This document shows, piece after piece, positions 1 to 64,000 of a stretch of 64,000 nucleotides of DNA. The stretch is taken from IMG/VR virus record IMGVR_UViG_2576861193_000002. One strand, given 5' to 3'. Origin of the DNA: a virus. Its lineage: Duplodnaviria > Heunggongvirae > Uroviricota > Caudoviricetes. The translations under genes and the position numbers were made by a program. The notes beneath the pieces are model-generated. The model made no database searches and was not told where the DNA came from. It saw only the letters and a program-made list of their open reading frames with translations. How positions within the stretch are numbered: position 1 is the stretch's first letter; every line of letters starts with the position of its first letter.

Positions 1-69
1 AGCACCTCAAAAACACCATCATACACTAAATCAGTAAGTTGGCAGCATCACCATCGCGCCTGAGGCACA

Positions 70-1164
70 TTAAGCGTCGGAGAGATCATCTTCATCACTC
101 CTTACTCTGGCATCAACCACATTAATATTGATCGCCACAGGCTGGGGATGTTCATTATCTTCCACCGTTTCGATCTCTTTGCGCAGCTTCTGGTTTTCCA
201 TTCTGCGCCGTTCAATTTCCAGTTCCTGTAGCCGTTTATCTGCACATAAAGCCCCGCCAGCAGAAAACAAACGCAACAATTCACGCCGGGCGGCAGCCTT
301 ATCCTCCAGCAGGATCTCAACGCCGAATTTTCCGAATTTTGCCCCTGCATATAATTGCCGCGCATCCCCATCAAGCAGAGTGGTATCAGCCATATAAAGC
401 TGTCCCGTTCCCTCACCGCAGCACTTCGGGCAGTCCGGATTGGGTATGGCGTTATCAACAAAGCCGAGGCCTCCATATTCCGGTTCGGGTTTGCCATCTC
501 TGGAAGCCTGCGCCGCTGCCTTGTCGAATTCTGCTATATCGCGCCACTGGTAGAGATGATTCTCGCCCCAGCAATAACGGCAGTTAACACGGCGAAATTG
601 TGCAAGCTGATTGGGGTCGGCCAGGACAATAGCCATCAACTGACTCACTAGTAAATCCAGGTCTGCGGTATAGCGTTTCTGGTACTGATTGCGGAAGTAG
701 CTGATAGCGCGAAAAACCCTGGCATTTCTAAGCATACGACTGGCGTTGCTGTTAGCTGTCGCACCTTGCCCCTCATAACCGGCTAGTCGGTACGCCTCTG
801 TCGGCTTTTTACCCTGAGCAACAAGCATCGCAAACTTAGCCTGCTGGTCAGAAATGCCGAATTCATCGGGACAGAACGAAAATTCCTCCGCGTCGCCCTC
901 ATTCAGGCCCGCATCGAATACTGGCTTTTTTTCCTGAGATTTTTCGTTCCGCTTTTGTGCAGTCTGCGCAGATTTTTTCTGCGCACTTTTTTGCGCAGTT
1001 TTGCACATTTCTGTCTGCGCATTTTTCGGAGTTTTTTTGATGTAACGACGGGCTGTTGCGTAATTCAGTCCCCTTGCTTCACACCATGCCACCGGAGACA
1101 TACCGGAGCGGGTGTATTCAGCAATATACTCCTGCTGCAACGCCCCCCAGTCCGGTCTGCTCAT
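70..1164 (-). CDS. putative terminase small subunit / DNA-packaging protein (N-terminal HTH, Cys cluster, C-terminal coiled coil)
   Basis: 364 aa ORF; position downstream of lysis genes and trkG in the late operon; HTH-like N-terminus; CPKCCGEG motif. Confidence 0.45.
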   Translation of the reverse strand: MSRPDWGALQQEYIAEYTRSGMSPVAWCEARGLNYATARRYIKKTPKNAQTEMCKTAQKSAQKKSAQTAQKRNEKSQEKKPVFDAGLNEGDAEEFSFCPDEFGISDQQAKFAMLVAQGKKPTEAYRLAGYEGQGATANSNASRMLRNARVFRAISYFRNQYQKRYTADLDLLVSQLMAIVLADPNQLAQFRRVNCRYCWGENHLYQWRDIAEFDKAAAQASRDGKPEPEYGGLGFVDNAIPNPDCPKCCGEGTGQLYMADTTLLDGDARQLYAGAKFGKFGVEILLEDKAAARRELLRLFSAGGALCADKRLQELEIERRRMENQKLRKEIETVEDNEHPQPVAININVVDARVRSDEDDLSDA

Positions 1165-1167
1165 CAG

Positions 1168-1419
1168 TTAGTCCTGATTTTTATCCACCCTGAGTAGTTC
1201 GCGCAGAGCAAAGGCATCCCCTTTTCTGGCAAGCTTAAACAATGCCGCTCGTAACTCGGCTTCACCTTTCGCTCTGCCCTTACGGATGGCCGCATAAAAA
1301 TCTGTCATTGCTTCCCGATTTTCTTTCAGTCGGTTCAGATCAACATCCAGAACGTCAGCGATTTGTTGTGCAGTCATCCGGCACGCTGCCAGAGACTCGA
1401 CTTTCGAATACGGAATCAT
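1168..1419 (-). CDS. hypothetical phage protein, possible HTH
   Basis: 83 aa ORF upstream of putative small terminase; start uncertain (overlaps upstream ORF). Confidence 0.35.
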   Translation of the reverse strand: MIPYSKVESLAACRMTAQQIADVLDVDLNRLKENREAMTDFYAAIRKGRAKGEAELRAALFKLARKGDAFALRELLRVDKNQD

Positions 1420-2308
1420 TTGTCACCCCCATTGATATGCAGGGTGTCTTCTTCCTGTATTTTTCGTGAAGGATTTTTACTGCAGCGTTGTTCCAGGTGA
1501 CCTGATGGTGAATGCGTTTATGGCTGGCACCCATCAGTGAGATTTTTACGCACGACGGCGCATACATGACGGAGTAAAAACTTTTAACGTAGGTTCCGGA
1601 ATCCAGATACAGCTCGGTCATTCCGCCGCTGTTTTTCTGCGTCTGTTTCTGCCCTAACTGGACAGCACCGATCGTCATAAACAATTCACCACAGCGACCG
1701 AGATTCGTGTACGTATTCACATCCTCGTTAATGCGCCCCATGAATGAGAACGGTCGATCAACCGAACAGATAAAGCTGTTCATTGCCTTGCGTTTCACCC
1801 ACGAAGCATGGCCGCCATTGTCACCAAGAAAATCCCCGCCCTGCGACATAGCGATGGAAAGAGCAGGTATTGATTCGTAGTACGCCAGCATTTCAGAAAG
1901 GATCGCATCCAGTTTCCTTATCGGAAAATAGGCCTGGTCATAGTTGCGATCCACCCGAAACTGGAACTCGTGATAATCATCATCGAGCTGAATGAAGTAT
2001 TTACACCCGACCAGTTTTGCCAGGTCGAAACAGGCATTACGGGCGTAAAAAATTGAGCGGCGGTCACAGAAATTATCGGCTTCGTCAAAACGACTGGCGA
2101 TATCGGCTTTGGAAAACACCAGCACCTGTTCACCAAATTCAGCCATGTACTGATTTCGTGTCTTATCTTCATCATCAACAACGATAAAAATTTTCCCGGT
2201 ATAGCCAGCACGACGCAACGTCCGGTAAGTCAGAACTTTGTCCGGTCGCCCGTGAGTCAGAATAAAGGCGCAAAAATCATCACGCATATTCCTCCTCCTC
2301 ACCACCAT
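1355..2308 (-). CDS. uncharacterized phage protein (acidic DDED / LDDD motifs; possible nucleotide-sugar transferase-like fold)
   Basis: 317 aa ORF translationally coupled to ParB-like gene; not recognised as a known family. Confidence 0.5.
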   Translation of the reverse strand: MVVRRRNMRDDFCAFILTHGRPDKVLTYRTLRRAGYTGKIFIVVDDEDKTRNQYMAEFGEQVLVFSKADIASRFDEADNFCDRRSIFYARNACFDLAKLVGCKYFIQLDDDYHEFQFRVDRNYDQAYFPIRKLDAILSEMLAYYESIPALSIAMSQGGDFLGDNGGHASWVKRKAMNSFICSVDRPFSFMGRINEDVNTYTNLGRCGELFMTIGAVQLGQKQTQKNSGGMTELYLDSGTYVKSFYSVMYAPSCVKISLMGASHKRIHHQVTWNNAAVKILHEKYRKKTPCISMGVTNDSVFESRVSGSVPDDCTTNR

Positions 2309-3071
2309 GCATGATCTCCACCATGCGCTGCGTCATCCGGACAAATCCATTTTCAATAGCCTGCTGATAATCAATGATCACCAGCGCCGACTCCTCGAAA
2401 AAACACTGAATTTCAGAGGGGGCGTGAGCGTAATAGTCCGCAATTCTGCTGAAATTAAACACCGTGTGACGTTCTGCCGCACACAGGAGGAATTTCTCAA
2501 TATCAGGCTCAAGGGACGCCGAACGTATCCGGCTGATCAGCTCCTGAGTTTTCGTATCGTCGTACAGTTCACTGATATCCGGTTTACCGCCCGACGGCTC
2601 ATAAACAGGCGTATCAATTTTCGTCGTATACGGCTCCTCCTCATTTCCTGTACCGGGCAAAACATCCGTCAACAGTTCATCAATTTCTGTCGGGATGAAG
2701 CCTGTCAGGGAGACATCAAAATCAGCATTGATTAGGTCCGACAGCTCCATCCGCAACAGATCTTCATCCCAGCCAGCATTCATCGGCAGGCGATTATCTG
2801 CCAGGCGGTACGCCTTTTTCTGCTCATCCGTCAGGCCAGACAGAACAATGACCGGAACAGAATCCATTTTGAGCATTTCAGCCGCCATAACACGACCGTG
2901 ACCCGCAATAATTTCGCCCTTTTCGTCAATCAGCACCGGATTAGTCCAGCCGAATTGCTTAATACTTTCTACCAGTTGTGCCACCTGCTCAGGGCTGTGC
3001 GTCCTGGCGTTGTGCGCATACGGTGACAATTCTTGTAATGGGCGATAGACTATCTTTAATTTCTCGCTCAT
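2280..3071 (-). CDS. ParB-like nuclease domain protein
   Basis: 263 aa; N-terminal ParB/Srx-like motif (…EIIAGHGRVMAA…); phage late region between trkG and terminase. Confidence 0.7.
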   Translation of the reverse strand: MSEKLKIVYRPLQELSPYAHNARTHSPEQVAQLVESIKQFGWTNPVLIDEKGEIIAGHGRVMAAEMLKMDSVPVIVLSGLTDEQKKAYRLADNRLPMNAGWDEDLLRMELSDLINADFDVSLTGFIPTEIDELLTDVLPGTGNEEEPYTTKIDTPVYEPSGGKPDISELYDDTKTQELISRIRSASLEPDIEKFLLCAAERHTVFNFSRIADYYAHAPSEIQCFFEESALVIIDYQQAIENGFVRMTQRMVEIMHGGEEEEYA

Positions 3072-3208
3072 ACAGCCTTGCTTTATGAATAAAACGCACC
3101 CCAGCAGCCAGTGCTACTGGGGACGGAGGGGTTGCTGGTAAAGTTAGGTATTGGATCAATGAGTGAGTCAACATAATATTAAACTCACAATTATAAATCA
3201 GCCATATA

Positions 3209-4666
3209 TTAGGAGCGCCAAAAAAAACCTGAAAACAATATAATAACAGGATAAATTTCAAGGCGACCAAGAATCATAGCTATGCACATTAAACATTTTG
3301 CAATGTCATTAAGCACTCCGAATGACGATACAGTAGCCCCAAAACCTAATCCCATATTATTAATACATGCAGCCACTGTTGCAAATGATGTAAGAAAATC
3401 ATATCCCATACCATTTAACACCAGTATAAAAAACACCGTGAAGAGAGTATAAAGAAAAAAGAAACTCCATACAGACCTCATTACACGATCTGTAACTATC
3501 TTCCCTCCTACATTTACACTCAACAACGCTCTGGGATGAGAAAGCTGATTTATCTCGTGTTTGCTTTGTTTGAAAAGTATAAGAAATCGAAGTGACTTAA
3601 TTCCACCACAAGTTGAACCTATACATCCCCCAAAGAAACTTGACAACAGCAAAAACACTATCGTGTGCGTGGGCCAACTTGCATAATCCTGCGTAGCTAA
3701 ACCATTATCAGTGAGCATGGAGCTGGCAAGAAAAAACGAATGAATAAAACTTCCATGCAAGTCATACATACCTATATGCCAGACCTGGAAAGAGGTAACA
3801 ATGATCACCCCTAAGGCTATTAACAGAAAGAAACGAAGTTCAATATCTCTGATTAAAGGTTTTATCGTTTTCCTGCTAATAACAATATACCAAAGAGTGA
3901 AGTTGAAAGCCGATAGCAGGGAAAAAGAACCAGCCACCAGCTCAACCAAATAGTTATTAAAATATCCGATACTCTCGCTATGAGTTGAGAAACCACCAAG
4001 CGAAACTGTGGAAATCCCGTGACAAATAGCATCAAACAAAGGCATTCCTGCAAGTCTATAACAGACAATACAAGCAATACCTAATAAAGAATAAGTTATC
4101 CACAGTGTCCGTGACGTATCGGCCAGGCGGGGAGTGAGTTTGTCATCCTTAAATGGCCCCGGCATTTCTGACTGATAAAGCTTTGCACCACCAATACCCA
4201 ATAATGGCAATACAGCAACCGCCAGAACAATAACTCCTAAACCACCTATAAAATTTAACTGTGACCGATAGTACAAATATGCCCGAGGTAATGAACTAAC
4301 ATCATCAATTACAGTTGCTCCTGTTGTTGTTATTCCAGAAACCCCTTCAAACAGAGCATCAATGAACGTTAAATTAAGTTCTGAGTCAATCCATAAAGGG
4401 AATGCACTAATAACAGAAAACAAAATCCAAAACATTACAATTATAATAAACCCATCACGGGTACGTAATTGAATGCCAGATTTCTTAGTTGTATACCACG
4501 CTCCGCCACCAATGCAAAAAAATATAACGAAAGTTATAAAGAAAACGAACAGGCTTTTTTCTTTATAAAACAATGCTACAACCATTGGTGGCAACATTGA
4601 AAGACTATAGAGCCAAACCAGGAACCCACACATATGAGTAACAACTCTTACATGAGATGTATTCAT
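3209..4666 (-). CDS. trkG: Trk potassium uptake protein TrkG (prophage-borne TrkH paralog)
   Basis: Polytopic membrane protein; N-terminus MNTSHVRVVTHMCGFLVWLYSL recognised as TrkG; AT-rich gene inside Rac, as in E. coli K-12. Confidence 0.9.
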   Translation of the reverse strand: MNTSHVRVVTHMCGFLVWLYSLSMLPPMVVALFYKEKSLFVFFITFVIFFCIGGGAWYTTKKSGIQLRTRDGFIIIVMFWILFSVISAFPLWIDSELNLTFIDALFEGVSGITTTGATVIDDVSSLPRAYLYYRSQLNFIGGLGVIVLAVAVLPLLGIGGAKLYQSEMPGPFKDDKLTPRLADTSRTLWITYSLLGIACIVCYRLAGMPLFDAICHGISTVSLGGFSTHSESIGYFNNYLVELVAGSFSLLSAFNFTLWYIVISRKTIKPLIRDIELRFFLLIALGVIIVTSFQVWHIGMYDLHGSFIHSFFLASSMLTDNGLATQDYASWPTHTIVFLLLSSFFGGCIGSTCGGIKSLRFLILFKQSKHEINQLSHPRALLSVNVGGKIVTDRVMRSVWSFFFLYTLFTVFFILVLNGMGYDFLTSFATVAACINNMGLGFGATVSSFGVLNDIAKCLMCIAMILGRLEIYPVIILFSGFFWRS

Positions 4667-4803
4667 ATCTAAATATTCTTTCAATTATAACCACCTTGCT
4701 GCAATATTATGATTATACTGTATAAAATTTAACTCCTCTTAGATCTTACTTCACTGTTCCTTATGAAACAATCATCAAAATGAATCATATTGTAGTTAAG
4801 ATT

Positions 4804-5268
4804 TTACTTTAAACACTGCTCGGTTATGTATTGCTGAGCACCTTCAAGTTGGGCCTGCATCATTACCAGTCGTTCCCGGAGGGTGAAATAATCCCGTTCA
4901 GCGGTGTCTGCCAGTCGGGGGGAGGCTGCATTATCCACGCCGGAGGCGGTGGTGGCTTCACGCACTGACTGACAGACTGCTTTGATGTGCAACCGACGAC
5001 GACCAGCGGCAACATCATCACGCAGAACATCATTTTCAGCTTTCGCATCAGCTAACTCCTTCGTGTATTTTGCATCGAGCGCAGCAACATCACGCTGACG
5101 CATCTGCATGTCAGTAATTGCCGCGTTCGCCAGCTTCAGTTCTCTGGCATTTTTGTCGCGCTGTTCTTTGTAGGCGATGGCGTTATCACGGTAATGATTA
5201 ACACCCCATGACAGGCAGACGACGATGCAGATAACCAGAGCGGAGATAATCGCGGTTACTCTGTTCAT
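4804..5268 (-). CDS. Rz i-spanin (inner membrane spanin)
   Basis: Near-identical to lambda Rz by eye ([15 protein letters not shown]… [41 protein letters not shown]). Confidence 0.9.
4863..5048 (-). CDS. Rz1 o-spanin lipoprotein, embedded in Rz in another frame
   Basis: 61 aa, lipobox VVGC, proline-rich ([15 protein letters not shown]); classic embedded Rz1. Confidence 0.85.
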
Positions 5269-5762
5269 TGCTGACCCCACAAACAGATTTCACGCTCAAT
5301 CTCACGACGAGTCATGAGACCTTTCCATTGCTTACCGCCAGCATATGTCCAGCGACGTAGCTGATCACATGCGCCTTTGATATCGCCCTGGTTTATTTTG
5401 CGAAGAAGCGTCGATGTTCTGAAATTGCCAGCACCCACGTTGTAAACGAATGAGTAAAGAGCGCCGCGCGTTGTTTCCGGTATATCGACTTTGATGTACG
5501 GGTTAATTTGTCTGGCGACCGTGGCAAGGTCTTTATTCAGCAGGGCTTTGCATTCTGCTTTGGTATACGTTTTACCGAGCATGATGTCTTTTCCTGTATG
5601 CCCGTGACATACAGTCCATACACCAACAATATCTTTGTATGGTATGTAGCTGACACCTTCCAGACCATCGTTACCACTTGGGCCAGTGATTAACACTGAT
5701 GCTATAGCAATTGCTCCGCCACCAATAGCAGCAGCAACGACTTTTCGTAATGATGGAGGCAT
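5265..5762 (-). CDS. SAR endolysin (phage 21 R-like lysozyme)
   Basis: 165 aa; N-terminal SAR segment [16 protein letters not shown]; lysozyme-like core; directly downstream of holin. Confidence 0.9.
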
Positions 5763-5977
5763 TATTCACCTCTCGCAGCCTTGCGCTTATCTTCTTTAAT
5801 CTTGAAATAAAGGTTTGTCAGGTACGTCAGCAGGCCAAATACCAGACTACCCAGCACACCGATTGCAGCCCACTGTGACGGAGTTACTCTATCGAGCAAC
5901 TGTAAAAACCAGTAGCCAGCACTGCCTGCGGAGGTGCCGTAGGCAATGCCTGTTGAAATTTTGTCCATGGATTTCAT
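5762..5977 (-). CDS. pinholin (phage 21 S-like) with MKSM dual start
   Basis: [26 protein letters not shown]… matches S21; SD ggaggtga upstream; starts at 5977 and 5968. Confidence 0.85.
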
Positions 5978-6228
5978 AGCCTCACCTCCGCACGGAACGG
6001 ATGGCATAGTTATTATATGTAGGCTTTCAGACACATCAATCAGAGCCTTAATTGATATATATGCTGGAGACGATGCAATATAAAAAGCTCGCCGTAGCGA
6101 GCTAATAAAATGTATTTCTCTGATATTATGTTTATTTGTATTAGCTCAGACTTGACATCACAGGTTTCGTATATAGAACATCATCAAATCTGTCAGTTTG
6201 CTATGAATGAGATATAGTAATTGAAGAG

Positions 6229-6624
6229 CTAACCTCGCATGTCAAAGCCAGATTTCTGAAAATCTCTGTAGACTTCCGGATTGTTGAAGGCCGGAAATTT
6301 GGCTTTATGAGCTGCGGACTTTATCGCTTCGCAATAGGCTTTATCACCGTTACTGGTAGATATTTTTAACGCCGTGCCATCCTGAGAGAATTCCATATGC
6401 AACCTGCATTTTTTCCCTTTCCAGTTATGCGGCTCATCAAGTTTGGCATTAATTGCAGCTCTGATTCCCCGCGCTTGCGCCCCCCATTCATCCTGATCAT
6501 CCCAGCGTCCTGAACTGCAACTACCTGTAGCAGTAGTTTTGTGGCAATCTGAAGGGTGTAAAGGTGTGCATCCCGCAACAAAACCGACCCAAAAAGTCAA
6601 CATAACGATTTTCTTTAATCCCAC
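6229..6624 (-). CDS. prophage lipoprotein with divergent TolA domain III-like C-terminus
   Basis: 131 aa; signal peptide + lipobox (VAGC); C-terminal region alignable with the paralog at 6775-7203. Confidence 0.6.
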   Translation of the reverse strand: MGLKKIVMLTFWVGFVAGCTPLHPSDCHKTTATGSCSSGRWDDQDEWGAQARGIRAAINAKLDEPHNWKGKKCRLHMEFSQDGTALKISTSNGDKAYCEAIKSAAHKAKFPAFNNPEVYRDFQKSGFDMRG

Positions 6625-6774
6625 TTCTTGCTCCTCAATCCATTAAAATCTCAGCAATAGTAGTTGTTACGTCCGCCACTGGCTCAGAGCTGACTATCCG
6701 CTAAATTTAGCTCAGTGCCGTAGCTGTGTCAGAACAAACCTAAGCCGAAACCGTTTATTACAAAACAATAAATA

Positions 6775-7203
6775 TCAGGGTTTAAAATCCAGCACCCCAT
6801 TTTGAAATACTTTATATACTTCCGGCGAAGGGGGGGCAGGTATATCAGCATTCTTTATCGCATTCATCGCTTCACGACATAAATCGAGGTCTCCACTTTC
6901 TCTTTTAACCTCCAGTAGAAGGCCATTCGGGGCCATATGCATTCTCAGTGTACACTCTTTTCCTGAATACTTACTCGCATCCCCGAACTGTTTTTCGATG
7001 GCGCTCTTGATTTGATGGGCATACAGACGGATATCCTCACTAACATCAGAAGTACGTTCAGATGAACTCACATACTGTGTCTCTATTGCTTTATCGGAGT
7101 AATATGATGTACGGTCATGATAATTTGTCGATACAGCATCAGTGCACCCGATAATAATCCCACTAATAATCAACGTAAGAATTGATGCGCTACGAAAACC
7201 CAT
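6775..7203 (-). CDS. prophage lipoprotein carrying a TolA C-terminal domain (domain III)-like module
   Basis: 142 aa; lipobox IIGC; C-terminus …IKSAIEKQFGDASKYSGKECTLRMHMAPNGLLLEVKRESGDLDLCREAMNAIKNADIPAPPSPEVYKVFQNGVLDFKP closely resembles E. coli TolA C-terminus as recalled. Confidence 0.7.
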   Translation of the reverse strand: MGFRSASILTLIISGIIIGCTDAVSTNYHDRTSYYSDKAIETQYVSSSERTSDVSEDIRLYAHQIKSAIEKQFGDASKYSGKECTLRMHMAPNGLLLEVKRESGDLDLCREAMNAIKNADIPAPPSPEVYKVFQNGVLDFKP

Positions 7204-8140
7204 TTTTCCTCACATATGTCATATAGTAAAGGATTATATATACCGTTGTTTTGGACGCTCAAACAGCGAATCAGATCAAATAAAACGCACATTTGTTAAC
7301 ATTTACACAAAGTCTGCGTGGGATATTCTGAAAGAATATCCATAATGTGGAGAGAATCTATTGAAGTGCATGGTGCCGGGTGCCTCCCGGTGAACAAAAT
7401 GTTCGTGATACCTGTCGGCGACAGAAAAGGTTAATGGTATCACCCCACCGCACAGGGGGATTCACCATGCAGGAGTTTTCTTAGCAAACTCACTGCGCGC
7501 CCGGCAACTCCCAACCACATAAAATGCGGAGTTTGTGGTATTTATGCATATAACTCGCAGGAATTATCTTAAAAAACTGATGTCGATCCGGATTAAAAAG
7601 AAGCAGGTCATCATCAGATGACTGGAAAAAAGGAAAACAAAAAATACTCATCATACAGTTTTGATTGCAGGGATGAGCCTGCTATGCACAATATGCAGAA
7701 TATAAGCAAGATAAAAATATGCAGGCATATTATTTCGGATTTTGTTATTAACACAACCTTTTTAATAATCATTTGGCATACAATAAACCAGCCCAAAAAG
7801 AACCGCCTAAACAGGCGGTTGGTCAATACAAAGGATGCTTCGTCTTTATTATAGTAATCTGAGGCGTCGGGTGTCTTGTATCAGACAACATATTGTCCCG
7901 CTAAACAGCGAATTACAAACCACCCTGCAATGATCTCTCATCTCATTTTATATGAGTTGACGACATCAGGATAACGCATCATCAGCCCCTGCCAAGAAAT
8001 ATCAAAACTCCCGCCAGCAATGTGTTATCACAATAATGTAAAAAAAACACAGCACCGAAACTATAACTGGTCTCTGTTATAATTTGGAGCAGAAAGACCA
8101 GTTGCCCAACTAGCAGCATTCTCCCCTGCTTTCCTGACGT

Positions 8141-8167
8141 AAAAAAACCGCATTAAGCGGTTTTTTT
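8141..8167. terminator. bidirectional intrinsic terminator downstream of Q (tR'-like)
   Basis: A7-ccgc-attaa-gcgg-T7 perfect hairpin flanked by A and T runs. Confidence 0.6.
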
Positions 8168-8247
8168 ACGATGTCCATGTCTGCAATCCGCCTCGCGATA
8201 CAGCTTTGCGAAGCATAGCAAAATTGAAGCAGTTTATACGTAAGAAA

Positions 8248-8790
8248 TCAAGCCATTTTCTCAGCAAATGATTCACGCATGGGAATATATAGGGCATACT
8301 CAGCAACAGCTAACCAATTAGCAATCCGTTTTTCGCATGTGCTAAAACACCACTCTGGGTGTGCATCATTTAGCAATTCAGCCATTTTGCGCTTAGTCAT
8401 CCCCCGCCCTTCATAGCGTTGCCGGAGAATGCAAATCAATCCTGGATGCTCTGCCAGCACCTCACTTATGACTCGATCAATACATAACGCCTCTGCATCA
8501 GTACAATGCGCCAGCCAGCTCTTTTGCTTGCCGTTGATCATCTCTCGCAAAAACGCTTCCAGCTCAGCTTTCTCTATTCCCGCTTTTTTCATTCTGCGCA
8601 GGGCTTCATTAATGGCTGTTTTCGTCAGTTTTTTGGATGCCAACAACTGATTGAACATATTCCCTGACCTGCCACCGCCAATATACGACCAGCGCCCCCA
8701 CATACGTAGTTTTCCCTGAATCCAGACACTTTCCAGCGTGGTGAGGCGAAGGTGTTCTCCGCTTTTTCCTGTATTCGTTGGGTAAATCAT
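8248..8790 (-). CDS. late antiterminator Q-like protein
   Basis: 180 aa; position between nin-like genes and tR'/lysis cassette; Cys-containing Q-like C-terminus. Confidence 0.7.
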   Translation of the reverse strand: MIYPTNTGKSGEHLRLTTLESVWIQGKLRMWGRWSYIGGGRSGNMFNQLLASKKLTKTAINEALRRMKKAGIEKAELEAFLREMINGKQKSWLAHCTDAEALCIDRVISEVLAEHPGLICILRQRYEGRGMTKRKMAELLNDAHPEWCFSTCEKRIANWLAVAEYALYIPMRESFAEKMA

Positions 8791-9077
8791 AAATGACCTT
8801 TCTTTCTCCAGATTTCTTGTGTGCGAAAAACCCCTTCAGCATGCATCAGGCGCAATTCTTCTTTGGTGTAATCGCTGGTTTTTACCCGCCCGTCGATTAG
8901 ATCGTGGCATGAGCTACAGGCTATCGCCGCCTGCATATCGTGTGGTTTTGTCGCTGTTCCGCACGTCCCCGCCAGCCTGTAATGCGCCAGCACAGAGGTT
9001 TCGGGATTGTGATTGCAGTAGCCAGGGATTCTGATCTGGCACATCTGGCCTTTAGCCGCTTTACGTAAATTCACCAT
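8787..9077 (-). CDS. YbcO-like nin-region protein (DUF1364-like, Cys-rich)
   Basis: 96 aa with multiple CxxC/H motifs; translationally coupled to Q. Confidence 0.65.
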   Translation of the reverse strand: MVNLRKAAKGQMCQIRIPGYCNHNPETSVLAHYRLAGTCGTATKPHDMQAAIACSSCHDLIDGRVKTSDYTKEELRLMHAEGVFRTQEIWRKKGHL

Positions 9078-9676
9078 TACGCAAACTCCAGTAGTTGTGC
9101 GGCCACATTTTCAACTTCCTCCTGAGAGGAGAATTTACGGAACAGAATCCAGTTCCACAGCACATTCAGTACAGATTTATAAACCTGCTGAAACTCGACT
9201 TCGTCCACATTCGCAAAAGCGATGGATTTTGCCCGACGCCCACGGCTACCGTCCGGATAAATATGCTCGGTGTAAAATCCGGCCTGAATGGTTACCCACT
9301 CGCGGAAAGCCTCAAACGACTTTAGCAACGCCGTATCCCGGGTTCTACGAGTCGCAACGGTGTTAAGGTATTGCTCTGCGGCATCACTCAGGGCTGGCGT
9401 GTGTTCCCGACCAACTGATTCGCACAGGTAATCAACGAAACCAGACAGCAGTTCTCGTTCGCGAGGCGTGATCGCCCCACCGACCGGAGTCCAGTAATCG
9501 AATCCCAGTTGCAGGAGTTTGAAAAAACGCTTGTGGAATGCGTAGTTACGCACACGCTTAAAGTCTGCGTGTATCCACTCACCTATTTTGATTTGATGCA
9601 GAAAATCGCAACTCTCCGGCGTCGCCGGGAGAAGTAAACCAGAAGAAGTTTGTTTGACCAGTTGTATATGCGCCAT
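9077..9676 (-). CDS. YbcN-like nin-region protein (DUF1367-like)
   Basis: 199 aa; synteny with ybcN-ybcO-Q of lambdoid prophages. Confidence 0.65.
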   Translation of the reverse strand: MAHIQLVKQTSSGLLLPATPESCDFLHQIKIGEWIHADFKRVRNYAFHKRFFKLLQLGFDYWTPVGGAITPRERELLSGFVDYLCESVGREHTPALSDAAEQYLNTVATRRTRDTALLKSFEAFREWVTIQAGFYTEHIYPDGSRGRRAKSIAFANVDEVEFQQVYKSVLNVLWNWILFRKFSSQEEVENVAAQLLEFA

Positions 9677-9949
9677 TTCTCAATCTCTCGATGGCGCAGT
9701 GCAGCAGATGCCAGTTGTTCAGGCTGACGTATAAAGTATAAATAAACTGGTTCCAGTGTAAAGCCCCCACCTTAATGGAATAAAAACCAAACAACAGATT
9801 GCTGGGATACAAACAACGCTTATTATTAAAAGCGGTTAAACAAATTAAATTTTAATGTTATGCAAATTTGTCAGATCACCATAATATCTCATTTGAAAAC
9901 CGCTGAAATAACAATCCTATCAGGATTAATCATATTAAGGTGAGTAAAT

Positions 9950-10036
9950 ATGGAAAACAACAAATCTGCACATTACGCTCCTTTTTTATCTGTAATACTT
10001 TTTGTTTTTTGCTGTGTATGGGCATTATTTTTATAA
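9950..10036 (+). CDS. candidate 28-aa hydrophobic small protein
   Basis: ATG preceded by SD aaggtgag; MENNKSAHYAPFLSVILFVFCCVWALFL; AT-rich intergenic region next to hok. Confidence 0.3.
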   Translation: MENNKSAHYAPFLSVILFVFCCVWALFL

Positions 10037-10113
10037 AAATATTCACAGATAAAATAAACTCGCCGAATCAGGTTAAGTGTGGGTGCGTTGAGGATGCCTG
10101 ACACATCAGAGGC

Positions 10114-10135
10114 GGCGAGGGATTTCTCCCTCGCC
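10114..10135 (-). other. stable stem-loop at 3' end of hok transcript
   Basis: ggcgaggga-tttc-tccctcgcc perfect 9-bp stem just downstream of hok stop. Confidence 0.4.
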
Positions 10136-10144
10136 TAGTCACTC

Positions 10145-10300
10145 TTACTCCTCAGGTTCGTAAGCTGTGAAGACAGCGACCTCCGTCTGACCGGTTCGGA
10201 TTCGCACCTCGCAGAGGTCTTTCCTCGTTACCAGTGCCGTCACTATGACGGTTAAACAGATGACAATCAGTGCGACTAACATCGCCTTTTGCTGCTTCAT
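10145..10300 (-). CDS. hok: Hok/Gef family type I toxin (HokD/RelF-like)
   Basis: MKQQKAMLVALIVICLTVIVTALVTRKDLCEVRIRTGQTEVAVFTAYEPEE; SD aaggag upstream; in-frame upstream extension in the six-frame ORF. Confidence 0.85.
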   Translation of the reverse strand: MKQQKAMLVALIVICLTVIVTALVTRKDLCEVRIRTGQTEVAVFTAYEPEE

Positions 10301-10780
10301 AGCCTGCTTCTCCTTGCCTTCCGGCGCGTAAGAGGCTAACCTACATGTGCAAAGCATGAAATTGGCCTCAGATTAATGTTAAGCGTCTTGCCGGACGCGT
10401 AATGTTATCTGGGGCTTTTCTCTATCTGCCTTTGGTGTTCATGCCTGAGGCAGATAGCCTCAAGCACCCGCAGCAATTCTACTTAACTCCCGTCACCTCG
10501 CCAATATAAAATCAATCAGAAAGGCGATCCATAAGAACAACAGCAAGACAATAAATTGCCATTACAGCCGCAATAGCTAGCGCACATTTGAGAACCAGCA
10601 CGACAACCTCCTGTATTGGACGTACACCAGTTCTGATAAATATGAGGCTGTCTCATCATTGATTCAATATAACTATTGGGTATAGTTTCTGTGATTTTGT
10701 TCTGTAGAAATGGAACACAACAACCAGTCACCACCAGCACTTCTTTAAATACGCCAAGTCCGACGCAAGCTAACCTTCTA

Positions 10781-10804
10781 GTCCGCTTTGAGCGAGGAGC
10801 GGAC
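10781..10804. repeat. hairpin repeat R0 (GTCCGCT-10 nt-AGCGGAC)
   Basis: Same 7-bp stem as copies at 13847 and 17520. Confidence 0.55.
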
Positions 10805-11020
10805 CAAACCCGGCCAACTGACTCTTAAAGGGGCCGCAGGAATTTTTCGTCTGAACTTTCGAAGCTCCTCTCCCTGAAGACAGAAAACTTCTGTGTGCTG
10901 TGGGAATATTGAATCTTTGCCTTAGATATAAATAATTTTATCCCGCCTGAAGTTTACATTATTTTATTTATCTGTTTTTCTAAATCAGACTGCACTCCTT
11001 ACTTAAATCAGGAGCCAGTC

Positions 11021-12220
11021 ATGCCATTTGTTATTTATGTGTTTACTATCAGTGCCTTTGCGCTCGGACTCGCGGAATTTGTCCCCATTGGGCTGACAGA
11101 CGTTATGGCTCAGGGGTTGTGTGTGGGTGTGGAGCAGACCGGGGCAGCGGTTACAACCTATGCACTGGGGGCAACGTTCGCGGCACCCGTACTGTCTGCG
11201 CTGACAGCAAGCTGGAGCCGGAAAAATGTAATGCTTACAACTGCCGTTGTGTTTACTGCCGGTAGTCTGGCGGCCGCGTTTGCAGCCACATTACCTCAGC
11301 TCCTGTTAGCGCGGTTCATTGCTGGTCTGGGACACGGCCTGTTTCTGGCTGCGGCATCCAGTACCGCAGCTCGTCTTGCTGGACCGGGTAAAGCAGGCAG
11401 AGCGGTGGCTGTGGTATTTGGTGGCTTTACTCTGGCGATGGCAATCGGCGTACCGCTGAGTACATGGTTGGGGGGGGTGGTCTCATGGCGTCCAGTTCTC
11501 GGCGCTATTGCCGCTTTTGGCGCGTTCGGATTCCTTGGACTGTTGTTCGGTATGAAAGATCCCGTACGCAGCGTGCCCGGTGAACATAGTGACTCAGCAA
11601 TGCAGAATATCGGCATGCTGTTTAACCGTAAGTTGCTGGCCGGCGCGCTGGTTACGGTGCTGGCGTATGCAGGCTCGTTTACGGATTACACCTTTATCGC
11701 ACCTATTCTGACGCAGGTGACAGGGGTTACCGGAGCAACGGTGAGTCTGTTTATGCTGGTTTACGGTATTACAGCTGCGGTAGGTAATATTCTTGGTGGG
11801 AAACTTACCGACAGCATGGGGGTTAATCGTGCCAATATACTCATCATTAGCGGCATTGTTGTTGTCGTGCTTGGTATGTGGCTGCTGTCATCCTCACCGG
11901 TGAGCATGGGCATTCTGGTTGCGCTGCTGGGTATGGTGACATTTGCCGCAGTGCCGGCACTGCAGGCCCGTCTGATTGGTGTCGCTGAGCAACATGCTCC
12001 TCATGCGCATGGTGTTGCTGCCGGCCTGAATATTGCGGGCTTCAACTCAGGTATAGCGCTGGGATCAGTACTGGGCAGCATTACTATAAGCCACGCCGGT
12101 ATCGTGTATACCGGTATCAGCGGTGCGATTGTTTCTCTGCTCGGCCTGCTGTTGCTGCTTGCACAAATCCGTCGCAGCCACAGTCGTAAATTTCAACAGG
12201 TTAAAATCGTAGGCCAGTAA
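11021..12220 (+). CDS. MFS transporter (cargo gene)
   Basis: 399 aa, ~12 TM, Gly/Ala-rich MFS signature; GC-rich versus surrounding phage DNA. Confidence 0.85.
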   Translation: MPFVIYVFTISAFALGLAEFVPIGLTDVMAQGLCVGVEQTGAAVTTYALGATFAAPVLSALTASWSRKNVMLTTAVVFTAGSLAAAFAATLPQLLLARFIAGLGHGLFLAAASSTAARLAGPGKAGRAVAVVFGGFTLAMAIGVPLSTWLGGVVSWRPVLGAIAAFGAFGFLGLLFGMKDPVRSVPGEHSDSAMQNIGMLFNRKLLAGALVTVLAYAGSFTDYTFIAPILTQVTGVTGATVSLFMLVYGITAAVGNILGGKLTDSMGVNRANILIISGIVVVVLGMWLLSSSPVSMGILVALLGMVTFAAVPALQARLIGVAEQHAPHAHGVAAGLNIAGFNSGIALGSVLGSITISHAGIVYTGISGAIVSLLGLLLLLAQIRRSHSRKFQQVKIVGQ

Positions 12221-12231
12221 AGGGAGGTTAT

Positions 12232-12924
12232 ATGCTTACCCGTGAAAATATGCTTAATGGCACATTTGTCAGGGTGCATGAAGCGCTGCTCCCGGCGAAT
12301 ATGCTCTGGGACGCTGAAAAAATACGCGCATCAATGAACTCTACTCTGGAGGAGCGCCCGACGGGTGCTCCTGTCTGGATATTTGCCTACGGGTCATTGA
12401 TGTGGAATCCCGTGCTGGCGATTGAAGAAATGCAACGGGCCCGTCTGAAAGGATGGCAGCGCAGTTTCTGCATTCGTTTGATATCCGGACGAGCGACTCC
12501 TGATGTCCCCGGCAGGATGTTATCGCTCGACGAAGGTGGAATTACCGAAGGTATTGCGTTCAGACTGCCGGAATCGACTCTTATTAATGAGCTGGAAATT
12601 GTCTGGACGCGCGAGATGATAACCGGTCTTTACCGTCCGGTCTGGGCAGACGTTTCGCTAGGAAACGGTGAGGAAATTCAGGCGCTGGCTTTCGTATCAG
12701 ACAGACTGCATCCGCATTATGAACAGGACAATCTTACAGCGACCGTAGCGTTGAGCATCGCATCTGCCCGTGGAGACATTGGCACGAATGCAGATTATGT
12801 ATGGAAACTGCAGGCCACTCTGGGTGCGTTGGGAATACGGGATGATTACGTGAGTGAACTGGCCCTTGCTCTGCATGAGGCTCCCTGTAACGATAAACTT
12901 CATCAGCGAGGCGCTTCACTATGA
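12232..12924 (+). CDS. ChaC/gamma-glutamylcyclotransferase-like protein
   Basis: 230 aa; IFAYGSLMWNP motif typical of GGCT/ChaC fold. Confidence 0.7.
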   Translation: MLTRENMLNGTFVRVHEALLPANMLWDAEKIRASMNSTLEERPTGAPVWIFAYGSLMWNPVLAIEEMQRARLKGWQRSFCIRLISGRATPDVPGRMLSLDEGGITEGIAFRLPESTLINELEIVWTREMITGLYRPVWADVSLGNGEEIQALAFVSDRLHPHYEQDNLTATVALSIASARGDIGTNADYVWKLQATLGALGIRDDYVSELALALHEAPCNDKLHQRGASL

Positions 12925-13802
12925 GCCATCTGAGCCATCTGCGAACGTTTCTTGAGGCCTATCGCTCTGGCTCCTTTTCAAAGGCGGCAGAACTACTGGG
13001 CATCACTCAGCCCGCGGCGTCACAGCATATCCAGTCTCTTGAGACTCTGGTTGGTAAGCGTCTGTTTATCAGGCAGGCCAGAGGCGTGACGGCAACCGAA
13101 GCTGCGGATGAGCTTGCCCGCTCAGTTTCACCCTTCATTGATGGTCTGGAAGAAAAGCTGTCCTCTTTCCGGTCAGGCTCTGTACGCGGGGGAACAATTA
13201 ATCTGGCAGGACCGCCAGATTTTATTCATTCCCGGCTTGGGACAGTAATGGCTCCACTAATGAAGGAGGGGTATCGCCTACGCTTTCATACCGGCAATAA
13301 GCAACGTATTTATTCCCTTTTGCATGACGGGAGCGCCGATCTCGCTGTTACCGCATCTATGCCTGATGACCGTCTGTACGGCTATGCACATCTACTGACT
13401 GAACGCATGCTCCTTGTTCATGCTCCCGCCATGTCAGAGATCATCGGATCAGAACCTGGTGCTGAAACGCTTGCCTCATTACCGCTGATTGCTTATGACG
13501 AAGAGTTGCCACTGATTAGAGCGCTCTGGGCCTCCATGTTTCAGAGAGCCCCTGAGATGCAGGCTACATTCACCATTCCGGATTTACGTATTATCCGCGA
13601 CTTGGTCTGTGACGGCCACGGGTGGACAGTGCTGCCGGATTATCACTGTGACAATGACCTGAAAAGTGGTCGCCTGATTTCAGTGACACCTGCAGACCTC
13701 GCTCCGACTAATCATCTTTATCTGGTCTGGAACAAAAGGACGGCTAATAACAGCCGAACCGCCTATGTTCGGGATTACATTCTTAAAACGTTTCCGCGTT
13801 GA
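12921..13802 (+). CDS. LysR-family transcriptional regulator
   Basis: 293 aa; N-terminal HTH (…FSKAAELLGITQPAASQHIQSLE…); overlaps previous gene by 4 nt. Confidence 0.85.
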   Translation: MSHLSHLRTFLEAYRSGSFSKAAELLGITQPAASQHIQSLETLVGKRLFIRQARGVTATEAADELARSVSPFIDGLEEKLSSFRSGSVRGGTINLAGPPDFIHSRLGTVMAPLMKEGYRLRFHTGNKQRIYSLLHDGSADLAVTASMPDDRLYGYAHLLTERMLLVHAPAMSEIIGSEPGAETLASLPLIAYDEELPLIRALWASMFQRAPEMQATFTIPDLRIIRDLVCDGHGWTVLPDYHCDNDLKSGRLISVTPADLAPTNHLYLVWNKRTANNSRTAYVRDYILKTFPR

Positions 13803-13846
13803 TGTTTGAAACGGATGATTGGCGATGCGTATCATAAGTTACGTAT

Positions 13847-13870
13847 GTCCGCTTCTGGCACAAAGCAGAC
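13847..13870. repeat. hairpin repeat R1 (GTCCGCT-tctggcacaa-AGCAGAC)
   Basis: 24/30 identical to R2; sits between the LysR and DUF2254-like genes. Confidence 0.55.
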
Positions 13871-13932
13871 GCCCACTCTCACGCGAATGCTTTGCCCTTG
13901 ACTTGCCAACAACCGTATCGCTTGCTCCGCAA

Positions 13933-15225
13933 CTATGGTTTTTTATTAGAATCTTCGCCACTAAATAAATTATAATAAATTGATTTTATTAGATATCTGT
14001 CAGAATCTATATGGTCAGCACGAGTAGCATGCTCTAATGTTTCAAATGCTAGGGTTTGTGCGGCTTCAGCAAAAATTCCAGGCCAACCCTTACTCAGCAT
14101 CGACAGTCCTTTAAGTACCCTTATCTGAATTTCCCTCATACTGGCACCATCGCGCGCAACAGGTGAGAAAAAGTCTTCAAGTAGATCGTTATTCTGAAGT
14201 GGTGCAACATGTACAGAAGGATATTTCACTTCTATTTCATCAGATTTATTCTGCGCGTAAGCGGAAAGTATACGTACACCTCTGCCAATGACATCAATGG
14301 CGGTTCCAGGATCGTTCACTGCGGGGGAAAGGGCTCGGCAGGCTATTTCGGCCATGACGCTAAGACAAAATCGGGGGTCCTGAGCAAATGAACGTACATC
14401 CGAGACAATAATCGTCTCAAGTAAATCGGTGCTGATTGATGACTCCTGGCCCTGACTCAGGTACAAAACTGGCGTGGACGGATGTATGAAACTGCCCGGC
14501 TGCGCCACGAGGTATACATGACGGGGATCATTGGTCAGCAGCTTGCTGAGTTTCACCATATCAACATATTCAACATAGCCAATCTTTTTCGGATAAACTG
14601 CAACCGTTCCTTTCGGCTGTTCATTGTTCTCAAGCCATGGATATCCGCCGAGACAGGGATTTCTTGCTCTCGCAATAAATGTTTCGATGGCCGCCTGTTC
14701 TACTTTTGCCGTTGTCTCACCAACCCTCCCCAGAGAGGTCAAATGCTGTATCCAGCGAAGCAATGTGATGAGGATTAAGGCAATGACAACCAGTGTTACA
14801 ATGAATAAAATGACTCTCCCCCTTTCTCCATAAGCTCCCATATTGAGGGCAATAATCCCTACCAGACTGAAGAGAAAAGAACCGATGAAGGTGGCCAGTA
14901 CATTTTGTGTGGTGACGTCTTCAACAACTAAACGAGTAGCTCTGGGAGTCACATTAGTAGTGGCTGAACCGTAGGCTGTGACCATGATGCTCAGCGAAAA
15001 TGTGGTCACTGCCAGCATACTCGATGCCAGTATGTTCAGAATGTTATCGACTGCTTCCGCACCAACCTTCACGGAAACCGACTCAGGTATCATTGATTTA
15101 AAAAGAATTGATAAAAGGGCCGTTATTATTGCGACAATTGCGAATAACGTTGCCCTGAACCATAGTTTTTTAAATGTCTGCTTCAGCATCCATTTCCAGC
15201 GTGAAATCATTCTGCATTCCCTCAT
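13933..15225 (-). CDS. DUF2254-like membrane protein
   Basis: 430 aa; N-terminal TM helices then soluble domain. Confidence 0.55.
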   Translation of the reverse strand: MRECRMISRWKWMLKQTFKKLWFRATLFAIVAIITALLSILFKSMIPESVSVKVGAEAVDNILNILASSMLAVTTFSLSIMVTAYGSATTNVTPRATRLVVEDVTTQNVLATFIGSFLFSLVGIIALNMGAYGERGRVILFIVTLVVIALILITLLRWIQHLTSLGRVGETTAKVEQAAIETFIARARNPCLGGYPWLENNEQPKGTVAVYPKKIGYVEYVDMVKLSKLLTNDPRHVYLVAQPGSFIHPSTPVLYLSQGQESSISTDLLETIIVSDVRSFAQDPRFCLSVMAEIACRALSPAVNDPGTAIDVIGRGVRILSAYAQNKSDEIEVKYPSVHVAPLQNNDLLEDFFSPVARDGASMREIQIRVLKGLSMLSKGWPGIFAEAAQTLAFETLEHATRADHIDSDRYLIKSIYYNLFSGEDSNKKP

Positions 15226-15273
15226 ATTGCAGCCGGGATAAATAAATGCCGCCTCTGTGGCGGCATGTTGCTG

Positions 15274-17277
15274 TTAACGAACCAGATGCAGGAAGTGCAG
15301 GTGTTTTTCGTACTGGTCCAGTATGTCATTAATCAGCTGTTCCTGATTCCAGCCCATTACATCATAATTTTGGCCGCCCTCTTTGAGATAGACTTCAGCG
15401 CGATAATATCGATGTTGTTCACTCTGCTGCTCATCATTATCCAGCGCAGCGAGCGCGAAGGTCGGTGAGTTATACCCGCGAAGCCTCACTTCATATATAT
15501 AATTCAGCTCGTTGCCCAAATCGACTTCAAGGCGAATACGATCCTCGGCGGCGTCACTGATGTGGCTTATCGTTCCCTGCTTGTTAAGTTCCTCCTGAAC
15601 CAGCGTCATGGCGGGTTGGATAATGTCGTCCATAAAACGTTTCACAAGAGAGCGCTTCGGCAAATACGCGATATTGCGTAACCTTCTCTGCCAGGGAATT
15701 GGGTTACGTGCAGCCGTAGGAGCAATAGTCGCCATGCTAAGGCTTTCACGCTTGGTCAAATCCCGACGCAGGGCTTTTAACAGTCCGTATATGGATATTA
15801 ATAAGATAACTGAGAAGGGCAATGCACTCGCTATCGTTACGGTTTGCAACGCACTCAGCCCCCCTGCGATCAGCAGGGCAATAGCAACAACGCCCATGAG
15901 CGATGCCCAGAAAATTCGCTGCCAGACGGGCGTGTTTGCCACCCCACCTGATGCCAGAGTATCCACAACCATTGCCCCCGAATCAGCAGACGTTACAAAG
16001 AAGACGATGACCATCGCCATTGCAATGAATGACAGCACGGAAGAGAACGGGAAATGCTCCAGGAAATTAAACAGGGCAAGCGCAACATCCTGCTGAACGG
16101 TATTGGCGAGGTCAGTGGCGCCCTGGTTCATGATGAGATAGATGGCGCTGTTTCCAAACACCGTCATCCACATGAGCGTAAAGCCGGCGGGAACAAACAA
16201 CACGCCAGTCACGAACTCACGAATTGTCCTGCCGCGGGAAACGCGTGCAATGAACATACCTACAAACGGCGACCATGAAAGCCACCATCCCCAGTATAAT
16301 AATGTCCAGCCCCCCAGCCAGTTGCTCGACTTGGGTTCATACGCGTAAAGGTTGAACGTTTTACTCACCAGTTCCGACAGATAACCACCCGTATTTTCCA
16401 CAAATGACTTCAGCAGAAGCACAGTGGGACCCAGGCACAAGACCAGCGCCAGGAGCAACACCGCCAGGCCCAGATTAAGCTCAGACAGGATGCGTATTCC
16501 CTTGTCCAGGCCGGACACCACCGAAATCGTCGCTAACCCCGTGATGACCACGATCAAAATGACCTGTACCGTTTCATTGATGGGCACGCCGAAAAGATGG
16601 TTCAAACCGGCATTCACCTGCAATACACCGTAACCCAGCGATGTTGCAACGCCAAAGACAGTGCCTATCACGGCGAAGATATCAACCGCGTGGCCTATAG
16701 GCCCGTAAATGCGATCGCCGATAATGGGATAGAGCGCAGAACGCAGCGTTAAAGGCAGACCGTGACGGTAACTGAAAAAGGCCAGAATCAGCGCCACGAT
16801 GGCATAAATTGCCCATGCGTGCAGACCCCAGTGGAAGAACGTCAGGCGCATGGCTTCCTTCGCTGCCGCAACGGTCTCTGGAGTGCCGACAGGTGGCGAA
16901 AGATAATGCATCACAGGTTCGGCAACGCCAAAGAACATCAGGCCGATCCCCATCCCTGCCGAAAAAAGCATCGCGAACCAGGAGTGGTAGCTGAAATCAG
17001 GCTGCGCATGGTCTGGGCCCAGCTTTATATCACCGTAACGTGAGAGTCCAAGGAACGTGACGCTCAGTAAAATCAGGGCCACAGCAAGTATGTAGAACCA
17101 GCTGGCATTCGTGAAGATTTGTTGCTGAAGTAGTTTAAAATTTTTGTCGGCGACATCCGGGAATACGGCGGCAAAGGCGACAAGAAGGAAAATTAGCAAA
17201 GCAGATGTAAAGAATACCGCTTTGTTAATCTGGCTTGTAGACTTCTTTGGGGTTGTATCATTTTCACTCATAATCAT
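15274..17277 (-). CDS. BCCT-family (betaine/carnitine/choline) transporter
   Basis: 667 aa; 12-TM BCCT-like core with Trp-rich signature (…GGWTLLYWGWWLSWSPFVGMFIARVSRGRTIREF…). Confidence 0.85.
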   Translation of the reverse strand: MIMSENDTTPKKSTSQINKAVFFTSALLIFLLVAFAAVFPDVADKNFKLLQQQIFTNASWFYILAVALILLSVTFLGLSRYGDIKLGPDHAQPDFSYHSWFAMLFSAGMGIGLMFFGVAEPVMHYLSPPVGTPETVAAAKEAMRLTFFHWGLHAWAIYAIVALILAFFSYRHGLPLTLRSALYPIIGDRIYGPIGHAVDIFAVIGTVFGVATSLGYGVLQVNAGLNHLFGVPINETVQVILIVVITGLATISVVSGLDKGIRILSELNLGLAVLLLALVLCLGPTVLLLKSFVENTGGYLSELVSKTFNLYAYEPKSSNWLGGWTLLYWGWWLSWSPFVGMFIARVSRGRTIREFVTGVLFVPAGFTLMWMTVFGNSAIYLIMNQGATDLANTVQQDVALALFNFLEHFPFSSVLSFIAMAMVIVFFVTSADSGAMVVDTLASGGVANTPVWQRIFWASLMGVVAIALLIAGGLSALQTVTIASALPFSVILLISIYGLLKALRRDLTKRESLSMATIAPTAARNPIPWQRRLRNIAYLPKRSLVKRFMDDIIQPAMTLVQEELNKQGTISHISDAAEDRIRLEVDLGNELNYIYEVRLRGYNSPTFALAALDNDEQQSEQHRYYRAEVYLKEGGQNYDVMGWNQEQLINDILDQYEKHLHFLHLVR

Positions 17278-17519
17278 TTATTCCATTAATTAAATCCGCA
17301 CTGGATAGAAGGTACTACCTCTCACAGAGTAGCAAAGTTCAACTGGCTATGCGGGGTTAATCGGAATGCATGGTGGAATGAGTGCCGATACAAATCATCC
17401 TATATTCTAAGGAGTTTTAAGTTACTCAGCCTGCCAATTACTGGGGCATTTAATTTGTATGATCTGTATCAAAGCTGGGATATAAGTTAAGTGAAGTATA
17501 TTAGGCACGAATTACCAGC

Positions 17520-17543
17520 GTCTGCTCTTGGCACAAAGCGGAC
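17520..17543. repeat. hairpin repeat R2 (GTCTGCT-cttggcacaa-AGCGGAC)
   Basis: Related to R0/R1; lies just beyond the BCCT gene. Confidence 0.55.
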
Positions 17544-17611
17544 AACCACGCTAGCTCTACCCTGTGCCACAAAATGTCAATTTGCATCTGAACTAATGCA
17601 CTTTAATCTCG

Positions 17612-18034
17612 TCACTTCAATAAATACCGAACATCCCCCTGATAAAACGACAATATGCGCTGCATAACTTCGCTCTTCCGGCACTCGCGACAGATTATGT
17701 TTAGGCGACTGTCGTAGCGACGTATTTCTCCGTCAGGTAATGACCAGATAAGGTCCGGATCAACCACAACCGGTTTCTTCAGCTTTGCCCTCGATAATTT
17801 TTTGCGGGCATTTTGCCAGTCTTTACGAGCCTGTTCAGACGGGAATAACCCGTAGCCAGAATTGTATACATCGCCACTGGCAACCAGCTCTCTGGCCAGA
17901 ACGCTCATCAGATATCTTGTTGCCCCAGTTTTAGCTTCCAGTTGTCGTAACGTCTCGCGCCCACTCTGGCGTACGAGTTCAAGAACCTGCCCTTTAATTT
18001 TTTCCCGCTCTTCTTGTGTAAAAACTTTTGCCAC
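17612..18034 (-). CDS. hypothetical phage replication-region protein
   Basis: 140 aa ORF immediately downstream of O-like initiator; no recognised helicase-loader motifs. Confidence 0.45.
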   Translation of the reverse strand: MAKVFTQEEREKIKGQVLELVRQSGRETLRQLEAKTGATRYLMSVLARELVASGDVYNSGYGLFPSEQARKDWQNARKKLSRAKLKKPVVVDPDLIWSLPDGEIRRYDSRLNIICRECRKSEVMQRILSFYQGDVRYLLK

Positions 18035-18074
18035 AAGCCCTCCTGAAAATTACCTCATGACCAGAAATTAACAC

Positions 18075-19151
18075 TTACCCCCTGAAGCCCGGCGGAATTT
18101 CGTTATCCGGTTCAGAAATATGATTCACACAACGCTGGTTGTTCGTGCCGCTTACCGGGAGCAACCAGGGGTTCTCAAAATTCCGGTCCGGTCCAAAAAA
18201 CGTCGTCGCTCGCTGAACAAATTCCGTTCCCGTTTTCCCGGTAGCCGCCAAGTATCTTGCGTAACGCCTCACGCCATCCAGCATGGCCTCTGGTGGCACC
18301 CCCTCGCGTAATCTGGCCTTCCAGGCACTGAAAGCGGATTTCTTCGGGTTTGCCCCAGCACGCAACGGGTACTCCCGCCAGACCTGTTCGAACACATCCG
18401 GATAATCCACTCGTCCCACAGACTGCCCGGTGTTTTCCGGGACTACCCGATCGGCTTCCCGCTGAATGGCGGAATCGGCTTCAGGCTGCTGCAGTTGGTG
18501 TGATTGCTCCGCCCTTGCGGTCATCACCTGCTGCACAGCGCCCGAATCGGCTTTCAGCGCATACGCTGAATCGGCTTCCGGTGTCGTGCCTGCTGGCTGA
18601 CCAAGATTGACGGTCTGAACATCCCCTGCCTGGTTCGTGGCGTTTTTTACGCCATGGACCATAGTGTTTTGATCTTCTTGATCTGTATCTTTATCTGTAT
18701 CTTTATCTGTCGTGACTCGTCGTGACATGTGCGTGACATTTCGTGACGCGCCGTGACAATCGCCATTTTGTTCCCGCTTTCTTTCCCTCTCTCGCTGCGC
18801 CCTCTTGCGCTCTGCAGGAGATTTTGCGGTTTGCGAAATATTGCCGTTGTCCTCTTTAAGCACCTGGCGTTTTTCCCATCCAGTGATTAAATCACCATCA
18901 AGTACCCGCCCCTGCATCGTCTGCAAAATTGAATCAATTACCTCTTCTGTCACGTCGAGCGCACTTGCCAAATCTTCTGTCGTGACATCAATGTGACCTC
19001 GCGTGACATTTCGTGACGCGCTCACCAGGAGGTGGATATACACTGCCATCACTGTTGCAATTGGCTGTCCTGACACCCTGGCAATTGTTCGCCACTTAGG
19101 GTCATTTGGCATGTCATGCCATAATCTGAGCCAGGCGTTAGCCATACTCAC
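18075..19151 (-). CDS. replication initiator (O-like N-terminus, YdaU/DnaT-like DUF1376-type C-terminus)
   Basis: 358 aa; encloses two iteron clusters; acidic DKDTDKDTD linker; position after ydaS/ydaT. Confidence 0.65.
   Translation of the reverse strand: MSMANAWLRLWHDMPNDPKWRTIARVSGQPIATVMAVYIHLLVSASRNVTRGHIDVTTEDLASALDVTEEVIDSILQTMQGRVLDGDLITGWEKRQVLKEDNGNISQTAKSPAERKRAQRERERKREQNGDCHGASRNVTHMSRRVTTDKDTDKDTDQEDQNTMVHGVKNATNQAGDVQTVNLGQPAGTTPEADSAYALKADSGAVQQVMTARAEQSHQLQQPEADSAIQREADRVVPENTGQSVGRVDYPDVFEQVWREYPLRAGANPKKSAFSAWKARLREGVPPEAMLDGVRRYARYLAATGKTGTEFVQRATTFFGPDRNFENPWLLPVSGTNNQRCVNHISEPDNEIPPGFRG
18682..18757. repeat. candidate replication origin: AT-rich tandem repeats plus five CGTGAC iterons at ~10-bp spacing
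   Basis: CGTGAC at 18711, 18721, 18732, 18742, 18752 preceded by atctgtatcttt tandem repeats, inside the initiator gene. Confidence 0.55.
18981..19017. repeat. second iteron cluster (4 x C/TGTGAC at 10-bp spacing)
   Basis: Motif starts at 18981, 18992, 19002, 19012. Confidence 0.5.
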
Positions 19152-19216
19152 CTCTTTTGATACCGAATCTTTTTACTCACAAATTGCCGGAAGTGATCCG
19201 GTATGAATATTGCGAG

Positions 19217-19642
19217 TCAATGCACAGCCACAATATTTCCTGCAGGGCCACCACGATTCATCTGGTTGAAACCAGCGATCGCCACTGCGACAAAATCATC
19301 AGCGTCTCTCACCAGTCGTTCCCGCGTCTCCACTAGTTCCCGAAAATAGGCTGAGCTATGGCTGCGCATTCGGGCCACCAGCAGAGGTGGCATTGCTTTT
19401 TCGATAGCTGGTAACAACGCCTGAATTTTTTCAACTGCATCAGGGGTGTCTTTCTCTACCCAGCGGAAAATTTTCTGGGTATTGCGAGCCAGGGCTTCCG
19501 GATGGCTGTCGTCATACAGTTCTGGGAACGTCATACCCAGTTCAAAATAAGCCCTGGTTATTTCAGCTGCCGGAACTTTTTCACCGTCCGGATGCGCCCA
19601 GGCATTCATCGCCATGCGGATGTGTTCATGCTTGATTTTCAT
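19217..19642 (-). CDS. ydaT: YdaT-like protein (CII-like regulator / putative toxin domain)
   Basis: 141 aa; synteny racR - ydaS - ydaT - initiator as in Rac. Confidence 0.65.
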   Translation of the reverse strand: MKIKHEHIRMAMNAWAHPDGEKVPAAEITRAYFELGMTFPELYDDSHPEALARNTQKIFRWVEKDTPDAVEKIQALLPAIEKAMPPLLVARMRSHSSAYFRELVETRERLVRDADDFVAVAIAGFNQMNRGGPAGNIVAVH

Positions 19643-19907
19643 GAATCAAGCTCCTAGAAAGTGGTTGTGTTAACATTTTGGTATCTTCCAGCTCGGGCCA
19701 AATATTCATCCAATCAAAAGGCCTTAGTTGCTGACGTGTAACTTCACCATTACTGGCTCGCTCAATAAGGACACATAACGATGCCCCTAACACTTGACCT
19801 TTACTCAATGCCTTTCTTAGATAACCGATGCTGGTACCACACTCGCATGCAAACATACGCTGTTCATCTGACGAAAGAGAATTGAGAAATATTCTTAATT
19901 CTTCCAT
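19626..19907 (-). CDS. ydaS: YdaS-like Cro/C1-type HTH protein
   Basis: 93 aa; divergent from repressor gene; HTH (…ECGTSIGYLRKALSKGQ…). Confidence 0.65.
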   Translation of the reverse strand: MEELRIFLNSLSSDEQRMFACECGTSIGYLRKALSKGQVLGASLCVLIERASNGEVTRQQLRPFDWMNIWPELEDTKMLTQPLSRSLIHENQA

Positions 19908-20007
19908 AGCTACTCCTTAGTAAACACAGCAAAGAATACCCATAGGTAAACAAAAGTCAATACCCACAGGTTGTTTACCTTGCAGTAATCGCATCTATTA
20001 TTTACCT
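19908..20007. promoter_or_regulatory. divergent immunity promoter/operator region (pR/pRM-like)
   Basis: Three related dyad sites of the TACCCAT(A/G)GGTA family (aatacccataggtaaaca, tacccacaggttgtttacc, tttacctatgg). Confidence 0.55.
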
Positions 20008-20427
20008 ATGGACAAATATGAATTTAGACGACAGCAACTCATCAAAATTCGTGATGAGAAATGCGATGGTAAAGCGGTTAACGTGGCCAGAAAGATCGGG
20101 CGCGAGCCTTCTTATGTATCAAGAATGTTGTACCCAGAGGGGAAAAAGGGAAAAAAACGGATCGCTGATGATATGGTGGAGATTATCGAAGAGTCCTTTG
20201 GGTTACCCCGGGGATGGATGGATGGTATCGTTTCATCATCAACGAACACAGCCTCCAGTTATGAAACAAGGGTTCTAACGCCACGACAACGTATTTTTTT
20301 AGATCTCTTAGACGAACTGCCAGAAAGTGAAGCGGATAACTTATTAAAAACTCTTGAAGAGAAAAAACAGTATTACAATATGATCTACGAAGAAATCCGT
20401 AAAAAGAAAGCACAAAACGCATCATAG
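20008..20427 (+). CDS. racR: prophage repressor RacR-like
   Basis: 139 aa; N-terminal HTH (…AVNVARKIGREPSYVSRML…); divergent from cro-like ydaS. Confidence 0.7.
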   Translation: MDKYEFRRQQLIKIRDEKCDGKAVNVARKIGREPSYVSRMLYPEGKKGKKRIADDMVEIIEESFGLPRGWMDGIVSSSTNTASSYETRVLTPRQRIFLDLLDELPESEADNLLKTLEEKKQYYNMIYEEIRKKKAQNAS

Positions 20428-20468
20428 CTCACCAAACAACTAGTCACCAGTTAAGACACCGCAAAAAG

Positions 20469-20507
20469 TTACCCATGGGTATTTACCTTTTAAATACCTA
20501 TGGGTAT
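20469..20507. promoter_or_regulatory. oL-like operator pair
   Basis: Palindrome ttACCCATGGGTat and aaatACCTATGGGTAt, same family as sites at 19935-20012. Confidence 0.5.
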
Positions 20508-20681
20508 CCTTCTTTTCATACCAACCCACCCCGCCCCACAGAATGCAGGGCAATACTTCGAGTTACCAGGCAGTGGTCAGGGGTTAAGTAGCCAGCCCGA
20601 GGCGTAAGAACATGACGGCGGGATTCAAATTTTGCAGTGCAGCAGTTAGTTCCGCCACCCGGCGTTAAGGGGAGAGATAAG

Positions 20682-20816
20682 ATGGTGCATTACGAAGTAG
20701 TTCAGTATTTGATGGATTGTTGCGGTATCACTTACAACCAGGCTGTGCAGGCTTTACGCAGCAACGACTGGGATCTCTGGCAGGCAGAAGTCGCTATACG
20801 TAGCAACAAGATGTGA
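20682..20816 (+). CDS. ydaG: small Rac protein YdaG-like (44 aa)
   Basis: Below the ORF-track cutoff; MVHYEVVQYLMDCCGITYNQAVQALRSNDWDLWQAEVAIRSNKM; synteny. Confidence 0.55.
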   Translation: MVHYEVVQYLMDCCGITYNQAVQALRSNDWDLWQAEVAIRSNKM

Positions 20817-20826
20817 GATTCGCAAA

Positions 20827-20982
20827 ATGCAAAAAATCGACCTCGGCAACAACGAATCCCTGGTGTGCGGCGTGTTCCCCAACCAGGATGGAACGTTCAC
20901 TGCCATGACGTATACCAAAAGCAAAACATTTAAAACCGAAACTGGTGCGCGCCGATGGTTGGAGAAGCACACAGTAAGCTAA
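20827..20982 (+). CDS. ydaF: small Rac protein YdaF-like (51 aa)
   Basis: MQKIDLGNNESLVCGVFPNQDGTFTAMTYTKSKTFKTETGARRWLEKHTVS; synteny. Confidence 0.55.
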   Translation: MQKIDLGNNESLVCGVFPNQDGTFTAMTYTKSKTFKTETGARRWLEKHTVS

Positions 20983-21467
20983 CGATTAAAACGTCTACTC
21001 CTGCTGTTCCAGAATAACTTCATAAAATGGGAGTATTTTTCGGTGACGAGATAATAAGAACAGTTTGCGCTATCACTCTGATGTTGAATGATGCCCTTCC
21101 GTTCTAATTTTTTCATAACCGGGTTACGGCAAGGAGAAGTGATAATAAGATTTCCTGTTTTAAGGAAATCTTTAAATACAGCGATTTCTTTCTCAGATAA
21201 ACGAAGCAATACTCGTTGCTCTGGTAGTAATGAATAATGCTTTTGAATATGTGCTCGCAATCTTGAGAAGGAAATGGCGACCACGAAAGAAAAGGCAAAA
21301 ACGATAATCTGAAAGAGCCAAGGTATTTCAGTATAAGCATTGAATGCGTCAGTAAACTCTTTCGGTATCAGCCAGAGAGTGAGACCAAAAATGATAATCG
21401 TATACATAAGTCTTTCGAGTGGCTCGTTAGCAAAAAGTTTCAACAATGGAGTAAATACATCCAACAT
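20979..21467 (-). CDS. sieB: superinfection exclusion protein SieB
   Basis: 162 aa from internal Met (MLDVFTPLLKLF…); two TM helices; Rac synteny. Confidence 0.75.
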   Translation of the reverse strand: MLDVFTPLLKLFANEPLERLMYTIIIFGLTLWLIPKEFTDAFNAYTEIPWLFQIIVFAFSFVVAISFSRLRAHIQKHYSLLPEQRVLLRLSEKEIAVFKDFLKTGNLIITSPCRNPVMKKLERKGIIQHQSDSANCSYYLVTEKYSHFMKLFWNSRSRRFNR

Positions 21468-21908
21468 ATCAATAACTCTCAACTGTAAGGGTATTGAAAT
21501 GTTAACACAAGCTCTCGCTGTAGGGGTATAGCCGAGACCACCGAAGCCCGGAGGTGGTGAAATAAAACCGGGCACAACACGAAGGCGCATTTCCGATATC
21601 CATAAAGAGTCGGTCTTGTCTGTTAAATTTAAATGGTGGGAGTGCGCCTCCGGTTGTAAATAACGACATTGCTGTGTGTAGTCCTGGCGGCATCAGTTTT
21701 TTTCTTGAAGTTCGGCTGATGTCCGCCCTTTTTAAAGTGAATTTTGTGATGCGGTGAATGCGGCTAAGCGCACGTGGCACAGTTAAAAGTCATGTTAGTC
21801 CTTATTGGTTTGGGTGGGAAAGCCGACTGTAATTGTTAACTGGTTGCAGTCACCTGGAGGCACCAGGCACCGCATCAACAAAGTTCATTTGTAAAAATGG
21901 AGATAATT

Positions 21909-22130
21909 ATGATTGCACATCACTTCGGAACTGATGAAATACCACGTCAGTGTGTGACTCCTGGCGATTATGTTCTTCATGAAGGCCGGACATATATTGC
22001 CTCGGCAAACAATATTAAAAAGCGAAAACTATATATTCGTAACCTGACCACAAAAACATGCATTACTGACCGCATGATTAAAGTCTTCCTCGGTCGTGAT
22101 GGTTTACCTGTAAAGGCGGAGTCATGGTGA
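21909..22130 (+). CDS. kilR: FtsZ-inhibiting killing protein KilR
   Basis: 73 aa ([14 protein letters not shown]…); Rac synteny. Confidence 0.75.
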
Positions 22131-22300
22131 TGACTAAGAAAATAAAATGTGCTTACCACCTTTGCAAAAAAGACGTTGAAGAAAGCAAAGCTATTGAAAG
22201 AATGCTTCACTTCATGCACGGGATTTTATCAAAAGACGAACCGAGAAAATATTGCAGTGAAGCTTGTGCCGAAAAAGACCAGATGGCACATGAACTTTAA
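22130..22300 (+). CDS. ydaE: YdaE-like small Cys-rich protein (56 aa)
   Basis: [14 protein letters not shown]…CSEACAEKDQMAHEL; start overlaps kilR stop. Confidence 0.6.
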   Translation: MTKKIKCAYHLCKKDVEESKAIERMLHFMHGILSKDEPRKYCSEACAEKDQMAHEL

Positions 22301-22374
22301 TTAATTGACTATTCGAAACTGAATTTATGCCAGAAATGGCAGGTATTCGCTCAACCTTAATTAAGGAGAAAAAC

Positions 22375-22650
22375 ATGATTACCAATTATGAAGCCACTGT
22401 TGTAACTACCGATGACATTGTTCACGAGGTGAATCTGGAAGGAAAGCGCATTGGCTACGTAATTAAAACAGAAAATAAAGAAACCCCATTCACTGTGGTT
22501 GATATCGATGGTCCATCAGGCAACGTAAAAACACTTGATGAAGGTGTCAAAAAAATGTGCCTGGTGCATATCGGAAAGAATCTGCCCGCAGAAAAAAAAG
22601 CCGAATTTCTGGCAACTCTAATTGCAATGAAATTAAAAGGTGAAATCTGA
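22375..22650 (+). CDS. racC: RacC
   Basis: 91 aa from ATG with SD aaggag; precedes recE. Confidence 0.7.
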   Translation: MITNYEATVVTTDDIVHEVNLEGKRIGYVIKTENKETPFTVVDIDGPSGNVKTLDEGVKKMCLVHIGKNLPAEKKAEFLATLIAMKLKGEI

Positions 22651-22750
22651 AAGAAATAGCCTGCGTATGGCGCAGGCTATGAACAGTGTGTATCCGGCAA
22701 GATCATTCACTGAACAAAACGAATTTTAATCTGAGTTGAGGTTAAAAAAA

Positions 22751-25351
22751 ATGAGCACAAAACCACTCTTCCTGTTACGGAAAGCGAAAAAATCATCCGG
22801 TGAACCTGACGTCGTCCTGTGGGCAAGCAACGATTTTGAATCGACCTGTGCCACTCTGGACTACCTGATCGTTAAGTCAGGTAAAAAACTGAGCAGCTAT
22901 TTTAAAGCTGTTGCCACGAATTTTCCTGTCGTTAATGACCTGCCCGCTGAAGGTGAGATCGATTTTACCTGGAGTGAACGCTATCAACTCAGCAAAGACT
23001 CCATGACATGGGAACTAAAACCGGGAGCAGCACCAGACAACGCTCACTATCAAGGCAATACCAACGTCAACGGCGAAGACATGACTGAGATTGAGGAGAA
23101 TATGCTACTCCCAATTTCTGGCCAGGAACTGCCCATTCGTTGGCTTGCTCAACACGGCAGCGAAAAACCGGTAACGCACGTTTCACGCGACGGACTCCAG
23201 GCATTACACATTGCTCGGGCTGAAGAACTACCGGCTGTTACTGCCCTGGCTGTTTCCCACAAAACCAGCCTGCTCGACCCGCTGGAAATTCGCGAACTCC
23301 ACAAACTGGTTCGTGACACTGACAAAGTTTTCCCTAATCCTGGTAATTCAAACCTGGGACTGATAACTGCTTTTTTCGAAGCATACCTGAACGCTGACTA
23401 CACCGATCGAGGACTGCTGACAAAAGAGTGGATGAAGGGTAATCGTGTTTCACACATCACTCGCACGGCTTCCGGTGCTAATGCTGGCGGCGGAAACCTC
23501 ACCGATCGCGGCGAAGGTTTCGTACACGATCTGACGTCACTGGCGCGCGACGTAGCCACTGGCGTACTGGCCCGTTCAATGGATCTGGACATCTATAACC
23601 TTCATCCGGCACACGCTAAACGCATTGAGGAAATTATCGCTGAAAATAAACCGCCCTTTTCTGTTTTCCGCGACAAATTCATCACCATGCCTGGCGGGCT
23701 GGATTATTCCCGCGCCATCGTGGTTGCGTCCGTAAAAGAAGCACCAATTGGGATCGAGGTCATCCCCGCGCACGTCACTGAATATCTGAACAAAGTACTG
23801 ACTGAAACCGATCATGCCAACCCTGATCCGGAAATCGTGGATATTGCCTGCGGTCGCTCCTCTGCCCCGATGCCGCAGCGAGTAACAGAAGAAGGAAAAC
23901 AGGATGATGAAGAAAAACCGCAACCATCTGGAACAACGGCAGTTGAACAGGGAGAGGCTGAAACAATGGAACCGGACGCAACTGAACATCATCAGGACAC
24001 GCAGCCGCTGGATGCTCAGTCACAGGTAAATTCTGTTGATGCGAAATATCAGGAACTGCGGGCAGAACTCCATGAAGCCCGGAAAAACATTCCATCAAAA
24101 AATCCTGTCGATGCCGATAAATTGCTTGCTGCATCACGTGGTGAATTTGTTGACGGAATTAGCGACCCGAACGATCCGAAATGGGTAAAGGGGATCCAGA
24201 CTCGCGATTGTGTGTACCAGAACCAGCCAGAAACGGAAAAAACCAGCCCAGATATGAATCAACCTGAGCCAGTAGTGCAACAGGAACCGGAAATAGCCTG
24301 CAATGCCTGCGGCCAGACTGGCGGGGATAACTGCCCTGACTGTGGTGCGGTGATGGGCGACGCAACATACCAGGAAACATTCGCTGAAGAGAGTCAGGTT
24401 GAAGCTAAGGAAAATGATCCGGAGGAAATGGAAGGCGCTGAACATCCGCACAATGAGAATGCTGGCAGCGATCCGCATCGCGATTGCAGTGATGAAACTG
24501 GCGAAGTCGCAGATCCCGTAATCGTAGAAGACATAGAGCCAGGTATTTATTACGGAATTTCGAATGAGAATTACCACGCGGGTCCCGGTATCAGTAAGTC
24601 TCAGCTCGATGACATTGCTGATACTCCGGCACTATATTTGTGGCGTAAAAATGCCCCCGTGGACACCACAAAGACAAAAACGCTCGATTTAGGAACTGCT
24701 TTCCACTGCCGGGTACTTGAACCGGAAGAATTCAGTAACCGCTTTATCGTAGCACCTGAATTTAACCGCCGTACAAACGCCGGAAAAGAAGAAGAGAAAG
24801 CGTTTCTGATGGAATGCGCAAGCACAGGAAAAACGGTTATCACTGCGGAAGAAGGCCGGAAAATTGAACTCATGTATCAAAGCGTTATGGCTTTGCCGCT
24901 GGGGCAATGGCTTGTTGAAAGCGCCGGACACGCTGAATCATCAATTTACTGGGAAGATCCTGAAACAGGAATTTTGTGTCGGTGCCGTCCGGACAAAATT
25001 ATCCCTGAATTTCACTGGATCATGGACGTGAAAACTACGGCGGATATTCAACGATTCAAAACCGCTTATTACGACTACCGCTATCACGTTCAGGATGCAT
25101 TCTACAGTGACGGTTATGAAGCACAGTTTGGAGTGCAGCCAACTTTCGTTTTTCTGGTTGCCAGCACAACTATTGAATGCGGACGTTATCCGGTTGAAAT
25201 TTTCATGATGGGCGAAGAAGCAAAACTGGCAGGTCAACAGGAATATCACCGCAATCTGCGAACCCTGTCTGACTGCCTGAATACCGATGAATGGCCAGCT
25301 ATTAAGACATTATCACTGCCCCGCTGGGCTAAGGAATATGCAAATGACTAA
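22751..25351 (+). CDS. recE: exodeoxyribonuclease VIII RecE
   Basis: 866 aa from MSTKPLFLL; acidic middle region; C-terminal nuclease domain; followed by recT. Confidence 0.9.
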
Positions 25352-26153
25352 GCAACCACCAATCGCAAAAGCCGATCTGCAAAAAACTCAGGGAAACCGT
25401 GCACCAGCAGCAGTTAAAAATAGCGACGTGATTAGTTTTATTAACCAGCCATCAATGAAAGAGCAACTGGCAGCAGCTCTTCCACGCCATATGACGGCTG
25501 AACGTATGATCCGTATCGCCACCACAGAAATTCGTAAAGTTCCGGCGTTAGGAAACTGTGACACTATGAGTTTTGTCAGTGCGATCGTACAGTGTTCACA
25601 GCTCGGACTTGAGCCAGGTAGCGCCCTCGGTCATGCATATTTACTGCCTTTTGGTAATAAAAACGAAAAGAGCGGTAAAAAGAACGTTCAGCTAATCATT
25701 GGCTATCGCGGCATGATTGATCTGGCTCGCCGTTCTGGTCAAATCGCCAGCCTGTCAGCCCGTGTTGTCCGTGAAGGTGACGAGTTTAGCTTCGAATTTG
25801 GCCTTGATGAAAAGTTAATACACCGCCCGGGAGAAAACGAAGATGCCCCGGTTACCCACGTCTATGCTGTCGCAAGACTGAAAGACGGAGGTACTCAGTT
25901 TGAAGTTATGACGCGCAAACAGATTGAGCTGGTGCGCAGCCTGAGTAAAGCTGGTAATAACGGGCCGTGGGTAACTCACTGGGAAGAAATGGCAAAGAAA
26001 ACGGCTATTCGTCGCCTGTTCAAATATCTGCCCGTATCAATTGAGATCCAGCGTGCAGTATCAATGGATGAAAAGGAACCACTGACAATCGATCCTGCAG
26101 ATTCCTCTGTATTAACCGGGGAATACAGTGTAATCGATAATTCAGAGGAATAA
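25344..26153 (+). CDS. recT: recombinase RecT
   Basis: 269 aa from [12 protein letters not shown]; overlaps recE stop. Confidence 0.9.
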
Positions 26154-26209
26154 TTCAGGCTGGCGGTGTAATGCACCGCCAACTTGAAATATTTTTTATG
26201 AGAAAAATT

Positions 26210-26404
26210 ATGAGATATGACAATGTTAAACCATGTCCATTTTGTGGTTGTCCATCAGTAACGGTGAAAGCCATTTCAGGATATTACCGAGCGAAGTGTA
26301 ACGGATGCGAATCCCGAACCGGTTATGGTGGAAGTGAAAAAGAAGCACTCGAAAGATGGAATAAACGAACCACTGGAAATAATAATGGAGGTGTTCATGT
26401 ATAA
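26210..26404 (+). CDS. ralR: restriction alleviation protein RalR (Lar)
   Basis: 64 aa, MRYDNVKPCPFCGCPS… zinc ribbon. Confidence 0.8.
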   Translation: MRYDNVKPCPFCGCPSVTVKAISGYYRAKCNGCESRTGYGGSEKEALERWNKRTTGNNNGGVHV

Positions 26405-26606
26405 AATTACCGCCACTATTGAAAAGGAAGGTGGCACTCCTACTAACTGGACAAGATATTCAAAATCTAAACTAACGAAATCAGAATGCGAAAAAATGCT
26501 CTCAGGTAAAAAAGAAGCAGGCGTTTCCAGAGAGCAGAAAGTAAAACTGATAAATTTTAATTGCGAGAAACTTCAGTCCTCGAGAATTGCATTGTATTCA
26601 AATTAA
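26397..26606 (+). CDS. ydaC: YdaC-like protein
   Basis: 69 aa, MYKITATIEKEGG…; Rac synteny. Confidence 0.7.
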   Translation: MYKITATIEKEGGTPTNWTRYSKSKLTKSECEKMLSGKKEAGVSREQKVKLINFNCEKLQSSRIALYSN

Positions 26607-26684
26607 AACTTCATAGCTGATTATTAATAATCAACATCGGGCGTCAATTTCAGTCTAACATTGGCGCCTGCCAGAGGTGATGCG

Positions 26685-26900
26685 ATGGCACAAGTAATCT
26701 TTAATGAAGAGTGGATGGTTGAATACGGCCTGATGCTTCGCACTGGTCTGGGGGCCAGACAAATTGAAGCATACCGCCAGAACTGTTGGGTGGAGGGCTT
26801 CCACTTCAAACGAGTATCTCCTTTAGGTAAGCCAGACAGCAAACGAGGGATTATCTGGTACAACTATCCAAAGATAAATCAGTTTATCAAAGACTCATGA
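26685..26900 (+). CDS. xisR: excisionase XisR
   Basis: 71 aa immediately upstream of integrase. Confidence 0.75.
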
Positions 26901-26901
26901 T

Positions 26902-28137
26902 ATGTCTAAATTACCAACAGGTGTCGAGATTAGAGGTAGATACATTCGCATCTGGTTCATGTTTCGAGGAAAACGATGTCGGGAAACATTAAAAGGCTGG
27001 GAGATTACAAACAGTAATATTAAAAAGGCCGGAAATTTAAGAGTGCTGGTAGTTCATGAAATAAACTCCGGTGAATTTGAGTATTTAAGACGTTTTCCCC
27101 AGTCCAGCACTGGGGCAAAAATGGTGACAACGAGAGTCATAAAAACGTTCGGAGAGCTTTGTGATATCTGGACAAAAATTAAAGAGACAGAGTTAACAAC
27201 AAACACAATGAAGAAAACGAAATCACAATTAAAAACACTCAGAATAATAATTTGTGAAAGTACCCCGATATCACATATTCGTTATAGCGATATCTTAAAC
27301 TACCGGAATGAACTGCTGCATGGAGAAACGCTTTACCTGGATAATCCAAGATCCAACAAAAAAGGAAGAACCGTGCGCACAGTTGATAACTATATCGCCC
27401 TGCTCTGTTCGCTGTTGCGTTTTGCGTATCAGTCGGGATTTATATCAACCAAACCATTTGAAGGAGTAAAAAAATTACAGCGAAACAGAATAAAGCCTGA
27501 TCCGTTATCTAAAACAGAATTCAATGCATTAATGGAAAGTGAAAAAGGACAGAGCCAGAACTTGTGGAAATTTGCCGTTTACTCAGGACTTCGTCACGGG
27601 GAACTGGCAGCTCTGGCGTGGGAGGATGTGGATCTCGAAAAGGGAATAGTGAATGTCAGAAGAAACCTGACGATACTTGATATGTTCGGTCCCCCAAAAA
27701 CAAATGCCGGGATCCGAACAGTAACACTACTGCAGCCTGCTCTTGAAGCACTGAAGGAGCAATACAAACTGACCGGGCATCATCGCAAAAGCGAAATCAC
27801 CTTTTATCATCGGGAGTACGGCAGAACCGAAAAGCAAAAACTGCATTTTGTTTTCATGCCCAGGGTGTGTAACGGAAAACAAAAACCTTATTACTCGGTA
27901 AGCAGTTTGGGGGCAAGGTGGAATGCAGCAGTAAAACGTGCTGGTATTCGCCGCCGTAATCCGTACCATACGCGGCATACTTTTGCCTGCTGGCTGTTGA
28001 CGGCAGGAGCGAACCCGGCATTTATAGCCAGCCAAATGGGGCATGAAACTGCGCAGATGGTGTATGAAATTTACGGTATGTGGATTGATGACATGAACGA
28101 CGAACAGATAGCCATGTTGAATGCGCGGTTATCGTAG
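26902..28137 (+). CDS. intR: tyrosine integrase IntR
   Basis: 411 aa; C-terminal catalytic region; adjacent to ttcA. Confidence 0.9.
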   Translation: MSKLPTGVEIRGRYIRIWFMFRGKRCRETLKGWEITNSNIKKAGNLRVLVVHEINSGEFEYLRRFPQSSTGAKMVTTRVIKTFGELCDIWTKIKETELTTNTMKKTKSQLKTLRIIICESTPISHIRYSDILNYRNELLHGETLYLDNPRSNKKGRTVRTVDNYIALLCSLLRFAYQSGFISTKPFEGVKKLQRNRIKPDPLSKTEFNALMESEKGQSQNLWKFAVYSGLRHGELAALAWEDVDLEKGIVNVRRNLTILDMFGPPKTNAGIRTVTLLQPALEALKEQYKLTGHHRKSEITFYHREYGRTEKQKLHFVFMPRVCNGKQKPYYSVSSLGARWNAAVKRAGIRRRNPYHTRHTFACWLLTAGANPAFIASQMGHETAQMVYEIYGMWIDDMNDEQIAMLNARLS

Positions 28138-28188
28138 TTGCAAAGTTTGCCCCCAATTTGCCCCACTTAGTACCAGAGAACTGAAATA

Positions 28189-29124
28189 ATGCAAGAAAAT
28201 CAACAAATTACAAAGAAAGAACAATACAACCTGAACAAATTACAAAAACGTCTGCGTCGTAACGTGGGCGAAGCCATTGCTGACTTCAATATGATTGAAG
28301 AAGGCGATCGCATCATGGTTTGCCTCTCCGGGGGTAAAGACAGCTATACCATGCTGGAGATTCTGCGCAATTTGCAGCAAAGCGCGCCAATCAATTTTTC
28401 GCTGGTGGCTGTTAACCTCGATCAAAAGCAACCGGGCTTCCCGGAACACGTTCTGCCCGAGTATCTTGAAAAGCTGGGCGTTGAGTACAAGATTGTTGAA
28501 GAGAATACTTACGGTATCGTGAAAGAGAAGATTCCAGAGGGCAAAACCACTTGCTCACTGTGTTCTCGCCTTCGTCGCGGTATCCTTTATCGTACCGCAA
28601 CGGAACTGGGGGCGACGAAGATCGCGTTGGGTCACCATCGTGACGATATCCTGCAAACGTTGTTCTTAAATATGTTCTACGGCGGTAAGATGAAAGGTAT
28701 GCCTCCGAAACTGATGAGCGATGATGGCAAACATATCGTTATTCGTCCGCTGGCCTACTGCCGCGAGAAAGATATTCAGCGATTTGCCGATGCAAAAGCG
28801 TTCCCGATTATTCCGTGCAACCTGTGCGGTTCACAGCCTAACCTGCAACGTCAGGTGATTGCTGACATGTTGCGTGACTGGGATAAACGTTATCCAGGGC
28901 GTATCGAGACGATGTTCAGCGCGATGCAGAATGTGGTGCCGTCGCATCTGTGCGATACCAACCTGTTCGATTTCAAAGGCATCACCCACGGTTCTGAAGT
29001 GGTTAACGGGGGTGATCTGGCGTTTGATCGCGAAGAGATCCCACTACAACCGGCGTGCTGGCAGCCAGAAGAAGATGAAAATCAGTTGGATGAGTTACGG
29101 CTGAATGTGGTTGAAGTGAAATAA
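28189..29124 (+). CDS. ttcA: tRNA 2-thiocytidine(32) synthetase TtcA
   Basis: 311 aa; PP-loop SGGKDS; CxxC pairs; Rac attachment locus. Confidence 0.9.
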
Positions 29125-29252
29125 CCAGGATAGCGCCCGATGCGCAAGCGTATCGGGCTACTCTTATGGAGGCCGGATAAGACGCGGCCAGCGTCGCATC
29201 CGGCAATCCCGAATAAGATGTTTACTCTTGCACCCGGCAATTCAACATTTCA

Positions 29253-30626
29253 TTATTTTAATAACCGCACCCGGCACGTTTTTCCTTTAATCTTCCCGCC
29301 CTGTAACTGTTTCCATGCTTTATGAGCAACAGCCTGACGGACCGCGACATAGACATGCGCCGGATGCACGGCGATTTTGCCAATATCTGCGCCATCAAGC
29401 CCGATATCTCCTGTCAGTGCACCTAATACATCACCCGGGCGCATTTTGGCTTTTTTCCCGCCATCGATACACAACGTTGCCATTTCTGCTTCCAGCGTCG
29501 CAATGGAACTATTAGCTGGCGGCGTTTGCCAGTTAAGTTTTATCTGCAACATGTCAGAAATGATATTGGCCCGCTGTGCTTCTTCCGGAGCACAGAAACT
29601 GATCGCCAGACCGCTATTTCCTGCACGAGCTGTACGACCGATGCGATGTACATGAACTTCAGGGTCCCACGCCAGCTCAAAGTTCACCACCAGCTCAAGC
29701 GATTTAATATCCAGACCACGCGCAGCAACATCAGTCGCGACCAGTACACGGGCGCTACCGTTAGCAAAACGTACCAGGGTCTGATCGCGATCGCGTTGCT
29801 CCAAATCGCCGTGTAATGACAATGCACTTTGCCCTACTTCATTCAGCGCGTCGCAGACAGCCTGGCAATCTTTTTTGGTATTGCAAAACACCACGCAAGA
29901 GGATGGCTGATGCAAGCTTAATAACCGTTGCAACAGAGGAATTTTGCCTTTGCTGGATGTCTCATAAAATTGTTGTTCAATGGGTGGCAAAGCATCTGTT
30001 GAGTCAATTTCAATCGCCAAAGGATCGCGTTGCACTCGTCCGCTGATTGCAGCGATGGCTTCCGGCCAGGTTGCCGAAAACAGAAGCGTCTGTCGAGATG
30101 CAGGCGCAAAACGGATGACATCATCAATGGCATCGCTAAATCCCATATCCAGCATGCGGTCGGCCTCATCCATCACCAGCGTATTCAACGCATCCAGTGA
30201 TACCGTGCCTTTTTGCAGGTGATCCAGCAAACGCCCCGGCGTTGCCACGATAATATGCGGCGCATGTTGCAACGAATCACGCTGCATACCGAACGGTTGA
30301 CCACCGCACAACGTCAAAATTTTGGTATTTGGCAGAAAACGCGCCAGCCGACGCAATTCACCTGCCACCTGATCCGCCAGTTCACGCGTAGGACACAGCA
30401 CTAAAGCCTGGGTTTGAAATAGCGACGCATCAATTTGCTGTAACAAGCCGAGGCCAAAAGCCGCCGTTTTGCCGCTGCCGGTTTTCGCCTGCACGCGAAC
30501 ATCTTTTCCGGCAAGGATCGCCGGAAGCGCGGCGGCCTGCACCGGCGTCATGGTTAAATAACCCAACTCATTAAGGTTCGTGAGTTGGGCGGGAGGCAAA
30601 ACATTCAGGGTAGAAAAAGCGGTCAC
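29253..30626 (-). CDS. dbpA: ATP-dependent RNA helicase DbpA
   Basis: 457 aa DEAD-box helicase (Walker A GSGKT, DEAD motif); GTG start. Confidence 0.9.
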   Translation of the reverse strand: MTAFSTLNVLPPAQLTNLNELGYLTMTPVQAAALPAILAGKDVRVQAKTGSGKTAAFGLGLLQQIDASLFQTQALVLCPTRELADQVAGELRRLARFLPNTKILTLCGGQPFGMQRDSLQHAPHIIVATPGRLLDHLQKGTVSLDALNTLVMDEADRMLDMGFSDAIDDVIRFAPASRQTLLFSATWPEAIAAISGRVQRDPLAIEIDSTDALPPIEQQFYETSSKGKIPLLQRLLSLHQPSSCVVFCNTKKDCQAVCDALNEVGQSALSLHGDLEQRDRDQTLVRFANGSARVLVATDVAARGLDIKSLELVVNFELAWDPEVHVHRIGRTARAGNSGLAISFCAPEEAQRANIISDMLQIKLNWQTPPANSSIATLEAEMATLCIDGGKKAKMRPGDVLGALTGDIGLDGADIGKIAVHPAHVYVAVRQAVAHKAWKQLQGGKIKGKTCRVRLLK

Positions 30627-30655
30627 AATCTATTCTCGTGGTCATCGACGCAAAG

Positions 30656-30829
30656 TTAGCAGGCGCGTATCCTCGCAGATCTACGCTCACGATGCGACAA
30701 TTTAATCGGTTCTTCATCGGGTGGTGGGTCAGGCATGGGTTGCGGGCGAGGGATCGGATCGGGCACTGGAACAGGATCGCCAGGAATCGGTTCAGGGACA
30801 GGAATTTGCAAATAAATAAGTGTCGTCAT
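30656..30829 (-). CDS. candidate 57-aa proline-rich upstream ORF
   Basis: SD gaggga + ATG; MTTLIYLQIPVPEPIPGDPVPVPDPIPRPQPMPDPPPDEEPIKLSHRERRSARIRAC; ends 30 nt before dbpA start. Confidence 0.3.
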   Translation of the reverse strand: MTTLIYLQIPVPEPIPGDPVPVPDPIPRPQPMPDPPPDEEPIKLSHRERRSARIRAC

Positions 30830-30886
30830 ATTTCCCTCTGGTCATTGGGTGGACTCTTAAAGGGTAGACGCTGATAAATAACAGGC

Positions 30887-30998
30887 AAAAAAAAGCCGAC
30901 TCATCAAAGTCGGCGTCGTACGAATCAATTGTGCTATGCAGTAATTCAAAAAAGGAAGTAAGACAATATGGAGCGCAACGCCCATCGCTTGACGTTGC
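30887..30998 (-). ncRNA. fnrS: FnrS small RNA
   Basis: Reverse complement reads GCAGGTGAATGCAACGTCAAGCGATGGGCG…GCCGACTTTGATGAGTCGGCTTTTTTTT, matching FnrS as recalled; terminal hairpin + U-run. Confidence 0.8.
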
Positions 30999-31043
30999 AT
31001 TCACCTGCAAGAGAGATATTGCCCTGAATGGGTAGAGAGTTTA

Positions 31044-31057
31044 TTGACTTCGCTCAA
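31044..31057. promoter_or_regulatory. FNR box upstream of fnrS
   Basis: TTGAG-cgaa-GTCAA close to FNR consensus TTGAT-N4-ATCAA. Confidence 0.6.
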
Positions 31058-31103
31058 ACTTTGCGGCGTTTTTGTATACAGACAGCCGGAAAAATTGCTT
31101 TTG

Positions 31104-32108
<1,005 letters not shown>

Positions 32109-32482
32109 TTATTTTGTAGTCTAGCCTTCTGGCCCTGTTACGCAACATCTCATCACCCCATTACCCTGAAATGATTAATAAAATTCTGTCTAAATTGAAT
32201 ACAAAAAGCAAAATGCTTTTCCGTATACAAACCGTGTGAAGTGTTAAATAGCGTCTATCATTATCAGAATTATCTGATCATATGACGTGGCTTTTTTGCG
32301 ATCGGATAGCAACAAAAATTGATAAAAATAACGGGATCTCAATGATTACGCACAACTTCAATACCCTGGACTTACTCACCAGTCCTGTCTGGAATGGTTA
32401 GCACTATTAATAATAATTTATAAAACAGTATGTTATAGTGCTTTTGTTTTTGGTTTTGGATATTTGGTCACTATTTGGTACA

Positions 32483-32510
32483 CAAAAAGAAACGAGGCGT
32501 TAGCCTCGTT
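32483..32510 (-). terminator. intrinsic terminator after tail fibre gene
   Basis: Hairpin aacgaggc-gtta-gcctcgtt followed by U-run on minus strand. Confidence 0.55.
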
Positions 32511-32541
32511 TCGCGCGGCGATGTTCTTCGCACATCACCTC

Positions 32542-34731
32542 TTATTCTTCGCTTCCGGTCAACTGCCGGACAAGCTCTTCAAGTTTTGTGATCCGTTCAT
32601 CCATGACGGCAATGTTAGCTCGTAGGCTGGCATTCTCCCCTTCCAGTTCGGTGACGCGGTTATCTGTTTCGTGTGCCACCTGGACAAGTAAGCCAGTCAC
32701 TGCGGCATAATCAACATTGAGGTAACGCGATTCTTCGCGTAGCTCGTTGCCATCAATGGTCGGCCCCTGCAACTCTTTGCCGTAATGAGTAAACGATCCA
32801 ACAGCCTCCGGTAGCGCCTCCATAACCTCCTGAGCGATAACACCAGCGTAAGGCAGGCCGTTTTCCTTAAGGGTATAAGTGTACCCGTTCATTTTGCGGA
32901 TGGCTTCAGTTGCGTTATTTATAACCTGAATGTTGTCTTTAAGGTCGCGATCAGATGATTGATTTACTGATAAGCAAGTAACGCTTCCAGACGCTTTAAT
33001 ATTTGTCACATCAAGTCTGTCGTTTGCAAAATTATATGAGATTGCTGTGCTTGTGCTTCCGGCATCATCATAATTGCTTTTATGAATAAACCAGTTTCCG
33101 CCATTAGCAATAAGGGTATAAGCTGGCGTGTTAGCCGGGCGATCTGTTTCATCAAATCTTATTGCAGGGTTAGCACTATTTATTTGCAAAGGTTTTTCAA
33201 GCGTTGATTTCAGTATCGCACTATCTACAATTAAATTACCTTCTGAGTTAAGGTTTAGATATTTTGAATCACCAGTTGAACCATTGTATACAAACCTTAT
33301 TGTTAATTGACTTTTCCCTTCTGATAAAGTCTGAGCATACATATAAGCTGCAAGACGCAAATCGTCGTTAGTTGACAATAGTCTTGTGCGGAGGATTCCA
33401 CTAGATGTGCCTACGTCTGTCGAATCACTATATTTATCAAGAAATAGACTATTAAGCTGAGGGCTATTATCCCTGCCCAACCCTAGATTAGTTCTGGCAT
33501 TATCAAGGCTTGTCGCACCAGTGCCGCCTTGAGCAACGGCTAACGGTATCCATTTTTTTTGCGTATCGCTGTAACAACCCCACGATGAGGCAGATAAACC
33601 AAGTCGCATAGAGTTGTCAGCGTTATATATCCATGTTTCGCTGCCCCACTCACTAACCCTTTCGGTTGATACCATTTTTTTCCATGCGCTCCAACCTTGC
33701 CCGCCATACGACCTTCTGTAACTAATTTTCATATCGTTAAACAAATAATAGGTCTGCATGCACCCTTCTGAATCACCTGCGCCAGTTTTTTGCACTAACA
33801 ATGAACCAGCAATCTGTATGGGGTAATTTAATTCAGGTTTTGCGTTTGCTGATAATACTTGATGATAAAATCCTGCTGCGCTTCCTTTTAAGTCATCAAG
33901 ATTCTGTCTATCGCTAAGGGTAGTTTTTGCATCATGCATAACCATTAGGTTTTTTCTGGCTTCTGCTGCGTTTCCAGCACCAGTACCGCCATACATAACG
34001 CCTAACTTAAGTGCCCCGGCGGTTGAATAAGCACCCCACCCAGCGTTATTAACGAAGATGTAATTTTTATTTTCTCCGTCCCGCAACTGAGTTTCTTTTG
34101 AGGAACCACCATTTTGAAGCAAGCGATTTACTTCATCCTTGCGTGCGTGGCGTGTCCAGTTCTGGCCTGATGCTGCGACCCATGTATAAGTATAAAGTGA
34201 TCGCGTAGACCAACCGACAAAGACGCCAGCATATGAAGGCGACGCATCCCGCTGACAGATAAATCCACTCAAAAATGATTCGCCAGCCGCTACGGAAGGA
34301 AAGCCCTTAGTCGTTTCCTTTATGCGCAAAAAGCCAACGTAAGAAGACGGATCGCCTGATATATCGACGCAATCTCGCGGCTCTGGACCCAAGCCAATAT
34401 TGCTGCCATCTATTGCGCTTGATATTTCATCTTCCTTTTCCTGATAAAAACGAAGTGTTTCAGCTACATCCTGGGCAAGCCCATCAACTGAGATCGAATC
34501 AGAAAGCAGAATACTAAATTTTGTTCCGGCAGGGATGGCGGGGTTAGCCGCTGGCGTTACTGACAGTTCAGTACCGCTTTTAATTTCTGTGATGGTAAAG
34601 ATCTGCACCGGATTGCCGATTGCAATGAGCGTGCAACCTACACGAATGAGAGAAAGCGGCGCGGAAAAGTTTGTTCCCGTGCCTGTAACAGTATTGCCAT
34701 TAATGGCAATTGTTCCAGTTGTGTAAATCAT
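32542..34731 (-). CDS. tail fibre/tailspike with C-terminal intramolecular chaperone (peptidase S74-like) domain
   Basis: 729 aa; C-terminus …DLKDNIQVINNATEAIRKMNGYTYT… with coiled-coil tail, typical of autoproteolytic fibre chaperone domains. Confidence 0.75.
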   Translation of the reverse strand: MIYTTGTIAINGNTVTGTGTNFSAPLSLIRVGCTLIAIGNPVQIFTITEIKSGTELSVTPAANPAIPAGTKFSILLSDSISVDGLAQDVAETLRFYQEKEDEISSAIDGSNIGLGPEPRDCVDISGDPSSYVGFLRIKETTKGFPSVAAGESFLSGFICQRDASPSYAGVFVGWSTRSLYTYTWVAASGQNWTRHARKDEVNRLLQNGGSSKETQLRDGENKNYIFVNNAGWGAYSTAGALKLGVMYGGTGAGNAAEARKNLMVMHDAKTTLSDRQNLDDLKGSAAGFYHQVLSANAKPELNYPIQIAGSLLVQKTGAGDSEGCMQTYYLFNDMKISYRRSYGGQGWSAWKKMVSTERVSEWGSETWIYNADNSMRLGLSASSWGCYSDTQKKWIPLAVAQGGTGATSLDNARTNLGLGRDNSPQLNSLFLDKYSDSTDVGTSSGILRTRLLSTNDDLRLAAYMYAQTLSEGKSQLTIRFVYNGSTGDSKYLNLNSEGNLIVDSAILKSTLEKPLQINSANPAIRFDETDRPANTPAYTLIANGGNWFIHKSNYDDAGSTSTAISYNFANDRLDVTNIKASGSVTCLSVNQSSDRDLKDNIQVINNATEAIRKMNGYTYTLKENGLPYAGVIAQEVMEALPEAVGSFTHYGKELQGPTIDGNELREESRYLNVDYAAVTGLLVQVAHETDNRVTELEGENASLRANIAVMDERITKLEELVRQLTGSEE

Positions 34732-34865
34732 CGCAATGACTCCATTTTGTTAATTAACGGAATAATTCTACCATTTTGTGATCTGTGTTGCATTTTATGC
34801 TTATACAAAATGTATATTATAATAAACAAAGCAACAAATACACACAATCTGAGTGGGGTGTACTA

Positions 34866-35084
34866 ATGAAAATGGTAACAATTATCGCTGTTGCGGCTAT
34901 TCTGGTTGGTTGCGCTGACACTAATCGACACAACGGTCATTGTGCAACTAGCGCATACGGTGTCTGCTATGAAAGATGGGTTGATGGTGTAATGGTTCCT
35001 GCCGGGGAAATTTGTCGGGTGTATGATGGCACTGATGGCCATAGTGGCAAGACTAGAGATTGCGGAAGTAAGGAGTGGTATTAA
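34866..35084 (+). CDS. Cys-rich small lipoprotein (candidate receptor-masking / superinfection exclusion)
   Basis: 72 aa; signal peptide + lipobox LVGC; 6 Cys; counter-oriented between tail fibre and J. Confidence 0.55.
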   Translation: MKMVTIIAVAAILVGCADTNRHNGHCATSAYGVCYERWVDGVMVPAGEICRVYDGTDGHSGKTRDCGSKEWY

Positions 35085-36019
35085 TGGGTGCAGGTATATA
35101 TATTGGGCTGAATGACGGACGCCCTGCAATGGAAATAACAAGCGGGTTGCGTGCGTTCTCACACGCTGGAGATTTCAATATTCAAAAGGCCGGGTTTTTG
35201 CAAAGTTTTTCCATAAAGGATTTAACTGGCGGAGATAAGTTTTTAATCCCAAAGGCAGGCGCTTACGCGTTTGAGCTTGACCGGGGCGTTGAAACATATT
35301 TTATATCAGGCTTTAGTGCTTCTGGTGGCACGGCAAGGATTTCAATTAGTGGTGAGAACGCATATTCTGATAGGATCACTAATTTTAGCGGTAGCGTGTT
35401 TGAGATAGCAAAGGCGTCTACTGGTGAGGGTATATTAGTTGCAGATAGCACAGGTTTTGCATCGATAACGACTAACGATACATTGATGTCATGTTTATGG
35501 GTTGGAAGTGTTAGCTTTACTGGGTCTTACACTATGCCAGTTGCTGGCGTTCCTTTCGGTAACTGGAGCAATAGCGGAGTTTCAGTTGAGTTTGACGGAA
35601 ACAATAAATTGATCTGTACAAACACAAACACCTCTTCCACTGGTGACACATATGGATCTGTGGCGATGAATTTGGCTATTTTTAGCAAATCACCGCCATC
35701 ACCTGGCGACGGAATAACCATCATCAATAAAAATAATCAATGCGTGTTTTCAACAAAACAAAGGCCATTGGTTGTTAAGGGATTTATAACGTTATCTAAT
35801 AGTTATCAGAATATTGGTGACGCATTCTTCCCAATATTGAGATGCGGCTTTAATACCAGAGCCATTAAAGCATACAAGGAGCTAAGATACAAAGGCATTA
35901 TGATGTACAATGGGCAGGTGAAAAGCGGAACAGGATCAAGGATTGTCAGGTATGAAATAGGTAACAGGCCGGATTTCTGTATAGGTATGAAGCTACCTTA
36001 TTTGCCAGCAATTTATTAA
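35084..36019 (+). CDS. hypothetical Ser/Thr/Gly-rich protein
   Basis: ~311 aa; ATG overlaps lipoprotein stop, SD aaggag; no recognisable family. Confidence 0.5.
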   Translation: MGAGIYIGLNDGRPAMEITSGLRAFSHAGDFNIQKAGFLQSFSIKDLTGGDKFLIPKAGAYAFELDRGVETYFISGFSASGGTARISISGENAYSDRITNFSGSVFEIAKASTGEGILVADSTGFASITTNDTLMSCLWVGSVSFTGSYTMPVAGVPFGNWSNSGVSVEFDGNNKLICTNTNTSSTGDTYGSVAMNLAIFSKSPPSPGDGITIINKNNQCVFSTKQRPLVVKGFITLSNSYQNIGDAFFPILRCGFNTRAIKAYKELRYKGIMMYNGQVKSGTGSRIVRYEIGNRPDFCIGMKLPYLPAIY

Positions 36020-36059
36020 TAAAATTAGTTGCCCCAACCATTTGGCGGGGCAACAGTTA

Positions 36060-39000
36060 TTACCAAACACCAATAATAATTTTACCACCACTAGGAAGAT
36101 TTACCGTAATGCCGTTATTGTTAATAATTACCCGTCCGTCACTATTGCGTACATCGAAATTTTGATTGCCTTTAACAATGACGTTACCCCTTACGGTGAC
36201 TTCGTTGAATTGCGCCCATCCATCTTTGTTAATCATCCAACCTTTTGAGTCTTGAACAAATACGGTTGACTGGATTTGCTGCGCTATTTTTGCAGTACCG
36301 ATAGATCCGTCTTTAATAAACGCTTCTTTAACATACATTGCATCATTGGTGGTATAGAAAGGTGATGTGTATGTGCCGTTTGCTGCGGTCATCAACACGA
36401 AGCGGTCAACGAGGAAAATACACTGCGATTGAACGTTAGTGCCGCTACCAGTCAGCCCAAGAGACATACCTGTTGCATACTTCATGCCGTTGTTGTCGGT
36501 TGCCAGCTTGATAGAGTACGTCGCATCAACATTACCTTTGAAGTCGGTTAACGCTTTCGACGTCGTCTGTATCGCTGTTGTGTTCCCGTTAACGGTCACT
36601 GTTAGCTGATCGATTTTGCTTGATAATGCCTCGTCAGCCGTCGCCATTGCCTGCGACCATTCTGTAATATTTGAGTTTACAGAATCGAAAGACGCTGAGA
36701 TCTGGCCAAATTTTTCCGCGCTTGATGCTTCATGCGTAGAAAGTGCCGTTGACACCTCTGATACCTTCGAATTAATCGTACTGGTAAGCGATGAGTTAAG
36801 ACTACTGATTGCGTCAGTACGGGCCTTCGTTTCGTCTGCAATAGCCTTATCAATACGGGTTACGTTACTTGTCACCTTACTATCAAGCGTGGAAATTGAT
36901 GCGTTCACTCCGCTGATAGCCTGGGCGCGGGCGCTTGATTCGTCGGCAATAGCCTGATCCAGCCTGCTAACTTCAGATTCAGTGTTGTTTTCAAGCGTGC
37001 TAATACTTGCATTCACTCCACTGATAGCTTCAGTTCTTGCGCTTGTCTCATCTGCAATGGCTTTATCAAGACGGCTTATTCTTGAATCCGTTTTCTTGTC
37101 TAGCGCTGACACTGAGGCATTTACTCCGCTGATAGCCTCGCTGCGTGCGCTGGTTTCGTCTGCAATTGCCCTATCAAGGCGGTTGACGCTTGCTTCCGTC
37201 TTCCTATCAAGATCGGTGATCGATGCGTTTACGGAGCTAATGGCTTCCGCTGTGGCTTTTTTCTCCTCTGCTATAACATTGTCAATACGGTCAATTTGCG
37301 CGTTGGTTTCTTTGCGGCCTTTCTTGTATTGGGCCGTGAGAGTAACCCGCGTGTTGGTTTGAGCAATAGAGTTGTTGATAAGTGCGATTGAGGCGTTTTG
37401 CAGACTTGCTTTAGTCTGATTTATTTCGTCGCTGTTTTTGTCAACGTTATTTTCAACAGTGCCAAGCTCCGCGCTGATGCCCGATATTGCCTGTGCACGG
37501 GCGCTTGATTCATCTGCAATTGCCTGATCAAGACGTTTAACGCTGGCGTTTGTGCTATTTTCAAGCGTTGTTAAATCAGCTTTAACCTCTGTTATTGCGG
37601 CGCTTCTTGCCTGCGTTTCATCTGATATTGCTTTATCAAGACGGGAAACGCTCGCGTCAGTTTTGCTTTCAAGATTGCTTATTGAGGCGTTAACGTCGCT
37701 AATGGCCTGGGTGCGGGCACTGGTTTCATCTGCAACCGCTTGATCCAGTCTGCTTACTTCTGATTCTGTATTGTTTTCAAGTGTGCTAATACTTGCATTC
37801 ACGCTACTGATAGCGTCTGTGCGTGCTTTTGTTTCGTCTGCTATCGCTTTATCAATGCGGTTAATGTTGCTTGTAACTTTGCCGTCAAGCGTGGAAATTG
37901 AGGTATTCACGCCGCTGATGGCTTCAGTTCTTGCACTGGTTTCATCTGCAATTGCCTGATCCAAGCGTTTTACGCTGGCGTCAGTTTTCTTGTCTAGCGT
38001 TGAAATACTTGCATTTACGTCGCTGATGGCTTGAGTCCGCGCGCTAGTCTCGTCAGCGATTGCTTGATCAAGGCGGTTAACGCTTGCGTCAGTTTTCTTA
38101 TCAAGATTGCTTATTGAAGCGTTTACACCGTTAATAGCTTCAGCGCGGGCGCTGGCCTCGTCAGCTACTGCGCGCTGCACGTTAGAAATCTGACCTTTAA
38201 GGTTGGAGTCCATCGTATTCATTTCTGCTGTGATGGTTTCCAGTGATTCCGCTGTCGCTTTTTTCTCTTCAGCGATAACGTTGTCAATGCGGTCGATTTC
38301 CGCTTTAGTCTCTGTCCTGCCTTTCTTGTACTGAGCGGTAAGAGTTACGCGCGTGTTTGTCTGTGCAAGTGAGTTATTAATAAGAGCAAGTGACGCGTTT
38401 TGCAGGCTTGCTTTTGCTTGCGCCAGTTCGCTGCCAACTTTTTCGCTGGACACTTCTAATGAGTCAATTCTTGCCTCATGCTGTCCAATATCATCGGCGT
38501 TTTCCTCAACCTTTTTATAAAGATCTTCCGTTTCTTTTTTCAGTGTGTCCGTATCAGCTTTTATGGCCCCTGTTTCTGTGATTAGGCCGTCCGTATCAAT
38601 CCTCAAATCGTCAGTGATGTTTGTCAGGTTGTCCGTGTCAACCCTCAAATCGTCAGTGATGTTTGTCAGGTTATCAGTTGCAGTTTTGAGGTTGTCGGTA
38701 GCAGTTTTAAGGTCATTTGTAGCGCTTTCGATAAGATCAGCGCGGTCGCCAAGATCTTTAATGTCGCTAATCATCCCCTTAAACTGTTCTGAATTAATTA
38801 CGTCTTTTGTGACGTAGTCGCTAATTTCATCGAAGTTTTCAGTTGGTTTGCCTGATGCCTCAACGAAATCTGACACGCCAAAAGCGTTACGTGTACGAAT
38901 ATAAACGTAATAGGTGTGCCCCGTGTTCATGCCGCCAAAAGTCCACTGATAGCCGCGCCCGGTAAACTGCGCTGATGTGGTTACTTTTGATGGATCTGTG

Positions 39001-41243
39001 ATCTGGTTTTCACCTGCGAAGTAAAATTCGTATGCTGTATCAGTGGTCAGGGTTGTTTTGCTAATCGGATACACTGTTGCCTGGAAAACACCAGGAACCC
39101 AATTAACGCCGACCGGGGCCGCTGGTGCACCAATAACCAGGTCCACAATACTTTCCGCACCCTTCATGCCAGTGTCATTACGCCCGCGAATACCAAGCGT
39201 GTAGCTGCCAGTATCAAGGCCATAAAACTCATAGCGGTAATTCGTTGTTTCATAAGTTGCCACCACGCGGCCTTCGGCGTTATATACGCGTATTTCAAAG
39301 GTCAGGCGATGCGTTGTCGTCTGTGTTTCCCATGTAGCGCGACATTGAACAGTTTCAGAACCAACATTTAACACCTTCAGGTTTTCAATGTTCGGCACGC
39401 GGAAGTGATTAAGCGTGTCGTTGTTTACCTCAAAGATTGCGCCTTCATCGACTACAGCCTGTTTATGTGGGTCATGCTGTGCTGCCTCGATGGTGTACAC
39501 GCTGTTGTTTTCAGTTTCTGCTACGCTGATGATTCGGCACAGGACGGGTTTTGCTGCGTCAGTTGATACAGCAAAAACAGTTCCGTTACGAATCCACGCG
39601 GGGGCGGCTGCAAGGGTGATATTGTTTCCGTTAACTCCGGTGATCTGGTGTTTTTTAAACTTGCCATCACTATCAAGTAAACTAATGGTATCGCCTGCGG
39701 CGATGTATTCCGAATCAACCTTATCTACCGTTATCACCTTGCCATTATTCGCCACGATACGACCGCCAAAACGAGCGCCTGCGCGGTTATTGTCGAGTAT
39801 CTCGATAATATCCCCAGGGGTGAAGTGAATTGCGTCGCGGGCCATTTTAAACGTGAATTTTGATGGTTCGCGTTTTGCTGTTTCTATCAGCCACTTGCCA
39901 GCGCGGTATGCCTGCCCGCGTGAAGTGCAACCGAAAGCCTCTAGCGTGGTTTCGTTATAACCATCGCGGGCGATCAATTCATCATCTGCCACGTATTCTT
40001 TTGATTGCTCCCAACCGTTTTCCGGGTCAGTCCATGACACGATAACTGCGTTGTAAGATTCTGCACGGGCAATACTTGAACGAGTAAACGCGCCATCAAC
40101 AACGTTAGCATTCGTGATGGTAGCAATTGGATCTTGCGGTGCATCAATCATCACCGTAAGGCGCTGCCCATCCCATAACGCGATACCACGGAACATGCCT
40201 GCGATATTGTCCAGTAAGTCGCGGGCGCTCATTTGCTCAGTTATGTAAGCATTAAGCGTCATGCGAGGTTCAAAGCCGCCGTAACCGTCGTTTACCAACT
40301 GGTCGCAGTATTGAGAAAGCGTATATAATGCGCCGTCGTCAACATCAATGTAACCAGCATGACGTGCAAGCCCGAAACGTTCATTTTTAACCAGATACCG
40401 GAATAGCCACGCAGGGTTATTGGTGTACGCTTTTTTAAATCCACCTAGCCATAAACCTGAATACGTGCGCGTTTCAGGGTTATAGTTGTCAGGCACATCA
40501 ACAATCAGTCCGCGCAGATGATAGGTGCGGGTAGGTGTATCAGTATACTGGTCATGGTCAATTACAGCACCAGCTACAGCGGTATGAGGGTAAGACAGGT
40601 TATCGTCGATTATTTCGCTGTAGCTACTCCACCGCGTATCATTACGAAGAAGATCGCTTTTGCTGTCTGCTGTTACGCGACGAACGCGAATATCAAACGG
40701 CTTTTCATCCGGCGCTTTGATAATGTGAGCTTCCAGATATTCACCGCTTTGTTTACCGGGACCAATGTGTATACCTTTAACCGGCGACCACGTAGAAGAT
40801 GATGACGGTTTAACATCAACCACCAACATAACGGATGTATTATATTGATTGCCCTCATCATCTGACTGAACAAGAGCATCAACGCCAAGATTTAACCTTA
40901 CGCGGGTAACGTTTGGATCTGAAACAGTCCTTATTATTGGCGTGTCGTGAGTTACCTTTGCGTTGACAATAACGGTTGATTCGATGGCATTAAAACCATT
41001 AATCGGCGATTGGTCAGCCGTGCCGTTGCGCCAGGCTATACTAATCCCAGGAATTGATGTGTTTCCGTTTGCGTCAGTGATAGGCGTGTCATTAAGCATT
41101 ACGTTGTTTAATGGCGCATTCTGGTTAACTACTCCAAAAATTGGTCCTTCACTTAGAATATCTAAAACCCGATAAAATTGTTTATGAAACAAATTATCAT
41201 TAAGCAAAGTTGGTGTTTTTGCTTTACCGCCGCCACTAGACAT
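36060..41243 (-). CDS. J-like host specificity / central tail fibre protein with long coiled-coil repeat insert
   Basis: 1727 aa; follows L-K-I; middle third is tandem ~35-aa repeats (…DETSARTQAISDVNASISTLDKKTDASVKRLDQAIA…). Confidence 0.85.
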   Translation of the reverse strand: MSSGGGKAKTPTLLNDNLFHKQFYRVLDILSEGPIFGVVNQNAPLNNVMLNDTPITDANGNTSIPGISIAWRNGTADQSPINGFNAIESTVIVNAKVTHDTPIIRTVSDPNVTRVRLNLGVDALVQSDDEGNQYNTSVMLVVDVKPSSSSTWSPVKGIHIGPGKQSGEYLEAHIIKAPDEKPFDIRVRRVTADSKSDLLRNDTRWSSYSEIIDDNLSYPHTAVAGAVIDHDQYTDTPTRTYHLRGLIVDVPDNYNPETRTYSGLWLGGFKKAYTNNPAWLFRYLVKNERFGLARHAGYIDVDDGALYTLSQYCDQLVNDGYGGFEPRMTLNAYITEQMSARDLLDNIAGMFRGIALWDGQRLTVMIDAPQDPIATITNANVVDGAFTRSSIARAESYNAVIVSWTDPENGWEQSKEYVADDELIARDGYNETTLEAFGCTSRGQAYRAGKWLIETAKREPSKFTFKMARDAIHFTPGDIIEILDNNRAGARFGGRIVANNGKVITVDKVDSEYIAAGDTISLLDSDGKFKKHQITGVNGNNITLAAAPAWIRNGTVFAVSTDAAKPVLCRIISVAETENNSVYTIEAAQHDPHKQAVVDEGAIFEVNNDTLNHFRVPNIENLKVLNVGSETVQCRATWETQTTTHRLTFEIRVYNAEGRVVATYETTNYRYEFYGLDTGSYTLGIRGRNDTGMKGAESIVDLVIGAPAAPVGVNWVPGVFQATVYPISKTTLTTDTAYEFYFAGENQITDPSKVTTSAQFTGRGYQWTFGGMNTGHTYYVYIRTRNAFGVSDFVEASGKPTENFDEISDYVTKDVINSEQFKGMISDIKDLGDRADLIESATNDLKTATDNLKTATDNLTNITDDLRVDTDNLTNITDDLRIDTDGLITETGAIKADTDTLKKETEDLYKKVEENADDIGQHEARIDSLEVSSEKVGSELAQAKASLQNASLALINNSLAQTNTRVTLTAQYKKGRTETKAEIDRIDNVIAEEKKATAESLETITAEMNTMDSNLKGQISNVQRAVADEASARAEAINGVNASISNLDKKTDASVNRLDQAIADETSARTQAISDVNASISTLDKKTDASVKRLDQAIADETSARTEAISGVNTSISTLDGKVTSNINRIDKAIADETKARTDAISSVNASISTLENNTESEVSRLDQAVADETSARTQAISDVNASISNLESKTDASVSRLDKAISDETQARSAAITEVKADLTTLENSTNASVKRLDQAIADESSARAQAISGISAELGTVENNVDKNSDEINQTKASLQNASIALINNSIAQTNTRVTLTAQYKKGRKETNAQIDRIDNVIAEEKKATAEAISSVNASITDLDRKTEASVNRLDRAIADETSARSEAISGVNASVSALDKKTDSRISRLDKAIADETSARTEAISGVNASISTLENNTESEVSRLDQAIADESSARAQAISGVNASISTLDSKVTSNVTRIDKAIADETKARTDAISSLNSSLTSTINSKVSEVSTALSTHEASSAEKFGQISASFDSVNSNITEWSQAMATADEALSSKIDQLTVTVNGNTTAIQTTSKALTDFKGNVDATYSIKLATDNNGMKYATGMSLGLTGSGTNVQSQCIFLVDRFVLMTAANGTYTSPFYTTNDAMYVKEAFIKDGSIGTAKIAQQIQSTVFVQDSKGWMINKDGWAQFNEVTVRGNVIVKGNQNFDVRNSDGRVIINNNGITVNLPSGGKIIIGVW

Positions 41244-41802
41244 ATAGACCCCCTGTTTCGTGTAATTTCGTGTATCCTGCGCCAGCTTTATTTAGCTCTT
41301 CAATCATGAATGACCGCCACGCGACGGCGGCATTAATAGCCATTTCAAGTCCACCGCACGCTATAACGCTAAATGATTTACTAACTCTTTTGTCGTTATC
41401 AGCGGTGATACGTGCTCTAATAGATCTCCCTTCTGCGTGCCAACATATCCCAAATGGCAATCCGCTCTCCCTTGTCGCGCGACCTATGGTCATATTTCTG
41501 GCGTTACCTTTTTTATCTGTTACGCGTATGTTATTGAATTTATTATTAAGCCCATTACCATCAATGTGATCGATGATCTCACTGCGTTTTAATTTTCTGC
41601 CACTGCATAATTCGTAAACAATCCGGTGAGCATAATAGCGACGGCCCTTCCATGTGATTTTCCAGTACTTATTGCCGCTTTTTGCCGCTACTATTTTTCC
41701 TGCCGCATCGCCAGTCCTCGCCGTTCTGCTGTTAGCGGTGACTTTCCACCTTAAACATGAAGGAGAATCTTCATCATAAACAAACAATTCAGACCAGTTC
41801 AC
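41236..41802 (-). CDS. HNH homing endonuclease (HNH_3-type)
   Basis: 188 aa; motif IDHIDGNGLNNKFNNIR; inserted between tail genes I and J. Confidence 0.75.
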   Translation of the reverse strand: MNWSELFVYDEDSPSCLRWKVTANSRTARTGDAAGKIVAAKSGNKYWKITWKGRRYYAHRIVYELCSGRKLKRSEIIDHIDGNGLNNKFNNIRVTDKKGNARNMTIGRATRESGLPFGICWHAEGRSIRARITADNDKRVSKSFSVIACGGLEMAINAAVAWRSFMIEELNKAGAGYTKLHETGGLYV

Positions 41803-41814
41803 TGTAACCCCCTA

Positions 41815-42345
41815 TTAACTTACAACGTCTAAGGCGTCTCTGTTGTTACTTGTATCTATGCCTAACGATCCGACGTTTGAACCTATTTTCATTTCACCCA
41901 ACAGGATCGGCACTGGCCTACCCTGGCCTACCTTGTTTTCAATGCTGGTGTAGGTGTTGTTAGATATGGTGTTATCTTGTGCGCTTTCTGCTGATGTCTT
42001 TATCTTCATATTGCGAGACATGAAGATCGAGAACGCAACACTAACAACCGAAACACCGATCAAAATCCAGCCTACAACGCCAATTCCTGCAATACCACCT
42101 TCCACCACTGGCGCAACAATGACTGTAGTCCCATCCGGGTATTTACTGTTAACCGCTGCTGGCGCGGTCTTTTCGTCATAATCTTTCCCGGCAATTCGTA
42201 AGCGCAATGGTGTGTTTAAAAACGCCTTCTTGAACTCCTGATTCTGTGCGGTCAATAAGCCAAGTCCCTGCGCTGGCGTATCAACGTTTAAACACACCTT
42301 GCCGTAATATCTTCGAAGATTGCCCGTAAATCTAAATTTGAGCAT
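41815..42345 (-). CDS. tail assembly protein I-like
   Basis: 176 aa; position between K and J; hydrophobic central segment. Confidence 0.7.
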   Translation of the reverse strand: MLKFRFTGNLRRYYGKVCLNVDTPAQGLGLLTAQNQEFKKAFLNTPLRLRIAGKDYDEKTAPAAVNSKYPDGTTVIVAPVVEGGIAGIGVVGWILIGVSVVSVAFSIFMSRNMKIKTSAESAQDNTISNNTYTSIENKVGQGRPVPILLGEMKIGSNVGSLGIDTSNNRDALDVVS

Positions 42346-43019
42346 TTGTCAGATCTCCATATTGAATGCGTTTGTCTAACATAAGCGGGCCGCATTTGCT
42401 CGCGGCGGCTTAATAGTCCGGCATTGTCATGATGCAAAACGGTGTTATCTCCCAGGTAAATCATCGCGTGACATGGGTCAGCACCCTTAAACGGCTGACG
42501 GATAATCACGTCACCCGGCTGAATGCTTTGCGCGTCAACCATGAAAAACCCGTTCAATGGCAGGTTTTTTATATACAGGTTTTCCCCACGCAGCCACCAC
42601 CCATCGTGGCGTTCAAAGTCCGGTAGATCCACGCCGCAAAGGTGATAGGCGTCACGGAAAAGCGAGTAGCAGTCTGTTTTACCGTGCTCAAATTTACGAC
42701 CTAACAGGTGAGCTACAGGGCGGAACTTTCTTACCCTGCCACCGGAACATAAAAACCACGGCAGGCCGGAAATAACTTGCTGTTGTCGATCCCGTGCTGA
42801 CAATACTAATGAATTGTCAGTATGGGAGTGAAAAACTGCAGTTATAACGCCTAATTCGTCAGCTTTGATATAATCGTCAGGCGAGATTTTAAAGCTGTTG
42901 TGAGGCGTTTCAGACACGTTTAAGCATGGGTAAAAATAATCGTTATCTATCACCAGCCCGCACACCTCCTCTTCCTGGTGGGCTGCTGCATAGCGAATCA
43001 TTTTATCTTCAAGTGCCAT
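42288..43019 (-). CDS. tail assembly protein K-like (JAB/MPN + NlpC/P60-type)
   Basis: Start set at internal Met MALEDKMIRYAAAH; EVCGLV motif; C-terminal Cys/His region. Confidence 0.7.
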   Translation of the reverse strand: MALEDKMIRYAAAHQEEEVCGLVIDNDYFYPCLNVSETPHNSFKISPDDYIKADELGVITAVFHSHTDNSLVLSARDRQQQVISGLPWFLCSGGRVRKFRPVAHLLGRKFEHGKTDCYSLFRDAYHLCGVDLPDFERHDGWWLRGENLYIKNLPLNGFFMVDAQSIQPGDVIIRQPFKGADPCHAMIYLGDNTVLHHDNAGLLSRREQMRPAYVRQTHSIWRSDKCSNLDLRAIFEDITARCV

Positions 43020-43021
43020 AA

Positions 43022-43726
43022 TTAACCCACCTTGCTCGATCCAGGAAAACATGAAATTGGTAACGGATTCGGGCGCGGAAAACGCAAACGGCAACCGCTT
43101 AGGCGGTGGCTGCATTTGTCCATCCTTGGATCGTTGGTTGATTCGTCTTTATCGGTAGCTACAGGGCCGCCACTATATCCGCAACCGTCGCCGCGATACT
43201 GCCACTGGCAAACGTCAGCGAGAATTGTGCGCCCAGGGATAACAGCTTTATCAGCATCAATTGGCGTTGACAGTTCATATTGCACCTGGTCGGCTGTTTC
43301 TTCGCTCATCGCCTCAACGACGTAAAAAGATACAGCCTCAATAGATGGATCTGCATCTGGGTTGCCGTTGGGGAAGTTGATAGCGTCCAGGTATTTTACT
43401 TCCACCTGGCGGCGCGTAACCTTCATTCCTCGAAGGTCGTTAAAATCGTTATTCATCCCAGTGATTAGCCCGCCAATGTTGGCTACTACCATTTGGGGGC
43501 GTGAGTAAACGCCTTCGTTTTTCATTTCGAAGCCAGTCGCCTCGATTGGGTAGCTGTTGTAGGCCACTCCCTTCCAGATAACCGGGCCGTAATAGCCATT
43601 CGCGCCGGAATGGAAGCGGATAATCTCGCCACCCAGGGGCGTGAGGTCTAATTCAAACAAGTCAATTACCGCACCGACTCCGGCATCCACGGAATCAATA
43701 ATCATTTCTGTAGGTATGCTGCGCAT
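43022..43726 (-). CDS. minor tail protein L-like
   Basis: 234 aa; synteny M-L-K-I-J; C-terminal Cys cluster. Confidence 0.75.
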   Translation of the reverse strand: MRSIPTEMIIDSVDAGVGAVIDLFELDLTPLGGEIIRFHSGANGYYGPVIWKGVAYNSYPIEATGFEMKNEGVYSRPQMVVANIGGLITGMNNDFNDLRGMKVTRRQVEVKYLDAINFPNGNPDADPSIEAVSFYVVEAMSEETADQVQYELSTPIDADKAVIPGRTILADVCQWQYRGDGCGYSGGPVATDKDESTNDPRMDKCSHRLSGCRLRFPRPNPLPISCFPGSSKVG

Positions 43727-43743
43727 TTTATCACCTTGTAATT

Positions 43744-43807
43744 TGTGATCGACGTCACGCTAAATCATACCAAAACGGTTGATAGCGCTTTTTACAATAT
43801 GTATATT
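43744..43807 (+). promoter_or_regulatory. sigma70-type promoter with upstream CRP-like site for the moron cassette
   Basis: TGTGA-tcgacg-TCACg (43744-43759) centred ~62 bp upstream of predicted TSS; -35 TTGATA (43779-84), 17-bp spacer, -10 TATATT (43802-07). Confidence 0.5.
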
Positions 43808-43853
43808 GTACTCAAAAGGAAGCATGGTTAACAAAATGGCGCGGAGGTGTGAG

Positions 43854-44009
43854 ATGGTTGATAAGGTGTGGAGGTTGAAGGTATTCCTGGCGGATGGCAG
43901 GGAAATGACTGTAGCTCTGTATAAGGATGAAGGCGAGGCACTTACTGACGCGCTTTTACTCGCTGAAGACGAACGCGTTTTGGGGTACAGGATCGAACCC
44001 GTCAAATGA
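43854..44009 (+). CDS. hypothetical small protein (moron cassette gene 1)
   Basis: SD ggagg + ATG at 43854 (51 aa); the longer track ORF starts at 43779 inside the promoter. Confidence 0.45.
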   Translation: MVDKVWRLKVFLADGREMTVALYKDEGEALTDALLLAEDERVLGYRIEPVK

Positions 44010-44021
44010 GGGTTTAACAAA

Positions 44022-44372
44022 ATGCAAAAATACAGCTTAGATGTGTGGACTGATAAATGTGAATGGGAATGCATGGGCCTATTTGACACATATGCTGCGG
44101 CGCGTGATGAAGGTCGCGAATTACTTCTCTGTTGGTCTAACGCTCGTGATTTTGATATTACTCCGGTCCAAGTACCGGATAAGGTGGAAGAGATGAACCC
44201 TAAAGATATTGATGTTAGCTTCAATGTTAACTTTGCTGACTCTATGGATCAGTCTTGCCCTGGTGAAATACACGCAAAAGGTTTCCCCGCTGACGATCCA
44301 GAAGCAAAACGCGAATACGAAAAAGCGGCAAAAGATTTCTGTATCGACAATTTGTCTGCGTTCGATAAATAA
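44022..44372 (+). CDS. hypothetical acidic protein (moron cassette gene 2)
   Basis: 116 aa, rich in D/E, 5 Cys; no recognised family. Confidence 0.5.
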   Translation: MQKYSLDVWTDKCEWECMGLFDTYAAARDEGRELLLCWSNARDFDITPVQVPDKVEEMNPKDIDVSFNVNFADSMDQSCPGEIHAKGFPADDPEAKREYEKAAKDFCIDNLSAFDK

Positions 44373-44381
44373 GGCGGCAAC

Positions 44382-44630
44382 ATGGGGCGGCGCAATCACG
44401 GTGATTATGTGTACACGTTGAAACAGGCCGCCCGCCTCATCGGTTATCATGAGCACGAATTTATTGATTTGCTGATCGAGCGCGGGATTTTGTATCAGGT
44501 TTGTTTAACGCTGTACCCGAAAGCTAAGTACCTACAAGAAAAGTTATTCATCATTATGACGGATGAAAACCAGGTCAATCACTCATTCGTCACTGATAAA
44601 GGCGTTAATTATCTGCGTGATAACTTATAG
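44382..44630 (+). CDS. hypothetical protein with HTH-like segment (moron cassette gene 3)
   Basis: 82 aa; …YTLKQAARLIGYHEHEFIDLLIERGIL…. Confidence 0.5.
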   Translation: MGRRNHGDYVYTLKQAARLIGYHEHEFIDLLIERGILYQVCLTLYPKAKYLQEKLFIIMTDENQVNHSFVTDKGVNYLRDNL

Positions 44631-44781
44631 GTGACAGATTATAAAATAGAAGTTTTGGCGCTAATAATAATGGGACTGATAGTATTTGGCGTTCACGCTG
44701 TCGATTGGGACTGGGCGGCGATAGCCAATAACATGGCGCACGCTCACCCAATGAGTTTGATGTACATTAACTACTGACAAG

Positions 44782-44811
44782 AAAAACCCCGCACGAAGCG
44801 GGGTTGTTTTT
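44782..44811. terminator. bidirectional intrinsic terminator
   Basis: aaccccgc-acgaa-gcggggtt flanked by A-run and T-run. Confidence 0.65.
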
Positions 44812-44995
44812 ATACATCATCAACCAAAAATAAAACTTCCTTCCCTTCCCTGGATCTGCACCCCACGTACCCATCACCCATATCATGTAGATACCAGGTA
44901 TCGCCATTGTCAGCCTTTACAGTAAGGTCGTTGATCTCGTAGTCGTCAAATAATGTAAAAGCGTCAGTTTTGTCCACTACACAAGTCCCGTACAT
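44810..44995 (-). CDS. hypothetical small protein downstream of M
   Basis: 61 aa from MYGTCVV with SD gggggt; acidic. Confidence 0.4.
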   Translation of the reverse strand: MYGTCVVDKTDAFTLFDDYEINDLTVKADNGDTWYLHDMGDGYVGCRSREGKEVLFLVDDV

Positions 44996-45006
44996 ATTAA
45001 CCCCCA

Positions 45007-45360
45007 CTAGCTGACAACTTGCTCAAATGTTGCGTTTAGCGTGTATACAGGCCCGTCCTTTGTCATACTCCAGCTACGGCAAACAAAAAGCCTTTGCACG
45101 CCATCCATAGACGGCGACCAGTAAAAAGCCTCGACAGCGCCGCGCGCCCTCAAGAATGCTTCTGCCTGGATCGCTACGTTCCCACCATCACCGCATCCTG
45201 CACTACTGCCTTTAAAGACCAGGGTGTAGCTATCAAGCAACGTGTTAATCCCTTTCGCCTGGCGCTGTTCATAACCATCACCAAGTTTAATGACAGATAC
45301 GTTTGGTTCCCTGGTCACGCTGTAGCTTCTTTGCGGCGTCCATCTGAAAACTTCTGGCAT
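45007..45360 (-). CDS. minor tail protein M-like
   Basis: 117 aa; between tape measure and L. Confidence 0.65.
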   Translation of the reverse strand: MPEVFRWTPQRSYSVTREPNVSVIKLGDGYEQRQAKGINTLLDSYTLVFKGSSAGCGDGGNVAIQAEAFLRARGAVEAFYWSPSMDGVQRLFVCRSWSMTKDGPVYTLNATFEQVVS

Positions 45361-45529
45361 GATTCCCCCTATAAGTTACATATTGCATACATCTTTACGC
45401 GCTTCTACGCGAAAAATGAGAAATTCATCACAAGAATTATAACCAGTTTACAAAATGGCTTCACATAAGGCGTGACAAGATGTATATAGTAAGCAAGAAG
45501 AAAAAGCAGTACCGACAAAGGGGGGCAAT

Positions 45530-45685
45530 ATGGAACGCTATGTGGTTGTGATGCTGAACAAAGCATTCGAACAGGTGGAAGTTGCGATTGTGAAGGGCTT
45601 TGATGATGCATTCAAATACGGTCAATTTATGATGAATGCGAAGGAAAATGAGTACCGTGATTTCTTCCTAAAAGTAGTCAACTGA
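45530..45685 (+). CDS. hypothetical 51-aa protein (first gene of T5orf172 cassette)
   Basis: Strong SD aaagggggg then ATG; MERYVVVMLNKAFEQVEVAIVKGFDDAFKYGQFMMNAKENEYRDFFLKVVN. Confidence 0.45.
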   Translation: MERYVVVMLNKAFEQVEVAIVKGFDDAFKYGQFMMNAKENEYRDFFLKVVN

Positions 45686-45705
45686 TTGATTGCGTGGGGT
45701 GAGTT

Positions 45706-45960
45706 ATGAAATTGGTAATGATTGGCAAAAACCTGAAAGCTCAGAAAAACGCGCCGGAACATGTAGTTAAAAAAGCAAAGGAACTTTTGAACGCGTTTTT
45801 AAACAAGAATGCGTCACCCAAAAAATTGAAAGACGGTTACGGCTACGCCTTCCGCGCCAATTTAGACTGGCGAGTCTATAGCCAGGATCTGAAGGAGTGG
45901 GTGATTGTTGAACACCATAAATTCAATGAATTGTCTGGCGTTCGCGGTTGCCATAAGTAA
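45706..45960 (+). CDS. hypothetical 84-aa basic protein (weak RelE/ParE-like C-terminal pattern)
   Basis: SD ggggtgag; …GYGYAFRANLDWRVYSQDLKEWVIVEHHKF… is reminiscent of RelE-fold toxins but unconfirmed. Confidence 0.45.
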   Translation: MKLVMIGKNLKAQKNAPEHVVKKAKELLNAFLNKNASPKKLKDGYGYAFRANLDWRVYSQDLKEWVIVEHHKFNELSGVRGCHK

Positions 45961-46047
45961 GGCGGGATATGGATGACGATAAATTCACCCGGCGGGAGAT
46001 CTGGAATATTTAGTTGGTGATTTTCGTGAGGGGATATATCTCGCGGA

Positions 46048-47007
46048 ATGGTCGGATATAAAATGGGTGTGATTATGGCGCGAAAAATGACACATGAAGA
46101 ACATATTGCAGATATAGCAAATGTCAATCCTCGTGTTGATATTTTAGGAGAAATTACAGGCTGCAATGATAAGGTGTCGTGTCGTTGCAGAGTTTGTAAC
46201 CACAAATGGCGTACTACGCCGCACAGCCTTAAGGCTGGCAGGGGCTGCCCCGAATGTAAAAGAACAAAGATAGCACGAATAAAACAACTATCACATAACG
46301 ATCATGTTGCTGCAATTGCTAATGTTAATCCATTTGTTGAAGTGCTAGAAAAAATTGTTAATGTAAAGAAAAAGATCGCATGTCGTTGTAATAATTGCAA
46401 AAACATATGGATGACTACGCCAAATGATCTCAAAAACGGTCACGGCTGTCCGAAATGCTCTGGCGTAGCGAAGCTGTCACATGAAGAGCAGATTGCAGCT
46501 ATTGCGAAAGTTAACCAAAATGTTGATGTAATAGGCAATATTGTTAATGACAAAACAAAAGTATCATGCCGCTGCAAGGCTTGCGGTCATGTGTGGTCGG
46601 CTACGCCTAACGACCTTAAAAATGGGCGCGGCTGCCCGAAATGCGCGAAACGAGGGTTTTTATCCCACGAACACGGAAAACTTTACATCATGGTTGATGA
46701 TCTTGAAGTGCCAACAATGATGAAAATCGGCGTGAGCGTTAAGGAGAACGAGCGAAGAAATAAAGTATTAAAAAGCGCACATAAAGCAGGTGTCAGAATC
46801 CCTGATTTGTATGTCGTGAAAACGTGGGTGGGGCCAACTGAAAAAGTACAAGAATTAGAAAGCACGATGCATAAGGCTTTTAGCAATTATAAAATTAACT
46901 TCCCTGTAAAATTTGATGGCAGTAATGAATTTTTCTACTACAGGCCGGAAGTATTCAGCATGGTAGAAAGTACATACAGTGATATTGTAAATAAAAATGC
47001 GGCATGA
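46048..47007 (+). CDS. T5orf172 / GIY-YIG-like domain protein with three tandem zinc-ribbon repeats
   Basis: 319 aa; three ~60-aa repeats each with CRCxxC…GCPxC; C-terminal LYIMVDD…MMKIGVS GIY-YIG-like motif. Confidence 0.6.
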   Translation: MVGYKMGVIMARKMTHEEHIADIANVNPRVDILGEITGCNDKVSCRCRVCNHKWRTTPHSLKAGRGCPECKRTKIARIKQLSHNDHVAAIANVNPFVEVLEKIVNVKKKIACRCNNCKNIWMTTPNDLKNGHGCPKCSGVAKLSHEEQIAAIAKVNQNVDVIGNIVNDKTKVSCRCKACGHVWSATPNDLKNGRGCPKCAKRGFLSHEHGKLYIMVDDLEVPTMMKIGVSVKENERRNKVLKSAHKAGVRIPDLYVVKTWVGPTEKVQELESTMHKAFSNYKINFPVKFDGSNEFFYYRPEVFSMVESTYSDIVNKNAA

Positions 47008-47047
47008 ATATTCAGCCCACCACCATTAGTGACGGGCTTATTCTTAG

Positions 47048-49255
47048 TTATCTTTTTCGTGGCTGTATAATCCCCCCGGGGCGCGTGCTCTGCTCCCTCA
47101 CAACACCCATAGCAACCTTCTTCATCGTCTCTTGCAGTTTGGCGCTGTCCTGCTCGGTCCATCCGTTCTCGGCTGTTATGTTGATGGTAACAGGCATGTT
47201 GATGCCGCCACCGCCGCCAATGTCGCGATTTGGTATTACCCTGCCGTTGTCACCCGGAATCATGTACTGCTCGCCGTTTCGAGATTGGAAGATCTCTGGC
47301 TTGCCGTGCTCGCCAACCCTATAAAGATTATTGCTATTAACCGCACCGCCGTTATAACGAGCGCCAGCAAGCCCAAGCGCCTTAGCCCCAGCCACACCAG
47401 TGGCAAGACTCGTGCCCCCCACGGTCGCCGCTCCGCCCATCGTGGCAACGTTTGCCAGGTATGCAGGAGTGGCCCACGCAGATCCTAATGCAGTAGCCTC
47501 GGCTAGTGCTTTAGCTGTTGCCGCAGCGCTGGCGGCCTCACCGATCAATTGCTGTTTAACCCATTCAGCCCCCATTTGAACAAGTGTACCGATAACGGAG
47601 GAAAGGATTGTATTGCCAATGTTAGCCAGCGCCTGCTGCCAACTTTGAGTGCCGTTAACCAGGCCCACAAGCGCATTTGTTGCAGATCCTCCCATTGCAT
47701 CAACGGTATCACCCAATAGTTTGTAGCTCATTGACTGTGCTTTATATCGCTCCCATTCAATGGAGATCATTTCTTGTGCGTGCGCTCTTTCTTGCTCCTT
47801 CATGTATTGCTCGGTAGCGCCAAGATCTTCCAGCATTTGCTTGCGTATGGTCCATTCATTTTGCGCCTGCTGTATTGGGTCCAGCTCGCCGCGCTTCTGA
47901 TCCAGTGATGAAATCATTTTGTCCCATTTTTCTTGCAGCCTATTGATCGGGTCGTTAATTTCTGCTAGAGTTTCGCGCAATTCATCACCAATTCCCTTCA
48001 TTGCGCCTTTGTATTCAAGCATGGTTATTTTCCCGGCTTTAAAGGCTGCATCTATGGCTTTTTGTGATTCAAGCGCTTTGCGCATTGCTGCTGAATCTTC
48101 GTTGTATGCATCTGAAATGCGCACACCCTGTTCCGCAAGGCGCTCGGCTTCTGATTTGCCGGATTTTTTACCTTTGCCTTTATTACCCTTGCCACCAGGT
48201 TGAGGCTTAAATGTTATGCGACTTACACCAGCTTGCCCCGTGGGGAGAGTGGAAACAAATGGCTGTTCTCCATCGCCAAACCATCCAACCTGTTTTGCTT
48301 GAGCGCGGAACAAACTAAGCCCAGGCACTATACCCTCAAACGCCCCAGCCAATAGCCACAATTTGTCAGTTAATGACGTGCTGTCGCTCGCCAGGGACTT
48401 AAACCAGCCGGATAATATTTGGACTTCACTAGAGATAGCTTGTATACCAGTAACCACCAAATCGGACACGCCAAGCGTTTGATTTAGCGTGTCGATTAGC
48501 AGATCGAAGTTGTTTTTTAGCTCGTTAAATGCCTGATCTGTTGTTGTTGGCAGCTTTGCGAAGTCCTTCTCTATGTCTTCTGCGCCAGCAAGAATTGCGT
48601 TGGTAACATCCTCAGCGGTGAGCTTACCATCAAGCATTCTTGCGCGAAGTTCACCCATCGAGATTCCCATTTGTTTGGATACGCGCCGCCACACCTCTGG
48701 CATGTTTTCAAGTACAGAGTTGTATTCTTCCGCGCGAACAATGCCGCCCGTCAGTGACTGCCCTAACTGGCGAAGTGCGTTTGACATTTCATCTGATGAG
48801 CTACCACCGATACGCCCTATTTTTTGAAGCGAGTCGGTAAGCTGCAATACCTGCTGACTTGTCGCACTGGTATCCTGAAGGCTGGCCTTCAGGCTTTCCC
48901 ACAGCTTCCCGGTGCTTTGAACGCTCATCCCTGTACGATTCGATATCTGAATAATCCCGTCAAAATTCGATTTTGCGTCAGCAATGCCACTCGACAGGCG
49001 CGTCACCCTGGCACGAAGCAGATTTACGTTATCCGCGATCTCCAGGAATTTTTTTGCAGCCATAACCATCATCCCAATGTTCACAGCTTTAGATAAATTA
49101 CTTATTGTGGTGTTAAGTGACTTTACTGATTTATCGGTGCGTTTAGCGCCTTGCTCGATTTTATCAAACGAGTCTTCAGCCTTGCGTTGAGCTACAAGTA
49201 ACCGTTCGGTTTTTGCGTCAACGGTATATTCGATCGTGCCTACATTTGTGGTCAT
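47048..49255 (-). CDS. tail tape measure protein
   Basis: 735 aa, coiled-coil rich, Gly-rich C-terminal region; between tail chaperone and M. Confidence 0.85.
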   Translation of the reverse strand: MTTNVGTIEYTVDAKTERLLVAQRKAEDSFDKIEQGAKRTDKSVKSLNTTISNLSKAVNIGMMVMAAKKFLEIADNVNLLRARVTRLSSGIADAKSNFDGIIQISNRTGMSVQSTGKLWESLKASLQDTSATSQQVLQLTDSLQKIGRIGGSSSDEMSNALRQLGQSLTGGIVRAEEYNSVLENMPEVWRRVSKQMGISMGELRARMLDGKLTAEDVTNAILAGAEDIEKDFAKLPTTTDQAFNELKNNFDLLIDTLNQTLGVSDLVVTGIQAISSEVQILSGWFKSLASDSTSLTDKLWLLAGAFEGIVPGLSLFRAQAKQVGWFGDGEQPFVSTLPTGQAGVSRITFKPQPGGKGNKGKGKKSGKSEAERLAEQGVRISDAYNEDSAAMRKALESQKAIDAAFKAGKITMLEYKGAMKGIGDELRETLAEINDPINRLQEKWDKMISSLDQKRGELDPIQQAQNEWTIRKQMLEDLGATEQYMKEQERAHAQEMISIEWERYKAQSMSYKLLGDTVDAMGGSATNALVGLVNGTQSWQQALANIGNTILSSVIGTLVQMGAEWVKQQLIGEAASAAATAKALAEATALGSAWATPAYLANVATMGGAATVGGTSLATGVAGAKALGLAGARYNGGAVNSNNLYRVGEHGKPEIFQSRNGEQYMIPGDNGRVIPNRDIGGGGGINMPVTINITAENGWTEQDSAKLQETMKKVAMGVVREQSTRPGGIIQPRKR

Positions 49256-49381
49256 GATTGCTACTCCAGTTTTGTGATCTGTGTCTCTATTTTATACAAA
49301 ATGGCTTTACTTCAGCGACTCCATTTTGTATAAGGAAGCCATAGGGAACAGTTAAGAAATCAAACAAAAACGAGGTGAATT

Positions 49382-49561
49382 ATGAAAAGTTTAATCAACA
49401 AAATTCTGGTGGTTGCCATTGCTCTTGCAATCTGTGTGCACATGACCGTGCTTTACTGGCAAGCTCCAAATGCAATGCTCATGATGCAGATCGCAGGTCA
49501 AAAGGCGTTCATCCCTGGCTGGGGTGCGCTGGATGCTTTAATCCGCTGGTTTATGGCTTAA
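49382..49561 (+). CDS. small membrane protein (59 aa)
   Basis: SD gaggtg + ATG; MKSLINKILVVAIALAICVH… with one TM helix. Confidence 0.5.
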   Translation: MKSLINKILVVAIALAICVHMTVLYWQAPNAMLMMQIAGQKAFIPGWGALDALIRWFMA

Positions 49562-49572
49562 AGGTGCTAATT

Positions 49573-49947
49573 ATGAAAAACGTATTAAAAGCCGCGCTGA
49601 TTGGTGTTATTGCTCTGTCGCTCGCTGGGTGTGCAAGATCAACTGATTTTGTTAGGTTGGCTGATAATAAGTTGCAGGCTGGAATGACTTGCGAGCAGGT
49701 TACTAAAATCATGGGTGAGCCTCAAAGGATTGAGTATGACGGTAAGTACAGCTATCACGTATGGTGGTCGGTAACAAGTACGGTAGGTTTTACATACATG
49801 GATGTTGAAGAGTTATCCCCTTCAAGGGTTATAGCGAAGTTTGATAATTGTATTCTGAAAGAATGGAAAGATCGCAGCAAGGCGAAGACTGTATATGGCA
49901 CAATTACTCACAGCTCACCAGGCGCTGCCGTCAAAGATTTCAATTAA
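49573..49947 (+). CDS. lipoprotein (124 aa)
   Basis: Signal peptide + lipobox LAGC; translationally coupled to preceding small ORF. Confidence 0.6.
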   Translation: MKNVLKAALIGVIALSLAGCARSTDFVRLADNKLQAGMTCEQVTKIMGEPQRIEYDGKYSYHVWWSVTSTVGFTYMDVEELSPSRVIAKFDNCILKEWKDRSKAKTVYGTITHSSPGAAVKDFN

Positions 49948-49976
49948 AGAAAGGCCCGGCTAATTCCGGGCTTTTT
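49948..49976. terminator. bidirectional intrinsic terminator
   Basis: gcccgg-ctaatt-ccgggc followed by T5, preceded by A-rich run. Confidence 0.55.
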
Positions 49977-50652
49977 GTTCTTTGGATTTTTTTAGTCTTT
50001 CCAGCACCTCCATAGCCTCCCTCATTCCATCGTCATAAGCCTTTTTATCAAGCAATACATTTGGTCGTTTTTGTTTGTTTCTTGCTTCTTGCGGCGTTTT
50101 GGCGCGTACTGCGGCCCTGTATCCGGTCATTGTCATGCCCCATGCTTCTGATTCAGATAGCCCCAGGTGAGCAACGGCGGAGTAAACATATTCAAGGATG
50201 TCGAATGTTGGCTTGTACTCGCCTTCCTGGGTTGTGACCGTGTCTTCTTCTGGACCGTCACCAATTAAACCGTGATACATACAGTGTTGCGCCAGTGTGA
50301 TAACGTCGCTGGTGGGCATCAACCCAGGTTTTAGTCTCAACTTACCCGAAGGAGTGAAGCTGCATTCGCCCAATAACGGGCCTATTTCGTCCTCTGAGCA
50401 ACATTTCAGGACGTGGATGGACGTTTGCACTAACTCACCATAACAACGCGCCATAATGCGATTGCGGAGGTCTGGATCCGTTGGCAAACGCTGTGGGTAT
50501 TTACCACCGTGCACAGTTGCGAAGTATTCAACTAATTCCCTGTCACTGCCGACCTTAGCCATTGCAGCAAAGCAGGGGTTAAACACATACCGCCTGCCAT
50601 CAACCACAACCGCAAATTGTCCTGTTCGAACATGGATCATAACTGTCACCAT
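49960..50652 (-). CDS. tail assembly chaperone (G/GT-like)
   Basis: 230 aa between major tail and tape measure genes. Confidence 0.5.
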   Translation of the reverse strand: MVTVMIHVRTGQFAVVVDGRRYVFNPCFAAMAKVGSDRELVEYFATVHGGKYPQRLPTDPDLRNRIMARCYGELVQTSIHVLKCCSEDEIGPLLGECSFTPSGKLRLKPGLMPTSDVITLAQHCMYHGLIGDGPEEDTVTTQEGEYKPTFDILEYVYSAVAHLGLSESEAWGMTMTGYRAAVRAKTPQEARNKQKRPNVLLDKKAYDDGMREAMEVLERLKKSKEQKARN

Positions 50653-50693
50653 AAAATAAAGGGGCCAAATGGCCCCGATGTTAATATTTACTG

Positions 50694-51170
50694 TTACACT
50701 GACGGAACGTCACCTACCGTGACCTTGCCAGCGCTTTCGCATTCAATGGACCAGGTGGACACATCATCGTTAGGGTCTTCTTCTTTGAATGAAGTGCAAA
50801 GGAACGGACCCTCAGTTACGTCAACCGGGGAAACAAGTTTAAGCCACACATAAGGTTGTGATCCGGTAGTTTCACCGGGGCTGACAACGTGGCGCTTCAG
50901 TTCTTTTTGGTTGTGGATTGCTTCGGTGCGGGATACGCCGTCACCAGAGAAAGAAACAGATTTGTAAGTTACCAATGATTCTTTCGTGTAGTCTGCTGAT
51001 TTGTCAGCGGTGGCGTCTGCGGTTTCCCATTCTACGGAAAGCGATTTACCACGCATCATGCCTAACGCTTTATATGCTTCGTCATTAGGTTTCGCATTAG
51101 GGCAAGCGATAGCAAAGAATACAGCCACGTCGCGGCCCAAGAATGCGCCTTTTTCGCAAGTCTGAGACAT
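50694..51170 (-). CDS. major tail (tube) protein
   Basis: 158 aa; position upstream of chaperone and tape measure. Confidence 0.65.
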   Translation of the reverse strand: MSQTCEKGAFLGRDVAVFFAIACPNAKPNDEAYKALGMMRGKSLSVEWETADATADKSADYTKESLVTYKSVSFSGDGVSRTEAIHNQKELKRHVVSPGETTGSQPYVWLKLVSPVDVTEGPFLCTSFKEEDPNDDVSTWSIECESAGKVTVGDVPSV

Positions 51171-51182
51171 GTTTGTTACCTC

Positions 51183-51569
51183 TTATCTGGATATAATGGT
51201 TTGGAAAGCTACGGTAAAAATAAAGCGCCCTTCTCTCGTCTGCATTGCAGGAATAGCGCCAACTGGCTTCATGTGTGTAATTTTATCAGTTTTATACTCT
51301 GTTATCATACTTTGCCGTATTGCGTCGGCGAGATCTTCCACTTCACTGATATTTGCGTCATTGCGCGCTGAAATAACCAGGATGCGGAAGTAGTCACGGG
51401 TTACCGCTTCTTCACCAGCCGCGCCGCCGTTTTGCTGTATGACAATATATCTGCTGTTATTCGAATTGGATCGCTCATTCCAGAAACGGGCCTGCAAAAT
51501 ATAACCTTCGTCGTACCCGTGGGATTTAATCCAATCCCTTATTTCGTCGTATACTTCGCTGCGTTTCAT
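51183..51569 (-). CDS. tail terminator / tail completion protein
   Basis: 128 aa, synteny. Confidence 0.5.
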   Translation of the reverse strand: MKRSEVYDEIRDWIKSHGYDEGYILQARFWNERSNSNNSRYIVIQQNGGAAGEEAVTRDYFRILVISARNDANISEVEDLADAIRQSMITEYKTDKITHMKPVGAIPAMQTREGRFIFTVAFQTIISR

Positions 51570-52045
51570 GATTGTTTCGTCCAGTACCCAAGTTTAATCG
51601 TGTTCCAGATTTCATTGAAATTATCTGGTTCCTCGAACGCCTTGCGCAAAAATTCCGGTTCCGCGTTCGGATCCCAGTAATAACCTTTCCCAGTACCGCC
51701 GCCGAACTCAATTACCTGTTTCGGTCCGAAATCTGAAAGGTTATTGGTTTTCCCGAAATGCTCGCGCGGCTGTCCCATTAATGTACCTGGCATGTCATGC
51801 ACCCACTCAGCATAGCGGGCGGTATATCCAACCCTGAGACAAAGGCCGTTACCGTTTTTCTCAACTGTCTGGTACATACTGTTAATTAAAAACCCTGTAT
51901 CAACTGGAGTCATTCCAGACGCAAGGCCAGAGGCAACATTGCCAACCATCCATAGCACTTCATAAGTTTTTTTATCTGCTATATTCCTGATCTCTTCCGT
52001 CATTTTCATGCGGACGCGCCTGACGCCTTTTAGCGGCATAATCAA
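51566..52045 (-). CDS. HK97 gp10-like neck protein
   Basis: 159 aa, synteny. Confidence 0.5.
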   Translation of the reverse strand: MIMPLKGVRRVRMKMTEEIRNIADKKTYEVLWMVGNVASGLASGMTPVDTGFLINSMYQTVEKNGNGLCLRVGYTARYAEWVHDMPGTLMGQPREHFGKTNNLSDFGPKQVIEFGGGTGKGYYWDPNAEPEFLRKAFEEPDNFNEIWNTIKLGYWTKQS

Positions 52046-52431
52046 CCCCCTGTCACGATCTTATAATCCGGCGTGTCGTTAAACATGCTCATGTCCCATT
52101 CAACGACTCCGGTTATAAAGTTGGCCCCAGCCGCCAGCGGGTCAGCAATAGTAGTGGTGTCACCAGTGGCAAGCATCCAGCCTTTTTCCGGGCGCTGTAC
52201 TGGCTGCATATCGTGAAGCAGTTCGGTATATACGGTTATTGTGTTGCTAACCTCATTCCCGTTTGCGTCTGTTGCGGTTCCGTCAGTGCGTTCCCATGCA
52301 CAATCAATCAGGTATGGCGTTCCGTATACGTCGGAGTTTGTCCAGTCGTCACGCGTCACGGGGTAAATGGTGGCCAACGCTTTGTAGCTGAATCTCGCGA
52401 TCTTACTCATAGCCATAGCTCCATTTAACAA
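52042..52431 (-). CDS. head closure / head-tail adaptor protein
   Basis: 129 aa, synteny. Confidence 0.5.
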   Translation of the reverse strand: MLNGAMAMSKIARFSYKALATIYPVTRDDWTNSDVYGTPYLIDCAWERTDGTATDANGNEVSNTITVYTELLHDMQPVQRPEKGWMLATGDTTTIADPLAAGANFITGVVEWDMSMFNDTPDYKIVTGG

Positions 52432-52588
52432 TTTTCGGATGGGTTTTCGCCACGCGCGGGCAAAGAATCACCCATTCTCCAGCGTCATTAAGATATGCCG
52501 CCACCTGTCGCCCGGTATCAGTCTGCACCCATACGCGGGTAAACAGTTTTGGTAATAGCGGATCCGGTAATGTCAGGTCATTCCACAT
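52403..52588 (-). CDS. hypothetical small protein
   Basis: 61 aa ORF between connector genes. Confidence 0.3.
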   Translation of the reverse strand: MWNDLTLPDPLLPKLFTRVWVQTDTGRQVAAYLNDAGEWVILCPRVAKTHPKIVKWSYGYE

Positions 52589-52590
52589 TG

Positions 52591-52977
52591 TTACATCCTC
52601 CCGCTTTTACCTATCCACAGCCCAGCGTGTGCGGTGTTTTCTGGATCCGGCGGAATCAGTTCTGCTGTGCAATGGTGTTTGTCCAGTGAGTAAAGCAACG
52701 AATAGGCTGCCTTCCATTTCTTATTGAAATCGACATAGCGGTAAGACTGGCTTGCACCGTTCGTGCCTGTGTGTGAGGAAACGTATTTATTCGCCTGTGT
52801 GAGTCCTAACAGTCCGATCAGATAAAGTTGAATTAATGTTGCAGTGGGGGCCGGATAGTTAGCATCAAGGCATTCGTTAACGCTGTTTGCCTGCTCCACC
52901 AGCAAGGATAAAACCACGTCTGGTATTTCAATTCCCTGACTTTCAAGATATTCCCGCGCCTGTTGTGTAGTAACCAT
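52591..52977 (-). CDS. head-tail connector (gp6-like) protein
   Basis: Start at MVTTQQAREYL; directly downstream of major capsid gene. Confidence 0.55.
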   Translation of the reverse strand: MVTTQQAREYLESQGIEIPDVVLSLLVEQANSVNECLDANYPAPTATLIQLYLIGLLGLTQANKYVSSHTGTNGASQSYRYVDFNKKWKAAYSLLYSLDKHHCTAELIPPDPENTAHAGLWIGKSGRM

Positions 52978-53042
52978 TTTGTTTTCTCCACATACAAAAA
53001 AAATCCCCGGCATTGCGCCGGGGAGTTACAGGAAACGTTATA

Positions 53043-54095
53043 TTAGGAATTTTTGCCGTAAACGACTCCGGAACGGCCCAGCATGTCGCAGGTGATTTGT
53101 AAACCTTCGGCAGACATGATTTTGAAATTGTAGTTATCGGTAGGCATGGTGCGCGGTACAGGTACTACGCCAGTAGTCATACCGATCAGCGGGGTGATAA
53201 CGTCACGACGGCGCTGATAAGCAATGATTTCGTTGCCTTTCAGTGCAAAGGTCTGGCGGATTTCACCAACCGGGGCGAACGGCATAACCGTATTGAGCAC
53301 GCTGCCAACTACAGCACCGTTAACGATGTGCGGGCGGGCCAGGTTAGCCATGATTTCAGGTGATACCCACATAACATCATATTTAGCAACGAAGTTATTG
53401 CGGGCCAGAACACCAAATTCACCAATGGTGAAGAAGTCGATCAGTGCGTCAAATTTTGCAGTGGTCAGGTCAGTGGTCATGGTTAGTTGTTGGGTGTTTT
53501 TGTGGTTTTTAATACCCATAGCTTTATGACCATCAACCGCGATGTTTTCGTTACCTTCCAGGTAGAAGTTAACGCGTTTTTTGTTGAATTTTTTCAGTTT
53601 CAGGCGCTGACTGTCCAGGGCGAGGTCAATACCTACAGTATTTAAGCCCTGAGCTAAACGCCAGTTAACACCGTAACCAGCTGCGAACATCGGGATCGGG
53701 TCGCCATCGCTGCCGTATTCGGTGTGATCAAAGCCGTGTGGCGCCTGACCATCCATAGACATTACGACTTCATCGTTGATGTCGCCGGATACGCTGTACA
53801 TTTTCAGCGTTTTACCGATAGGCAGTACGGTTTGCACACCCATCAGGTCGTTGACGATCTCAATACCGATTTCCTCGGTGTTCAGTTCGATGATCTGGTT
53901 ATCAATTTCTTTCCAGAACTCTTTTGCGAAGCCACCAACAGCGTTACAGGCAAGCATTTCAGAAGTCATGTTTGCTTTGTTTGCTGCAATCATGGCGTCA
54001 TGCTGAGCGTTGAAGATATTGCGCTGCGCCCACAGTTCGCTCCAATGACCCTGCATACGGGCGTTGGTAGCAAGGTTTTCTTTAGTAAAGTACAT
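53043..54095 (-). CDS. major capsid protein (lambda E-like)
   Basis: 350 aa; preceded by decoration protein gene. Confidence 0.8.
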   Translation of the reverse strand: MYFTKENLATNARMQGHWSELWAQRNIFNAQHDAMIAANKANMTSEMLACNAVGGFAKEFWKEIDNQIIELNTEEIGIEIVNDLMGVQTVLPIGKTLKMYSVSGDINDEVVMSMDGQAPHGFDHTEYGSDGDPIPMFAAGYGVNWRLAQGLNTVGIDLALDSQRLKLKKFNKKRVNFYLEGNENIAVDGHKAMGIKNHKNTQQLTMTTDLTTAKFDALIDFFTIGEFGVLARNNFVAKYDVMWVSPEIMANLARPHIVNGAVVGSVLNTVMPFAPVGEIRQTFALKGNEIIAYQRRRDVITPLIGMTTGVVPVPRTMPTDNYNFKIMSAEGLQITCDMLGRSGVVYGKNS

Positions 54096-54112
54096 GTTTT
54101 TCCCCTTTTAAA

Positions 54113-54535
54113 TTAAGCGACGCGAACGCGGATAAAGTCTTCCGCTTCCAGTCTTACGTCTTCCTGGCAGAATGCAATGGTTTTTGCCGATCCGCCGTCC
54201 ACAGCAGAAGACAATTTAGCGCCATCTGACGCAAGGGCAATGGCTGCGCCTTTGGTGTAGGTTGCAGCAGGAACACGAAGAGCAAACTCACGCCCCTGTT
54301 CCACATAATCAGCAACAACCGTAGCATTAGCTGCGATTGCATCTGCAATGGTTTTACCTTCATGGAATGCTGGGTTAACGATATACAACTGCTCATTGTC
54401 AACATCAGCAGTGACCGCTTTAACGAATTTACCGCCCTGCAGTTTAACCAGTTCACCTGGTTTTAATTCAGCACCAGCGAGGCGGGTTTCGGTGATGGAC
54501 TTGCCATCAATATTTACACGACGAAAACGAAACAT
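54113..54535 (-). CDS. head decoration protein (gpD-like)
   Basis: 140 aa immediately upstream of major capsid gene. Confidence 0.65.
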   Translation of the reverse strand: MFRFRRVNIDGKSITETRLAGAELKPGELVKLQGGKFVKAVTADVDNEQLYIVNPAFHEGKTIADAIAANATVVADYVEQGREFALRVPAATYTKGAAIALASDGAKLSSAVDGGSAKTIAFCQEDVRLEAEDFIRVRVA

Positions 54536-54551
54536 TGTGATCCCCTTTTAA

Positions 54552-55835
54552 TTAGAAATAAGTGTTAAAGTCCGGGACTTCGCCTTTTTTACCTTCGCTT
54601 GCTGCGTTGGCTGCCATCGGCGCGGCTTTGCCCAGGGATTTAAACATTGCTTCTAACGCTTCACCATTTAATGCGTTAGCAACAATTTCGCCGTGAACTT
54701 TTGCTACTGCGGCGCGTTTTTCTGCTTCTTCTTTATTTGCGTTTGCTGCGATCTCTTCTTTGATCGCTTTCTGGTTGGTCTGTAATTCTTCAACGCTTGC
54801 CTGTACTGGTTTTAATGCCTCTGCTACTGCATTAGCGATATTAGCGGCTAAACCTTCGTTAATTTCTTTTACCAGTTCGGCGCGTTCTTCTTTGGTCAAA
54901 GGCATGGGTTCACCCTCCGATTTATTGGCCTTAATTTTTTCATTCAGGGAGAAAAGATTAGATAAGTGTTCAGCGAACTGAGCGAACCACGATTTGCTTT
55001 CCTCATTGGTTGCAAGCTCGCCATTATTGAGAACAATTTTATCAGCCTGTTTTTGGTAGTTGTATTTTTCCGCGTAATTTTTATTGGTGGCGATCGTCAC
55101 TTCTTTATCAGTGAAGTCCACGACATAGACATAATCGGCATCAGGAAGCAATTCACGCGCAGCTTCAGCAAGTTGTCTTTCAAGCGTGCGATAGCTGTTT
55201 TCTTTCATTGCCACCGCCATTAACGGTTTTGCCTGGTCAGTGTTAACCATCAGGCCAACGCCCTGCTCTGGTGATGCGGCTGGCGGCTCATGCAGCAAAA
55301 TAGCGTCATGATCAATCGACATGATTTTGACAACGCTGTCAGCACCCTGGGCTTTCATCTCTTCAGTAGCTGGCATACGTTGACGGTATACGGCTACGGA
55401 TGACCAGATCGGATCTTTGCTTTCGCCTTTTTCCAGCGCTTCCAGTCGGCTTAATAATTCGCGTCCTTGTTCTGAATGGCTGGCAGTTTCAACATCCACC
55501 CATTTTTCCACATAAACACGGTTCCCACGCAATTCAACATTCCTGTTCCATGCACCACAAAAACCAATATTTAGTCCTTCAGGGCTAAATGCGGAAACAA
55601 ATTCACCGTCAACCGTAGGATGGCCCAACGGTGCGAGTGTTCCTTCCAGCGACTGATAATTAGCGATAATTTCAGCTTCCGGGTAATATTCCCGATTCAT
55701 AACGATATTGAAGGGCAACGTATAGGACGGGACTACAATGTGTTCACGCCCGTTATATGTTTCCCGACGGATGGTATTAGCGGTTAATTTGGTATTAACC
55801 TGAATCAATTCTTTATTCACGGTTTTTACTCCCAA
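54552..55835 (-). CDS. prohead protease / scaffolding protein
   Basis: 427 aa; C-terminal half Ala/Glu/Lys-rich coiled coil typical of scaffold. Confidence 0.55.
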   Translation of the reverse strand: MGVKTVNKELIQVNTKLTANTIRRETYNGREHIVVPSYTLPFNIVMNREYYPEAEIIANYQSLEGTLAPLGHPTVDGEFVSAFSPEGLNIGFCGAWNRNVELRGNRVYVEKWVDVETASHSEQGRELLSRLEALEKGESKDPIWSSVAVYRQRMPATEEMKAQGADSVVKIMSIDHDAILLHEPPAASPEQGVGLMVNTDQAKPLMAVAMKENSYRTLERQLAEAARELLPDADYVYVVDFTDKEVTIATNKNYAEKYNYQKQADKIVLNNGELATNEESKSWFAQFAEHLSNLFSLNEKIKANKSEGEPMPLTKEERAELVKEINEGLAANIANAVAEALKPVQASVEELQTNQKAIKEEIAANANKEEAEKRAAVAKVHGEIVANALNGEALEAMFKSLGKAAPMAANAASEGKKGEVPDFNTYF

Positions 55836-56770
55836 TCTTCGCCATATTTAGCGTGCGCAACCTTATAATTTTCTTGCGCTCGCTCTAATATTCGTTTGTT
55901 TAATATGTTACCAGACTCATCAACCATCACGGTAATAGTGCTACATTTGCAGTTAATTGAATTTGGCGATCTGCTCCACCATTCGCGCTGCTCTTCTATG
56001 GTGTACGTTTTCCCGTGCCGCTGTGCGTGTGACAGCCTGGTAGTCGGTGACAATGCTGAAATGTGCATTTGCATAGTGCGCAAATTAAGCTCTTCCGTCG
56101 CCGCTTCTGCCTCATCCATACGCGCTGTGCGTAACGCTGTGCATATTTCAGTGCGGGCAATACGTTTGCACCTGTATAGCGGTAATTGCGTTTCCTGCTG
56201 CAATGTGCGCGCTATTTCAAGTGGATTTAAACCACGGGCCATGCCTTCAGTTAATCGGCGGGCCATATCCTTCTTGATCTGTGCGGTCAGCCCGCGCATC
56301 TCTTCAAATACACGGGTACGGACCAGGGCAAGGCGCGTGCGATAGGTCTGGCTGGTTAATACCGCCGACACTTCAGGGTAAGCCCTGGAATATGTGACTG
56401 ACTGATTAGCGAGGTTGGCGTATTCCTGAGAAGTGCCGCGTTGATATGCCACCTTTACATATTCTTGCCAGAACCAGAAGTTTTCCGGGTCTGTTAACTC
56501 GAATATTTCATCAATCATGTCGCTGGCGTCTTCCAGCAAGTCATGTAATTCGTCAATGTAGATCTGAAAGGTGTATTTTTTATTAACAGCCAGGCTATAT
56601 TGCATTCTGTCCAGTATGGCAATATACGGATCCGCAACTTTCTTCAGGCAGGCTTTAAAACGCTTGATAGCGCCAGACCGTAACTTCCCTGTCATGGTCG
56701 GGTCTTCGGTGTTAGATGGCATTATCGCGGCGGGAGGTATTCGCCTGATTATTTTCTTCACCTTCATCAT
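55826..56770 (-). CDS. head morphogenesis protein (SPP1 gp7 / Mu F-like)
   Basis: 314 aa immediately after portal. Confidence 0.65.
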   Translation of the reverse strand: MMKVKKIIRRIPPAAIMPSNTEDPTMTGKLRSGAIKRFKACLKKVADPYIAILDRMQYSLAVNKKYTFQIYIDELHDLLEDASDMIDEIFELTDPENFWFWQEYVKVAYQRGTSQEYANLANQSVTYSRAYPEVSAVLTSQTYRTRLALVRTRVFEEMRGLTAQIKKDMARRLTEGMARGLNPLEIARTLQQETQLPLYRCKRIARTEICTALRTARMDEAEAATEELNLRTMQMHISALSPTTRLSHAQRHGKTYTIEEQREWWSRSPNSINCKCSTITVMVDESGNILNKRILERAQENYKVAHAKYGEDWE

Positions 56771-58085
56771 CGTTTTCCTCGTCTTCCAGTTCTACTTCAC
56801 TAGCTGGGCCATCGTATCCGGCAGCTTCGCGGATCTCGTCACCGCTAAATATTTCCTCACCAGTAGCAAGACAAGCCTGATTGATTTGCGCCATTTTGTG
56901 TGCCGCTTCCAGTAGCTCGGCTTTTGTCATGGCGTTAAGGTCATCCCATAAAACTGATACATCGACTGGCATACTGATAAGGCGGAGATCTGCCATCTTG
57001 CGGAATAGTTCCTCAAGCTCGCCTCCAATTTCCTCACGGCGGGTCATACAGCGATTATTGAAGTAGCGTAGGTCTTCAGTTGATGCGCGTTCGCCCTGCT
57101 GATTCCCTACCAGGATACGCGTCGGAATGTCGATACCAGCGGCGGCAGTTTGCAGGTTGACGTCATAGGTTGCAGATGGATCGGCTACGGCAGTTACCAG
57201 CGGGCTAACACTTGCCCCTTGTAATGCCATCATCACATCATTACCCCTATTCATTTCTGCTGCTGCCTCGTTGAATTTCTCGCGTAGCTCTGTAACGTCG
57301 CAATCGTATGTTGCAGCCAGGGAACGGAAATCAATCTCTTTATCGAACGAGATAGCCAGTTGACGAGCGGCATTTTTCAGGAATGACTCACCGCTACCGC
57401 CTTCCACTTTCTCCAGCGAAACGAAAGCGTTATAGGACGGCTCAAGGAAAGCGATAGCATCATCAGAATAATCACCGAAAATAAAGATACGGTCTGGATG
57501 AATCTTTCTTGCTATGGTCTTACTGTTGATGCGCTCCTTGTATTCCCACCATGTCGGCAGGCCATAGTTTTCTTTATCCGGGTTTTCTTCGAAGTCCTTC
57601 GGCGTAAGAGCACCAGCCCACACAGGGGTGAATTTGGCAATGCCTACGCCTTTTGTTACTGGCTGATCCCACGGCTGATTATCTCTGACATGAATTAACA
57701 GGCCCGCATAACGACCGATGAGGCGGCGGCGATCGCATTCAGCTATGACGCGCCAGAAACGATTATCAAATTGCTTTTTAATTTCTCTTTCCCACGGCGT
57801 TTCCGTTTCTGCTTTCTCGTCTTCCGTACCTTCAATCAGCGTTGGCCTGGTGCGCCAGCACGTAGTGATGATCTTCTCAATGGCACCGTGAGCGATACCA
57901 CCGCGACGATACAGCTTGTAAAGATCTTCATAGGTGATTTCTTCTTTGAATCCGTATTCACTCCACGCAGCGTCACGTTTTGCGTCAATACCCATTGAGA
58001 ATGGGTTAGCGGCTGCATAGCGGGCAAAGGCCGCCTGGCGTTGTGACAAGGCAGCATTAACCGCCAATTCTAAATTGGATGGCAT
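56712..58085 (-). CDS. portal protein
   Basis: Start at MPSNLE with SD aggag; acidic C-terminus; downstream of large terminase. Confidence 0.75.
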   Translation of the reverse strand: MPSNLELAVNAALSQRQAAFARYAAANPFSMGIDAKRDAAWSEYGFKEEITYEDLYKLYRRGGIAHGAIEKIITTCWRTRPTLIEGTEDEKAETETPWEREIKKQFDNRFWRVIAECDRRRLIGRYAGLLIHVRDNQPWDQPVTKGVGIAKFTPVWAGALTPKDFEENPDKENYGLPTWWEYKERINSKTIARKIHPDRIFIFGDYSDDAIAFLEPSYNAFVSLEKVEGGSGESFLKNAARQLAISFDKEIDFRSLAATYDCDVTELREKFNEAAAEMNRGNDVMMALQGASVSPLVTAVADPSATYDVNLQTAAAGIDIPTRILVGNQQGERASTEDLRYFNNRCMTRREEIGGELEELFRKMADLRLISMPVDVSVLWDDLNAMTKAELLEAAHKMAQINQACLATGEEIFSGDEIREAAGYDGPASEVELEDEENDDEGEENNQANTSRRDNAI

Positions 58086-58163
58086 AATGTTTACTCCTGA
58101 ATACATGTTTACGCGTTGCTACGCGAAAAATAGAAAAATTCGTGATGGGTTGTGAGGCAGATT

Positions 58164-59648
58164 TTAAAATCCGCGCAGGCGCTTAGGTAACATAAGGCCT
58201 ATAGCTTGAGGCTGACTCAATTCAGTGATGCCCCACACCATAGCGTCGAGTCGGTCCGGGGATTTTTTGGCGGTAGCTGGCACGTATTCCATCATTTGAT
58301 TTTCCAGCGTGTACAGTTCGCCAGTGTGAGCGACCTTGCCTTGCGCATACAATGCGGATATTGGTTCCGCGCGGGCAAACTTACCCTTACTGGCGTGAAC
58401 CTTAACGATACGACCATCAAAGCGAGCATTGCGTAAGGTTGCCTCCGCCATGTCGCCGCCCTGGTTGGTTTCGATAACTATCGCATCAGCTTCGTGGATC
58501 TTGTAAGCGCGTATTGCAGTTTGCGCCCAATCGTTAGGCGACATGCGGCCTGAATAGTCACCATCAACAGAATACTGAGCATTCTTGCCGCCACCATAGG
58601 CGGAACATGCCACGATCCCGGTTTCGTCAGACTCATCAGATGACGTTGTCGCCGGGTCGATGGCTATCACAGTGCGGATCTTGTCCTGCGTTATCTGCAT
58701 CCGGTGCGCTGCGGTTATCATGGCTTCAGTCCACAATGCACCATCTTCGTCGAATTTACGCGGGCGCTGCATGTACTGGGCTTCAAATGACCGCCTGTGT
58801 GCTTTCAGTCCAGCTTCATGGGCGTCATTGTGCTTTTTAGGCCATAGCCAGCCATCTGGCAGGTTGTGAGCGATAGGGATGGCGAACTCGTTTTCAGGGT
58901 ACAGATCCCAGTAGTCCAGGCTATTGTCTATCTTCACTGGCAGGTTAAGGTGATACCATTTCTCACCACTCCCACCGCGTAGCAGGTAGCCGGACAAATC
59001 ATCATAGTGGATGCGCTGCATGATGACGATGACAGGCGTTGTTTGCACTGCCAGACGTGAAGCAAGTGTGTCGTTATAATTGGTGTTTACCTGCTTTCTC
59101 ACCACGTCAGAGTAAGCGTCAGCGGGTTTCAATGGGTCGTCTATGATTAACGCGCCGTTAAATCCTGATTCCATGTACCCAGCACGGAACCCAGTTACCT
59201 GGCCAAGCGATGACGTTGCATACACGCCGCCACCGTATTCAGTCCACCACATCGATTTACTGTTGGCATCGTTGCGGATCTTCATGGGCCACATTGCCTG
59301 ATATTCAGGCGTACAGATCATGTTTCTTACAGTCGAGGAGTTGAGTAGCGCCAGGTTGTTGGAATAGGAAACGTGAAGGAATCTTGTGCGGGGATTTATT
59401 GCGAGGGACCGCGCCATCATGTTGATAGTCGCGATCATGGTTTTACCGTACCCTGGGGGAATATTAATGATGAGGCGGGTGATCTCACCATTAATAACGC
59501 GTTGCAGTGCATCACGGATGGCTAAATGATGGCCTGAGATTAACATCTTCGTTCCGTTCGCTTGTTTATAGAAATAGCGATTGAAAAACAGGCCATCGTT
59601 TTCACATTTGGACTGAATAACTCGTTCTTTGATTGTCAGCATAATCAC
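58164..59648 (-). CDS. terminase large subunit
   Basis: 494 aa; Walker A-like PPGYGKT; C-terminal nuclease acidic motifs. Confidence 0.9.
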   Translation of the reverse strand: MIMLTIKERVIQSKCENDGLFFNRYFYKQANGTKMLISGHHLAIRDALQRVINGEITRLIINIPPGYGKTMIATINMMARSLAINPRTRFLHVSYSNNLALLNSSTVRNMICTPEYQAMWPMKIRNDANSKSMWWTEYGGGVYATSSLGQVTGFRAGYMESGFNGALIIDDPLKPADAYSDVVRKQVNTNYNDTLASRLAVQTTPVIVIMQRIHYDDLSGYLLRGGSGEKWYHLNLPVKIDNSLDYWDLYPENEFAIPIAHNLPDGWLWPKKHNDAHEAGLKAHRRSFEAQYMQRPRKFDEDGALWTEAMITAAHRMQITQDKIRTVIAIDPATTSSDESDETGIVACSAYGGGKNAQYSVDGDYSGRMSPNDWAQTAIRAYKIHEADAIVIETNQGGDMAEATLRNARFDGRIVKVHASKGKFARAEPISALYAQGKVAHTGELYTLENQMMEYVPATAKKSPDRLDAMVWGITELSQPQAIGLMLPKRLRGF

Positions 59649-60130
59649 ACCTCATCTTCTACTTCCTGAACGATGCGGGCGATCTCTTCTTTCGTGACTT
59701 CAACCCGGACGGGTGCTTCTTCCCTGTTGCCGACGATCTCCTGTGTGACGCGTTCACCATATTTACGCGGTTGCAGTTTTGCCAGTAGCCATTTACGCGT
59801 TTCAATCATCAGTTGATGGCGGCGGCACTCATCTTTGTCGATGTTCTCCGCTGCGTCGGCTATGTCGATAATCTCATCAGCTAATACCTCAAAACCGATC
59901 TCTTTCGCGCGTATGTACATGTCCGAGAACTCTGGCACGTCTCTGAACCATTTAAGAATTGTTGAACGCGCAGGCATATCAGGCATCTTAGAAATTTTGT
60001 TAATGCTCTGACCGTCCGCAACCAGCTCACAGATCTCTAATGCCTTTTCTTCGGTATAACCATGCGGACGGCCCACCTTTTTAGCTGCTGGCTTTTTATC
60101 GTCAGCCTTTGCCTTTTTAGTGCGGGCCAT
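59645..60130 (-). CDS. terminase small subunit
   Basis: 161 aa; N-terminal HTH (…LEICELVADGQSINKISKM…); overlaps large subunit start. Confidence 0.7.
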   Translation of the reverse strand: MARTKKAKADDKKPAAKKVGRPHGYTEEKALEICELVADGQSINKISKMPDMPARSTILKWFRDVPEFSDMYIRAKEIGFEVLADEIIDIADAAENIDKDECRRHQLMIETRKWLLAKLQPRKYGERVTQEIVGNREEAPVRVEVTKEEIARIVQEVEDEV

Positions 60131-60293
60131 AATTCACCTCTTAAAATTTATTCACTATATATAAACACTCGATTAATGTTGCGAAGTATATTGATACACC
60201 CAACCAACTTGATGGATATTTCATTGTCTGCCATTCTCTTTCTTTGGCTTACTAAGTTTAGGAAGCGCATAAAATGCGCGTCCAAGCCATAAC

Positions 60294-60362
60294 CTATTGA
60301 GTCAGCGCGGCCATGGTAAGAACAATCGCAACGATCAGGAAAAAGAAATCAAGCCATTTCAT
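60294..60362 (-). CDS. mini-ORF 1 (22 aa hydrophobic peptide)
   Basis: MKWLDFFFLIVAIVLTMAALTQ; SD aggtga. Confidence 0.4.
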   Translation of the reverse strand: MKWLDFFFLIVAIVLTMAALTQ

Positions 60363-60378
60363 TTTAATCACCTGCGAT

Positions 60379-60450
60379 TCAACTAAGATTTAAAATCACC
60401 GCAATAACAACGATCACTACAATCATGCAAAAGAAGTCTGCTTCTTTCAT
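60379..60450 (-). CDS. mini-ORF 2 (23 aa hydrophobic peptide)
   Basis: MKEADFFCMIVVIVVIAVILNLS; SD gaggg. Confidence 0.4.
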   Translation of the reverse strand: MKEADFFCMIVVIVVIAVILNLS

Positions 60451-60455
60451 CTTTT

Positions 60456-60527
60456 TAACCCTCGATAGAAATCAACGGCAATGACTGCAATAACAGCCAC
60501 CAGCAAAAGCATTTCGTATGCGTTCAT
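60456..60527 (-). CDS. mini-ORF 3 (23 aa hydrophobic peptide)
   Basis: MNAYEMLLLVAVIAVIAVDFYRG; SD gaagg. Confidence 0.4.
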
Positions 60528-60537
60528 GTGAATACCT

Positions 60538-60612
60538 TCAGCTTTCGATGAATATCATTATCGCCAGCCATACAGCGACGCATAAAGAAAGGATAACGAG
60601 CGGGTCAATCAT
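60538..60612 (-). CDS. mini-ORF 4 (24 aa hydrophobic peptide)
   Basis: MIDPLVILSLCVAVWLAIMIFIES; starts 2 nt after stop of HExxH gene. Confidence 0.4.
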   Translation of the reverse strand: MIDPLVILSLCVAVWLAIMIFIES

Positions 60613-60614
60613 AA

Positions 60615-61157
60615 TCAGCCTCGTTTAAAGCTCATAACACGCGGTACAAGCGCCTCTTTTGCTTTCTGCTTACGTTTGCCTTTCTTCGCTGGTTTTTCTT
60701 CTTCCTTCGGCTGCTCTGCCTGCTCTAATGCCTGATCGACGACTTCAGCCGCCTGCATTGCCGCCACCCGTGCTTCATTTGATTCTGCCAGGATGGGGAA
60801 GAAAGCATCAAAGATACGGCCTACCATGTAAGCGTATGTCTCATTTGCAGGGTGGCTCGGATCTGTAGTGGCAACGACGCCTACATCACTTAATACGTGA
60901 AACGTCGTGTGGGCCGCCTCATGTACCAGCGTTCCTAACTCATTGTCGAATACTGCGATCACGTAGAAGTTACCGCCTTTCTCGCCAGTGCAAGTAAGCG
61001 TCAATCCTCCTGCCAGTTCGAAATCAGGTTCGATTGGTACTCCTGCCTTTTCGCAAAATTCATAAAACATCTCGCGGGTCGGGCAAAAGAAAACTGTTGT
61101 ATGCTCAAAGAGCGGGACTTTGAATTGAGGCAACTTAATGCCTTTAGCCTTAGCCAT
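60615..61157 (-). CDS. hypothetical protein with HExxH motif (putative zinc metallopeptidase-like)
   Basis: 180 aa; …GTLVHEAAHTTFHVL…; Lys-rich C-terminal tail. Confidence 0.5.
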   Translation of the reverse strand: MAKAKGIKLPQFKVPLFEHTTVFFCPTREMFYEFCEKAGVPIEPDFELAGGLTLTCTGEKGGNFYVIAVFDNELGTLVHEAAHTTFHVLSDVGVVATTDPSHPANETYAYMVGRIFDAFFPILAESNEARVAAMQAAEVVDQALEQAEQPKEEEKPAKKGKRKQKAKEALVPRVMSFKRG

Positions 61158-61436
61158 CAGAATATTCCTCTATCCTGAAAAATATAACCCCCGCAAAACT
61201 CGACACCGCAGGGAGTGAAAACAGCTATAAAACACTGAAAACGGCGCTGTGTGAGTACCGTTTACAGAATTTTATAAAACTGTAGAATGGCGCTTTCTTC
61301 TACCCAGGTAGCGCCTGACCTGTTAATGGGACTGTTGATCCGGTATTACGTGTTTTTGACTTTTCCGCCGTCGCTCGCGGGAAGGATTGGCCCGGTTATG
61401 GCTGGCTGGCAGAAACGGCGACACGTCCACGCGCTG

Positions 61437-61907
61437 TTATTCTTTGCGTAAGCACTGCGTTTTGATGTAGTCCTGTAGCCCTACGATCTGAGCGTCTTTC
61501 GTTTTTAGTTGTTCTCTGAGGGATAGATAAGCCGATTCAGCGTCGGGAGTGAGTCTACAGGCGGCTCTATCAATGCTGCTGGCGGTTCCGGAGGAGTCTG
61601 ACACTCGCACGGGTATTGCGTTGACGCGCAGCCTGATAGTGCCGTTATCAATGCCAGTGCGCAGATCGGCAATGTCAGATCTGATAGCTTTAATCTCATC
61701 GTGATACCTCTTATCAAGTTTTGACAGTTCGGCGTTTCGCTCCTTCATCTGCTGAATAGTGTTACTTGCTGTTTTCAGTGCGCCTTGCGTGGTCGTTAAT
61801 TCTTCCTGTAACCTTGTCGCCTCACTCTGGTAATGGCATGTCACGGCTGTAAGACTGGCAATGATGCAAACAACAGCGGCGATAATTAACGCCTTCACCT
61901 TGTCCAT
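61437..61907 (-). CDS. Rz-like i-spanin
   Basis: N-terminal TM + coiled coil periplasmic domain; embedded Rz1. Confidence 0.75.
   Translation of the reverse strand: MDKVKALIIAAVVCIIASLTAVTCHYQSEATRLQEELTTTQGALKTASNTIQQMKERNAELSKLDKRYHDEIKAIRSDIADLRTGIDNGTIRLRVNAIPVRVSDSSGTASSIDRAACRLTPDAESAYLSLREQLKTKDAQIVGLQDYIKTQCLRKE
61505..61699 (-). CDS. Rz1-like o-spanin lipoprotein (embedded)
   Basis: Lipobox LSGC; proline-rich (PPEPPAALIEPP). Confidence 0.7.
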   Translation of the reverse strand: MRLKLSDLTLPICALALITALSGCASTQYPCECQTPPEPPAALIEPPVDSLPTLNRLIYPSENN

Positions 61908-62416
61908 GTTCCCCCCTCGCAACCCATCGAAGGTGCATATTCACCATAGAAAAAGTTTTCCGCCAAAATGCGAGCCGCGATCGCTTCGTCCAGTGAATAA
62001 AACAAGCCAATACATATGCGTTTACCGTCATTGTCGGTAATCCTTACCCGCCATTTAGGCTTGCTCCGCTCTGTTTTGTGGTAGGTAACACCCCTAAATC
62101 CAGATGATGTATGAGGGGTAAGGTGTTTTTTATTCATGCTGTTATGCGTATCGTCTACTTCTCGCAAGTTTATAATCCTGTTATCGTGTTTTATCCCATT
62201 GATATGATCGATATCCTTTTCAGGCCATACTCCATAATGGAAAAACCACGCAAGGCGATGCGCTTTATATCTTCCTATGTATATATATCCGCTTTTATGC
62301 TTAAACCCTGCCACACTACCAGCCTTAATCCTCCCGTGAGGACTAATCTTATAGGTAAAAACACCTGTTTCTGGATCATAGTGCAGCTTTCGTTTTAGCT
62401 CATCATCACTTTTCAT
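61895..62416 (-). CDS. HNH homing endonuclease (HNH_3-type), paralog of 41236-41802
   Basis: 173 aa; motif IDHINGIKHDNRIINLR; inserted between endolysin and Rz. Confidence 0.75.
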   Translation of the reverse strand: MKSDDELKRKLHYDPETGVFTYKISPHGRIKAGSVAGFKHKSGYIYIGRYKAHRLAWFFHYGVWPEKDIDHINGIKHDNRIINLREVDDTHNSMNKKHLTPHTSSGFRGVTYHKTERSKPKWRVRITDNDGKRICIGLFYSLDEAIAARILAENFFYGEYAPSMGCEGGTWTR

Positions 62417-62897
62417 TAGTTACGCCCCATTCACAAACAGCGCGTTCAATATCGCGTCGATTTTTTAATCCCTGTATATATCGCCCATTATCATATACCC
62501 AGCGATCCAACTCCTTACACGCCCCCATAAAGTCGCCTTTATTTATTTTTTTTAACAAGGTTGATTTTTTGAAAGCGTCAACCCCGATATTGTATGAAAA
62601 GCTAATTAGCGCGGCGCGTTGGTAGTCATTCATGTCAACTTTTACATAACGATCGACCGCCTTTTTGTAAACGGCTAAGTGTTTTTGTAAAAGTCTCTCG
62701 CATTCATCAGGTGTGTATCTCTTACCAGGGACAACATCAGGGCCGGTTATGCCATTGCATACAGTTAGCACGCCTCCGGTATCGTAATAAGGCTCGTAAG
62801 CCGTACCCTCAACCCATACAAGCAAAACAGATGCAATGGCTAACGTTCCACCAGCCGCCGCCTTAGTTAGTCGGTTTTTCAGCGATTGGCTAATCAT
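62406..62897 (-). CDS. endolysin (lysozyme-like, N-terminal signal-anchor)
   Basis: 163 aa from MISQSLKN; hydrophobic N-terminus then lysozyme-like core resembling the prophage-1 endolysin. Confidence 0.8.
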   Translation of the reverse strand: MISQSLKNRLTKAAAGGTLAIASVLLVWVEGTAYEPYYDTGGVLTVCNGITGPDVVPGKRYTPDECERLLQKHLAVYKKAVDRYVKVDMNDYQRAALISFSYNIGVDAFKKSTLLKKINKGDFMGACKELDRWVYDNGRYIQGLKNRRDIERAVCEWGVTNEK

Positions 62898-62898
62898 G

Positions 62899-63099
62899 TT
62901 ACTTATTCCCCATTCGCGCGTCGTGTTCCTCTTGCGCTCGCTTGTTCTCCTGTGATTTGAAATAATAGTTAACGGCAAATGTGCCAATGGTTGATAAGAT
63001 ACCCACAAAGACGGCAACGTCATTGATGGTTATCGCGCCGAAAAAAGCAGTTACGGCCCCAGTCACATACGCACACGCCGCCCGTATTCTGTCGAACAT
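62899..63099 (-). CDS. holin
   Basis: 66 aa, two TM segments, charged C-terminus; SD ggagg; stop overlaps endolysin start. Confidence 0.7.
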   Translation of the reverse strand: MFDRIRAACAYVTGAVTAFFGAITINDVAVFVGILSTIGTFAVNYYFKSQENKRAQEEHDARMGNK

Positions 63100-63113
63100 A
63101 GATTTACCTCCAA

Positions 63114-63141
63114 CAAAGCAAAAACCCGGCGCGGGGCCGGG
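63114..63141 (-). terminator. intrinsic terminator just upstream of holin (tR'-like)
   Basis: acccggc-gcgg-gccgggt hairpin followed by U-rich run on minus strand. Confidence 0.5.
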
Positions 63142-63565
63142 TAGTTACAGTTTCGCATTGTTAGATAATATTTTAATCTGTTTGTTTACGCCCTACAAAT
63201 ACGGCTTTACGGCTTTCTATATATCAGGCCATTATCAAGCAATCTTTGCATATGCCACCGATCCATGTCGCTTGATTCCCAATACGGAACATCATCAGGT
63301 CTTATCATCACCGCTTCACCTCTAACCAAATAAGCGATGTTGAATACCTTGTGTAAATAGATACCGTCTTCAATCTCGTTCATAGGTCGCTAACCTTCAC
63401 CAGCCATCTTCCGCCACATAGGGATAGATTCATCAAAATATGTATTTTCCATTCCATCATTGTATGCCAGTTCATAAAAACGCCCACGATTTACATCTTC
63501 AATCACGCGGCTGTACGTGCCATCGGTACGACTAACACCGCGCCATAGCCTGAACACAACCATAA

Positions 63566-63865
63566 TTAAAACTCCGCACCAGGTAAGCTACGCGCTTTAT
63601 TTACCGCATCGTGCTTTAAACATAGGCAGGCGTGGTAGTTCATAATCCCCATATTACCAACTGGTATTTCATTATTTTCTGCCTTTATTCTTAACAACTG
63701 GTTTTTAGTGAAGATCCTGTCACCATCAGTGATATATAACCAGTCGCCGCGCTTGCCAACTACAACATGAGTTCCGCCCCAACTGTCTTTAAATTCATAA
63801 TTGTAGAAAACATCATCATTAGGAACTTCGACAAAACAGCACGCAATGAATTTATCGCTTTTCAT
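63566..63865 (-). CDS. hypothetical phage protein
   Basis: 99 aa ORF upstream of lysis cassette. Confidence 0.35.
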   Translation of the reverse strand: MKSDKFIACCFVEVPNDDVFYNYEFKDSWGGTHVVVGKRGDWLYITDGDRIFTKNQLLRIKAENNEIPVGNMGIMNYHACLCLKHDAVNKARSLPGAEF

Positions 63866-64000
63866 GATCCCACCCCTTCTGGTTTAATGGGGCCATTTGG
63901 CCCCTGTTTCGCGCATCTTCCAGGAAAGTAACATTAATCAGAAAACCCCTTTATAATCGACCGTGTATTTTGCTACTAATTTCCATTCACAATAGTTTTC

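What the first reader, a model, noticed from the sequence alone, without database searches (positions are those of the whole stretch)
10781..17543. Three related hairpin repeats punctuate the cargo island
GTCCGCT-N10-AGCGGAC-type hairpins occur upstream of the MFS gene (10781), between the LysR and DUF2254-like genes (13847) and just beyond the BCCT gene (17520). The last two share 24 of 30 nt including the loop (T/C)TGGCACAA, and none is followed by a U-run. They may be recombination sites or REP-like elements that mark stepwise acquisition of cargo.
Basis: seen in the sequence. Interest (0 to 1): 0.55.

Follow-up and report, generated by a model that had tools for sequence, protein, structure and literature searches.

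The report
Inverted-repeat joints bounding swappable prophage cargo
The three "hairpins" are real copies of a conserved 24-bp inverted-repeat site that marks the exact points where cargo gene cassettes (transporters here, anti-phage defence genes elsewhere) are swapped in and out of accessory-gene slots of both lambda-like and P2-like E. coli prophages, by an enzyme or pathway still unknown.

Summary
GTCYGCT-N10-AGCRGAC occurs at 10781, 13847 and 17520, plus a degenerate copy at 6671. That is 4 matches against 0.45 expected by chance.

The window is a Rac-type lambdoid prophage of E. coli. Homology with other phages that carry different cargo stops exactly inside site 1 and resumes exactly inside site 3. 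Site 2 separates two independent modules. DUF2254-BCCT was found with 9 different left neighbours.

In about 236 enterobacterial viral contigs, 403 such sites bound 108 distinct segments of one to three genes. Many of these segments carry defence genes. The same sites flank fun(Z) in phage P2 and flxA in K-12 Qin.

This window's whole island also sits, 99.9% identical, in the Z/fun slot of a P2-like prophage. The junctions there lie in the same sites.

Breakpoints map to the central 6 nt, which is either TGGCAC or TCGCTC. The cargo-side arm travels with the cargo and the outer arm stays with the backbone. The two arms show no compensatory covariation and fold weakly, so these are inverted-repeat recombination joints rather than selected hairpins.

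No recombinase was identified. A site-specific mechanism and a short-homology mechanism both remain open. I found no description of this site family in the searchable literature.

The parts
10781..10804 (.). Site 1 (hp1). This is the left joint of the island and belongs to class B. Its central hexamer reads GAGCGA on the + strand, which is TCGCTC when read outward from the cargo. The outer arm GTCCGCT belongs to the backbone and the inner arm AGCGGAC belongs to the cargo.
   Evidence: (homology with Tritos and Evi ends after ...AGCGGAC)
10805..13846 (+). Cassette 1. It holds an MFS transporter (11021-12220), a gamma-glutamylcyclotransferase (12232-12924) and a LysR regulator (12921-13802).
   Evidence: It is present in 311 of 5426 complete E. 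coli genomes. It forms cluster 7.
13847..13870 (.). Site 2 (hp2). This is the internal joint and belongs to class A, with central hexamer TGGCAC. The left arm GTCCGCTTC goes with cassette 1. TGGCAC-AAAGCAGAC goes with cassette 2.
   Evidence: the same right half is found with 9 different left partners
13871..17519 (-). Cassette 2. It holds a DUF2254 membrane protein (13933-15210/15225) and a BCCT transporter (15274-17277).
   Evidence: It forms cluster 2. A 94% identical copy lies in a non-prophage island of about 1550 E. coli chromosomes.
17520..17543 (.). Site 3 (hp3). This is the right joint of the island and belongs to class A (TGGCAC). The inner arm GTCTGCTCT goes with cassette 2. TGGCAC-AAAGCGGAC goes with the backbone.
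   Evidence: the same inner half is found with 5 different outer contexts
10145..10780 (-). Left backbone flank of the slot. It holds the hokD toxin gene (10145-10300), the sok antisense RNA region (10295-10469) and conserved non-coding DNA running up to site 1.
17544..18034 (-). Right backbone flank of the slot. It holds conserved non-coding DNA and the DUF977 (LygF / Ren-like) gene (17612-18034), the last gene of the replication module.
6671..6694 (.). A degenerate fourth copy, GTCCGCCACTGGCTCAGAGCTGAC. It lies between the TolA-like cargo genes and DUF1133. Whether it is a boundary of variation was not tested.

Best explanation
The three elements are copies of a conserved 24-bp inverted-repeat recombination joint. 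Read outward from the cargo, it consists of a 7-nt arm GTCYGCT, then YY, then a central hexamer that is either TGGCAC (class A) or TCGCTC (class B), then AA, then a 7-nt arm AGCRGAC. These joints delimit exchangeable cargo cassettes in accessory-gene slots of enterobacterial prophages. In this Rac-type prophage the slot lies between hokD and the DUF977 gene. Site 1 (class B) and site 3 (class A) are its two mirror-image ends. Site 2 (class A) is the joint between two independently acquired cassettes. What is shown: cassettes are gained, lost and replaced by exchanges whose breakpoints fall in the central hexamer. As a result the cargo-side arm travels with the cassette, and the hexamer plus outer arm stay with the recipient. 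The same cassettes move between unrelated phage families (lambdoid and P2-like). What is inferred: exchange happens either as a double crossover at one A joint and one B joint (cassette replacement), or as a single crossover that integrates a circular piece carrying a joint. The second route would produce the direct hp2...hp3 arrangement seen here and the tandem arrays seen elsewhere. The agent is not identified. The 7-10-7 architecture, the two non-interchangeable central sequences and the confinement of breakpoints to the centre point to a sequence-specific recombinase acting on duplex DNA. It would have to be host-encoded or supplied in trans, because P2-like and lambdoid phages share no recombination genes. 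Short-homology recombination at these roughly 24-40-bp conserved joints is the main alternative.
For: 1. Boundaries. The alignments with phages Tritos and Evi break exactly at the inner edge of hp1 and resume at hp3. In 41 viral loci with this backbone, at least 22 different cargos (1.0-6.8 kb) lie between the same two joints.

2. Modularity. DUF2254-BCCT occurs with 9 different left partners, always joined at a class-A site whose left arm changes with the partner. Its BCCT end is seen with 5 different outer contexts. Cassette 1 is in 311 complete E. coli genomes, while about 409 records hold the prophage-type copy (at least 99% identical) of cassette 2.

3. Transfer across phage families. This window's island is 99.94% identical in the Z/fun slot of a P2-like prophage, with junctions in hp1 and hp3. 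The flxA cassette of K-12 Qin is 98.8% identical to one in a P2-like slot. Cluster 22 is likewise found in both contexts. Phage P2's own fun(Z) gene is flanked by the two site classes.

4. Scale. 403 sites were found in 236 loci, and the 182 inter-site segments fall into 108 clusters. The cargo is mostly 1-3 genes and is rich in defence families.

5. Breakpoint mapping. For one outer flank with up to 20 different cargos, the outer arm, the adjacent NN and the hexamer show 1-3 variants, whereas the inner arm shows 4-11 variants and the inner NN 3-7. For one cargo end found in two or more contexts, the inner arm and its NN are unchanged in 14 of 17 cases.

6. Site logo. Both arms and 4 of the 6 central positions carry 1.6-1.9 bits. 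Only two central hexamers are common: TCGCTC (109 sites) and TGGCAC (96 sites) out of 230. Of the 182 segments, 121 are flanked mirror-wise, which in the slots and tandem arrays read in detail means one end of each class.

7. Tandem arrays. Cassettes in arrays are separated by joint - about 18-nt conserved linker - joint. This is the product expected if circles integrate by a single crossover.

8. Not a structural hairpin. Arm-arm Watson-Crick frequency equals the expectation under independence at all 9 pairs, and folding is weak.
Against: No recombinase was found. Only 2 of about 100 cassettes encode a small tyrosine recombinase, and there it sits beside ORFs I took, from the gene layout alone, for specificity subunits of a restriction system. 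Nothing common flanks the slots in the two phage families. Because nearly all sites share the same arms, crossovers inside the arms would often be invisible, so the confinement of breakpoints to the centre rests on a limited number of informative variants and on events that are not independent. The joined-ends test for circular intermediates works for cassette 2, where GTCTGCT and AGCAGAC are exact complements. It shows no general trend across 26 direct-type segments. No empty slot and no free circle was observed. The loci were fetched with patterns taken from these very sites, which biases what was sampled.
Confidence: 0.8

Rival explanations
1. The joints are portable homology, the 'linker sequences' of the modular theory of phage evolution. 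Under this reading no dedicated enzyme exists. General or phage-encoded homologous recombination (RecA, RecET of Rac, lambda Red-type annealing proteins) uses the 24-40 bp of conserved sequence at cassette ends, and cassettes flanked by the joints spread because they are easy to exchange. This rival concerns the mechanism only. It accepts that the sites are the exchange points.
For: The conserved stretch is longer than 24 bp. A cargo-side extension (T)TAGCAAY and a weak outer extension bring it to about 40 bp, which is within the range usable by annealing recombinases and near the minimum for RecA (my own knowledge). This prophage carries recE and recT. No recombinase was found in the cassettes or next to the slots. 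Hybrid and decayed inner arms are common, for example GACTATATT and AAAACAGCC.
Against: P2-like phages carry the same joints, and the annotated P2 genome lists no RecET- or Red-type recombination gene. Pure homology does not explain why the site is an inverted repeat. It also does not explain why only two central hexamers exist with almost no hybrids, or why informative markers place the breakpoints in the central 6 nt rather than spread over the arms.
Confidence: 0.35
2. The elements are REP- or REPIN-like selfish palindromes, or targets of a hairpin-specific single-strand enzyme (a RAYT or IS200/IS605-type HUH transposase, or an integron-type integrase acting on folded DNA). They accumulate in non-essential phage DNA, and cargo boundaries coincide with them because such an enzyme cuts at the stem-loop junction.
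For: Pairs of inverted copies separated by about 18 nt form an 84-nt imperfect palindrome with flanks, folding at -32.8 kcal/mol with z = -9.8. This resembles REP doublets and attC sites in architecture. Palindromes with the same arms are abundant in chromosomes of Alpha-, Beta- and Gammaproteobacteria.
Against: In E. coli the copy number is 1-5 double junctions per genome (median 1), found in 38% of genomes; the one context examined was a P2-like prophage slot. No Y1/HUH transposase or IntI appears among the families that several cassette proteins match, and none among the ORF families that recur next to the chromosomal copies, where the largest family looks by its N-terminal sequence like a periplasmic solute-binding protein. 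There is no compensatory covariation between the arms, and mispairs are frequent. The single sites fold no better than shuffled sequence. The attC core GTTRRRY / RYYYAAC is absent.
Confidence: 0.12
3. The elements are regulatory: transcription insulators, RNA-processing sites, or the operator of a dimeric DNA-binding protein that silences or controls cargo. Under this reading they have no direct role in recombination, and they sit at the boundaries because every cassette needs one on each side.
For: They are always intergenic and lie at the edges of transcription units. The 7-N10-7 inverted repeat is a typical shape for a dimeric regulator's binding site (my own knowledge).
Against: They lack a U-run and are not found by the terminator scan. 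In the annotated P2 genome the V-operon terminator is a different element, 280 nt further on and inside the cassette. No Rfam family matches. A purely regulatory role does not explain why more than 100 unrelated cassettes are joined to different backbones at the same nucleotides, with hybrid sites whose halves segregate with cargo and backbone.
Confidence: 0.08

Closest known systems
Integron gene cassettes and attC sites
   Same: Arrays of small gene units, mostly 1-3 genes, are separated by imperfect-palindrome junctions. The junction is a hybrid whose two parts belong to the neighbouring units. The direct hp2...hp3 arrangement and the tandem arrays are what single-crossover integration of circles would give.
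   Different: There is no IntI integrase, attI site or Pc promoter nearby. The attC core sequences are absent. Each cassette here has two mirror-image ends of two different classes, rather than one attC. Cassette genes point either way and carry their own promoters. There is no evidence that folded single strands are involved.
Core sites of tyrosine recombinases (dif/cer, loxP, FRT), and cassette exchange between two heterospecific sites as engineered with lox or FRT variants
   Same: Inverted arms flank a short central region in which exchange occurs. Two central sequences that do not mix give a slot and a cassette a fixed polarity.
   Different: No cognate recombinase is known. The arm sequences are unlike the XerC/XerD, lambda Int or P2 Int sites. 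Strand-exchange positions are inferred only from comparative data.
The P2 Z/fun variable locus, defence hotspots of P2-like phages (Rousset et al. 2022, PMC9122126; Nilsson et al. 2004, Mol Biol Evol 21:1, title only seen), and 'morons' of lambdoid phages
   Same: The P2 slot is the same physical locus: fun(Z) lies between the two site classes. The kind of cargo is the same, namely defence and lysogenic-conversion genes.
   Different: The Rousset text contains no mention of hairpins, palindromes or inverted repeats. P2's other variable locus (tin/old), on which I recall (unverified) that the 2004 paper centres, has no such site. I did not find it described that the joints are shared with lambdoid prophages, or that identical cassettes occur in both families.
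REP / BIME / REPIN elements and their RAYT transposases
   Same: These are short extragenic palindromes, often in inverted pairs with a short linker, and are known as hot spots of rearrangement. Palindromes with the same arms behave like REPs in other Proteobacteria.
   Different: In E. coli the elements are low in copy number and, where examined, lie in prophage slots. They lack the GTAG-type head and no RAYT is associated. Here they delimit gene cassettes.
PeSL (promoter-early stem-loop) mobile cassettes in hyperplastic regions of T4-type phages (Arbiol et al. 2010, recalled from memory, not re-read)
   Same: Conserved short stem-loop-containing repeats flank small accessory ORFs and mediate their shuffling between related phages.
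   Different: PeSLs include an early promoter and act among T4-type lytic phages by homologous recombination. The present sites carry no promoter consensus and are shared by two unrelated families of temperate phage.

Membership tests
Integron (attC cassette array) | An IntI-type integrase gene with attI and Pc adjacent to the array | tested here: not met
   The RefSeq annotation of the identical region (31 kb) lists only the phage integrase IntR, XisR, PinR and RecET. The P2 slots are flanked by tail genes.
Integron (attC cassette array) | attC with the conserved RYYYAAC ... GTTRRRY boxes and crossover at G|TT | tested here: not met
   The logo of 230 sites gives (T)TAGCAAY-GTCYGCT-YY-TSGCWC-AA-AGCRGAC. 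No GTTRRRY core is present, and breakpoints map to the central hexamer.
Integron (attC cassette array) | Recognition as a folded single strand, meaning the structure is conserved and the sequence is variable | tested here: not met
   The opposite holds here. The sequence is conserved, there is no compensatory covariation, and folding is weak.
REP/REPIN with RAYT | High copy number, dispersed in extragenic space of the host chromosome | tested here: not met
   The double junction is found in 2059 of 5426 E. coli genomes, with a median of 1 and a maximum of 5 places. There are only 4 sites in this 64-kb window, 3 of them at the joints of this island and the fourth in the same prophage. The single sites were not counted genome-wide.
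REP/REPIN with RAYT | A cognate RAYT (Y1 HUH transposase) gene flanked by the repeats | tested here: not met
   No Y1_Tnp family is among the 25 most frequent of the 98 Pfam families matched by 140 cassette proteins (the tool lists only those 25). None of the largest ORF families shared between the 120 genome loci near the chromosomal copies looks like a transposase; only their first residues were read.
Tyrosine-recombinase core site | Inverted binding arms around a 6-8 bp central region | tested here: met
   There are 7-nt arms (9 nt with semi-conserved neighbours) around a conserved hexamer.
Tyrosine-recombinase core site | Strand exchange within or at the edges of the central region | tested here: inconclusive
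   Comparative linkage places the breakpoints between positions 9 and 16. This is indirect, and crossovers in identical arms would go unseen.
Tyrosine-recombinase core site | A cognate recombinase that binds and cleaves the site | not testable with these tools
   No candidate was found. The arms are unlike the dif, lambda and P2 core sites, judged by direct comparison of sequences from my own knowledge.
Intrinsic (rho-independent) terminator | A G+C-rich stem-loop followed by a U-run | tested here: not met
   There is no T-run on either strand. The sites are absent from the terminator scan. P2's annotated terminators are other elements.
Known structured RNA (Rfam) | A match to a curated covariance model | tested here: not met
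   Only sok (10295-10469) matched in 9500-18500 at E <= 1.
Phage accessory-gene hotspot / moron slot | A fixed position in a conserved backbone holding variable, non-essential, independently transcribed genes | tested here: met
   At least 22 cargos were found in the hokD-DUF977 slot and 20 or more in the P2 G-FI slot. The cargo is defence, transport and metabolism genes.

The most novel reading that the evidence does not exclude
Enterobacterial temperate phages of unrelated families (lambdoid and P2-like) share an integron-like cassette system that has so far gone unrecognised. Gene cassettes, often anti-phage defence systems, would be bounded by two heterospecific 7-10-7 sites. They would be inserted, excised and exchanged by a sequence-specific recombinase supplied in trans, from the host or from another element. 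That would make prophage hotspots one common, actively shuffled pool of cargo.
Probability: 0.3. Interest if true: 0.85.

Novelty: new variant of a known kind. Interest (0 to 1): 0.7.

Why it matters
Prophage hotspots are a main reservoir of anti-phage defence and lysogenic-conversion genes, but how new cargo enters them is largely unexplained. A conserved joint shared by lambdoid and P2-like prophages, with identical cassettes found in both families, provides three things. It gives a concrete, testable route for cargo flow between unrelated phages. It gives a simple sequence signature for delimiting cassettes and discovering new ones in genomes. It also gives a defined substrate with which to look for the responsible enzyme.

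Tried and rejected
1. Rfam scan of 9500-18500 at E <= 1 returned only sok.

2. Terminator and promoter scan: the sites are not terminator-like, and promoter hits are at chance level.

3. Hairpin structure as the conserved feature was rejected. Arm pairing equals the independence expectation at all nine pairs, and hp2 and hp3 fold no better than shuffled sequence.

4. XerCD dif and integron attC were rejected because the sequences show no resemblance (logo).

5. A recombinase carried by the cassettes was rejected. phmmer with three phage integrases found nothing. Pfam on ten candidates found none. A motif search found a small tyrosine recombinase in only two cassettes, flanked by ORFs of 449 and 326 aa that I guessed, without testing, to be restriction-specificity subunits, which suggests a phase-variable restriction system.

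6. A RAYT or other enzyme next to the chromosomal palindromes of other Proteobacteria: the only widely recurrent neighbour looks, from its first residues, like a periplasmic solute-binding protein.

7. A general 'circle junction' signature, meaning that joined cassette ends pair better than the observed hybrid sites, holds for DUF2254-BCCT and one other cassette but not on average.

8. An empty slot was sought, but none was found. All close pairs of sites are junctions between cassettes.

9. Literature. Nine full-text searches and several papers found no description of this site. Nilsson et al. 2004, Christie and Calendar 2016, Odegrip 2006 and Svab 2013 are not held, so prior description there cannot be excluded.

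10. Lambda itself has only one relic copy, at 27322, and an ordinary terminator after ren.

11. The central GTGCCAA of many class-A sites equals, as I recall, the spacer of the R64 shufflon sfx sites. The adjacent arms do not match, so I treat this as coincidence.

Full report
**What is in the window.** The region is 100% identical to many E. coli chromosomes. RefSeq annotation of an identical stretch shows a Rac-type lambdoid prophage beside ttcA, carrying intR, xisR, recET, kilR, sieB, trkG and pinR. The early rightward operon is read on the minus strand. It runs through the cro-like gene, ydaT, the replication gene and DUF977 (17612-18034). It then crosses the island to reach hokD/sok (10145-10469; sok confirmed by Rfam) and the DUF1367, DUF1364 and DUF1133 genes.

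The island itself holds two gene groups:
- MFS transporter, gamma-glutamylcyclotransferase and LysR regulator on the plus strand.
- DUF2254 and BCCT transporter on the minus strand.

**Checking the observation.** With up to two mismatches the pattern GTCYGCT-N10-AGCRGAC has four matches in the window against 0.45 expected, and no shuffle reached four. The fourth match is a degenerate copy at 6671.

hp1 is the same element as hp2 and hp3 but inverted. hp2 and hp3 share 20 of 24 nt, or 21 of 30, not 24 of 30. No T-run follows any of them, and the terminator scan ignores them.

As single strands they are poor hairpins. hp1 folds at -7.2 kcal/mol. hp2 and hp3 fold at -3 to -5 kcal/mol, indistinguishable from shuffled sequence.

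**The boundaries of variation fall in the sites.** A search of phage genomes found three phages (Tritos, Evi, mEp460) that match both flanks of the island but not the island itself.
- Alignments of two of them, Tritos and Evi, show identity running up to ...GAGCGAG(A/G)AGC(G/A)GAC of hp1 and then stopping. Identity resumes at GTCYGCT of hp3.
- Tritos carries one 444-aa gene in the slot. Evi carries an acetyltransferase and a regulator.
- Pattern scans of IMG/VR returned about 230 enterobacterial loci.
- Of these, 41 have both backbone flanks, and between the two sites they carry at least 22 different inserts of 1.0 to 6.8 kb.

**hp2 is a true joint between two modules.** The DUF2254-BCCT module always begins TGGCAC-AAAGCAGAC-gcccactc and ends at hp3. 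It occurs with nine different left neighbours. In each case the left arm and the next two bases change with the neighbour: GTCCGCTTC, TTCCGCTTA, TTCCGCTCC, GTCCGCTAC, GTCCGCTCA, GCCCGCTTT, GTCCGCTGT and others.

In complete E. coli genomes the MFS module is found in 311 genomes, while about 409 records hold the prophage-type copy of the DUF2254-BCCT module. A 94% identical copy of DUF2254-BCCT lies in a non-prophage, IS-rich island of about 1550 genomes. Homology to the window there starts inside a decayed copy of the same site, GTTTGCTTT-TGGCAC-AAAGCATAC.

**The same joints serve P2-like phages, and the same cassettes occur in both families.** A 66-nt double junction (site, 18-nt linker, site) is present in 2059 of 5426 complete E. 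coli genomes. It occurs 1-5 times per genome and never under an annotated feature.
- One example lies between the tail-fibre assembly gene and the tail sheath gene of a P2-like prophage.
- In phage P2 itself, fun(Z) is flanked by GTCCACTCTGTGCCAAAAGCGGAC (15335) and TTCCGCTTCTCGCTCAAAGGAAAC (17432). P2 has no other copy.
- The flxA cassette of the K-12 Qin prophage is 98.8% identical over 1018 nt to a cassette in a P2-like slot, and the homology ends inside the sites.
- This window's own island sits in the Z/fun slot of a P2-like prophage (IMG/VR contig 2778261499_000008). It is 99.94% identical from hp1 onward, with P2 sequence on the outside (ttatcaaatctgaca|GTCTGCT...). hp2 is unchanged. 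The right end reads GTCTGCTCT-TGGCAC-AGAGCGGAC|tgtcagatta.

**Anatomy of the site.** I took 230 unique sites and oriented them from cargo outward. The logo is (T)TAGCAAY, GTCYGCT, YY, T(C/G)GC(T/A)C, AA, AGCRGAC, followed by a weak outer extension.

Only two central hexamers are common: TCGCTC (109 sites) and TGGCAC (96 sites). Hybrids are nearly absent. In the slots and tandem arrays that I read in detail, each cassette has one end of each class: 121 of 182 inter-site segments are flanked mirror-wise, 49 directly and 8 in the opposite sense.

In tandem arrays, cassettes are separated by a class-B site, a conserved linker of about 18 nt (CTTCAGCTCAGTTACCTN) and a class-A site. One contig has seven sites in 3 kb.

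**Where the breakpoints are.** For a given outer flank carrying up to 20 different cargos, the outer arm, its two neighbouring bases and the hexamer are essentially invariant (1-3 variants). The inner arm shows 4-11 variants and its two neighbouring bases 3-7.

Conversely, when one cargo end is seen in two or more contexts, it keeps its inner arm and neighbouring bases in 14 of 17 cases. The bases on the outer side change (individual cases).

The informative markers therefore place the exchanges in the central six bases. This inference is indirect. The events are not independent, and crossovers within identical arms would leave no trace.

**Hairpin or inverted repeat.** If intrastrand pairing were under selection, the two arms should covary. 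They do not. At each of the nine pairs, the Watson-Crick frequency equals the product of the column frequencies.
- At position 4/21 the observed frequency is 57.8% against 59.8% expected (Fisher p = 0.33).
- At position 9/16 there is a C.A mispair in 136 of 230 sites.

Each arm is conserved toward its own consensus. This is the behaviour of two half-sites in duplex DNA, or of plain sequence homology. It is not that of a folded element.

**What the cassettes carry.** The 108 segment clusters mostly hold one to three genes. Pfam and PADLOC hits include PD-T7-1, PD-T7-5, PD-T4-2, CBASS parts (SMODS, SAVED-HNH, CapH), GmrSD, RES, Shedu, restriction enzymes, a YobI-like ATPase and pPIWI-associated nucleases. 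Transporters, LysR regulators, dehydrogenases and acetyltransferases also occur. The slots are therefore accessory-gene and defence hotspots. The P2 slot is the known Z/fun variable locus (Rousset et al. 2022, PMC9122126).

**Mechanism: what is shown and what is inferred.** It is shown that the sites are the points at which unrelated cargo is joined to several different backbones, and that cassettes keep their own inner arms when they move.

Three steps are inferred:
1. A double exchange, A with A and B with B, replaces one cassette by another.
2. A single exchange integrating a circle that carries one class-A site would give the direct hp2...hp3 arrangement of this window. In line with this, the two arms attached to DUF2254-BCCT (AGCAGAC and GTCTGCT) are exact complements, and each is mispaired in its present hybrid site. 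The same test shows no general trend across 26 direct-type segments.
3. Integration of circles carrying a B-linker-A junction would give the tandem arrays.

The agent is unknown. No recombinase is common to the cassettes or to the slots. The two phage families have, as far as I know, no recombination genes in common: Rac carries recET and the annotated P2 genome shows no counterpart.

The inverted-repeat form, the two discrete central sequences and the central breakpoints favour a sequence-specific enzyme supplied in trans. Short-homology recombination over the conserved 24-40 bp remains a serious alternative. RecET is encoded by this prophage.

I put about 0.8 on the statement that these are the recombination joints of exchangeable cassettes. 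Within that, I put roughly 0.3-0.35 each on a dedicated recombinase and on homology-driven exchange.

**Comparison with known systems.** The architecture resembles integron arrays and engineered cassette exchange between heterospecific lox or FRT sites. The defining integron features (IntI, attI, the attC core, recognition of a folded strand) were tested and not met.

It also resembles REP/BIME doublets. In E. coli, however, the element is low in copy number, lay in prophage slots wherever its context was examined, and has no RAYT.

Palindromes with the same arms and similar loops are abundant in chromosomes of Alphaproteobacteria, Xanthomonadales and Betaproteobacteria, and in high-GC viral contigs. 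Whether these are homologous to the E. coli sites is open. My search pattern fixed the arms, and I estimate that the number of viral hits is not far above chance for so large a collection. The uniform loops and the multiple copies per contig nevertheless show that they are real repeat families.

**Novelty.** The hotspots and their cargo are known. What I could not find in nine full-text searches, or in the Rousset paper, are three things: the conserved joint, its two classes, and the evidence that identical cassettes, including this window's island, move between lambdoid and P2-like prophages through it.

The 2004 paper of Nilsson et al., whose title speaks of site-specific recombination in P2-like phages, is not held in the library and may bear on this. 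As far as I recall, it centres on the tin/old locus, which lacks these sites in P2. I therefore rate the finding as a new variant of a known kind, of fairly high interest.

Noticed in passing
window 6671-6694: A degenerate fourth copy of the site, GTCCGCCACTGGCTCAGAGCTGAC. It lies between the TolA-like cargo genes (downstream of the late-gene regulator position) and DUF1133. The same copy with the same flanks recurs in several viral loci. It may mark a second cargo slot of this prophage.
   Followed up: partly
L004-L098 (viral contigs) and L332-L451 (genome contigs): Palindromes with the same arms and related loops (atGTCCGCTTT-TGGCCG/TGACCC/CGGCCA-AAAGCGGACat) are abundant. They occur in chromosomes of Alphaproteobacteria (Pseudolabrys, Henriciella, Brevundimonas, Sphingomonas), Xanthomonadales (Lysobacter, Stenotrophomonas, Pseudoxanthomonas, Dyella) and Betaproteobacteria, up to 8 per 8 kb. 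They often sit upstream of one recurrent ORF family that looks, from its first residues, like a periplasmic solute-binding protein. Their relation to the E. coli phage sites is unknown.
   Followed up: partly
L453 4001-7509 and L452 (E. coli chromosomes, non-prophage island near acuR and lpxM): About 1550 complete E. coli genomes carry a 94% identical copy of DUF2254-BCCT outside any prophage. It begins at a decayed half-site (GTTTGCTTT TGGCAC AAAGCATAC) and is cut at the other end by an IS3-family element.
   Followed up: partly
L469 ~3115 and L472; E. coli genomes H119-H123: An IS3 element is inserted immediately after the outer arm of the class-A site at the BCCT end (AGCGGAC|TGATCTTACCCAGCAATAGTGGACACG...). 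This suggests that the site edge is also an insertion target.
   Followed up: partly
L331 9982-10005 and 10973-10996 (E. coli K-12 MG1655, Qin prophage): flxA of K-12 is a cassette bounded by two of these sites, between relB and ydfW. The left site lies inside the annotated ydfV coding sequence, which may therefore not be a real gene.
   Followed up: partly
L454 27322-27345 (phage lambda): Lambda has a single relic copy, TTCCGCTCCTCGCTCATAACAGAC, at the right end of the non-essential b region, about 400 bp left of attP. There is none after ren, where an ordinary terminator sits.
   Followed up: no
L109 ~9378-9983 and L278 ~5396-6076 (cassette clusters 35 and 87): Two cassettes encode a small (202-227 aa) tyrosine recombinase with the motif HSMRRT...LLGHKKLESTVRY. 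In the first cassette it lies between ORFs of 449 and 326 aa that I guessed, without testing, to be restriction-specificity subunits, which would suggest a phase-variable restriction system carried as cargo.
   Followed up: no
window 10295-10469 (minus strand): There is a full-length match to the sok antisense RNA family (116 bits) upstream of hokD. The hok/sok module is part of the conserved left flank of the slot in lambdoid phages.
   Followed up: no
tandem junctions in L109, L128, L135, L165, L174, L188, L297: The 18-nt linker between the two sites of a tandem junction is itself conserved (CTTCAGCTCAGTTACCTN). It resembles the outer flank of the P2 slot (tgtcagattt). It may be the remnant of a minimal carrier or part of a larger site.
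   Followed up: no

Follow-up and report, generated by a model that had tools for sequence, protein, structure and literature searches.

Two site-bounded cargo cassettes in the accessory-gene slot of a Rac-family lambdoid prophage

Introduction

Prophage morons and hotspots such as P2 Z/fun and tin/old and the P4 hotspot keep a fixed place, flanked by conserved phage genes, while their accessory genes are quickly exchanged for others. These P2 and P4 loci were reportedly described by Nilsson and colleagues in 2004 and by Odegrip and colleagues in 2006. The P2 and P4 hotspots are also treated in two further papers (Rousset et al. 2022, PMC9122126; NAR 2026, PMC13586616). The exchange mechanism is left open by Rousset et al., and the word 'repeat' there refers to protein repeats only (PMC9122126). 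Neither hotspot paper (PMC9122126, PMC13586616) mentions a boundary motif. The site reported below may already be described by Nilsson et al. (2004).

Here, we analyze IMG/VR record IMGVR_UViG_2576861193_000002, a stretch of 64,000 nucleotides called the window throughout. It holds a Rac-family E. coli lambdoid prophage at ttcA, beside intR/ttcA. The region between DUF977 and hok/sok is the standard accessory-gene slot of such prophages, and it is occupied here by two independent cassettes. Our preferred reading is of cassettes in a cargo slot with exchange sites at their ends and of a helicase loader that was not replaced. We give this reading as a whole a probability of about 0.7.

Results

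The slot and its island

A preliminary description of this DNA listed MFS, ChaC, LysR, DUF2254 and BCCT genes as one block between the replication and nin/Q modules. All five ORFs are present at the listed coordinates, in agreement with Pfam, and the placement is right. The replisome organizer and DUF977 lie on one side, and hok/sok and the NinB-like, DUF1364 and Q-like genes on the other (Table 1). The borders of the island are, however, 10805-17519, or 10781-17543 from site to site, rather than 11021-17277.

Table 1. Positions of the cassettes, boundary sites and neighbouring modules in the window
Feature	Position	Strand	Evidence or remark
Degenerate fourth site copy (centre GAGCCA, one mismatch)	6671..6694	-	between two TolA-like ORFs
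nin/Q module: NinB-like (DUF1367), DUF1364, Q-like antiterminator (DUF1133)	8248..9676	-	PHROG 319, 131, 753
hokD/mok toxin gene and sok antisense RNA	10145..10469	-	PHROG 251; Rfam sok 116 bits; annotation
Boundary site, class A (GAGCGA), GTCCGCTTTGAGCGAGGAGCGGAC	10781..10804	+	island left end, directed into cargo
Cassette 1: MFS-ChaC-LysR operon and ~215 bp upstream leader	10805..13846	+	3.04 kb
MFS transporter, DHA1-like, 399 aa	11021..12220	+	Pfam MFS_1 E 2.8e-42
ChaC-family gamma-glutamylcyclotransferase, 230 aa	12232..12924	+	Pfam PF04752, E 3e-35, 122 bits vs cutoff 21
LysR-family regulator, 293 aa	12921..13802	+	Pfam HTH_1 and LysR_substrate
Boundary site, class B (GTGCCA on - strand), GTCTGCTTTGTGCCAGAAGCGGAC	13847..13870	-	junction of cassettes 1 and 2
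Cassette 2: BetT-type BCCT transporter and DUF2254 membrane protein	13871..17519	-	3.65 kb
DUF2254 membrane protein, 430 aa ORF (RefSeq product 425 aa)	13933..15225	-	Pfam PF10011 E 1.6e-92
BCCT transporter, BetT (choline) subfamily, 667 aa	15274..17277	-	Pfam BCCT E 7e-199
Boundary site, class B, GTCCGCTTTGTGCCAAGAGCAGAC on - strand	17520..17543	-	island right end
DUF977 / Ren-like protein	17612..18034	-	Pfam DUF977; PHROG 142
Phage replisome organizer / replication initiation protein, 358 aa	18075..19151	-	PHROG 3729 full length, E 2e-257; NCBI name 'phage replisome organizer'

The slot has two conserved shoulders, hok/sok on the left and DUF977, the final gene of the replication module, on the right. 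Both flanks are common to Tritos, mEp460_ev081, A20 and IHE3034, whose cargo is different or almost none. A single different 444-aa gene occupies the equivalent slot in Tritos, a deposited complete phage genome, and mEp460_ev081 and E. coli A20 share the layout with another cargo or merely 224 bp. In three viral contigs (L041, L087 and L128), YdaU and the DnaC-like YdaV lie upstream of DUF977 and of the same slot behind it, and the BCCT cassette of Pseudocitrobacter sits beside intact lambda O and P.

The cargo is accessory and horizontally acquired within a lambdoid prophage, as was proposed, and it is variable. At least 80% of window positions 10000-18500 is present in 297 of 5,426 complete E. 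coli genomes, and an IS1A deletion removed the island from an otherwise identical Rac. The description of the block as GC-rich holds weakly. The island has 50.0% GC, the phage flanks have 45–46% and the window's host DNA has 46.7%. Cassette 1 reaches 52.0%, but cassette 2 has 48.2% and its DUF2254 gene 44.7%.

Boundary sites

Both ends of the island and the junction of the cassettes carry a 24-bp imperfect palindrome, GTCYGCNNN-GWGCSA-NNNGCRGAC. Arms of 7–9 bp (GTCYGCNNN and NNNGCRGAC) flank an asymmetric 6-bp centre of two classes, GAGCGA (A) and GTGCCA (B). With orientation read from the centre, every site is directed into cargo.

All homology breakpoints of the island fall inside these sites. 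On the left, homology to Tritos, mEp460 and A20 ends at 10795-10805, and that to a Raoultella cassette begins at 10781 and ends at 13865. A 3.7-kb unit common to Kluyvera, Pseudocitrobacter and plasmids has its left limit at 13843/13845 and its right limit at 17541-17544. Homology to Tritos, mEp460, A20 and IHE3034 restarts at 17512-17521, at the right-end site, which lies 68 bp beyond the DUF977 stop. The degenerate fourth copy is kept in 10 of 12 related viral loci (L147-L158; missing in L149 and L157). The window holds four copies against 0.37 expected, with none in its 36 kb of host DNA. Taken together, the two-cassette, site-bounded anatomy appears highly probable.

The two cassettes

The island is two separately mobile cassettes in the usual cargo slot. 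The cargo of the single island described earlier is real, but each cassette is found alone elsewhere with identical ends. Cassette 1 corresponds to an operon located on chromosomes of the Enterobacter, Klebsiella and Raoultella group. Its ChaC stop and LysR start overlap (ATGA), and the RefSeq product name of the ChaC gene is 'gamma-glutamylcyclotransferase'. The closest relatives of the MFS protein outside E. coli, in Enterobacter, Pantoea, Raoultella and Klebsiella, are 95–96% identical, and its best NCBIfam matches (Cmx/CmrA, sugar efflux, AraJ and NepI) are all under cutoff. In Raoultella ornithinolytica (L160), the cassette stands alone from site to site (92% nucleotide identity) and adjoins a P4-type integrase. 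The chromosome of Enterobacter sp. BIGb0383 (L159) has the operon without the sites, and homology there covers 10908-13805 only.

Kluyvera-like enterobacteria carry the gene pair of cassette 2 natively, and it is widespread on plasmids too. In every close enterobacterial locus, and in several more distant ones, the DUF2254 and BCCT genes occur as a pair. The BCCT protein scores 752 bits (cutoff 695) with NCBIfam NF007399 of the BetT subfamily and shares 42% identity with K-12 BetT along the whole protein, C-terminal domain included. The cassette has identical ends in Kluyvera ascorbata, K. georgiana, a lambdoid prophage of Pseudocitrobacter vendiensis and the IncY plasmid pPO125 (99.9%), and 1,462 plasmids hold it at 80% coverage or more. 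It is alone in Kluyvera, Pseudocitrobacter and plasmids and has other neighbour cassettes in two loci (L088 and L140). No precise B-by-B loss of cassette 2 with cassette 1 kept occurs among the 5,426 E. coli genomes, so cassette excision, if any, is rare. The single loss noticed is the IS1 deletion mentioned above.

The cargo would probably give the lysogen choline or osmolyte uptake, and probably also regulated gamma-glutamyl (glutathione-type) turnover and transport.

Sites in other phages, islands and plasmids

Cargo in many other phages, in satellite-type islands and on plasmids is likewise delimited by this site. The site was found in at least 120 viral contigs, a set biased to close matches because the pattern was defined from the present window and then used as the search query. 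These 120 viral loci carry 243 sites, with at least two in 80 of them. Among the site pairs spaced 0.3–7 kb, 73 of 90 are inward-directed with one A and one B, and at short junctions the sites are always back to back (28/28), offset by exactly 42 bp in 19 of 28. The 133 cargo proteins fall into 98 protein clusters, and about 100 different cassettes terminate precisely at the sites. A DUF977 gene is present in 22 of the 120 loci, and about 20 are P2-type tail-gene contexts.

The two arms have different partners. Where one backbone carries differing cargo, site positions 1–15 are 96–100% identical and identity drops to 0.43 at position 16 and 0.33 at position 17 (n=384 pairs). Where one cargo lies in differing backbones, the pattern is reversed (n=43). 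Many pairs in this arm test are non-independent. The backbone-side arm and the centre track the backbone, and the cargo-side arm tracks the cargo. No compensatory Y/R covariation was found, and the site hairpins are weak (−3 to −7 kcal/mol, z −2.4 to +0.6). Hence, sequence rather than structure is conserved in the sites.

The replication module

The module comprises CI/Cro, a YdaT-like gene, the replisome organizer and DUF977. The C-terminal half of the organizer (aa 124–358) matches PHROG 1701 'DnaD-like helicase loader' (E 8.5e-63), and its 19 C-terminal residues resemble YdaU and, more weakly, the DnaT C-terminus. Its gene contains iteron-like CGTGAC repeats. As noted earlier, no DnaC-like or lambda-P-like helicase-loader gene is seen anywhere in the window by tblastn (E > 0.9), Pfam or PHROG.

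Such a loader-less pair of organizer and DUF977 is present in deposited complete phage genomes, and Tritos has it at 96% nucleotide identity without a DnaC or P gene. We infer that the module is complete for its type. The organizer presumably recruits DnaB/DnaC of the host, so that no loader was replaced by the cargo.

Discussion

Cargo exchange probably proceeds by recombination within the 24-bp sites. B x B recombination would integrate or excise a circle, and together with A x A it would swap a cassette between elements. The circle step fits cassette 2, whose two ends carry directly oriented B sites. The agent that we favour is a putative sequence-specific recombinase acting on the sites in trans, an idea that we hold tentatively and at slightly below even odds. 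The only integrase in the window is IntR, 9 kb away with its own att site, and no recombinase for the sites was identified.

The main rival to a site-specific recombinase is short-homology recombination, in which the sites are conserved 'linker' homologies and swaps arise by general or phage recombination (RecA, RecET, Red, Orf/NinB). We consider it rather unlikely, although several observations suit it. Lambdoid phages, the present prophage included, encode recE/recT and a NinB-like gene, long DUF977 and hok homology could serve swaps of the whole slot, and neither a recombinase nor excision polymorphism in E. coli has come to light. The arm test is compatible with site-specific exchange and equally with homologous exchange confined to the conserved core, the crossover window being simply the stretch common to both partners. 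Nevertheless, P2-like, P4-type, lambdoid and plasmid backbones have only ~15–24 bp in common, little for homologous exchange to be efficient, yet the many cassettes end there. Moreover, short homology needs no conserved arm sequence, two centre classes, fixed 42-bp junction offset or strict polarity. Non-autonomous transposon-like units would have the 9-bp cargo-side arms as terminal inverted repeats, a transposase in trans and a palindromic target, so that insertion creates both flanking hairpin-like sites. The arm behaviour, the tandem units at a fixed distance and the occurrence in unrelated replicons fit such units. They are improbable, however, given that no transposase stands beside the arrays, where the recurrent neighbour families are ordinary phage genes, that a non-systematic look noticed no target-site duplication, and that the near-empty A20 slot still has its A and B sites apart, with 224 bp between them.

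Morons classically have their own promoter and terminator, and two of the sites lie directly 3′ of genes, one between the convergent LysR and DUF2254 genes and one after DUF977. The palindromes of each moron would then form hairpins, in RNA or in DNA, that serve as terminators, insulators or mRNA stabilisers, and their breakpoint position would be secondary. This is quite improbable: no T-tract follows the sites, a terminator scan misses them, no Rfam family matches them, and for two of the three the hairpin is no better than shuffled sequence. Covariation is lacking while the loop is conserved in two classes, and one site, instead of being at the 3′ end of the MFS operon, precedes it by ~240 bp. 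In the preliminary description, the island took the place of P/DnaC-like and nin genes, and the prophage was probably replication-defective but kept the transport module. The window indeed lacks a DnaC or P homologue, K-12 Rac has the DnaC-like ydaV after ydaU, and the Rac remnants of 13C1065T and ET979, the two closest complete genomes examined, are without head and tail genes. Against this, the identical loader-less module of complete phage genomes leaves the step from a missing loader to defective replication unsupported, and Tritos, mEp460_ev081 and A20 combine the same layout with other or almost no cargo. The same two border sites bound other cargo in Tritos-type phages with neither side missing anything, and the slot also follows DnaC-like and lambda O/P modules. 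The NinB-like, DUF1364 and Q-like genes are present, and the organizer gene contains iteron-like repeats. This view is therefore very improbable.

The cassettes with their probable exchange sites resemble several known systems in part. Integron cassettes (attC x attC/attI by IntI) are likewise very diverse arrayed units of 1–3 genes with imperfect palindromes of conserved geometry, and one cassette occurs in many replicons. The junction here, 24 + 18 + 24 = 66 bp, is within the attC size range. Unlike integrons, the present locus has no GTTRRRY core and no adjacent intI, attI or Pc, its genes are found in either orientation and bring regulators of their own, and inverted sites flank each cassette instead of one direct attC per cassette.

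The pdif modules of Acinetobacter plasmids (XerC/XerD) similarly lie between short inverted sites of the recombination type (arm, 6-bp spacer, arm), occur in many backbones and contain no recombinase. However, the 9-6-9 site with GTCYGC arms is unrelated to dif/pdif, and its hosts are Enterobacteriaceae phages, satellite-type islands and plasmids. Engineered recombinase-mediated cassette exchange (for instance loxP/lox2272) would be a parallel in design only: the same arms with different spacers are inverted around cargo. Such heterospecific sites would give like-with-like exchange at both ends and no deletion between them.

Transporter cargo of the same prophage family is also known as trkG of K-12 Rac, which is in the window as well (3209-4684). 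It differs in its 37.7% GC, its late-region position and the absence of flanking 24-bp sites. The P2 and P4 hotspots share some systems with each other and with other elements, and their cargo is defence, whereas here a lambdoid slot between DUF977 and hok holds metabolic and transport cargo. Still, the same 24-bp sites, one B and one A, flank fun(Z) of phage P2.

Prophage layout and cargo genes

The first 28 kb of the window are a Rac-family lambdoid prophage integrated beside ttcA, and the rest is E. coli chromosome (dbpA, zntB and others). From right to left, the prophage carries intR, xisR, recET, kilR, sieB, CI/Cro-type regulators, a YdaT-like gene, the gene of a 358-aa replication protein, DUF977, a five-gene block referred to here as the island, hokD/sok, a NinB-like gene, DUF1364 and a Q-like gene. 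Lysis genes, trkG and the terminase genes, with which the window begins, occupy its leftmost end. The two closest complete genomes examined, 13C1065T and ET979, hold Rac remnants without morphogenesis genes.

The preliminary description was right about the position of the five ORFs and about their Pfam families, MFS_1, ChaC, LysR, DUF2254 and BCCT. Its term 'GC-rich' is mildly true of the island (50.0% GC vs 45–46% in the phage flanks) but not of the DUF2254 gene with just 44.7%.

The BCCT protein belongs to the BetT subfamily (NCBIfam NF007399, 752 bits vs a curated cutoff of 695) and aligns with K-12 BetT along its full length, C-terminal extension included (residues 6–667, 42% identity). 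Cassette 2 probably serves choline or osmolyte uptake via a BetT-type carrier, and DUF2254 is the conserved partner of the BCCT gene. The ChaC domain scores 122.3 bits against a Pfam gathering score of 21, and the make-up of cassette 1, a LysR-regulated MFS transporter and a ChaC-type gamma-glutamylcyclotransferase, suggests transport coupled to the turnover of glutathione or gamma-glutamyl compounds. Transcription of cassette 1 runs against the phage early-right operon and that of cassette 2 along with it. While the prophage is repressed, each would depend on a promoter of its own, and a promoter scan gave nothing beyond consensus promoter-like matches.

Two other elements of the prophage are recorded in the table. 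The known Rac cargo gene trkG is low in GC (37.7%, GC3 32%) and its flanks are free of the 24-bp sites described below. The interval from the Q-like gene to the TolA-like ORFs holds a full-length match to the sRNA family STnc100 of Rfam (86.6 bits).

Coordinates of sites and other features (in the window unless another record is named)
Feature	Position	Strand	Sequence or match	Remark
Boundary site	10781-10804		GTCCGCTTTGAGCGAGGAGCGGAC	
Boundary site	13847-13870	-	GTCTGCTTTGTGCCAGAAGCGGAC	
Boundary site	17520-17543	-	GTCCGCTTTGTGCCAAGAGCAGAC	
Degenerate fourth site copy	6671-6694	-	GTCAGCTCTGAGCCAGTGGCGGAC	between two TolA-like ORFs, upstream of lysis genes
Cassette 1	10805-13846			MFS-ChaC-LysR
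Cassette 2	13871-17519			BCCT and DUF2254
DUF977 gene	17612-18034			
IntR integrase	26902-28137			the only integrase in the window; none near the slot
trkG	3209-4684			
STnc100	7314-7500	-		
P2 B-class site	AF063097 15335-15358 (L167 2336-2359)		1 mismatch	61 bp after gene G
P2 A-class site	AF063097 17432-17455 (L167 4433-4456)		3 mismatches	just before the pF promoter region
Near-empty slot, E. coli A20	L144 3482-3753			
Plasmid pPO125 segments	L023, NZ_MW077912, 2249-9699			
Pseudocitrobacter vendiensis prophage slot	L018 11633-16419			

A fixed cargo slot and the helicase loader

The island is prophage accessory cargo (a moron) in a lambdoid hotspot and by itself is ordinary cargo, of a kind already known from variable prophage hotspots. 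Its presence is variable, and 297 of the 5,426 E. coli genomes hold at least 80% of window 10000-18500. The same flanking phage genes are separated by other cargo or almost none in the related phages Tritos and mEp460_ev081 and in the E. coli strains A20 and IHE3034; the slot of A20 is near-empty, with an A-class and a B-class site 224 bp apart and no gene between them. Both cassettes have non-phage chromosomal homologues.

The sole island loss seen is an IS1A deletion. In E. coli TW01221 (L145, NZ_CP074725), where Rac is otherwise 100% identical, IS1A stands in place of window 10978-17672; the complete island is gone, as is the 3′ end of the DUF977 gene. IS insertions in other strains are secondary. 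A composite transposon bounded by IS elements was rejected, since the stretch from 8.2 to 19.2 kb holds neither a transposase ORF nor an annotated IS.

The absence of a helicase-loader gene is confirmed. No DnaC-like or lambda-P-like sequence was found in the whole window by tblastn with YdaV and a lambda-P homologue (E > 0.9), and the ORFs scanned at 8248-10740 and 11021-20427 gave no Pfam or PHROG hit to a DnaC-like AAA+ protein or Phage_lambda_P. Of the earlier reading, the part that took the block as variable, horizontally acquired cargo stands, whereas the claim that it replaced the loader is contradicted by the relatives and by the replication protein. The complete 46-kb record of Tritos has an organizer and DUF977 module that is 96% identical in nucleotides and likewise without a loader gene, and its slot is filled by a different single gene for a 444-aa FRG-domain protein. 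The layout is the same in mEp460_ev081, A20 and IHE3034, the last with QueH in the slot. Loader-bearing modules are followed by the slot as well: it lies downstream of DUF977 in viral contigs with YdaU and the DnaC-like YdaV, and a Pseudocitrobacter prophage carries the BCCT cassette between lambda-type O/P and NinB. Therefore, the slot keeps its fixed place for cargo regardless of which type of loader is present.

The 358-aa protein matches PHROG 3729 (replication initiation protein) over residues 3–358 with an E of 2e-257 and bears the NCBI name 'phage replisome organizer'. Its C-terminal half matches PHROG 1701, 'DnaD-like helicase loader'. Over its last 19 residues (...PDNEIPPGFRG; window 18075-18134), the protein matches the C-terminal end of YdaU from the K-12 Rac prophage; the match to the tail of DnaT, a primosomal protein of the host, is weaker. 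This tail may be a shared docking motif. A PDB sequence search with the organizer gave nothing beyond the weak match to the DnaT tail. In its AlphaFold model (pLDDT 56), the N-terminal domain alone is confident and roughly winged-helix-like, and Foldseek against the PDB found no match with E < 0.2.

The organizer gene contains CGTGAC iteron-like repeats with a spacing of ~10 bp; four span 18719-18757, and another group spans 18979-19017. At 18676-18711 it also has three tandem repeats of 12 bp, which encode TDKD repeats. All fall in the part of the protein predicted to be disordered, and this is a likely origin of replication.

Two independently assorting cassettes

Homology to the phage flanks ends at 10795-10805 and restarts at 17512-17521, and these breakpoints coincide with the outer boundary sites. 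Inside the island, the 3.7-kb sub-block 13843-17544 with DUF2254 and BCCT recurs elsewhere with identical ends. Kluyvera ascorbata and K. georgiana have it at 90% nucleotide identity as part of an island beside proBA that also contains CbtA, RadC and YfjS-type genes. It is found at 91% in Pseudocitrobacter vendiensis, and at 99.8–99.9% on plasmids such as the IncY plasmid pPO125. At least 80% of it is held by 1,462 plasmids, mostly large Klebsiella conjugative plasmids with ~93% identity. The BCCT-DUF2254 pair occurs also in Leclercia, Pseudocitrobacter cyperus and others. Two viral contigs, L088 and L140, have the BCCT cassette adjoining DUF977 but followed by different cassettes, including one with an Mrr-type nuclease.

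The MFS-ChaC-LysR sub-block, from 10781 to 13865, recurs in Raoultella ornithinolytica, where it neighbours a P4-type integrase close to ychF/pth. The operon of Enterobacter sp. BIGb0383 has an ordinary chromosomal context, and the homology covers only 10908-13805. As each sub-block is found apart from the other and with other neighbours, the island is composed of two independently assorting cassettes.

Some neighbours of the BCCT cassette are worth recording. On pPO125, it lies ~4 kb from qnrS1/ISKpn19 and is preceded by two further site-bounded segments with an integrase fragment and hypothetical genes. In the prophage slot of P. vendiensis, an alkyl sulfatase, a FadL-type outer-membrane transporter and a 289-aa gene stand beside it.

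A 24-bp site at the cassette boundaries

More notable than the island itself are the conserved 24-bp sites, a system marking the limits of the island and of about a hundred other cassettes. The site is an imperfect palindrome, and the window has four copies vs 0.37 expected, none of them in host DNA. Cassette 2 has B-class sites at both ends in direct orientation. The degenerate fourth copy is kept in 10 of 12 related viral contigs (L147-L158; missing in L149 and L157).

The pattern GTCYGCNNN-GWGCSA-NNNGCRGAC has matches in at least 120 viral-contig stretches. The sequence flanking the sites is not conserved among the viral loci listed, so the element is just 24 bp. The following counts are all among the matches listed. 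The centre comes in two classes, GAGCGA (A) and GTGCCA (B). Two or more sites are found at 80 loci, where a rough, uncontrolled estimate gives fewer than one such locus by chance. Among the non-redundant site pairs spaced 0.3–7 kb, 73 of 90 point inward with one A and one B. The short junctions are all back to back (28/28), and 19 of these 28 have an exact offset of 42 bp with a semi-conserved 18-bp spacer.

The sites bound ~100 cassettes of 1–5 genes in either orientation, and the 133 cargo proteins form 98 clusters, also among the matches listed. A sample includes FRG, Mrr-type nuclease, HEPN/RES-like, STAND-like, DUF4209, NUDIX and HAD proteins; by these families, most cargo looks defence-related or typical of morons. 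The backbones include the lambdoid DUF977-hok slot (22 loci among the matches listed), lambda O/P phages, P2-type tail regions (~20 loci, likewise) and also gpA regions, and P4-type integrase islands. In phage P2, the classical lysogenic-conversion gene fun(Z) lies between a B-class and an A-class site, and no site was found in the P2 tin/old region or phage Wphi. A site with one of two centre classes and a fixed polarity stands at essentially every cassette boundary, in lambdoid, P2-type, P4-type and plasmid contexts alike.

Where the exchange occurs and how it may work

The joint can be located by comparing arms. When the backbone flank is alike and the cargo differs (n = 384 pairs from the loci listed), identity is 96–100% at site positions 1–15 but falls to 0.43 at position 16 and 0.33 at position 17. 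When the cargo is alike on different backbones (n = 43 pairs from the loci listed), the cargo-side arm is similar and the other arm varies. The drop just past positions 1–15 and the converse pattern put the joint at the 6-bp centre or inside it.

What is conserved in the arms is the sequence and not the pairing: the Y/R positions of the sites listed (C-G 63, T-G 38, C-A 16, T-A 5) show no excess of compensatory changes and the site hairpins are weak and not distinctive on folding. On either side of the cargo, the two spacer classes stand in inverted orientation. By analogy, inverted arms around a short asymmetric spacer are the geometry of a recombinase core site. We give a probability of about 45% to the reading that the sites would be substrates of a sequence-specific recombinase acting in trans. 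The B-B ends of cassette 2 would be expected if a circle with one B site had integrated into a resident B site. The broader proposal, an as yet undescribed trans-acting cassette-exchange system common to lambdoid phages, P2-like phages, P4-type-integrase islands and Enterobacteriaceae plasmids, is tentative and rather doubtful.

The main rival is homologous exchange at the micro-homologies of the sites by RecET, Red or RecA, to which we give a similarly low but real chance. In its favour, cassette 1 joined directly to DUF977, the product of a precise B-by-B excision, occurs in none of 5,426 E. coli genomes, and this absence counts against frequent site-specific activity. A survey for a recombinase among the recurrent genes beside the arrays found ordinary phage backbone genes only, at the loci listed. 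A transposon-like origin of the exchange is improbable. Least credible is a role of the sites as RNA or terminators: the sites are not terminator-like in a terminator scan, their hairpins have little strength, and the Rfam scan of 5500-21500 (E <= 1) matched sok and STnc100 only and nothing at the sites.

Implications and comparison with known systems

Fast and precise cargo swapping has been described at the P2/P4 defence hotspots with its mechanism left open (PMC9122126, PMC13586616), and word searches of these two papers found no mention of the boundary motif. The site turns the question of hotspot swapping into a testable hypothesis, namely which protein acts on the 24-bp sites. The proposed cassette-exchange system, if real, would explain the precise swapping of defence genes, morons and metabolic genes between unrelated backbones. 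The site also offers a simple sequence handle to delimit accessory cassettes, including defence systems, in enterobacterial mobile elements. The BetT-type transporter cassette is shared by prophages and more than 1,400 plasmids and moves between them; among these plasmids, IncY pPO125 has the quinolone-resistance gene qnrS1 at a distance of ~4 kb from the cassette.

Several variants of the site sequence were without match in the literature searched, and no paper was found there that joins the Rac prophage with BCCT/DUF2254. By eye, the sites bear no convincing likeness to shufflon sfx, hix/gix, dif, lox, REP/BIME, ERIC or boxA. Nilsson et al. in 2004 may have reported these sites for P2-like phages. 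If theirs is the 24-bp palindrome, it was known for that group and the extension to lambdoid, P4-type and plasmid contexts would be new.

The site-bounded architecture has functional parallels in integron cassettes, pdif modules and engineered heterospecific cassette exchange. Integron cassettes differ in having attC sites with paired R''/L''...L'/R' boxes and an adjacent intI/attI/Pc, and in being mostly promoterless and co-oriented. An integron gene cassette was rejected here, as the site consensus is without the GTT core (attC needs GTTRRRY), the slot is without an adjacent integrase, and the cargo genes, including a LysR regulator, lie in both orientations.

The pdif modules are likewise bracketed by inverted short sites, as are the inward cassette-sized pairs counted here. 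E. coli dif is GGTGCGCATAA-TGTATA-TTATGTTAAAT. A pdif/Xer site of the dif-like 11-6-11 XerC/XerD type was rejected because the arms GTCYGCNNN and NNNGCRGAC are unlike it. If the broader cassette-exchange proposal holds, the system would amount to an equivalent of integron cassettes or pdif modules that is carried by phages.

Follow-up and report, generated by a model that had tools for sequence, protein, structure and literature searches.

We found that the 64-kb stretch of DNA analysed here (64,000 nucleotides; the window) carries, inside the replication initiator gene of a prophage, two arrays of a short repeat and an AT-rich tract which very probably make up the vegetative replication origin of that prophage, embedded in its own initiator gene in a lambda-like layout. 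It would work much as ori-lambda or SPP1 oriL does, though with an initiator from an unstudied protein family, short head-to-tail iterons and a second array inside the coding sequence for the DNA-binding domain. We hold this reading to be very probable because relatives in many bacteria preserve the repeats and the AT-rich stretch at the level of DNA. The features concerned are as follows.

18075..19145, minus strand: replication initiator gene, 356 aa from the ATG at 19145
18762..19145, minus strand: coding region for the conserved N-terminal domain (residues 3-95, predicted to be winged-helix-like) and the basic helix (112-129)
18981..19017, minus strand: distal iteron array (cluster 2), sense GTCACG three times and GTCACA once, spaced 10/10/11
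18949..18954, plus strand (GTCACG): single inverted iteron copy, encoding D66-V67-T68, the turn before the putative recognition helix
18711..18757, minus strand: proximal iteron array (cluster 1), five sense-strand GTCACG spaced 10/11/10/10, encoding C132-T148 in a disordered linker
18662..18710, no strand assigned: AT-rich tract, the presumed DNA-unwinding element, with 12-bp units, GATC sites and low stability
18631..18661, no strand assigned: imperfect inverted repeat directly after the AT-rich tract, 13-nt arms (11/13 complementary) and a 5-nt loop
18078..18401, minus strand: coding region for the exchangeable C-terminal helical domain (residues 251-358), PHROGs 1701, 9327 and 270
18078..18149, minus strand: coding region for the DnaT-like tail (residues 335-358), which matches DnaT

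The initiator gene lies in an E. coli prophage at the Rac site. RefSeq marks no origin at this gene and labels its product (WP_001262352.1) a hypothetical protein; relatives are called 'DnaT-like ssDNA-binding domain-containing protein' or 'phage replisome organizer', the latter being the name that NCBI and some depositors use for the family. The mechanical ORF begins two codons upstream of the ATG, at a GTG (19151), from which residue numbers are counted. The protein matches PHROG 3729 'replication initiation protein' (E = 2e-257), and its gene follows repressor, cro-like and cII/YdaT-like genes, which is the 'O position' of a lambdoid early-right operon. To this extent the ORF is O-like, as the preliminary description had it; however, PF04492 (Phage_rep_O) does not match the protein even at E <= 10, and lambdoid 'O' annotations align to its C-terminal part only, so that we rejected the protein as a homologue of lambda O. 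The Pfam search returned no family above threshold and no Rep_3 match. PF09681 (Phage_rep_org_N) scored 12.8 bits (E = 0.12) against a gathering cut-off of 23.3, in a below-threshold alignment of residues 7-124 with profile positions 1-118 of 121. Our literature search yielded no description of this origin or motif, and no experimental binding, melting or replication data for any member of the family.

The AlphaFold model has folded regions at residues 4-95, 112-129 and 251-318 (pLDDT 86-98 over residues 11-90), flanking a linker in which pLDDT falls below 50 across most of residues 140-247 and averages 51 over residues 131-140. The proximal array and the AT-rich tract encode residues 132-161, within this predicted disordered inter-domain linker. 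A fold search of the PDB with the full-length model gave no significant match, the best matches all being winged-helix DNA-binding proteins at E > 0.4, so that the winged-helix fold predicted for the N-terminal domain is no more than suggestive. When the PDB was searched by sequence, the DnaT-like tail alone was matched. We presume that the N-terminal domain and the basic helix 112-129 form the iteron-binding module, and that the C-terminal domain with its DnaT-like tail is presumably the helicase-recruitment module.

The five copies of CGTGAC at a spacing of 10-11 bp that had been noticed previously were confirmed on the plus strand, at 18711, 18721, 18732, 18742 and 18752. No other hexamer reaches five copies per 50 bp in the window (the runner-up has three), and a five-copy hexamer cluster occurred in none of 100 simulated windows (Markov-1). 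TRF likewise reports tandem repeats of 10 bp at 18709-18758. With a length of 10-11 bp, the units follow one another head to tail and have a consensus of approximately caaTGTCACGc, with a core of 6-8 bp in which GTCACG is asymmetric. The motif falls in three different frames, in which it is translated as CH/G, SR or VT, and the array as a whole encodes CHGASRNVTHMSRRVTT. Outside the initiator gene CGTGAC is at background frequency: 27 of its 36 matches in the window lie there, against 23 +/- 5 expected for the whole window.

Directly after the proximal array, in the direction of transcription, comes the AT-rich tract, which contains three tandem 12-bp units of TCTTTATCTGTA at 18676-18711 (2.9 copies at 18676-18710 by TRF) and two GATC sites, at 18671 and 18680. 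The AT-rich tandem repeats of the preliminary description are thus present, but the tract begins at about 18662 and not at 18682; nor does the first cluster encode the DKDTDKDTDQEDQ linker, which is the product of the adjacent AT-rich 12-mers. GC content is 0.30 over the 49 bp of the tract versus 0.54 for the whole gene, and the least stable 40-bp duplex of the gene, at 18667-18706, ranks in the lowest 0.6% of the window. The inverted repeat at 18631-18661 is a possible, weakly supported third element of the origin, and a related hairpin is found in Shigella phage 75/02 Stx. Across the family, the best stem after the AT-rich tract averages 6.7 versus 5.9 matches, a significant difference; because this enrichment is small, we treat the palindrome as a weak family feature.

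The distal array lies about 260 bp from the proximal one, upstream in the initiator gene, and has no adjacent AT-rich tract. It contains exact CGTGAC at 18981, 19002 and 19012 and one TGTGAC variant at 18992, so that the second cluster of four reported previously requires either this variant or the inverted copy to be included. The two clusters also have a perfect 21-nt repeat in common, GCGTGACATTTCGTGACGCGC, at 18731 and 19001. The distal array encodes A45-T57, the loop that precedes the helix-turn-helix.

The conservation of these features was assessed in 47 homologous loci, whose hosts are spread widely among bacteria (Gamma-, Beta- and Alphaproteobacteria and Acidobacteria) and which were taken from genome contigs searched with the N-terminal domain; the same search of viral contigs gave 80 loci, all 99% identical and not useful for comparison. 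The family comprises 1013 clusters at 50% identity (E <= 10^-10). The repeats are not absent from homologous initiator genes, an absence that would have counted against the preliminary description: both arrays occupy matching gene offsets in the 47 loci, and in the 24 loci of GTCACG type, at which the motif has a density of 8.65 per kb in the gene versus 0.36 per kb in the flanks. Among 22 homologues, and over columns with conserved residues, relative codon entropy is 0.14 at codons overlapping the motif versus 0.78 elsewhere, and the modal-codon fraction is 0.94 versus 0.54 (P about 1e-7 for the codon contrast, Mann-Whitney test). In the proximal array TCA is used in 22/22, CAC in 20/20 and GTC in 22/22, and in the distal array GTC ACG is used in 22/22 and GGT CAC in 22/22 and 21/21. 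The inverted copy is found in about half of the GTCACG-type homologues, its Val codon being GTG in 19/19. Frozen synonymous sites are confined to the motifs, variation at such sites being close to saturation in the remainder of these genes; the codon conservation is therefore not due to very recent common ancestry. At the position of the AT-rich tract the homologues retain AGATAAAGATAAAGA, with a GC content of 0.22-0.38 even where that of the gene is 60-68%; (GATAAA/GATACA)n is the family form of this stretch, and the codons GAT AAA GAT are used by 95-100% of homologues. As judged from these codon and composition patterns, the arrays and the AT-rich tract have been maintained by selection on the DNA sequence and not on the protein.

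More-distant homologues carry GTAACG, CGAACG(C) or AACGCCAG instead, at both array positions, and the number of units per array varies among homologues; extra units of the distal array, gained in some of them, are visible as loop insertions. Iteron types are separated perfectly by K116, Q119 and a 9-aa indel at 103-111, none of which is iteron-encoded; the putative recognition helix fails to separate them. As these residues outside the iteron-coded segment discriminate types equally well, there is no support for making the distal-array loop the only determinant of specificity. Iteron types are largely, though imperfectly, clade-specific, and shared ancestry could account in part for the way in which protein residues track iteron type.

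The N-terminal domain, both arrays and the AT-rich tract are, in our comparison of loci, inherited as one module across genera, while relatives exchange C-terminal domains as well as the helicase or loader genes that lie downstream. Pseudomonas phage P7869 shares only residues 3-140 with the window protein (69.5%) and has both arrays and a GATAAAGATACAG tract. In Shigella phage 75/02 Stx, by contrast, the shared part is limited to residues 160-358, the N-terminal domain fused to it is a different one, and the motif is absent. Phages Tritos and vB_EcoS-689R5 are further carriers of the module. The genes that follow the homologues are lambda-P-like, DnaC/IstB-like, DnaB-like or primase-helicase genes; in the window, no helicase loader gene was found adjoining the initiator gene, and the Rac-site prophage may be defective. 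Together, the position in the linker, the unstable duplex, the freezing of codons and the co-inheritance with the N-terminal domain support, at the level of sequence, the lambda-style layout inside the initiator gene proposed in the preliminary description.

The plasmid collection contained no clear autonomous replicon with the module, and large E. coli plasmids in it carry prophage pieces. Two 50.9-kb P. aeruginosa records in the same collection resemble episomal phage genomes. The scan for promoters and terminators was at chance level, its only signal being a divergent promoter-like pair at 19933-20001.

Replication might be initiated from these elements as follows. The initiator would be translated from a pR-like early transcript, and the proximal array at 18711-18757 would be bound head to tail by the initiator's winged-helix-like N-terminal domain, perhaps together with the type-specific basic helix 112-129, so that each helical turn carries one monomer and all monomers lie on one face of the DNA. 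The resulting oligomer, probably joined by protein at the distal array, would stress and melt the tract at 18662-18710, and the C-terminal domain with its DnaT-like tail would then recruit the host DnaB helicase, in a prophage that has no phage loader gene. The distal array could be part of the initiation complex or, alternatively, a copy-control or autoregulatory site; as lambda has no counterpart of this array, part of the feature may serve control and not initiation.

Only tentatively, and as a single proposal, we suggest that the distal array is dual-coding, its initiator sites lying in the very DNA that encodes the DNA-binding domain of the initiator, where gain and loss of units appear as 7-22-aa insertions in a surface loop; that its sequence switches in step with that of the proximal array, the loop being rewritten at every switch; and that the two arrays cooperate as a looped two-site origin or as an origin-plus-control unit. 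If this is true, the PHROG 3729-type family has an architecture distinct from the single-array design of lambda, and one that DUF1376/YdaU initiators perhaps share.

It is unlikely, but worth weighing, that the repeats bind the initiator mainly as control sites, through titration, handcuffing or an autoregulatory roadblock, and that the true origin lies elsewhere; a narrower version would confine control to the distal array. The incA and incC loci of P1 and F exert control by titration or handcuffing, and the two arrays 260 bp apart recall the separate origin and control arrays of such iteron plasmids. The distal array, moreover, adjoins no AT-rich tract, and both arrays are within a transcribed gene, so that bound protein could block RNA polymerase. 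Against this, the proximal array always directly precedes the strongly conserved AT-rich tract, which is the signature of an initiation site, and the motif is enriched neither in the flanks (about 4.5 kb per locus) nor elsewhere in the 64-kb window; there is thus no alternative iteron origin in view. That the repeats bind another protein altogether, be it a host factor, the prophage repressor, a YdaT/cII-like protein or a DUF977 protein, is suggested by the DNA-binding proteins encoded by neighbouring genes. We consider this very unlikely: nothing but the N-terminal domain accompanies the arrays constantly across loci, since the window, P7869 and other loci differ in their repressor, cro, cII-like and downstream genes; the hosts span all of the proteobacterial groups named above as well as Acidobacteria; the motif switches with initiator subtype; and nothing DnaA-box-like, that is, within one mismatch of TTATCCACA, occurs in 17900-19400.

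Two further explanations deny the repeats a role as DNA-binding sites. As both arrays are part of a transcript, and synonymous-site selection alone cannot tell DNA from RNA function, they could act in the initiator mRNA as a structural or protein-binding element or in control of translation. A period of 10-11 nt is, however, that of the B-DNA helical repeat, the inverted copy is conserved, Rfam returned no relevant family and the adjacent tract of duplex instability is kept whatever the GC content of the host, all of which make an RNA function highly improbable. We give the least credence to the view that the repeats are functionless by-products, whether of repetition in the peptide or of slippage during replication where a low-complexity linker is encoded. 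It is true that such a disordered linker is encoded by the proximal array together with the DK/DT repeats, and that unit number differs between homologues; but the hexamer is read in three frames that give different peptides, synonymous freezing is restricted to the motif, the distal array lies within a folded domain, and the pattern persists across phyla with both arrays changing motif together.

The prophage origin proposed here is a concrete candidate for a large uncharacterised family of phage initiators (about 1,000 clusters at 50% identity) that is common in prophages of E. coli (including O157), Shigella, Pseudomonas and Bordetella. It would be a case of overlapping codes, in which the protein presumed to bind the arrays has its codon choice, and even the length of a loop, constrained by those sites. 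Origin and initiator could form a compact replicon, and could also be used as a marker to type the replication modules of prophages and to predict cross-inhibition where prophages are co-resident; specificity and incompatibility could be dissected with the iteron 'alleles', of which there are at least three.

Among known systems, two repeat clusters separated by a few hundred bp or more are found in P1 (oriR/incA), F (oriS/incC) and P4 (ori/crr), where one cluster initiates replication and the other controls or enhances it; P4 uses short octamer repeats, and the P1 and F origins also use DnaA boxes. The window resembles these replicons in having two clusters of one repeat with putative binding of the initiator. 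Their initiators (the Rep_3/RepA family and P4 alpha) are nonetheless unrelated to that of the window, which has neither a Rep_3 match nor DnaA boxes, and their arrays flank rep or lie outside it.

The oriL of Bacillus phage SPP1 lies within the gene for the replisome organizer G38P (gene 38) and has AB boxes and an unwinding element (PMC5737612); it is like the window in placing repeat boxes and an adjacent AT-rich unwinding element inside the organizer's own gene. The two differ in repeat sequence and layout, in hosts (Firmicutes for the SPP1 type, Proteobacteria and Acidobacteria for the window family) and in the second site, which in SPP1 (oriR) is far away whereas both arrays of the window are in one gene. 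NCBI gives the window family the name 'phage replisome organizer', and the window protein aligns with the full length of PF09681, though below its cut-off, at 12.8 versus 23.3 bits.

A close parallel in layout is with ori-lambda, which lies in the middle of gene O and has iterons and an AT-rich tract (PMC7466680). As in lambda and Stx phages (PMC7466680), the window has its candidate origin within the initiator gene, in DNA encoding an inter-domain linker, with iterons, AT-rich tract and palindrome-like element in that order in the direction of transcription; the gene follows cro and cII-like genes; and the N-terminal domain and the origin would form one unit of specificity, the C-terminal domain matching the helicase-loading partner. 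In contrast to the iterons of lambda, which are about 19 bp long and dyad-symmetric, for O dimers, those of the window are head-to-tail units of 10-11 bp; a further array is found 260 bp upstream, in DNA that encodes the DNA-binding domain; and the prophage has no P-like gene and a protein that is not an O homologue.

The K-12 Rac prophage occupies the same chromosomal site (next to ttcA), and its ydaU gene has the same position in the operon. The legend of Figure S3 in PMC3945230 reports oriJ of K-12 Rac as an active origin; the RefSeq K-12 Rac region has no annotated origin feature, oriJ position included, and we can therefore only infer that oriJ is located in ydaU. The N-terminal domains are unrelated (DUF1376 in YdaU, absent from the window protein), as are the repeats, those of ydaU being (A/G)TGTTSAA, of which two lie where the N-terminal part is encoded and four close to a AATAAAGATACAGATAAAGAT tract; the DnaC-like ydaV, which adjoins ydaU in K-12, is absent from the window. 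By BLASTP, the window protein and YdaU have only the C-terminal tail, ending in the same ...IPPGFRG, and the linker in common. The AATAAAGATACAGATAAAGAT tract of ydaU is, however, nearly identical to the AT-rich tract of the window, and the overall layout of the two genes is the same.

The window region matches many E. coli chromosomes at 100% identity and lies in a Rac-site prophage, in which intR, xisR, recET, kilR and sieB adjoin ttcA. The features considered here are as follows; residue numbers are counted from the GTG at 19151.

18075-19151, minus strand: initiator ORF, which contains both CGTGAC clusters
18949, opposite orientation: single inverted CGTGAC copy, with the second (distal) cluster
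18631-18661: imperfect inverted repeat with 13-bp arms, directly past the AT-rich tract

RefSeq starts the initiator gene at the ATG at 19145 and describes its product as a 356-aa hypothetical protein. The initiator ORF is directly preceded on its own strand by YdaT/cII-like and YdaS/cro-like genes, which a repressor gene faces, and therefore occupies the position of gene O in lambda. The protein matches PHROG 3729, 'replication initiation protein', from end to end (E=2e-257), and a Pfam search of it returned no family above threshold. Between the DUF977 gene and hokD (window ~8900-17300) lie cargo genes for a BCCT transporter, a DUF2254 protein, a LysR regulator, a gamma-glutamylcyclotransferase and an MFS transporter, at the position of trkG in K-12 Rac, with IS5 and a tolA fragment further left.

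The preliminary description reported five CGTGAC repeats at 10-11 bp spacing beside AT-rich tandem repeats, and we found both: the five copies are at 18711, 18721, 18732, 18742 and 18752, where TRF detects a 10-bp array, and TRF places 2.9 copies of the 12-mer TCTTTATCTGTA at 18676-18710. CGTGAC is the only hexamer in the 64-kb window with five copies per 50 bp (the next best has three), and a five-copy hexamer cluster was reached in 0/100 simulated windows. The reported second cluster of four has three exact copies (18981, 19002 and 19012), but its fourth, at 18992, is a TGTGAC variant; a perfect 21-mer is common to both clusters (18731 and 19001). The sense-strand sequence of the proximal cluster is TGT CAC GGC GCG TCA CGA AAT GTC ACG CAC ATG TCA CGA CGA GTC ACG ACA, with GTCACG in all three reading frames, and encodes CHGASRNVTHMSRRVTT; the acidic linker DKDTDKDTDQEDQ, which had been attributed to it, is encoded by the adjacent AT-rich 12-mers. 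No DnaA-box-like sequence was found in 17900-19400, and the region has no Rfam match.

Scanning species-representative genomes identified 53 loci, in Gamma-, Beta- and Alphaproteobacteria, Acidobacteria and other MAGs; 47 of these loci could be anchored and aligned. All loci at an identity of at least ~57% have GTCACG arrays in the initiator gene, at ~+130-165 and ~+380-470 nt and with a spacing of 10 or 11 bp; GTCACG occurs 8.65 times per kb within the gene versus 0.36 times per kb in flanking DNA. In more distant homologues GTCACG is absent and both places are taken by another hexamer, GTAACG in six loci and CGAACG(C) in eleven, with a few loci untypable; AACGCCAG is the repeat in one locus only, and only at the proximal position. 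Extra distal-array units in L086, L105, L107, L109, L110 and L126, ~130-260 nt into the gene, are insertions of 7-22 residues in the winged-helix loop, made up of iteron-derived peptides (e.g. TCHGVSL, GITCHDMSRENVTNVTFVTCHEINLV), and the copy number of the putative binding sites thus varies inside the folded domain. In a Serratia MAG (L128:2501-3690) and a Pantoea sp. (L135:2501-3850), a GIY-YIG nuclease-like segment (YVYxV...GxSxNPWxR) right after the N-terminal domain replaces the iteron/DK linker of other homologues, and typical arrays are absent.

We compared codon use in 22 GTCACG-type genes at alignment columns with a conserved, degenerate amino acid. Where codons overlap the motif, they hardly vary (GTC ACG in 22/22; GGT CAC in 22/22 and 21/21; TCA in 21-22/22), whereas conserved residues off the motif use nearly all synonymous codons (Pro15: CCA 7, CCG 6, CCT 2, CCC 7), and relative codon entropy is 0.14 in the motif versus 0.78 elsewhere (P = 1e-7, Mann-Whitney test). 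The freezing is seen both in the distal array, which lies within the folded domain, and in the proximal array, past which D-K-D is GAT AAA GAT in 95-100% of these genes. As judged from codon use, selection on the repeat architecture acts on the DNA.

The protein of Pseudomonas phage P7869 has only residues 3-140 in common with the window initiator (69.5%), and its gene has both GTCACG arrays and the GATAAAGATACAGAAGAAG tract at the same positions. That of Shigella phage 75/02 Stx has only residues 160-358 in common (63%) and a different N-terminal domain, and neither GTCACG arrays nor such a tract were found in its gene. Comparison of these genes shows co-inheritance of the arrays with the N-terminal domain. 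At the equivalent linker position the Shigella phage (L003:2460-2510) has a purine-rich (GAACAG)n tract, which encodes QEQEQEQ and precedes the hairpin-forming LVHG...AT segment also present in the window; the module junction therefore falls immediately past the AT-rich or purine-rich tract. The N-terminal domain family has 912 matches by word-indexed search and 1013 50%-identity clusters by exhaustive search (E<=1e-10). In nearly all cases the domain is N-terminal, in proteins of 230-390 aa, and its conserved part stops at ...CHxESRNVT(T/L)DKD(K/T)D, beyond which the C-terminal domains are mutually unrelated. The same N-terminal/iteron module occurs in CP137943.1 and CP124671.1 (P. aeruginosa, 50.9 kb, deposited as plasmids), which are about the size of phage P7869 and are probably circular episomal phage genomes; these two records hint at an ability of the module to sustain an extrachromosomal form.

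An AlphaFold model of the initiator (40-sequence alignment) has a confident N-terminal domain with helices at 4-16, 18-27, 31-47, 58-65 and 69-79 and a beta-hairpin at 80-90, then a basic helix (112-129), a low-confidence stretch from ~130 to 250 (pLDDT <50 for most residues of 140-247) and, last, a helical C-terminal domain (251-318). Because the low-confidence stretch covers their residues, the proximal array and AT-rich tract are predicted to encode a disordered linker; the distal array encodes loop 45-57, which precedes a predicted helix-turn-helix. The only matches in a fold search were winged-helix DNA-binding proteins, all short of significance, and PF09681 (phage replisome organiser N-terminal domain) aligned over its full length with a score below threshold.

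GTCACG-type and CGAACG-type proteins differ without exception at two groups of columns. The first is loop 47-57, encoded by iterons, for which the link is trivial; the second, outside that loop, comprises K116, Q119 and a 9-residue indel (103-111) adjoining the basic helix. The two types are not told apart by the putative recognition helix. Iteron types are largely clade-specific in a tree built without the iteron-encoded columns. The separating columns and clade pattern fit initiator-specific recognition of the iterons; shared ancestry may partly underlie the link between iteron type and residues.

The least stable 40-bp duplex of the initiator gene, 18667-18706, adjoins the proximal array (GC 0.30 versus 0.54 for the gene; lowest 0.6% of the window). 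The 45 nt past the last proximal iteron read (C)TAGATAAAGATAAAGA... throughout the family (GC 0.22-0.38) and are AT-rich even where genes have 60-68% GC. The window's tract contains two GATC sites; inverted repeats past it are enriched only slightly across the family.

The gene that follows in homologous loci is lambda-P-like, DnaC/IstB-like, DnaB-like or a primase-helicase; P7869 has a primase-helicase there, and the Shigella phage 75/02 Stx gene is followed by a DnaC-like loader. In the window and the complete phage Tritos genome only a DUF977/Ren-like gene comes next, and neither has a loader gene after the initiator. The initiator's C-terminal tail ...VNHISEPDNEIPPGFRG (...IPPGFRG; residues 335-358, window 18078-18149, minus strand) matches the C-terminus of the E. 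coli primosomal protein DnaT (NCBIfam NF002770 positions 156-179; PDB 6aep, 2ru8, 9zbt_D), and also ends K-12 YdaU and several family members with otherwise different C-terminal domains. This DnaT-like tail may be a helicase- or primosome-recruiting mimic and may substitute for a phage loader.

The repeat observation is thus confirmed, and its interpretation as a lambda-style origin inside the initiator gene is supported by the repeat architecture, DNA-level selection and co-inheritance, together with the concerted motif switching at both arrays and the conserved unstable tract that comparison of loci shows. On this sequence evidence, the arrays and AT-rich tract are most simply explained as a phage origin like ori-lambda or SPP1 oriL. 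The N-terminal domain would bind the iterons, the initiator would oligomerise along one helix face, the AT-rich tract would then be melted and a helicase recruited; the distal array might also have a role. Such an origin is in principle unsurprising; the comparative evidence is unusually clean. Our literature search found no published description of this family's origin, and the dual-coding distal array of this undescribed family merits experiments.

In ori-lambda and SPP1 oriL, iterons inside the initiator's own gene are bound by its N-terminal domain, with an unwinding element adjacent (PMC7466680, PMC5737612). The window's candidate origin would work like ori-lambda, and its proximal array and AT-rich tract would encode a disordered linker, as in O. 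The initiator, previously termed O-like, is so in gene position but has no homology to O; the candidate origin also lacks 19-bp dyad iterons and, unlike ori-lambda, has a second array in the DNA that encodes the DNA-binding domain. The same two-site plan recurs in ydaU of K-12 Rac, which has an unrelated N-terminal domain, DUF1376. Its 5' half holds 6/8 of the TGTTSAA copies in 7 kb (L138:2263-2625, NC_000913.3 ~1421262-1421624), two of them in the N-terminal coding part and the other four (one inverted) beside AATAAAGATACAGATAAAGAT and a C7/G6 palindrome. The position of oriJ is not annotated in RefSeq; these sites in ydaU are probably its core.
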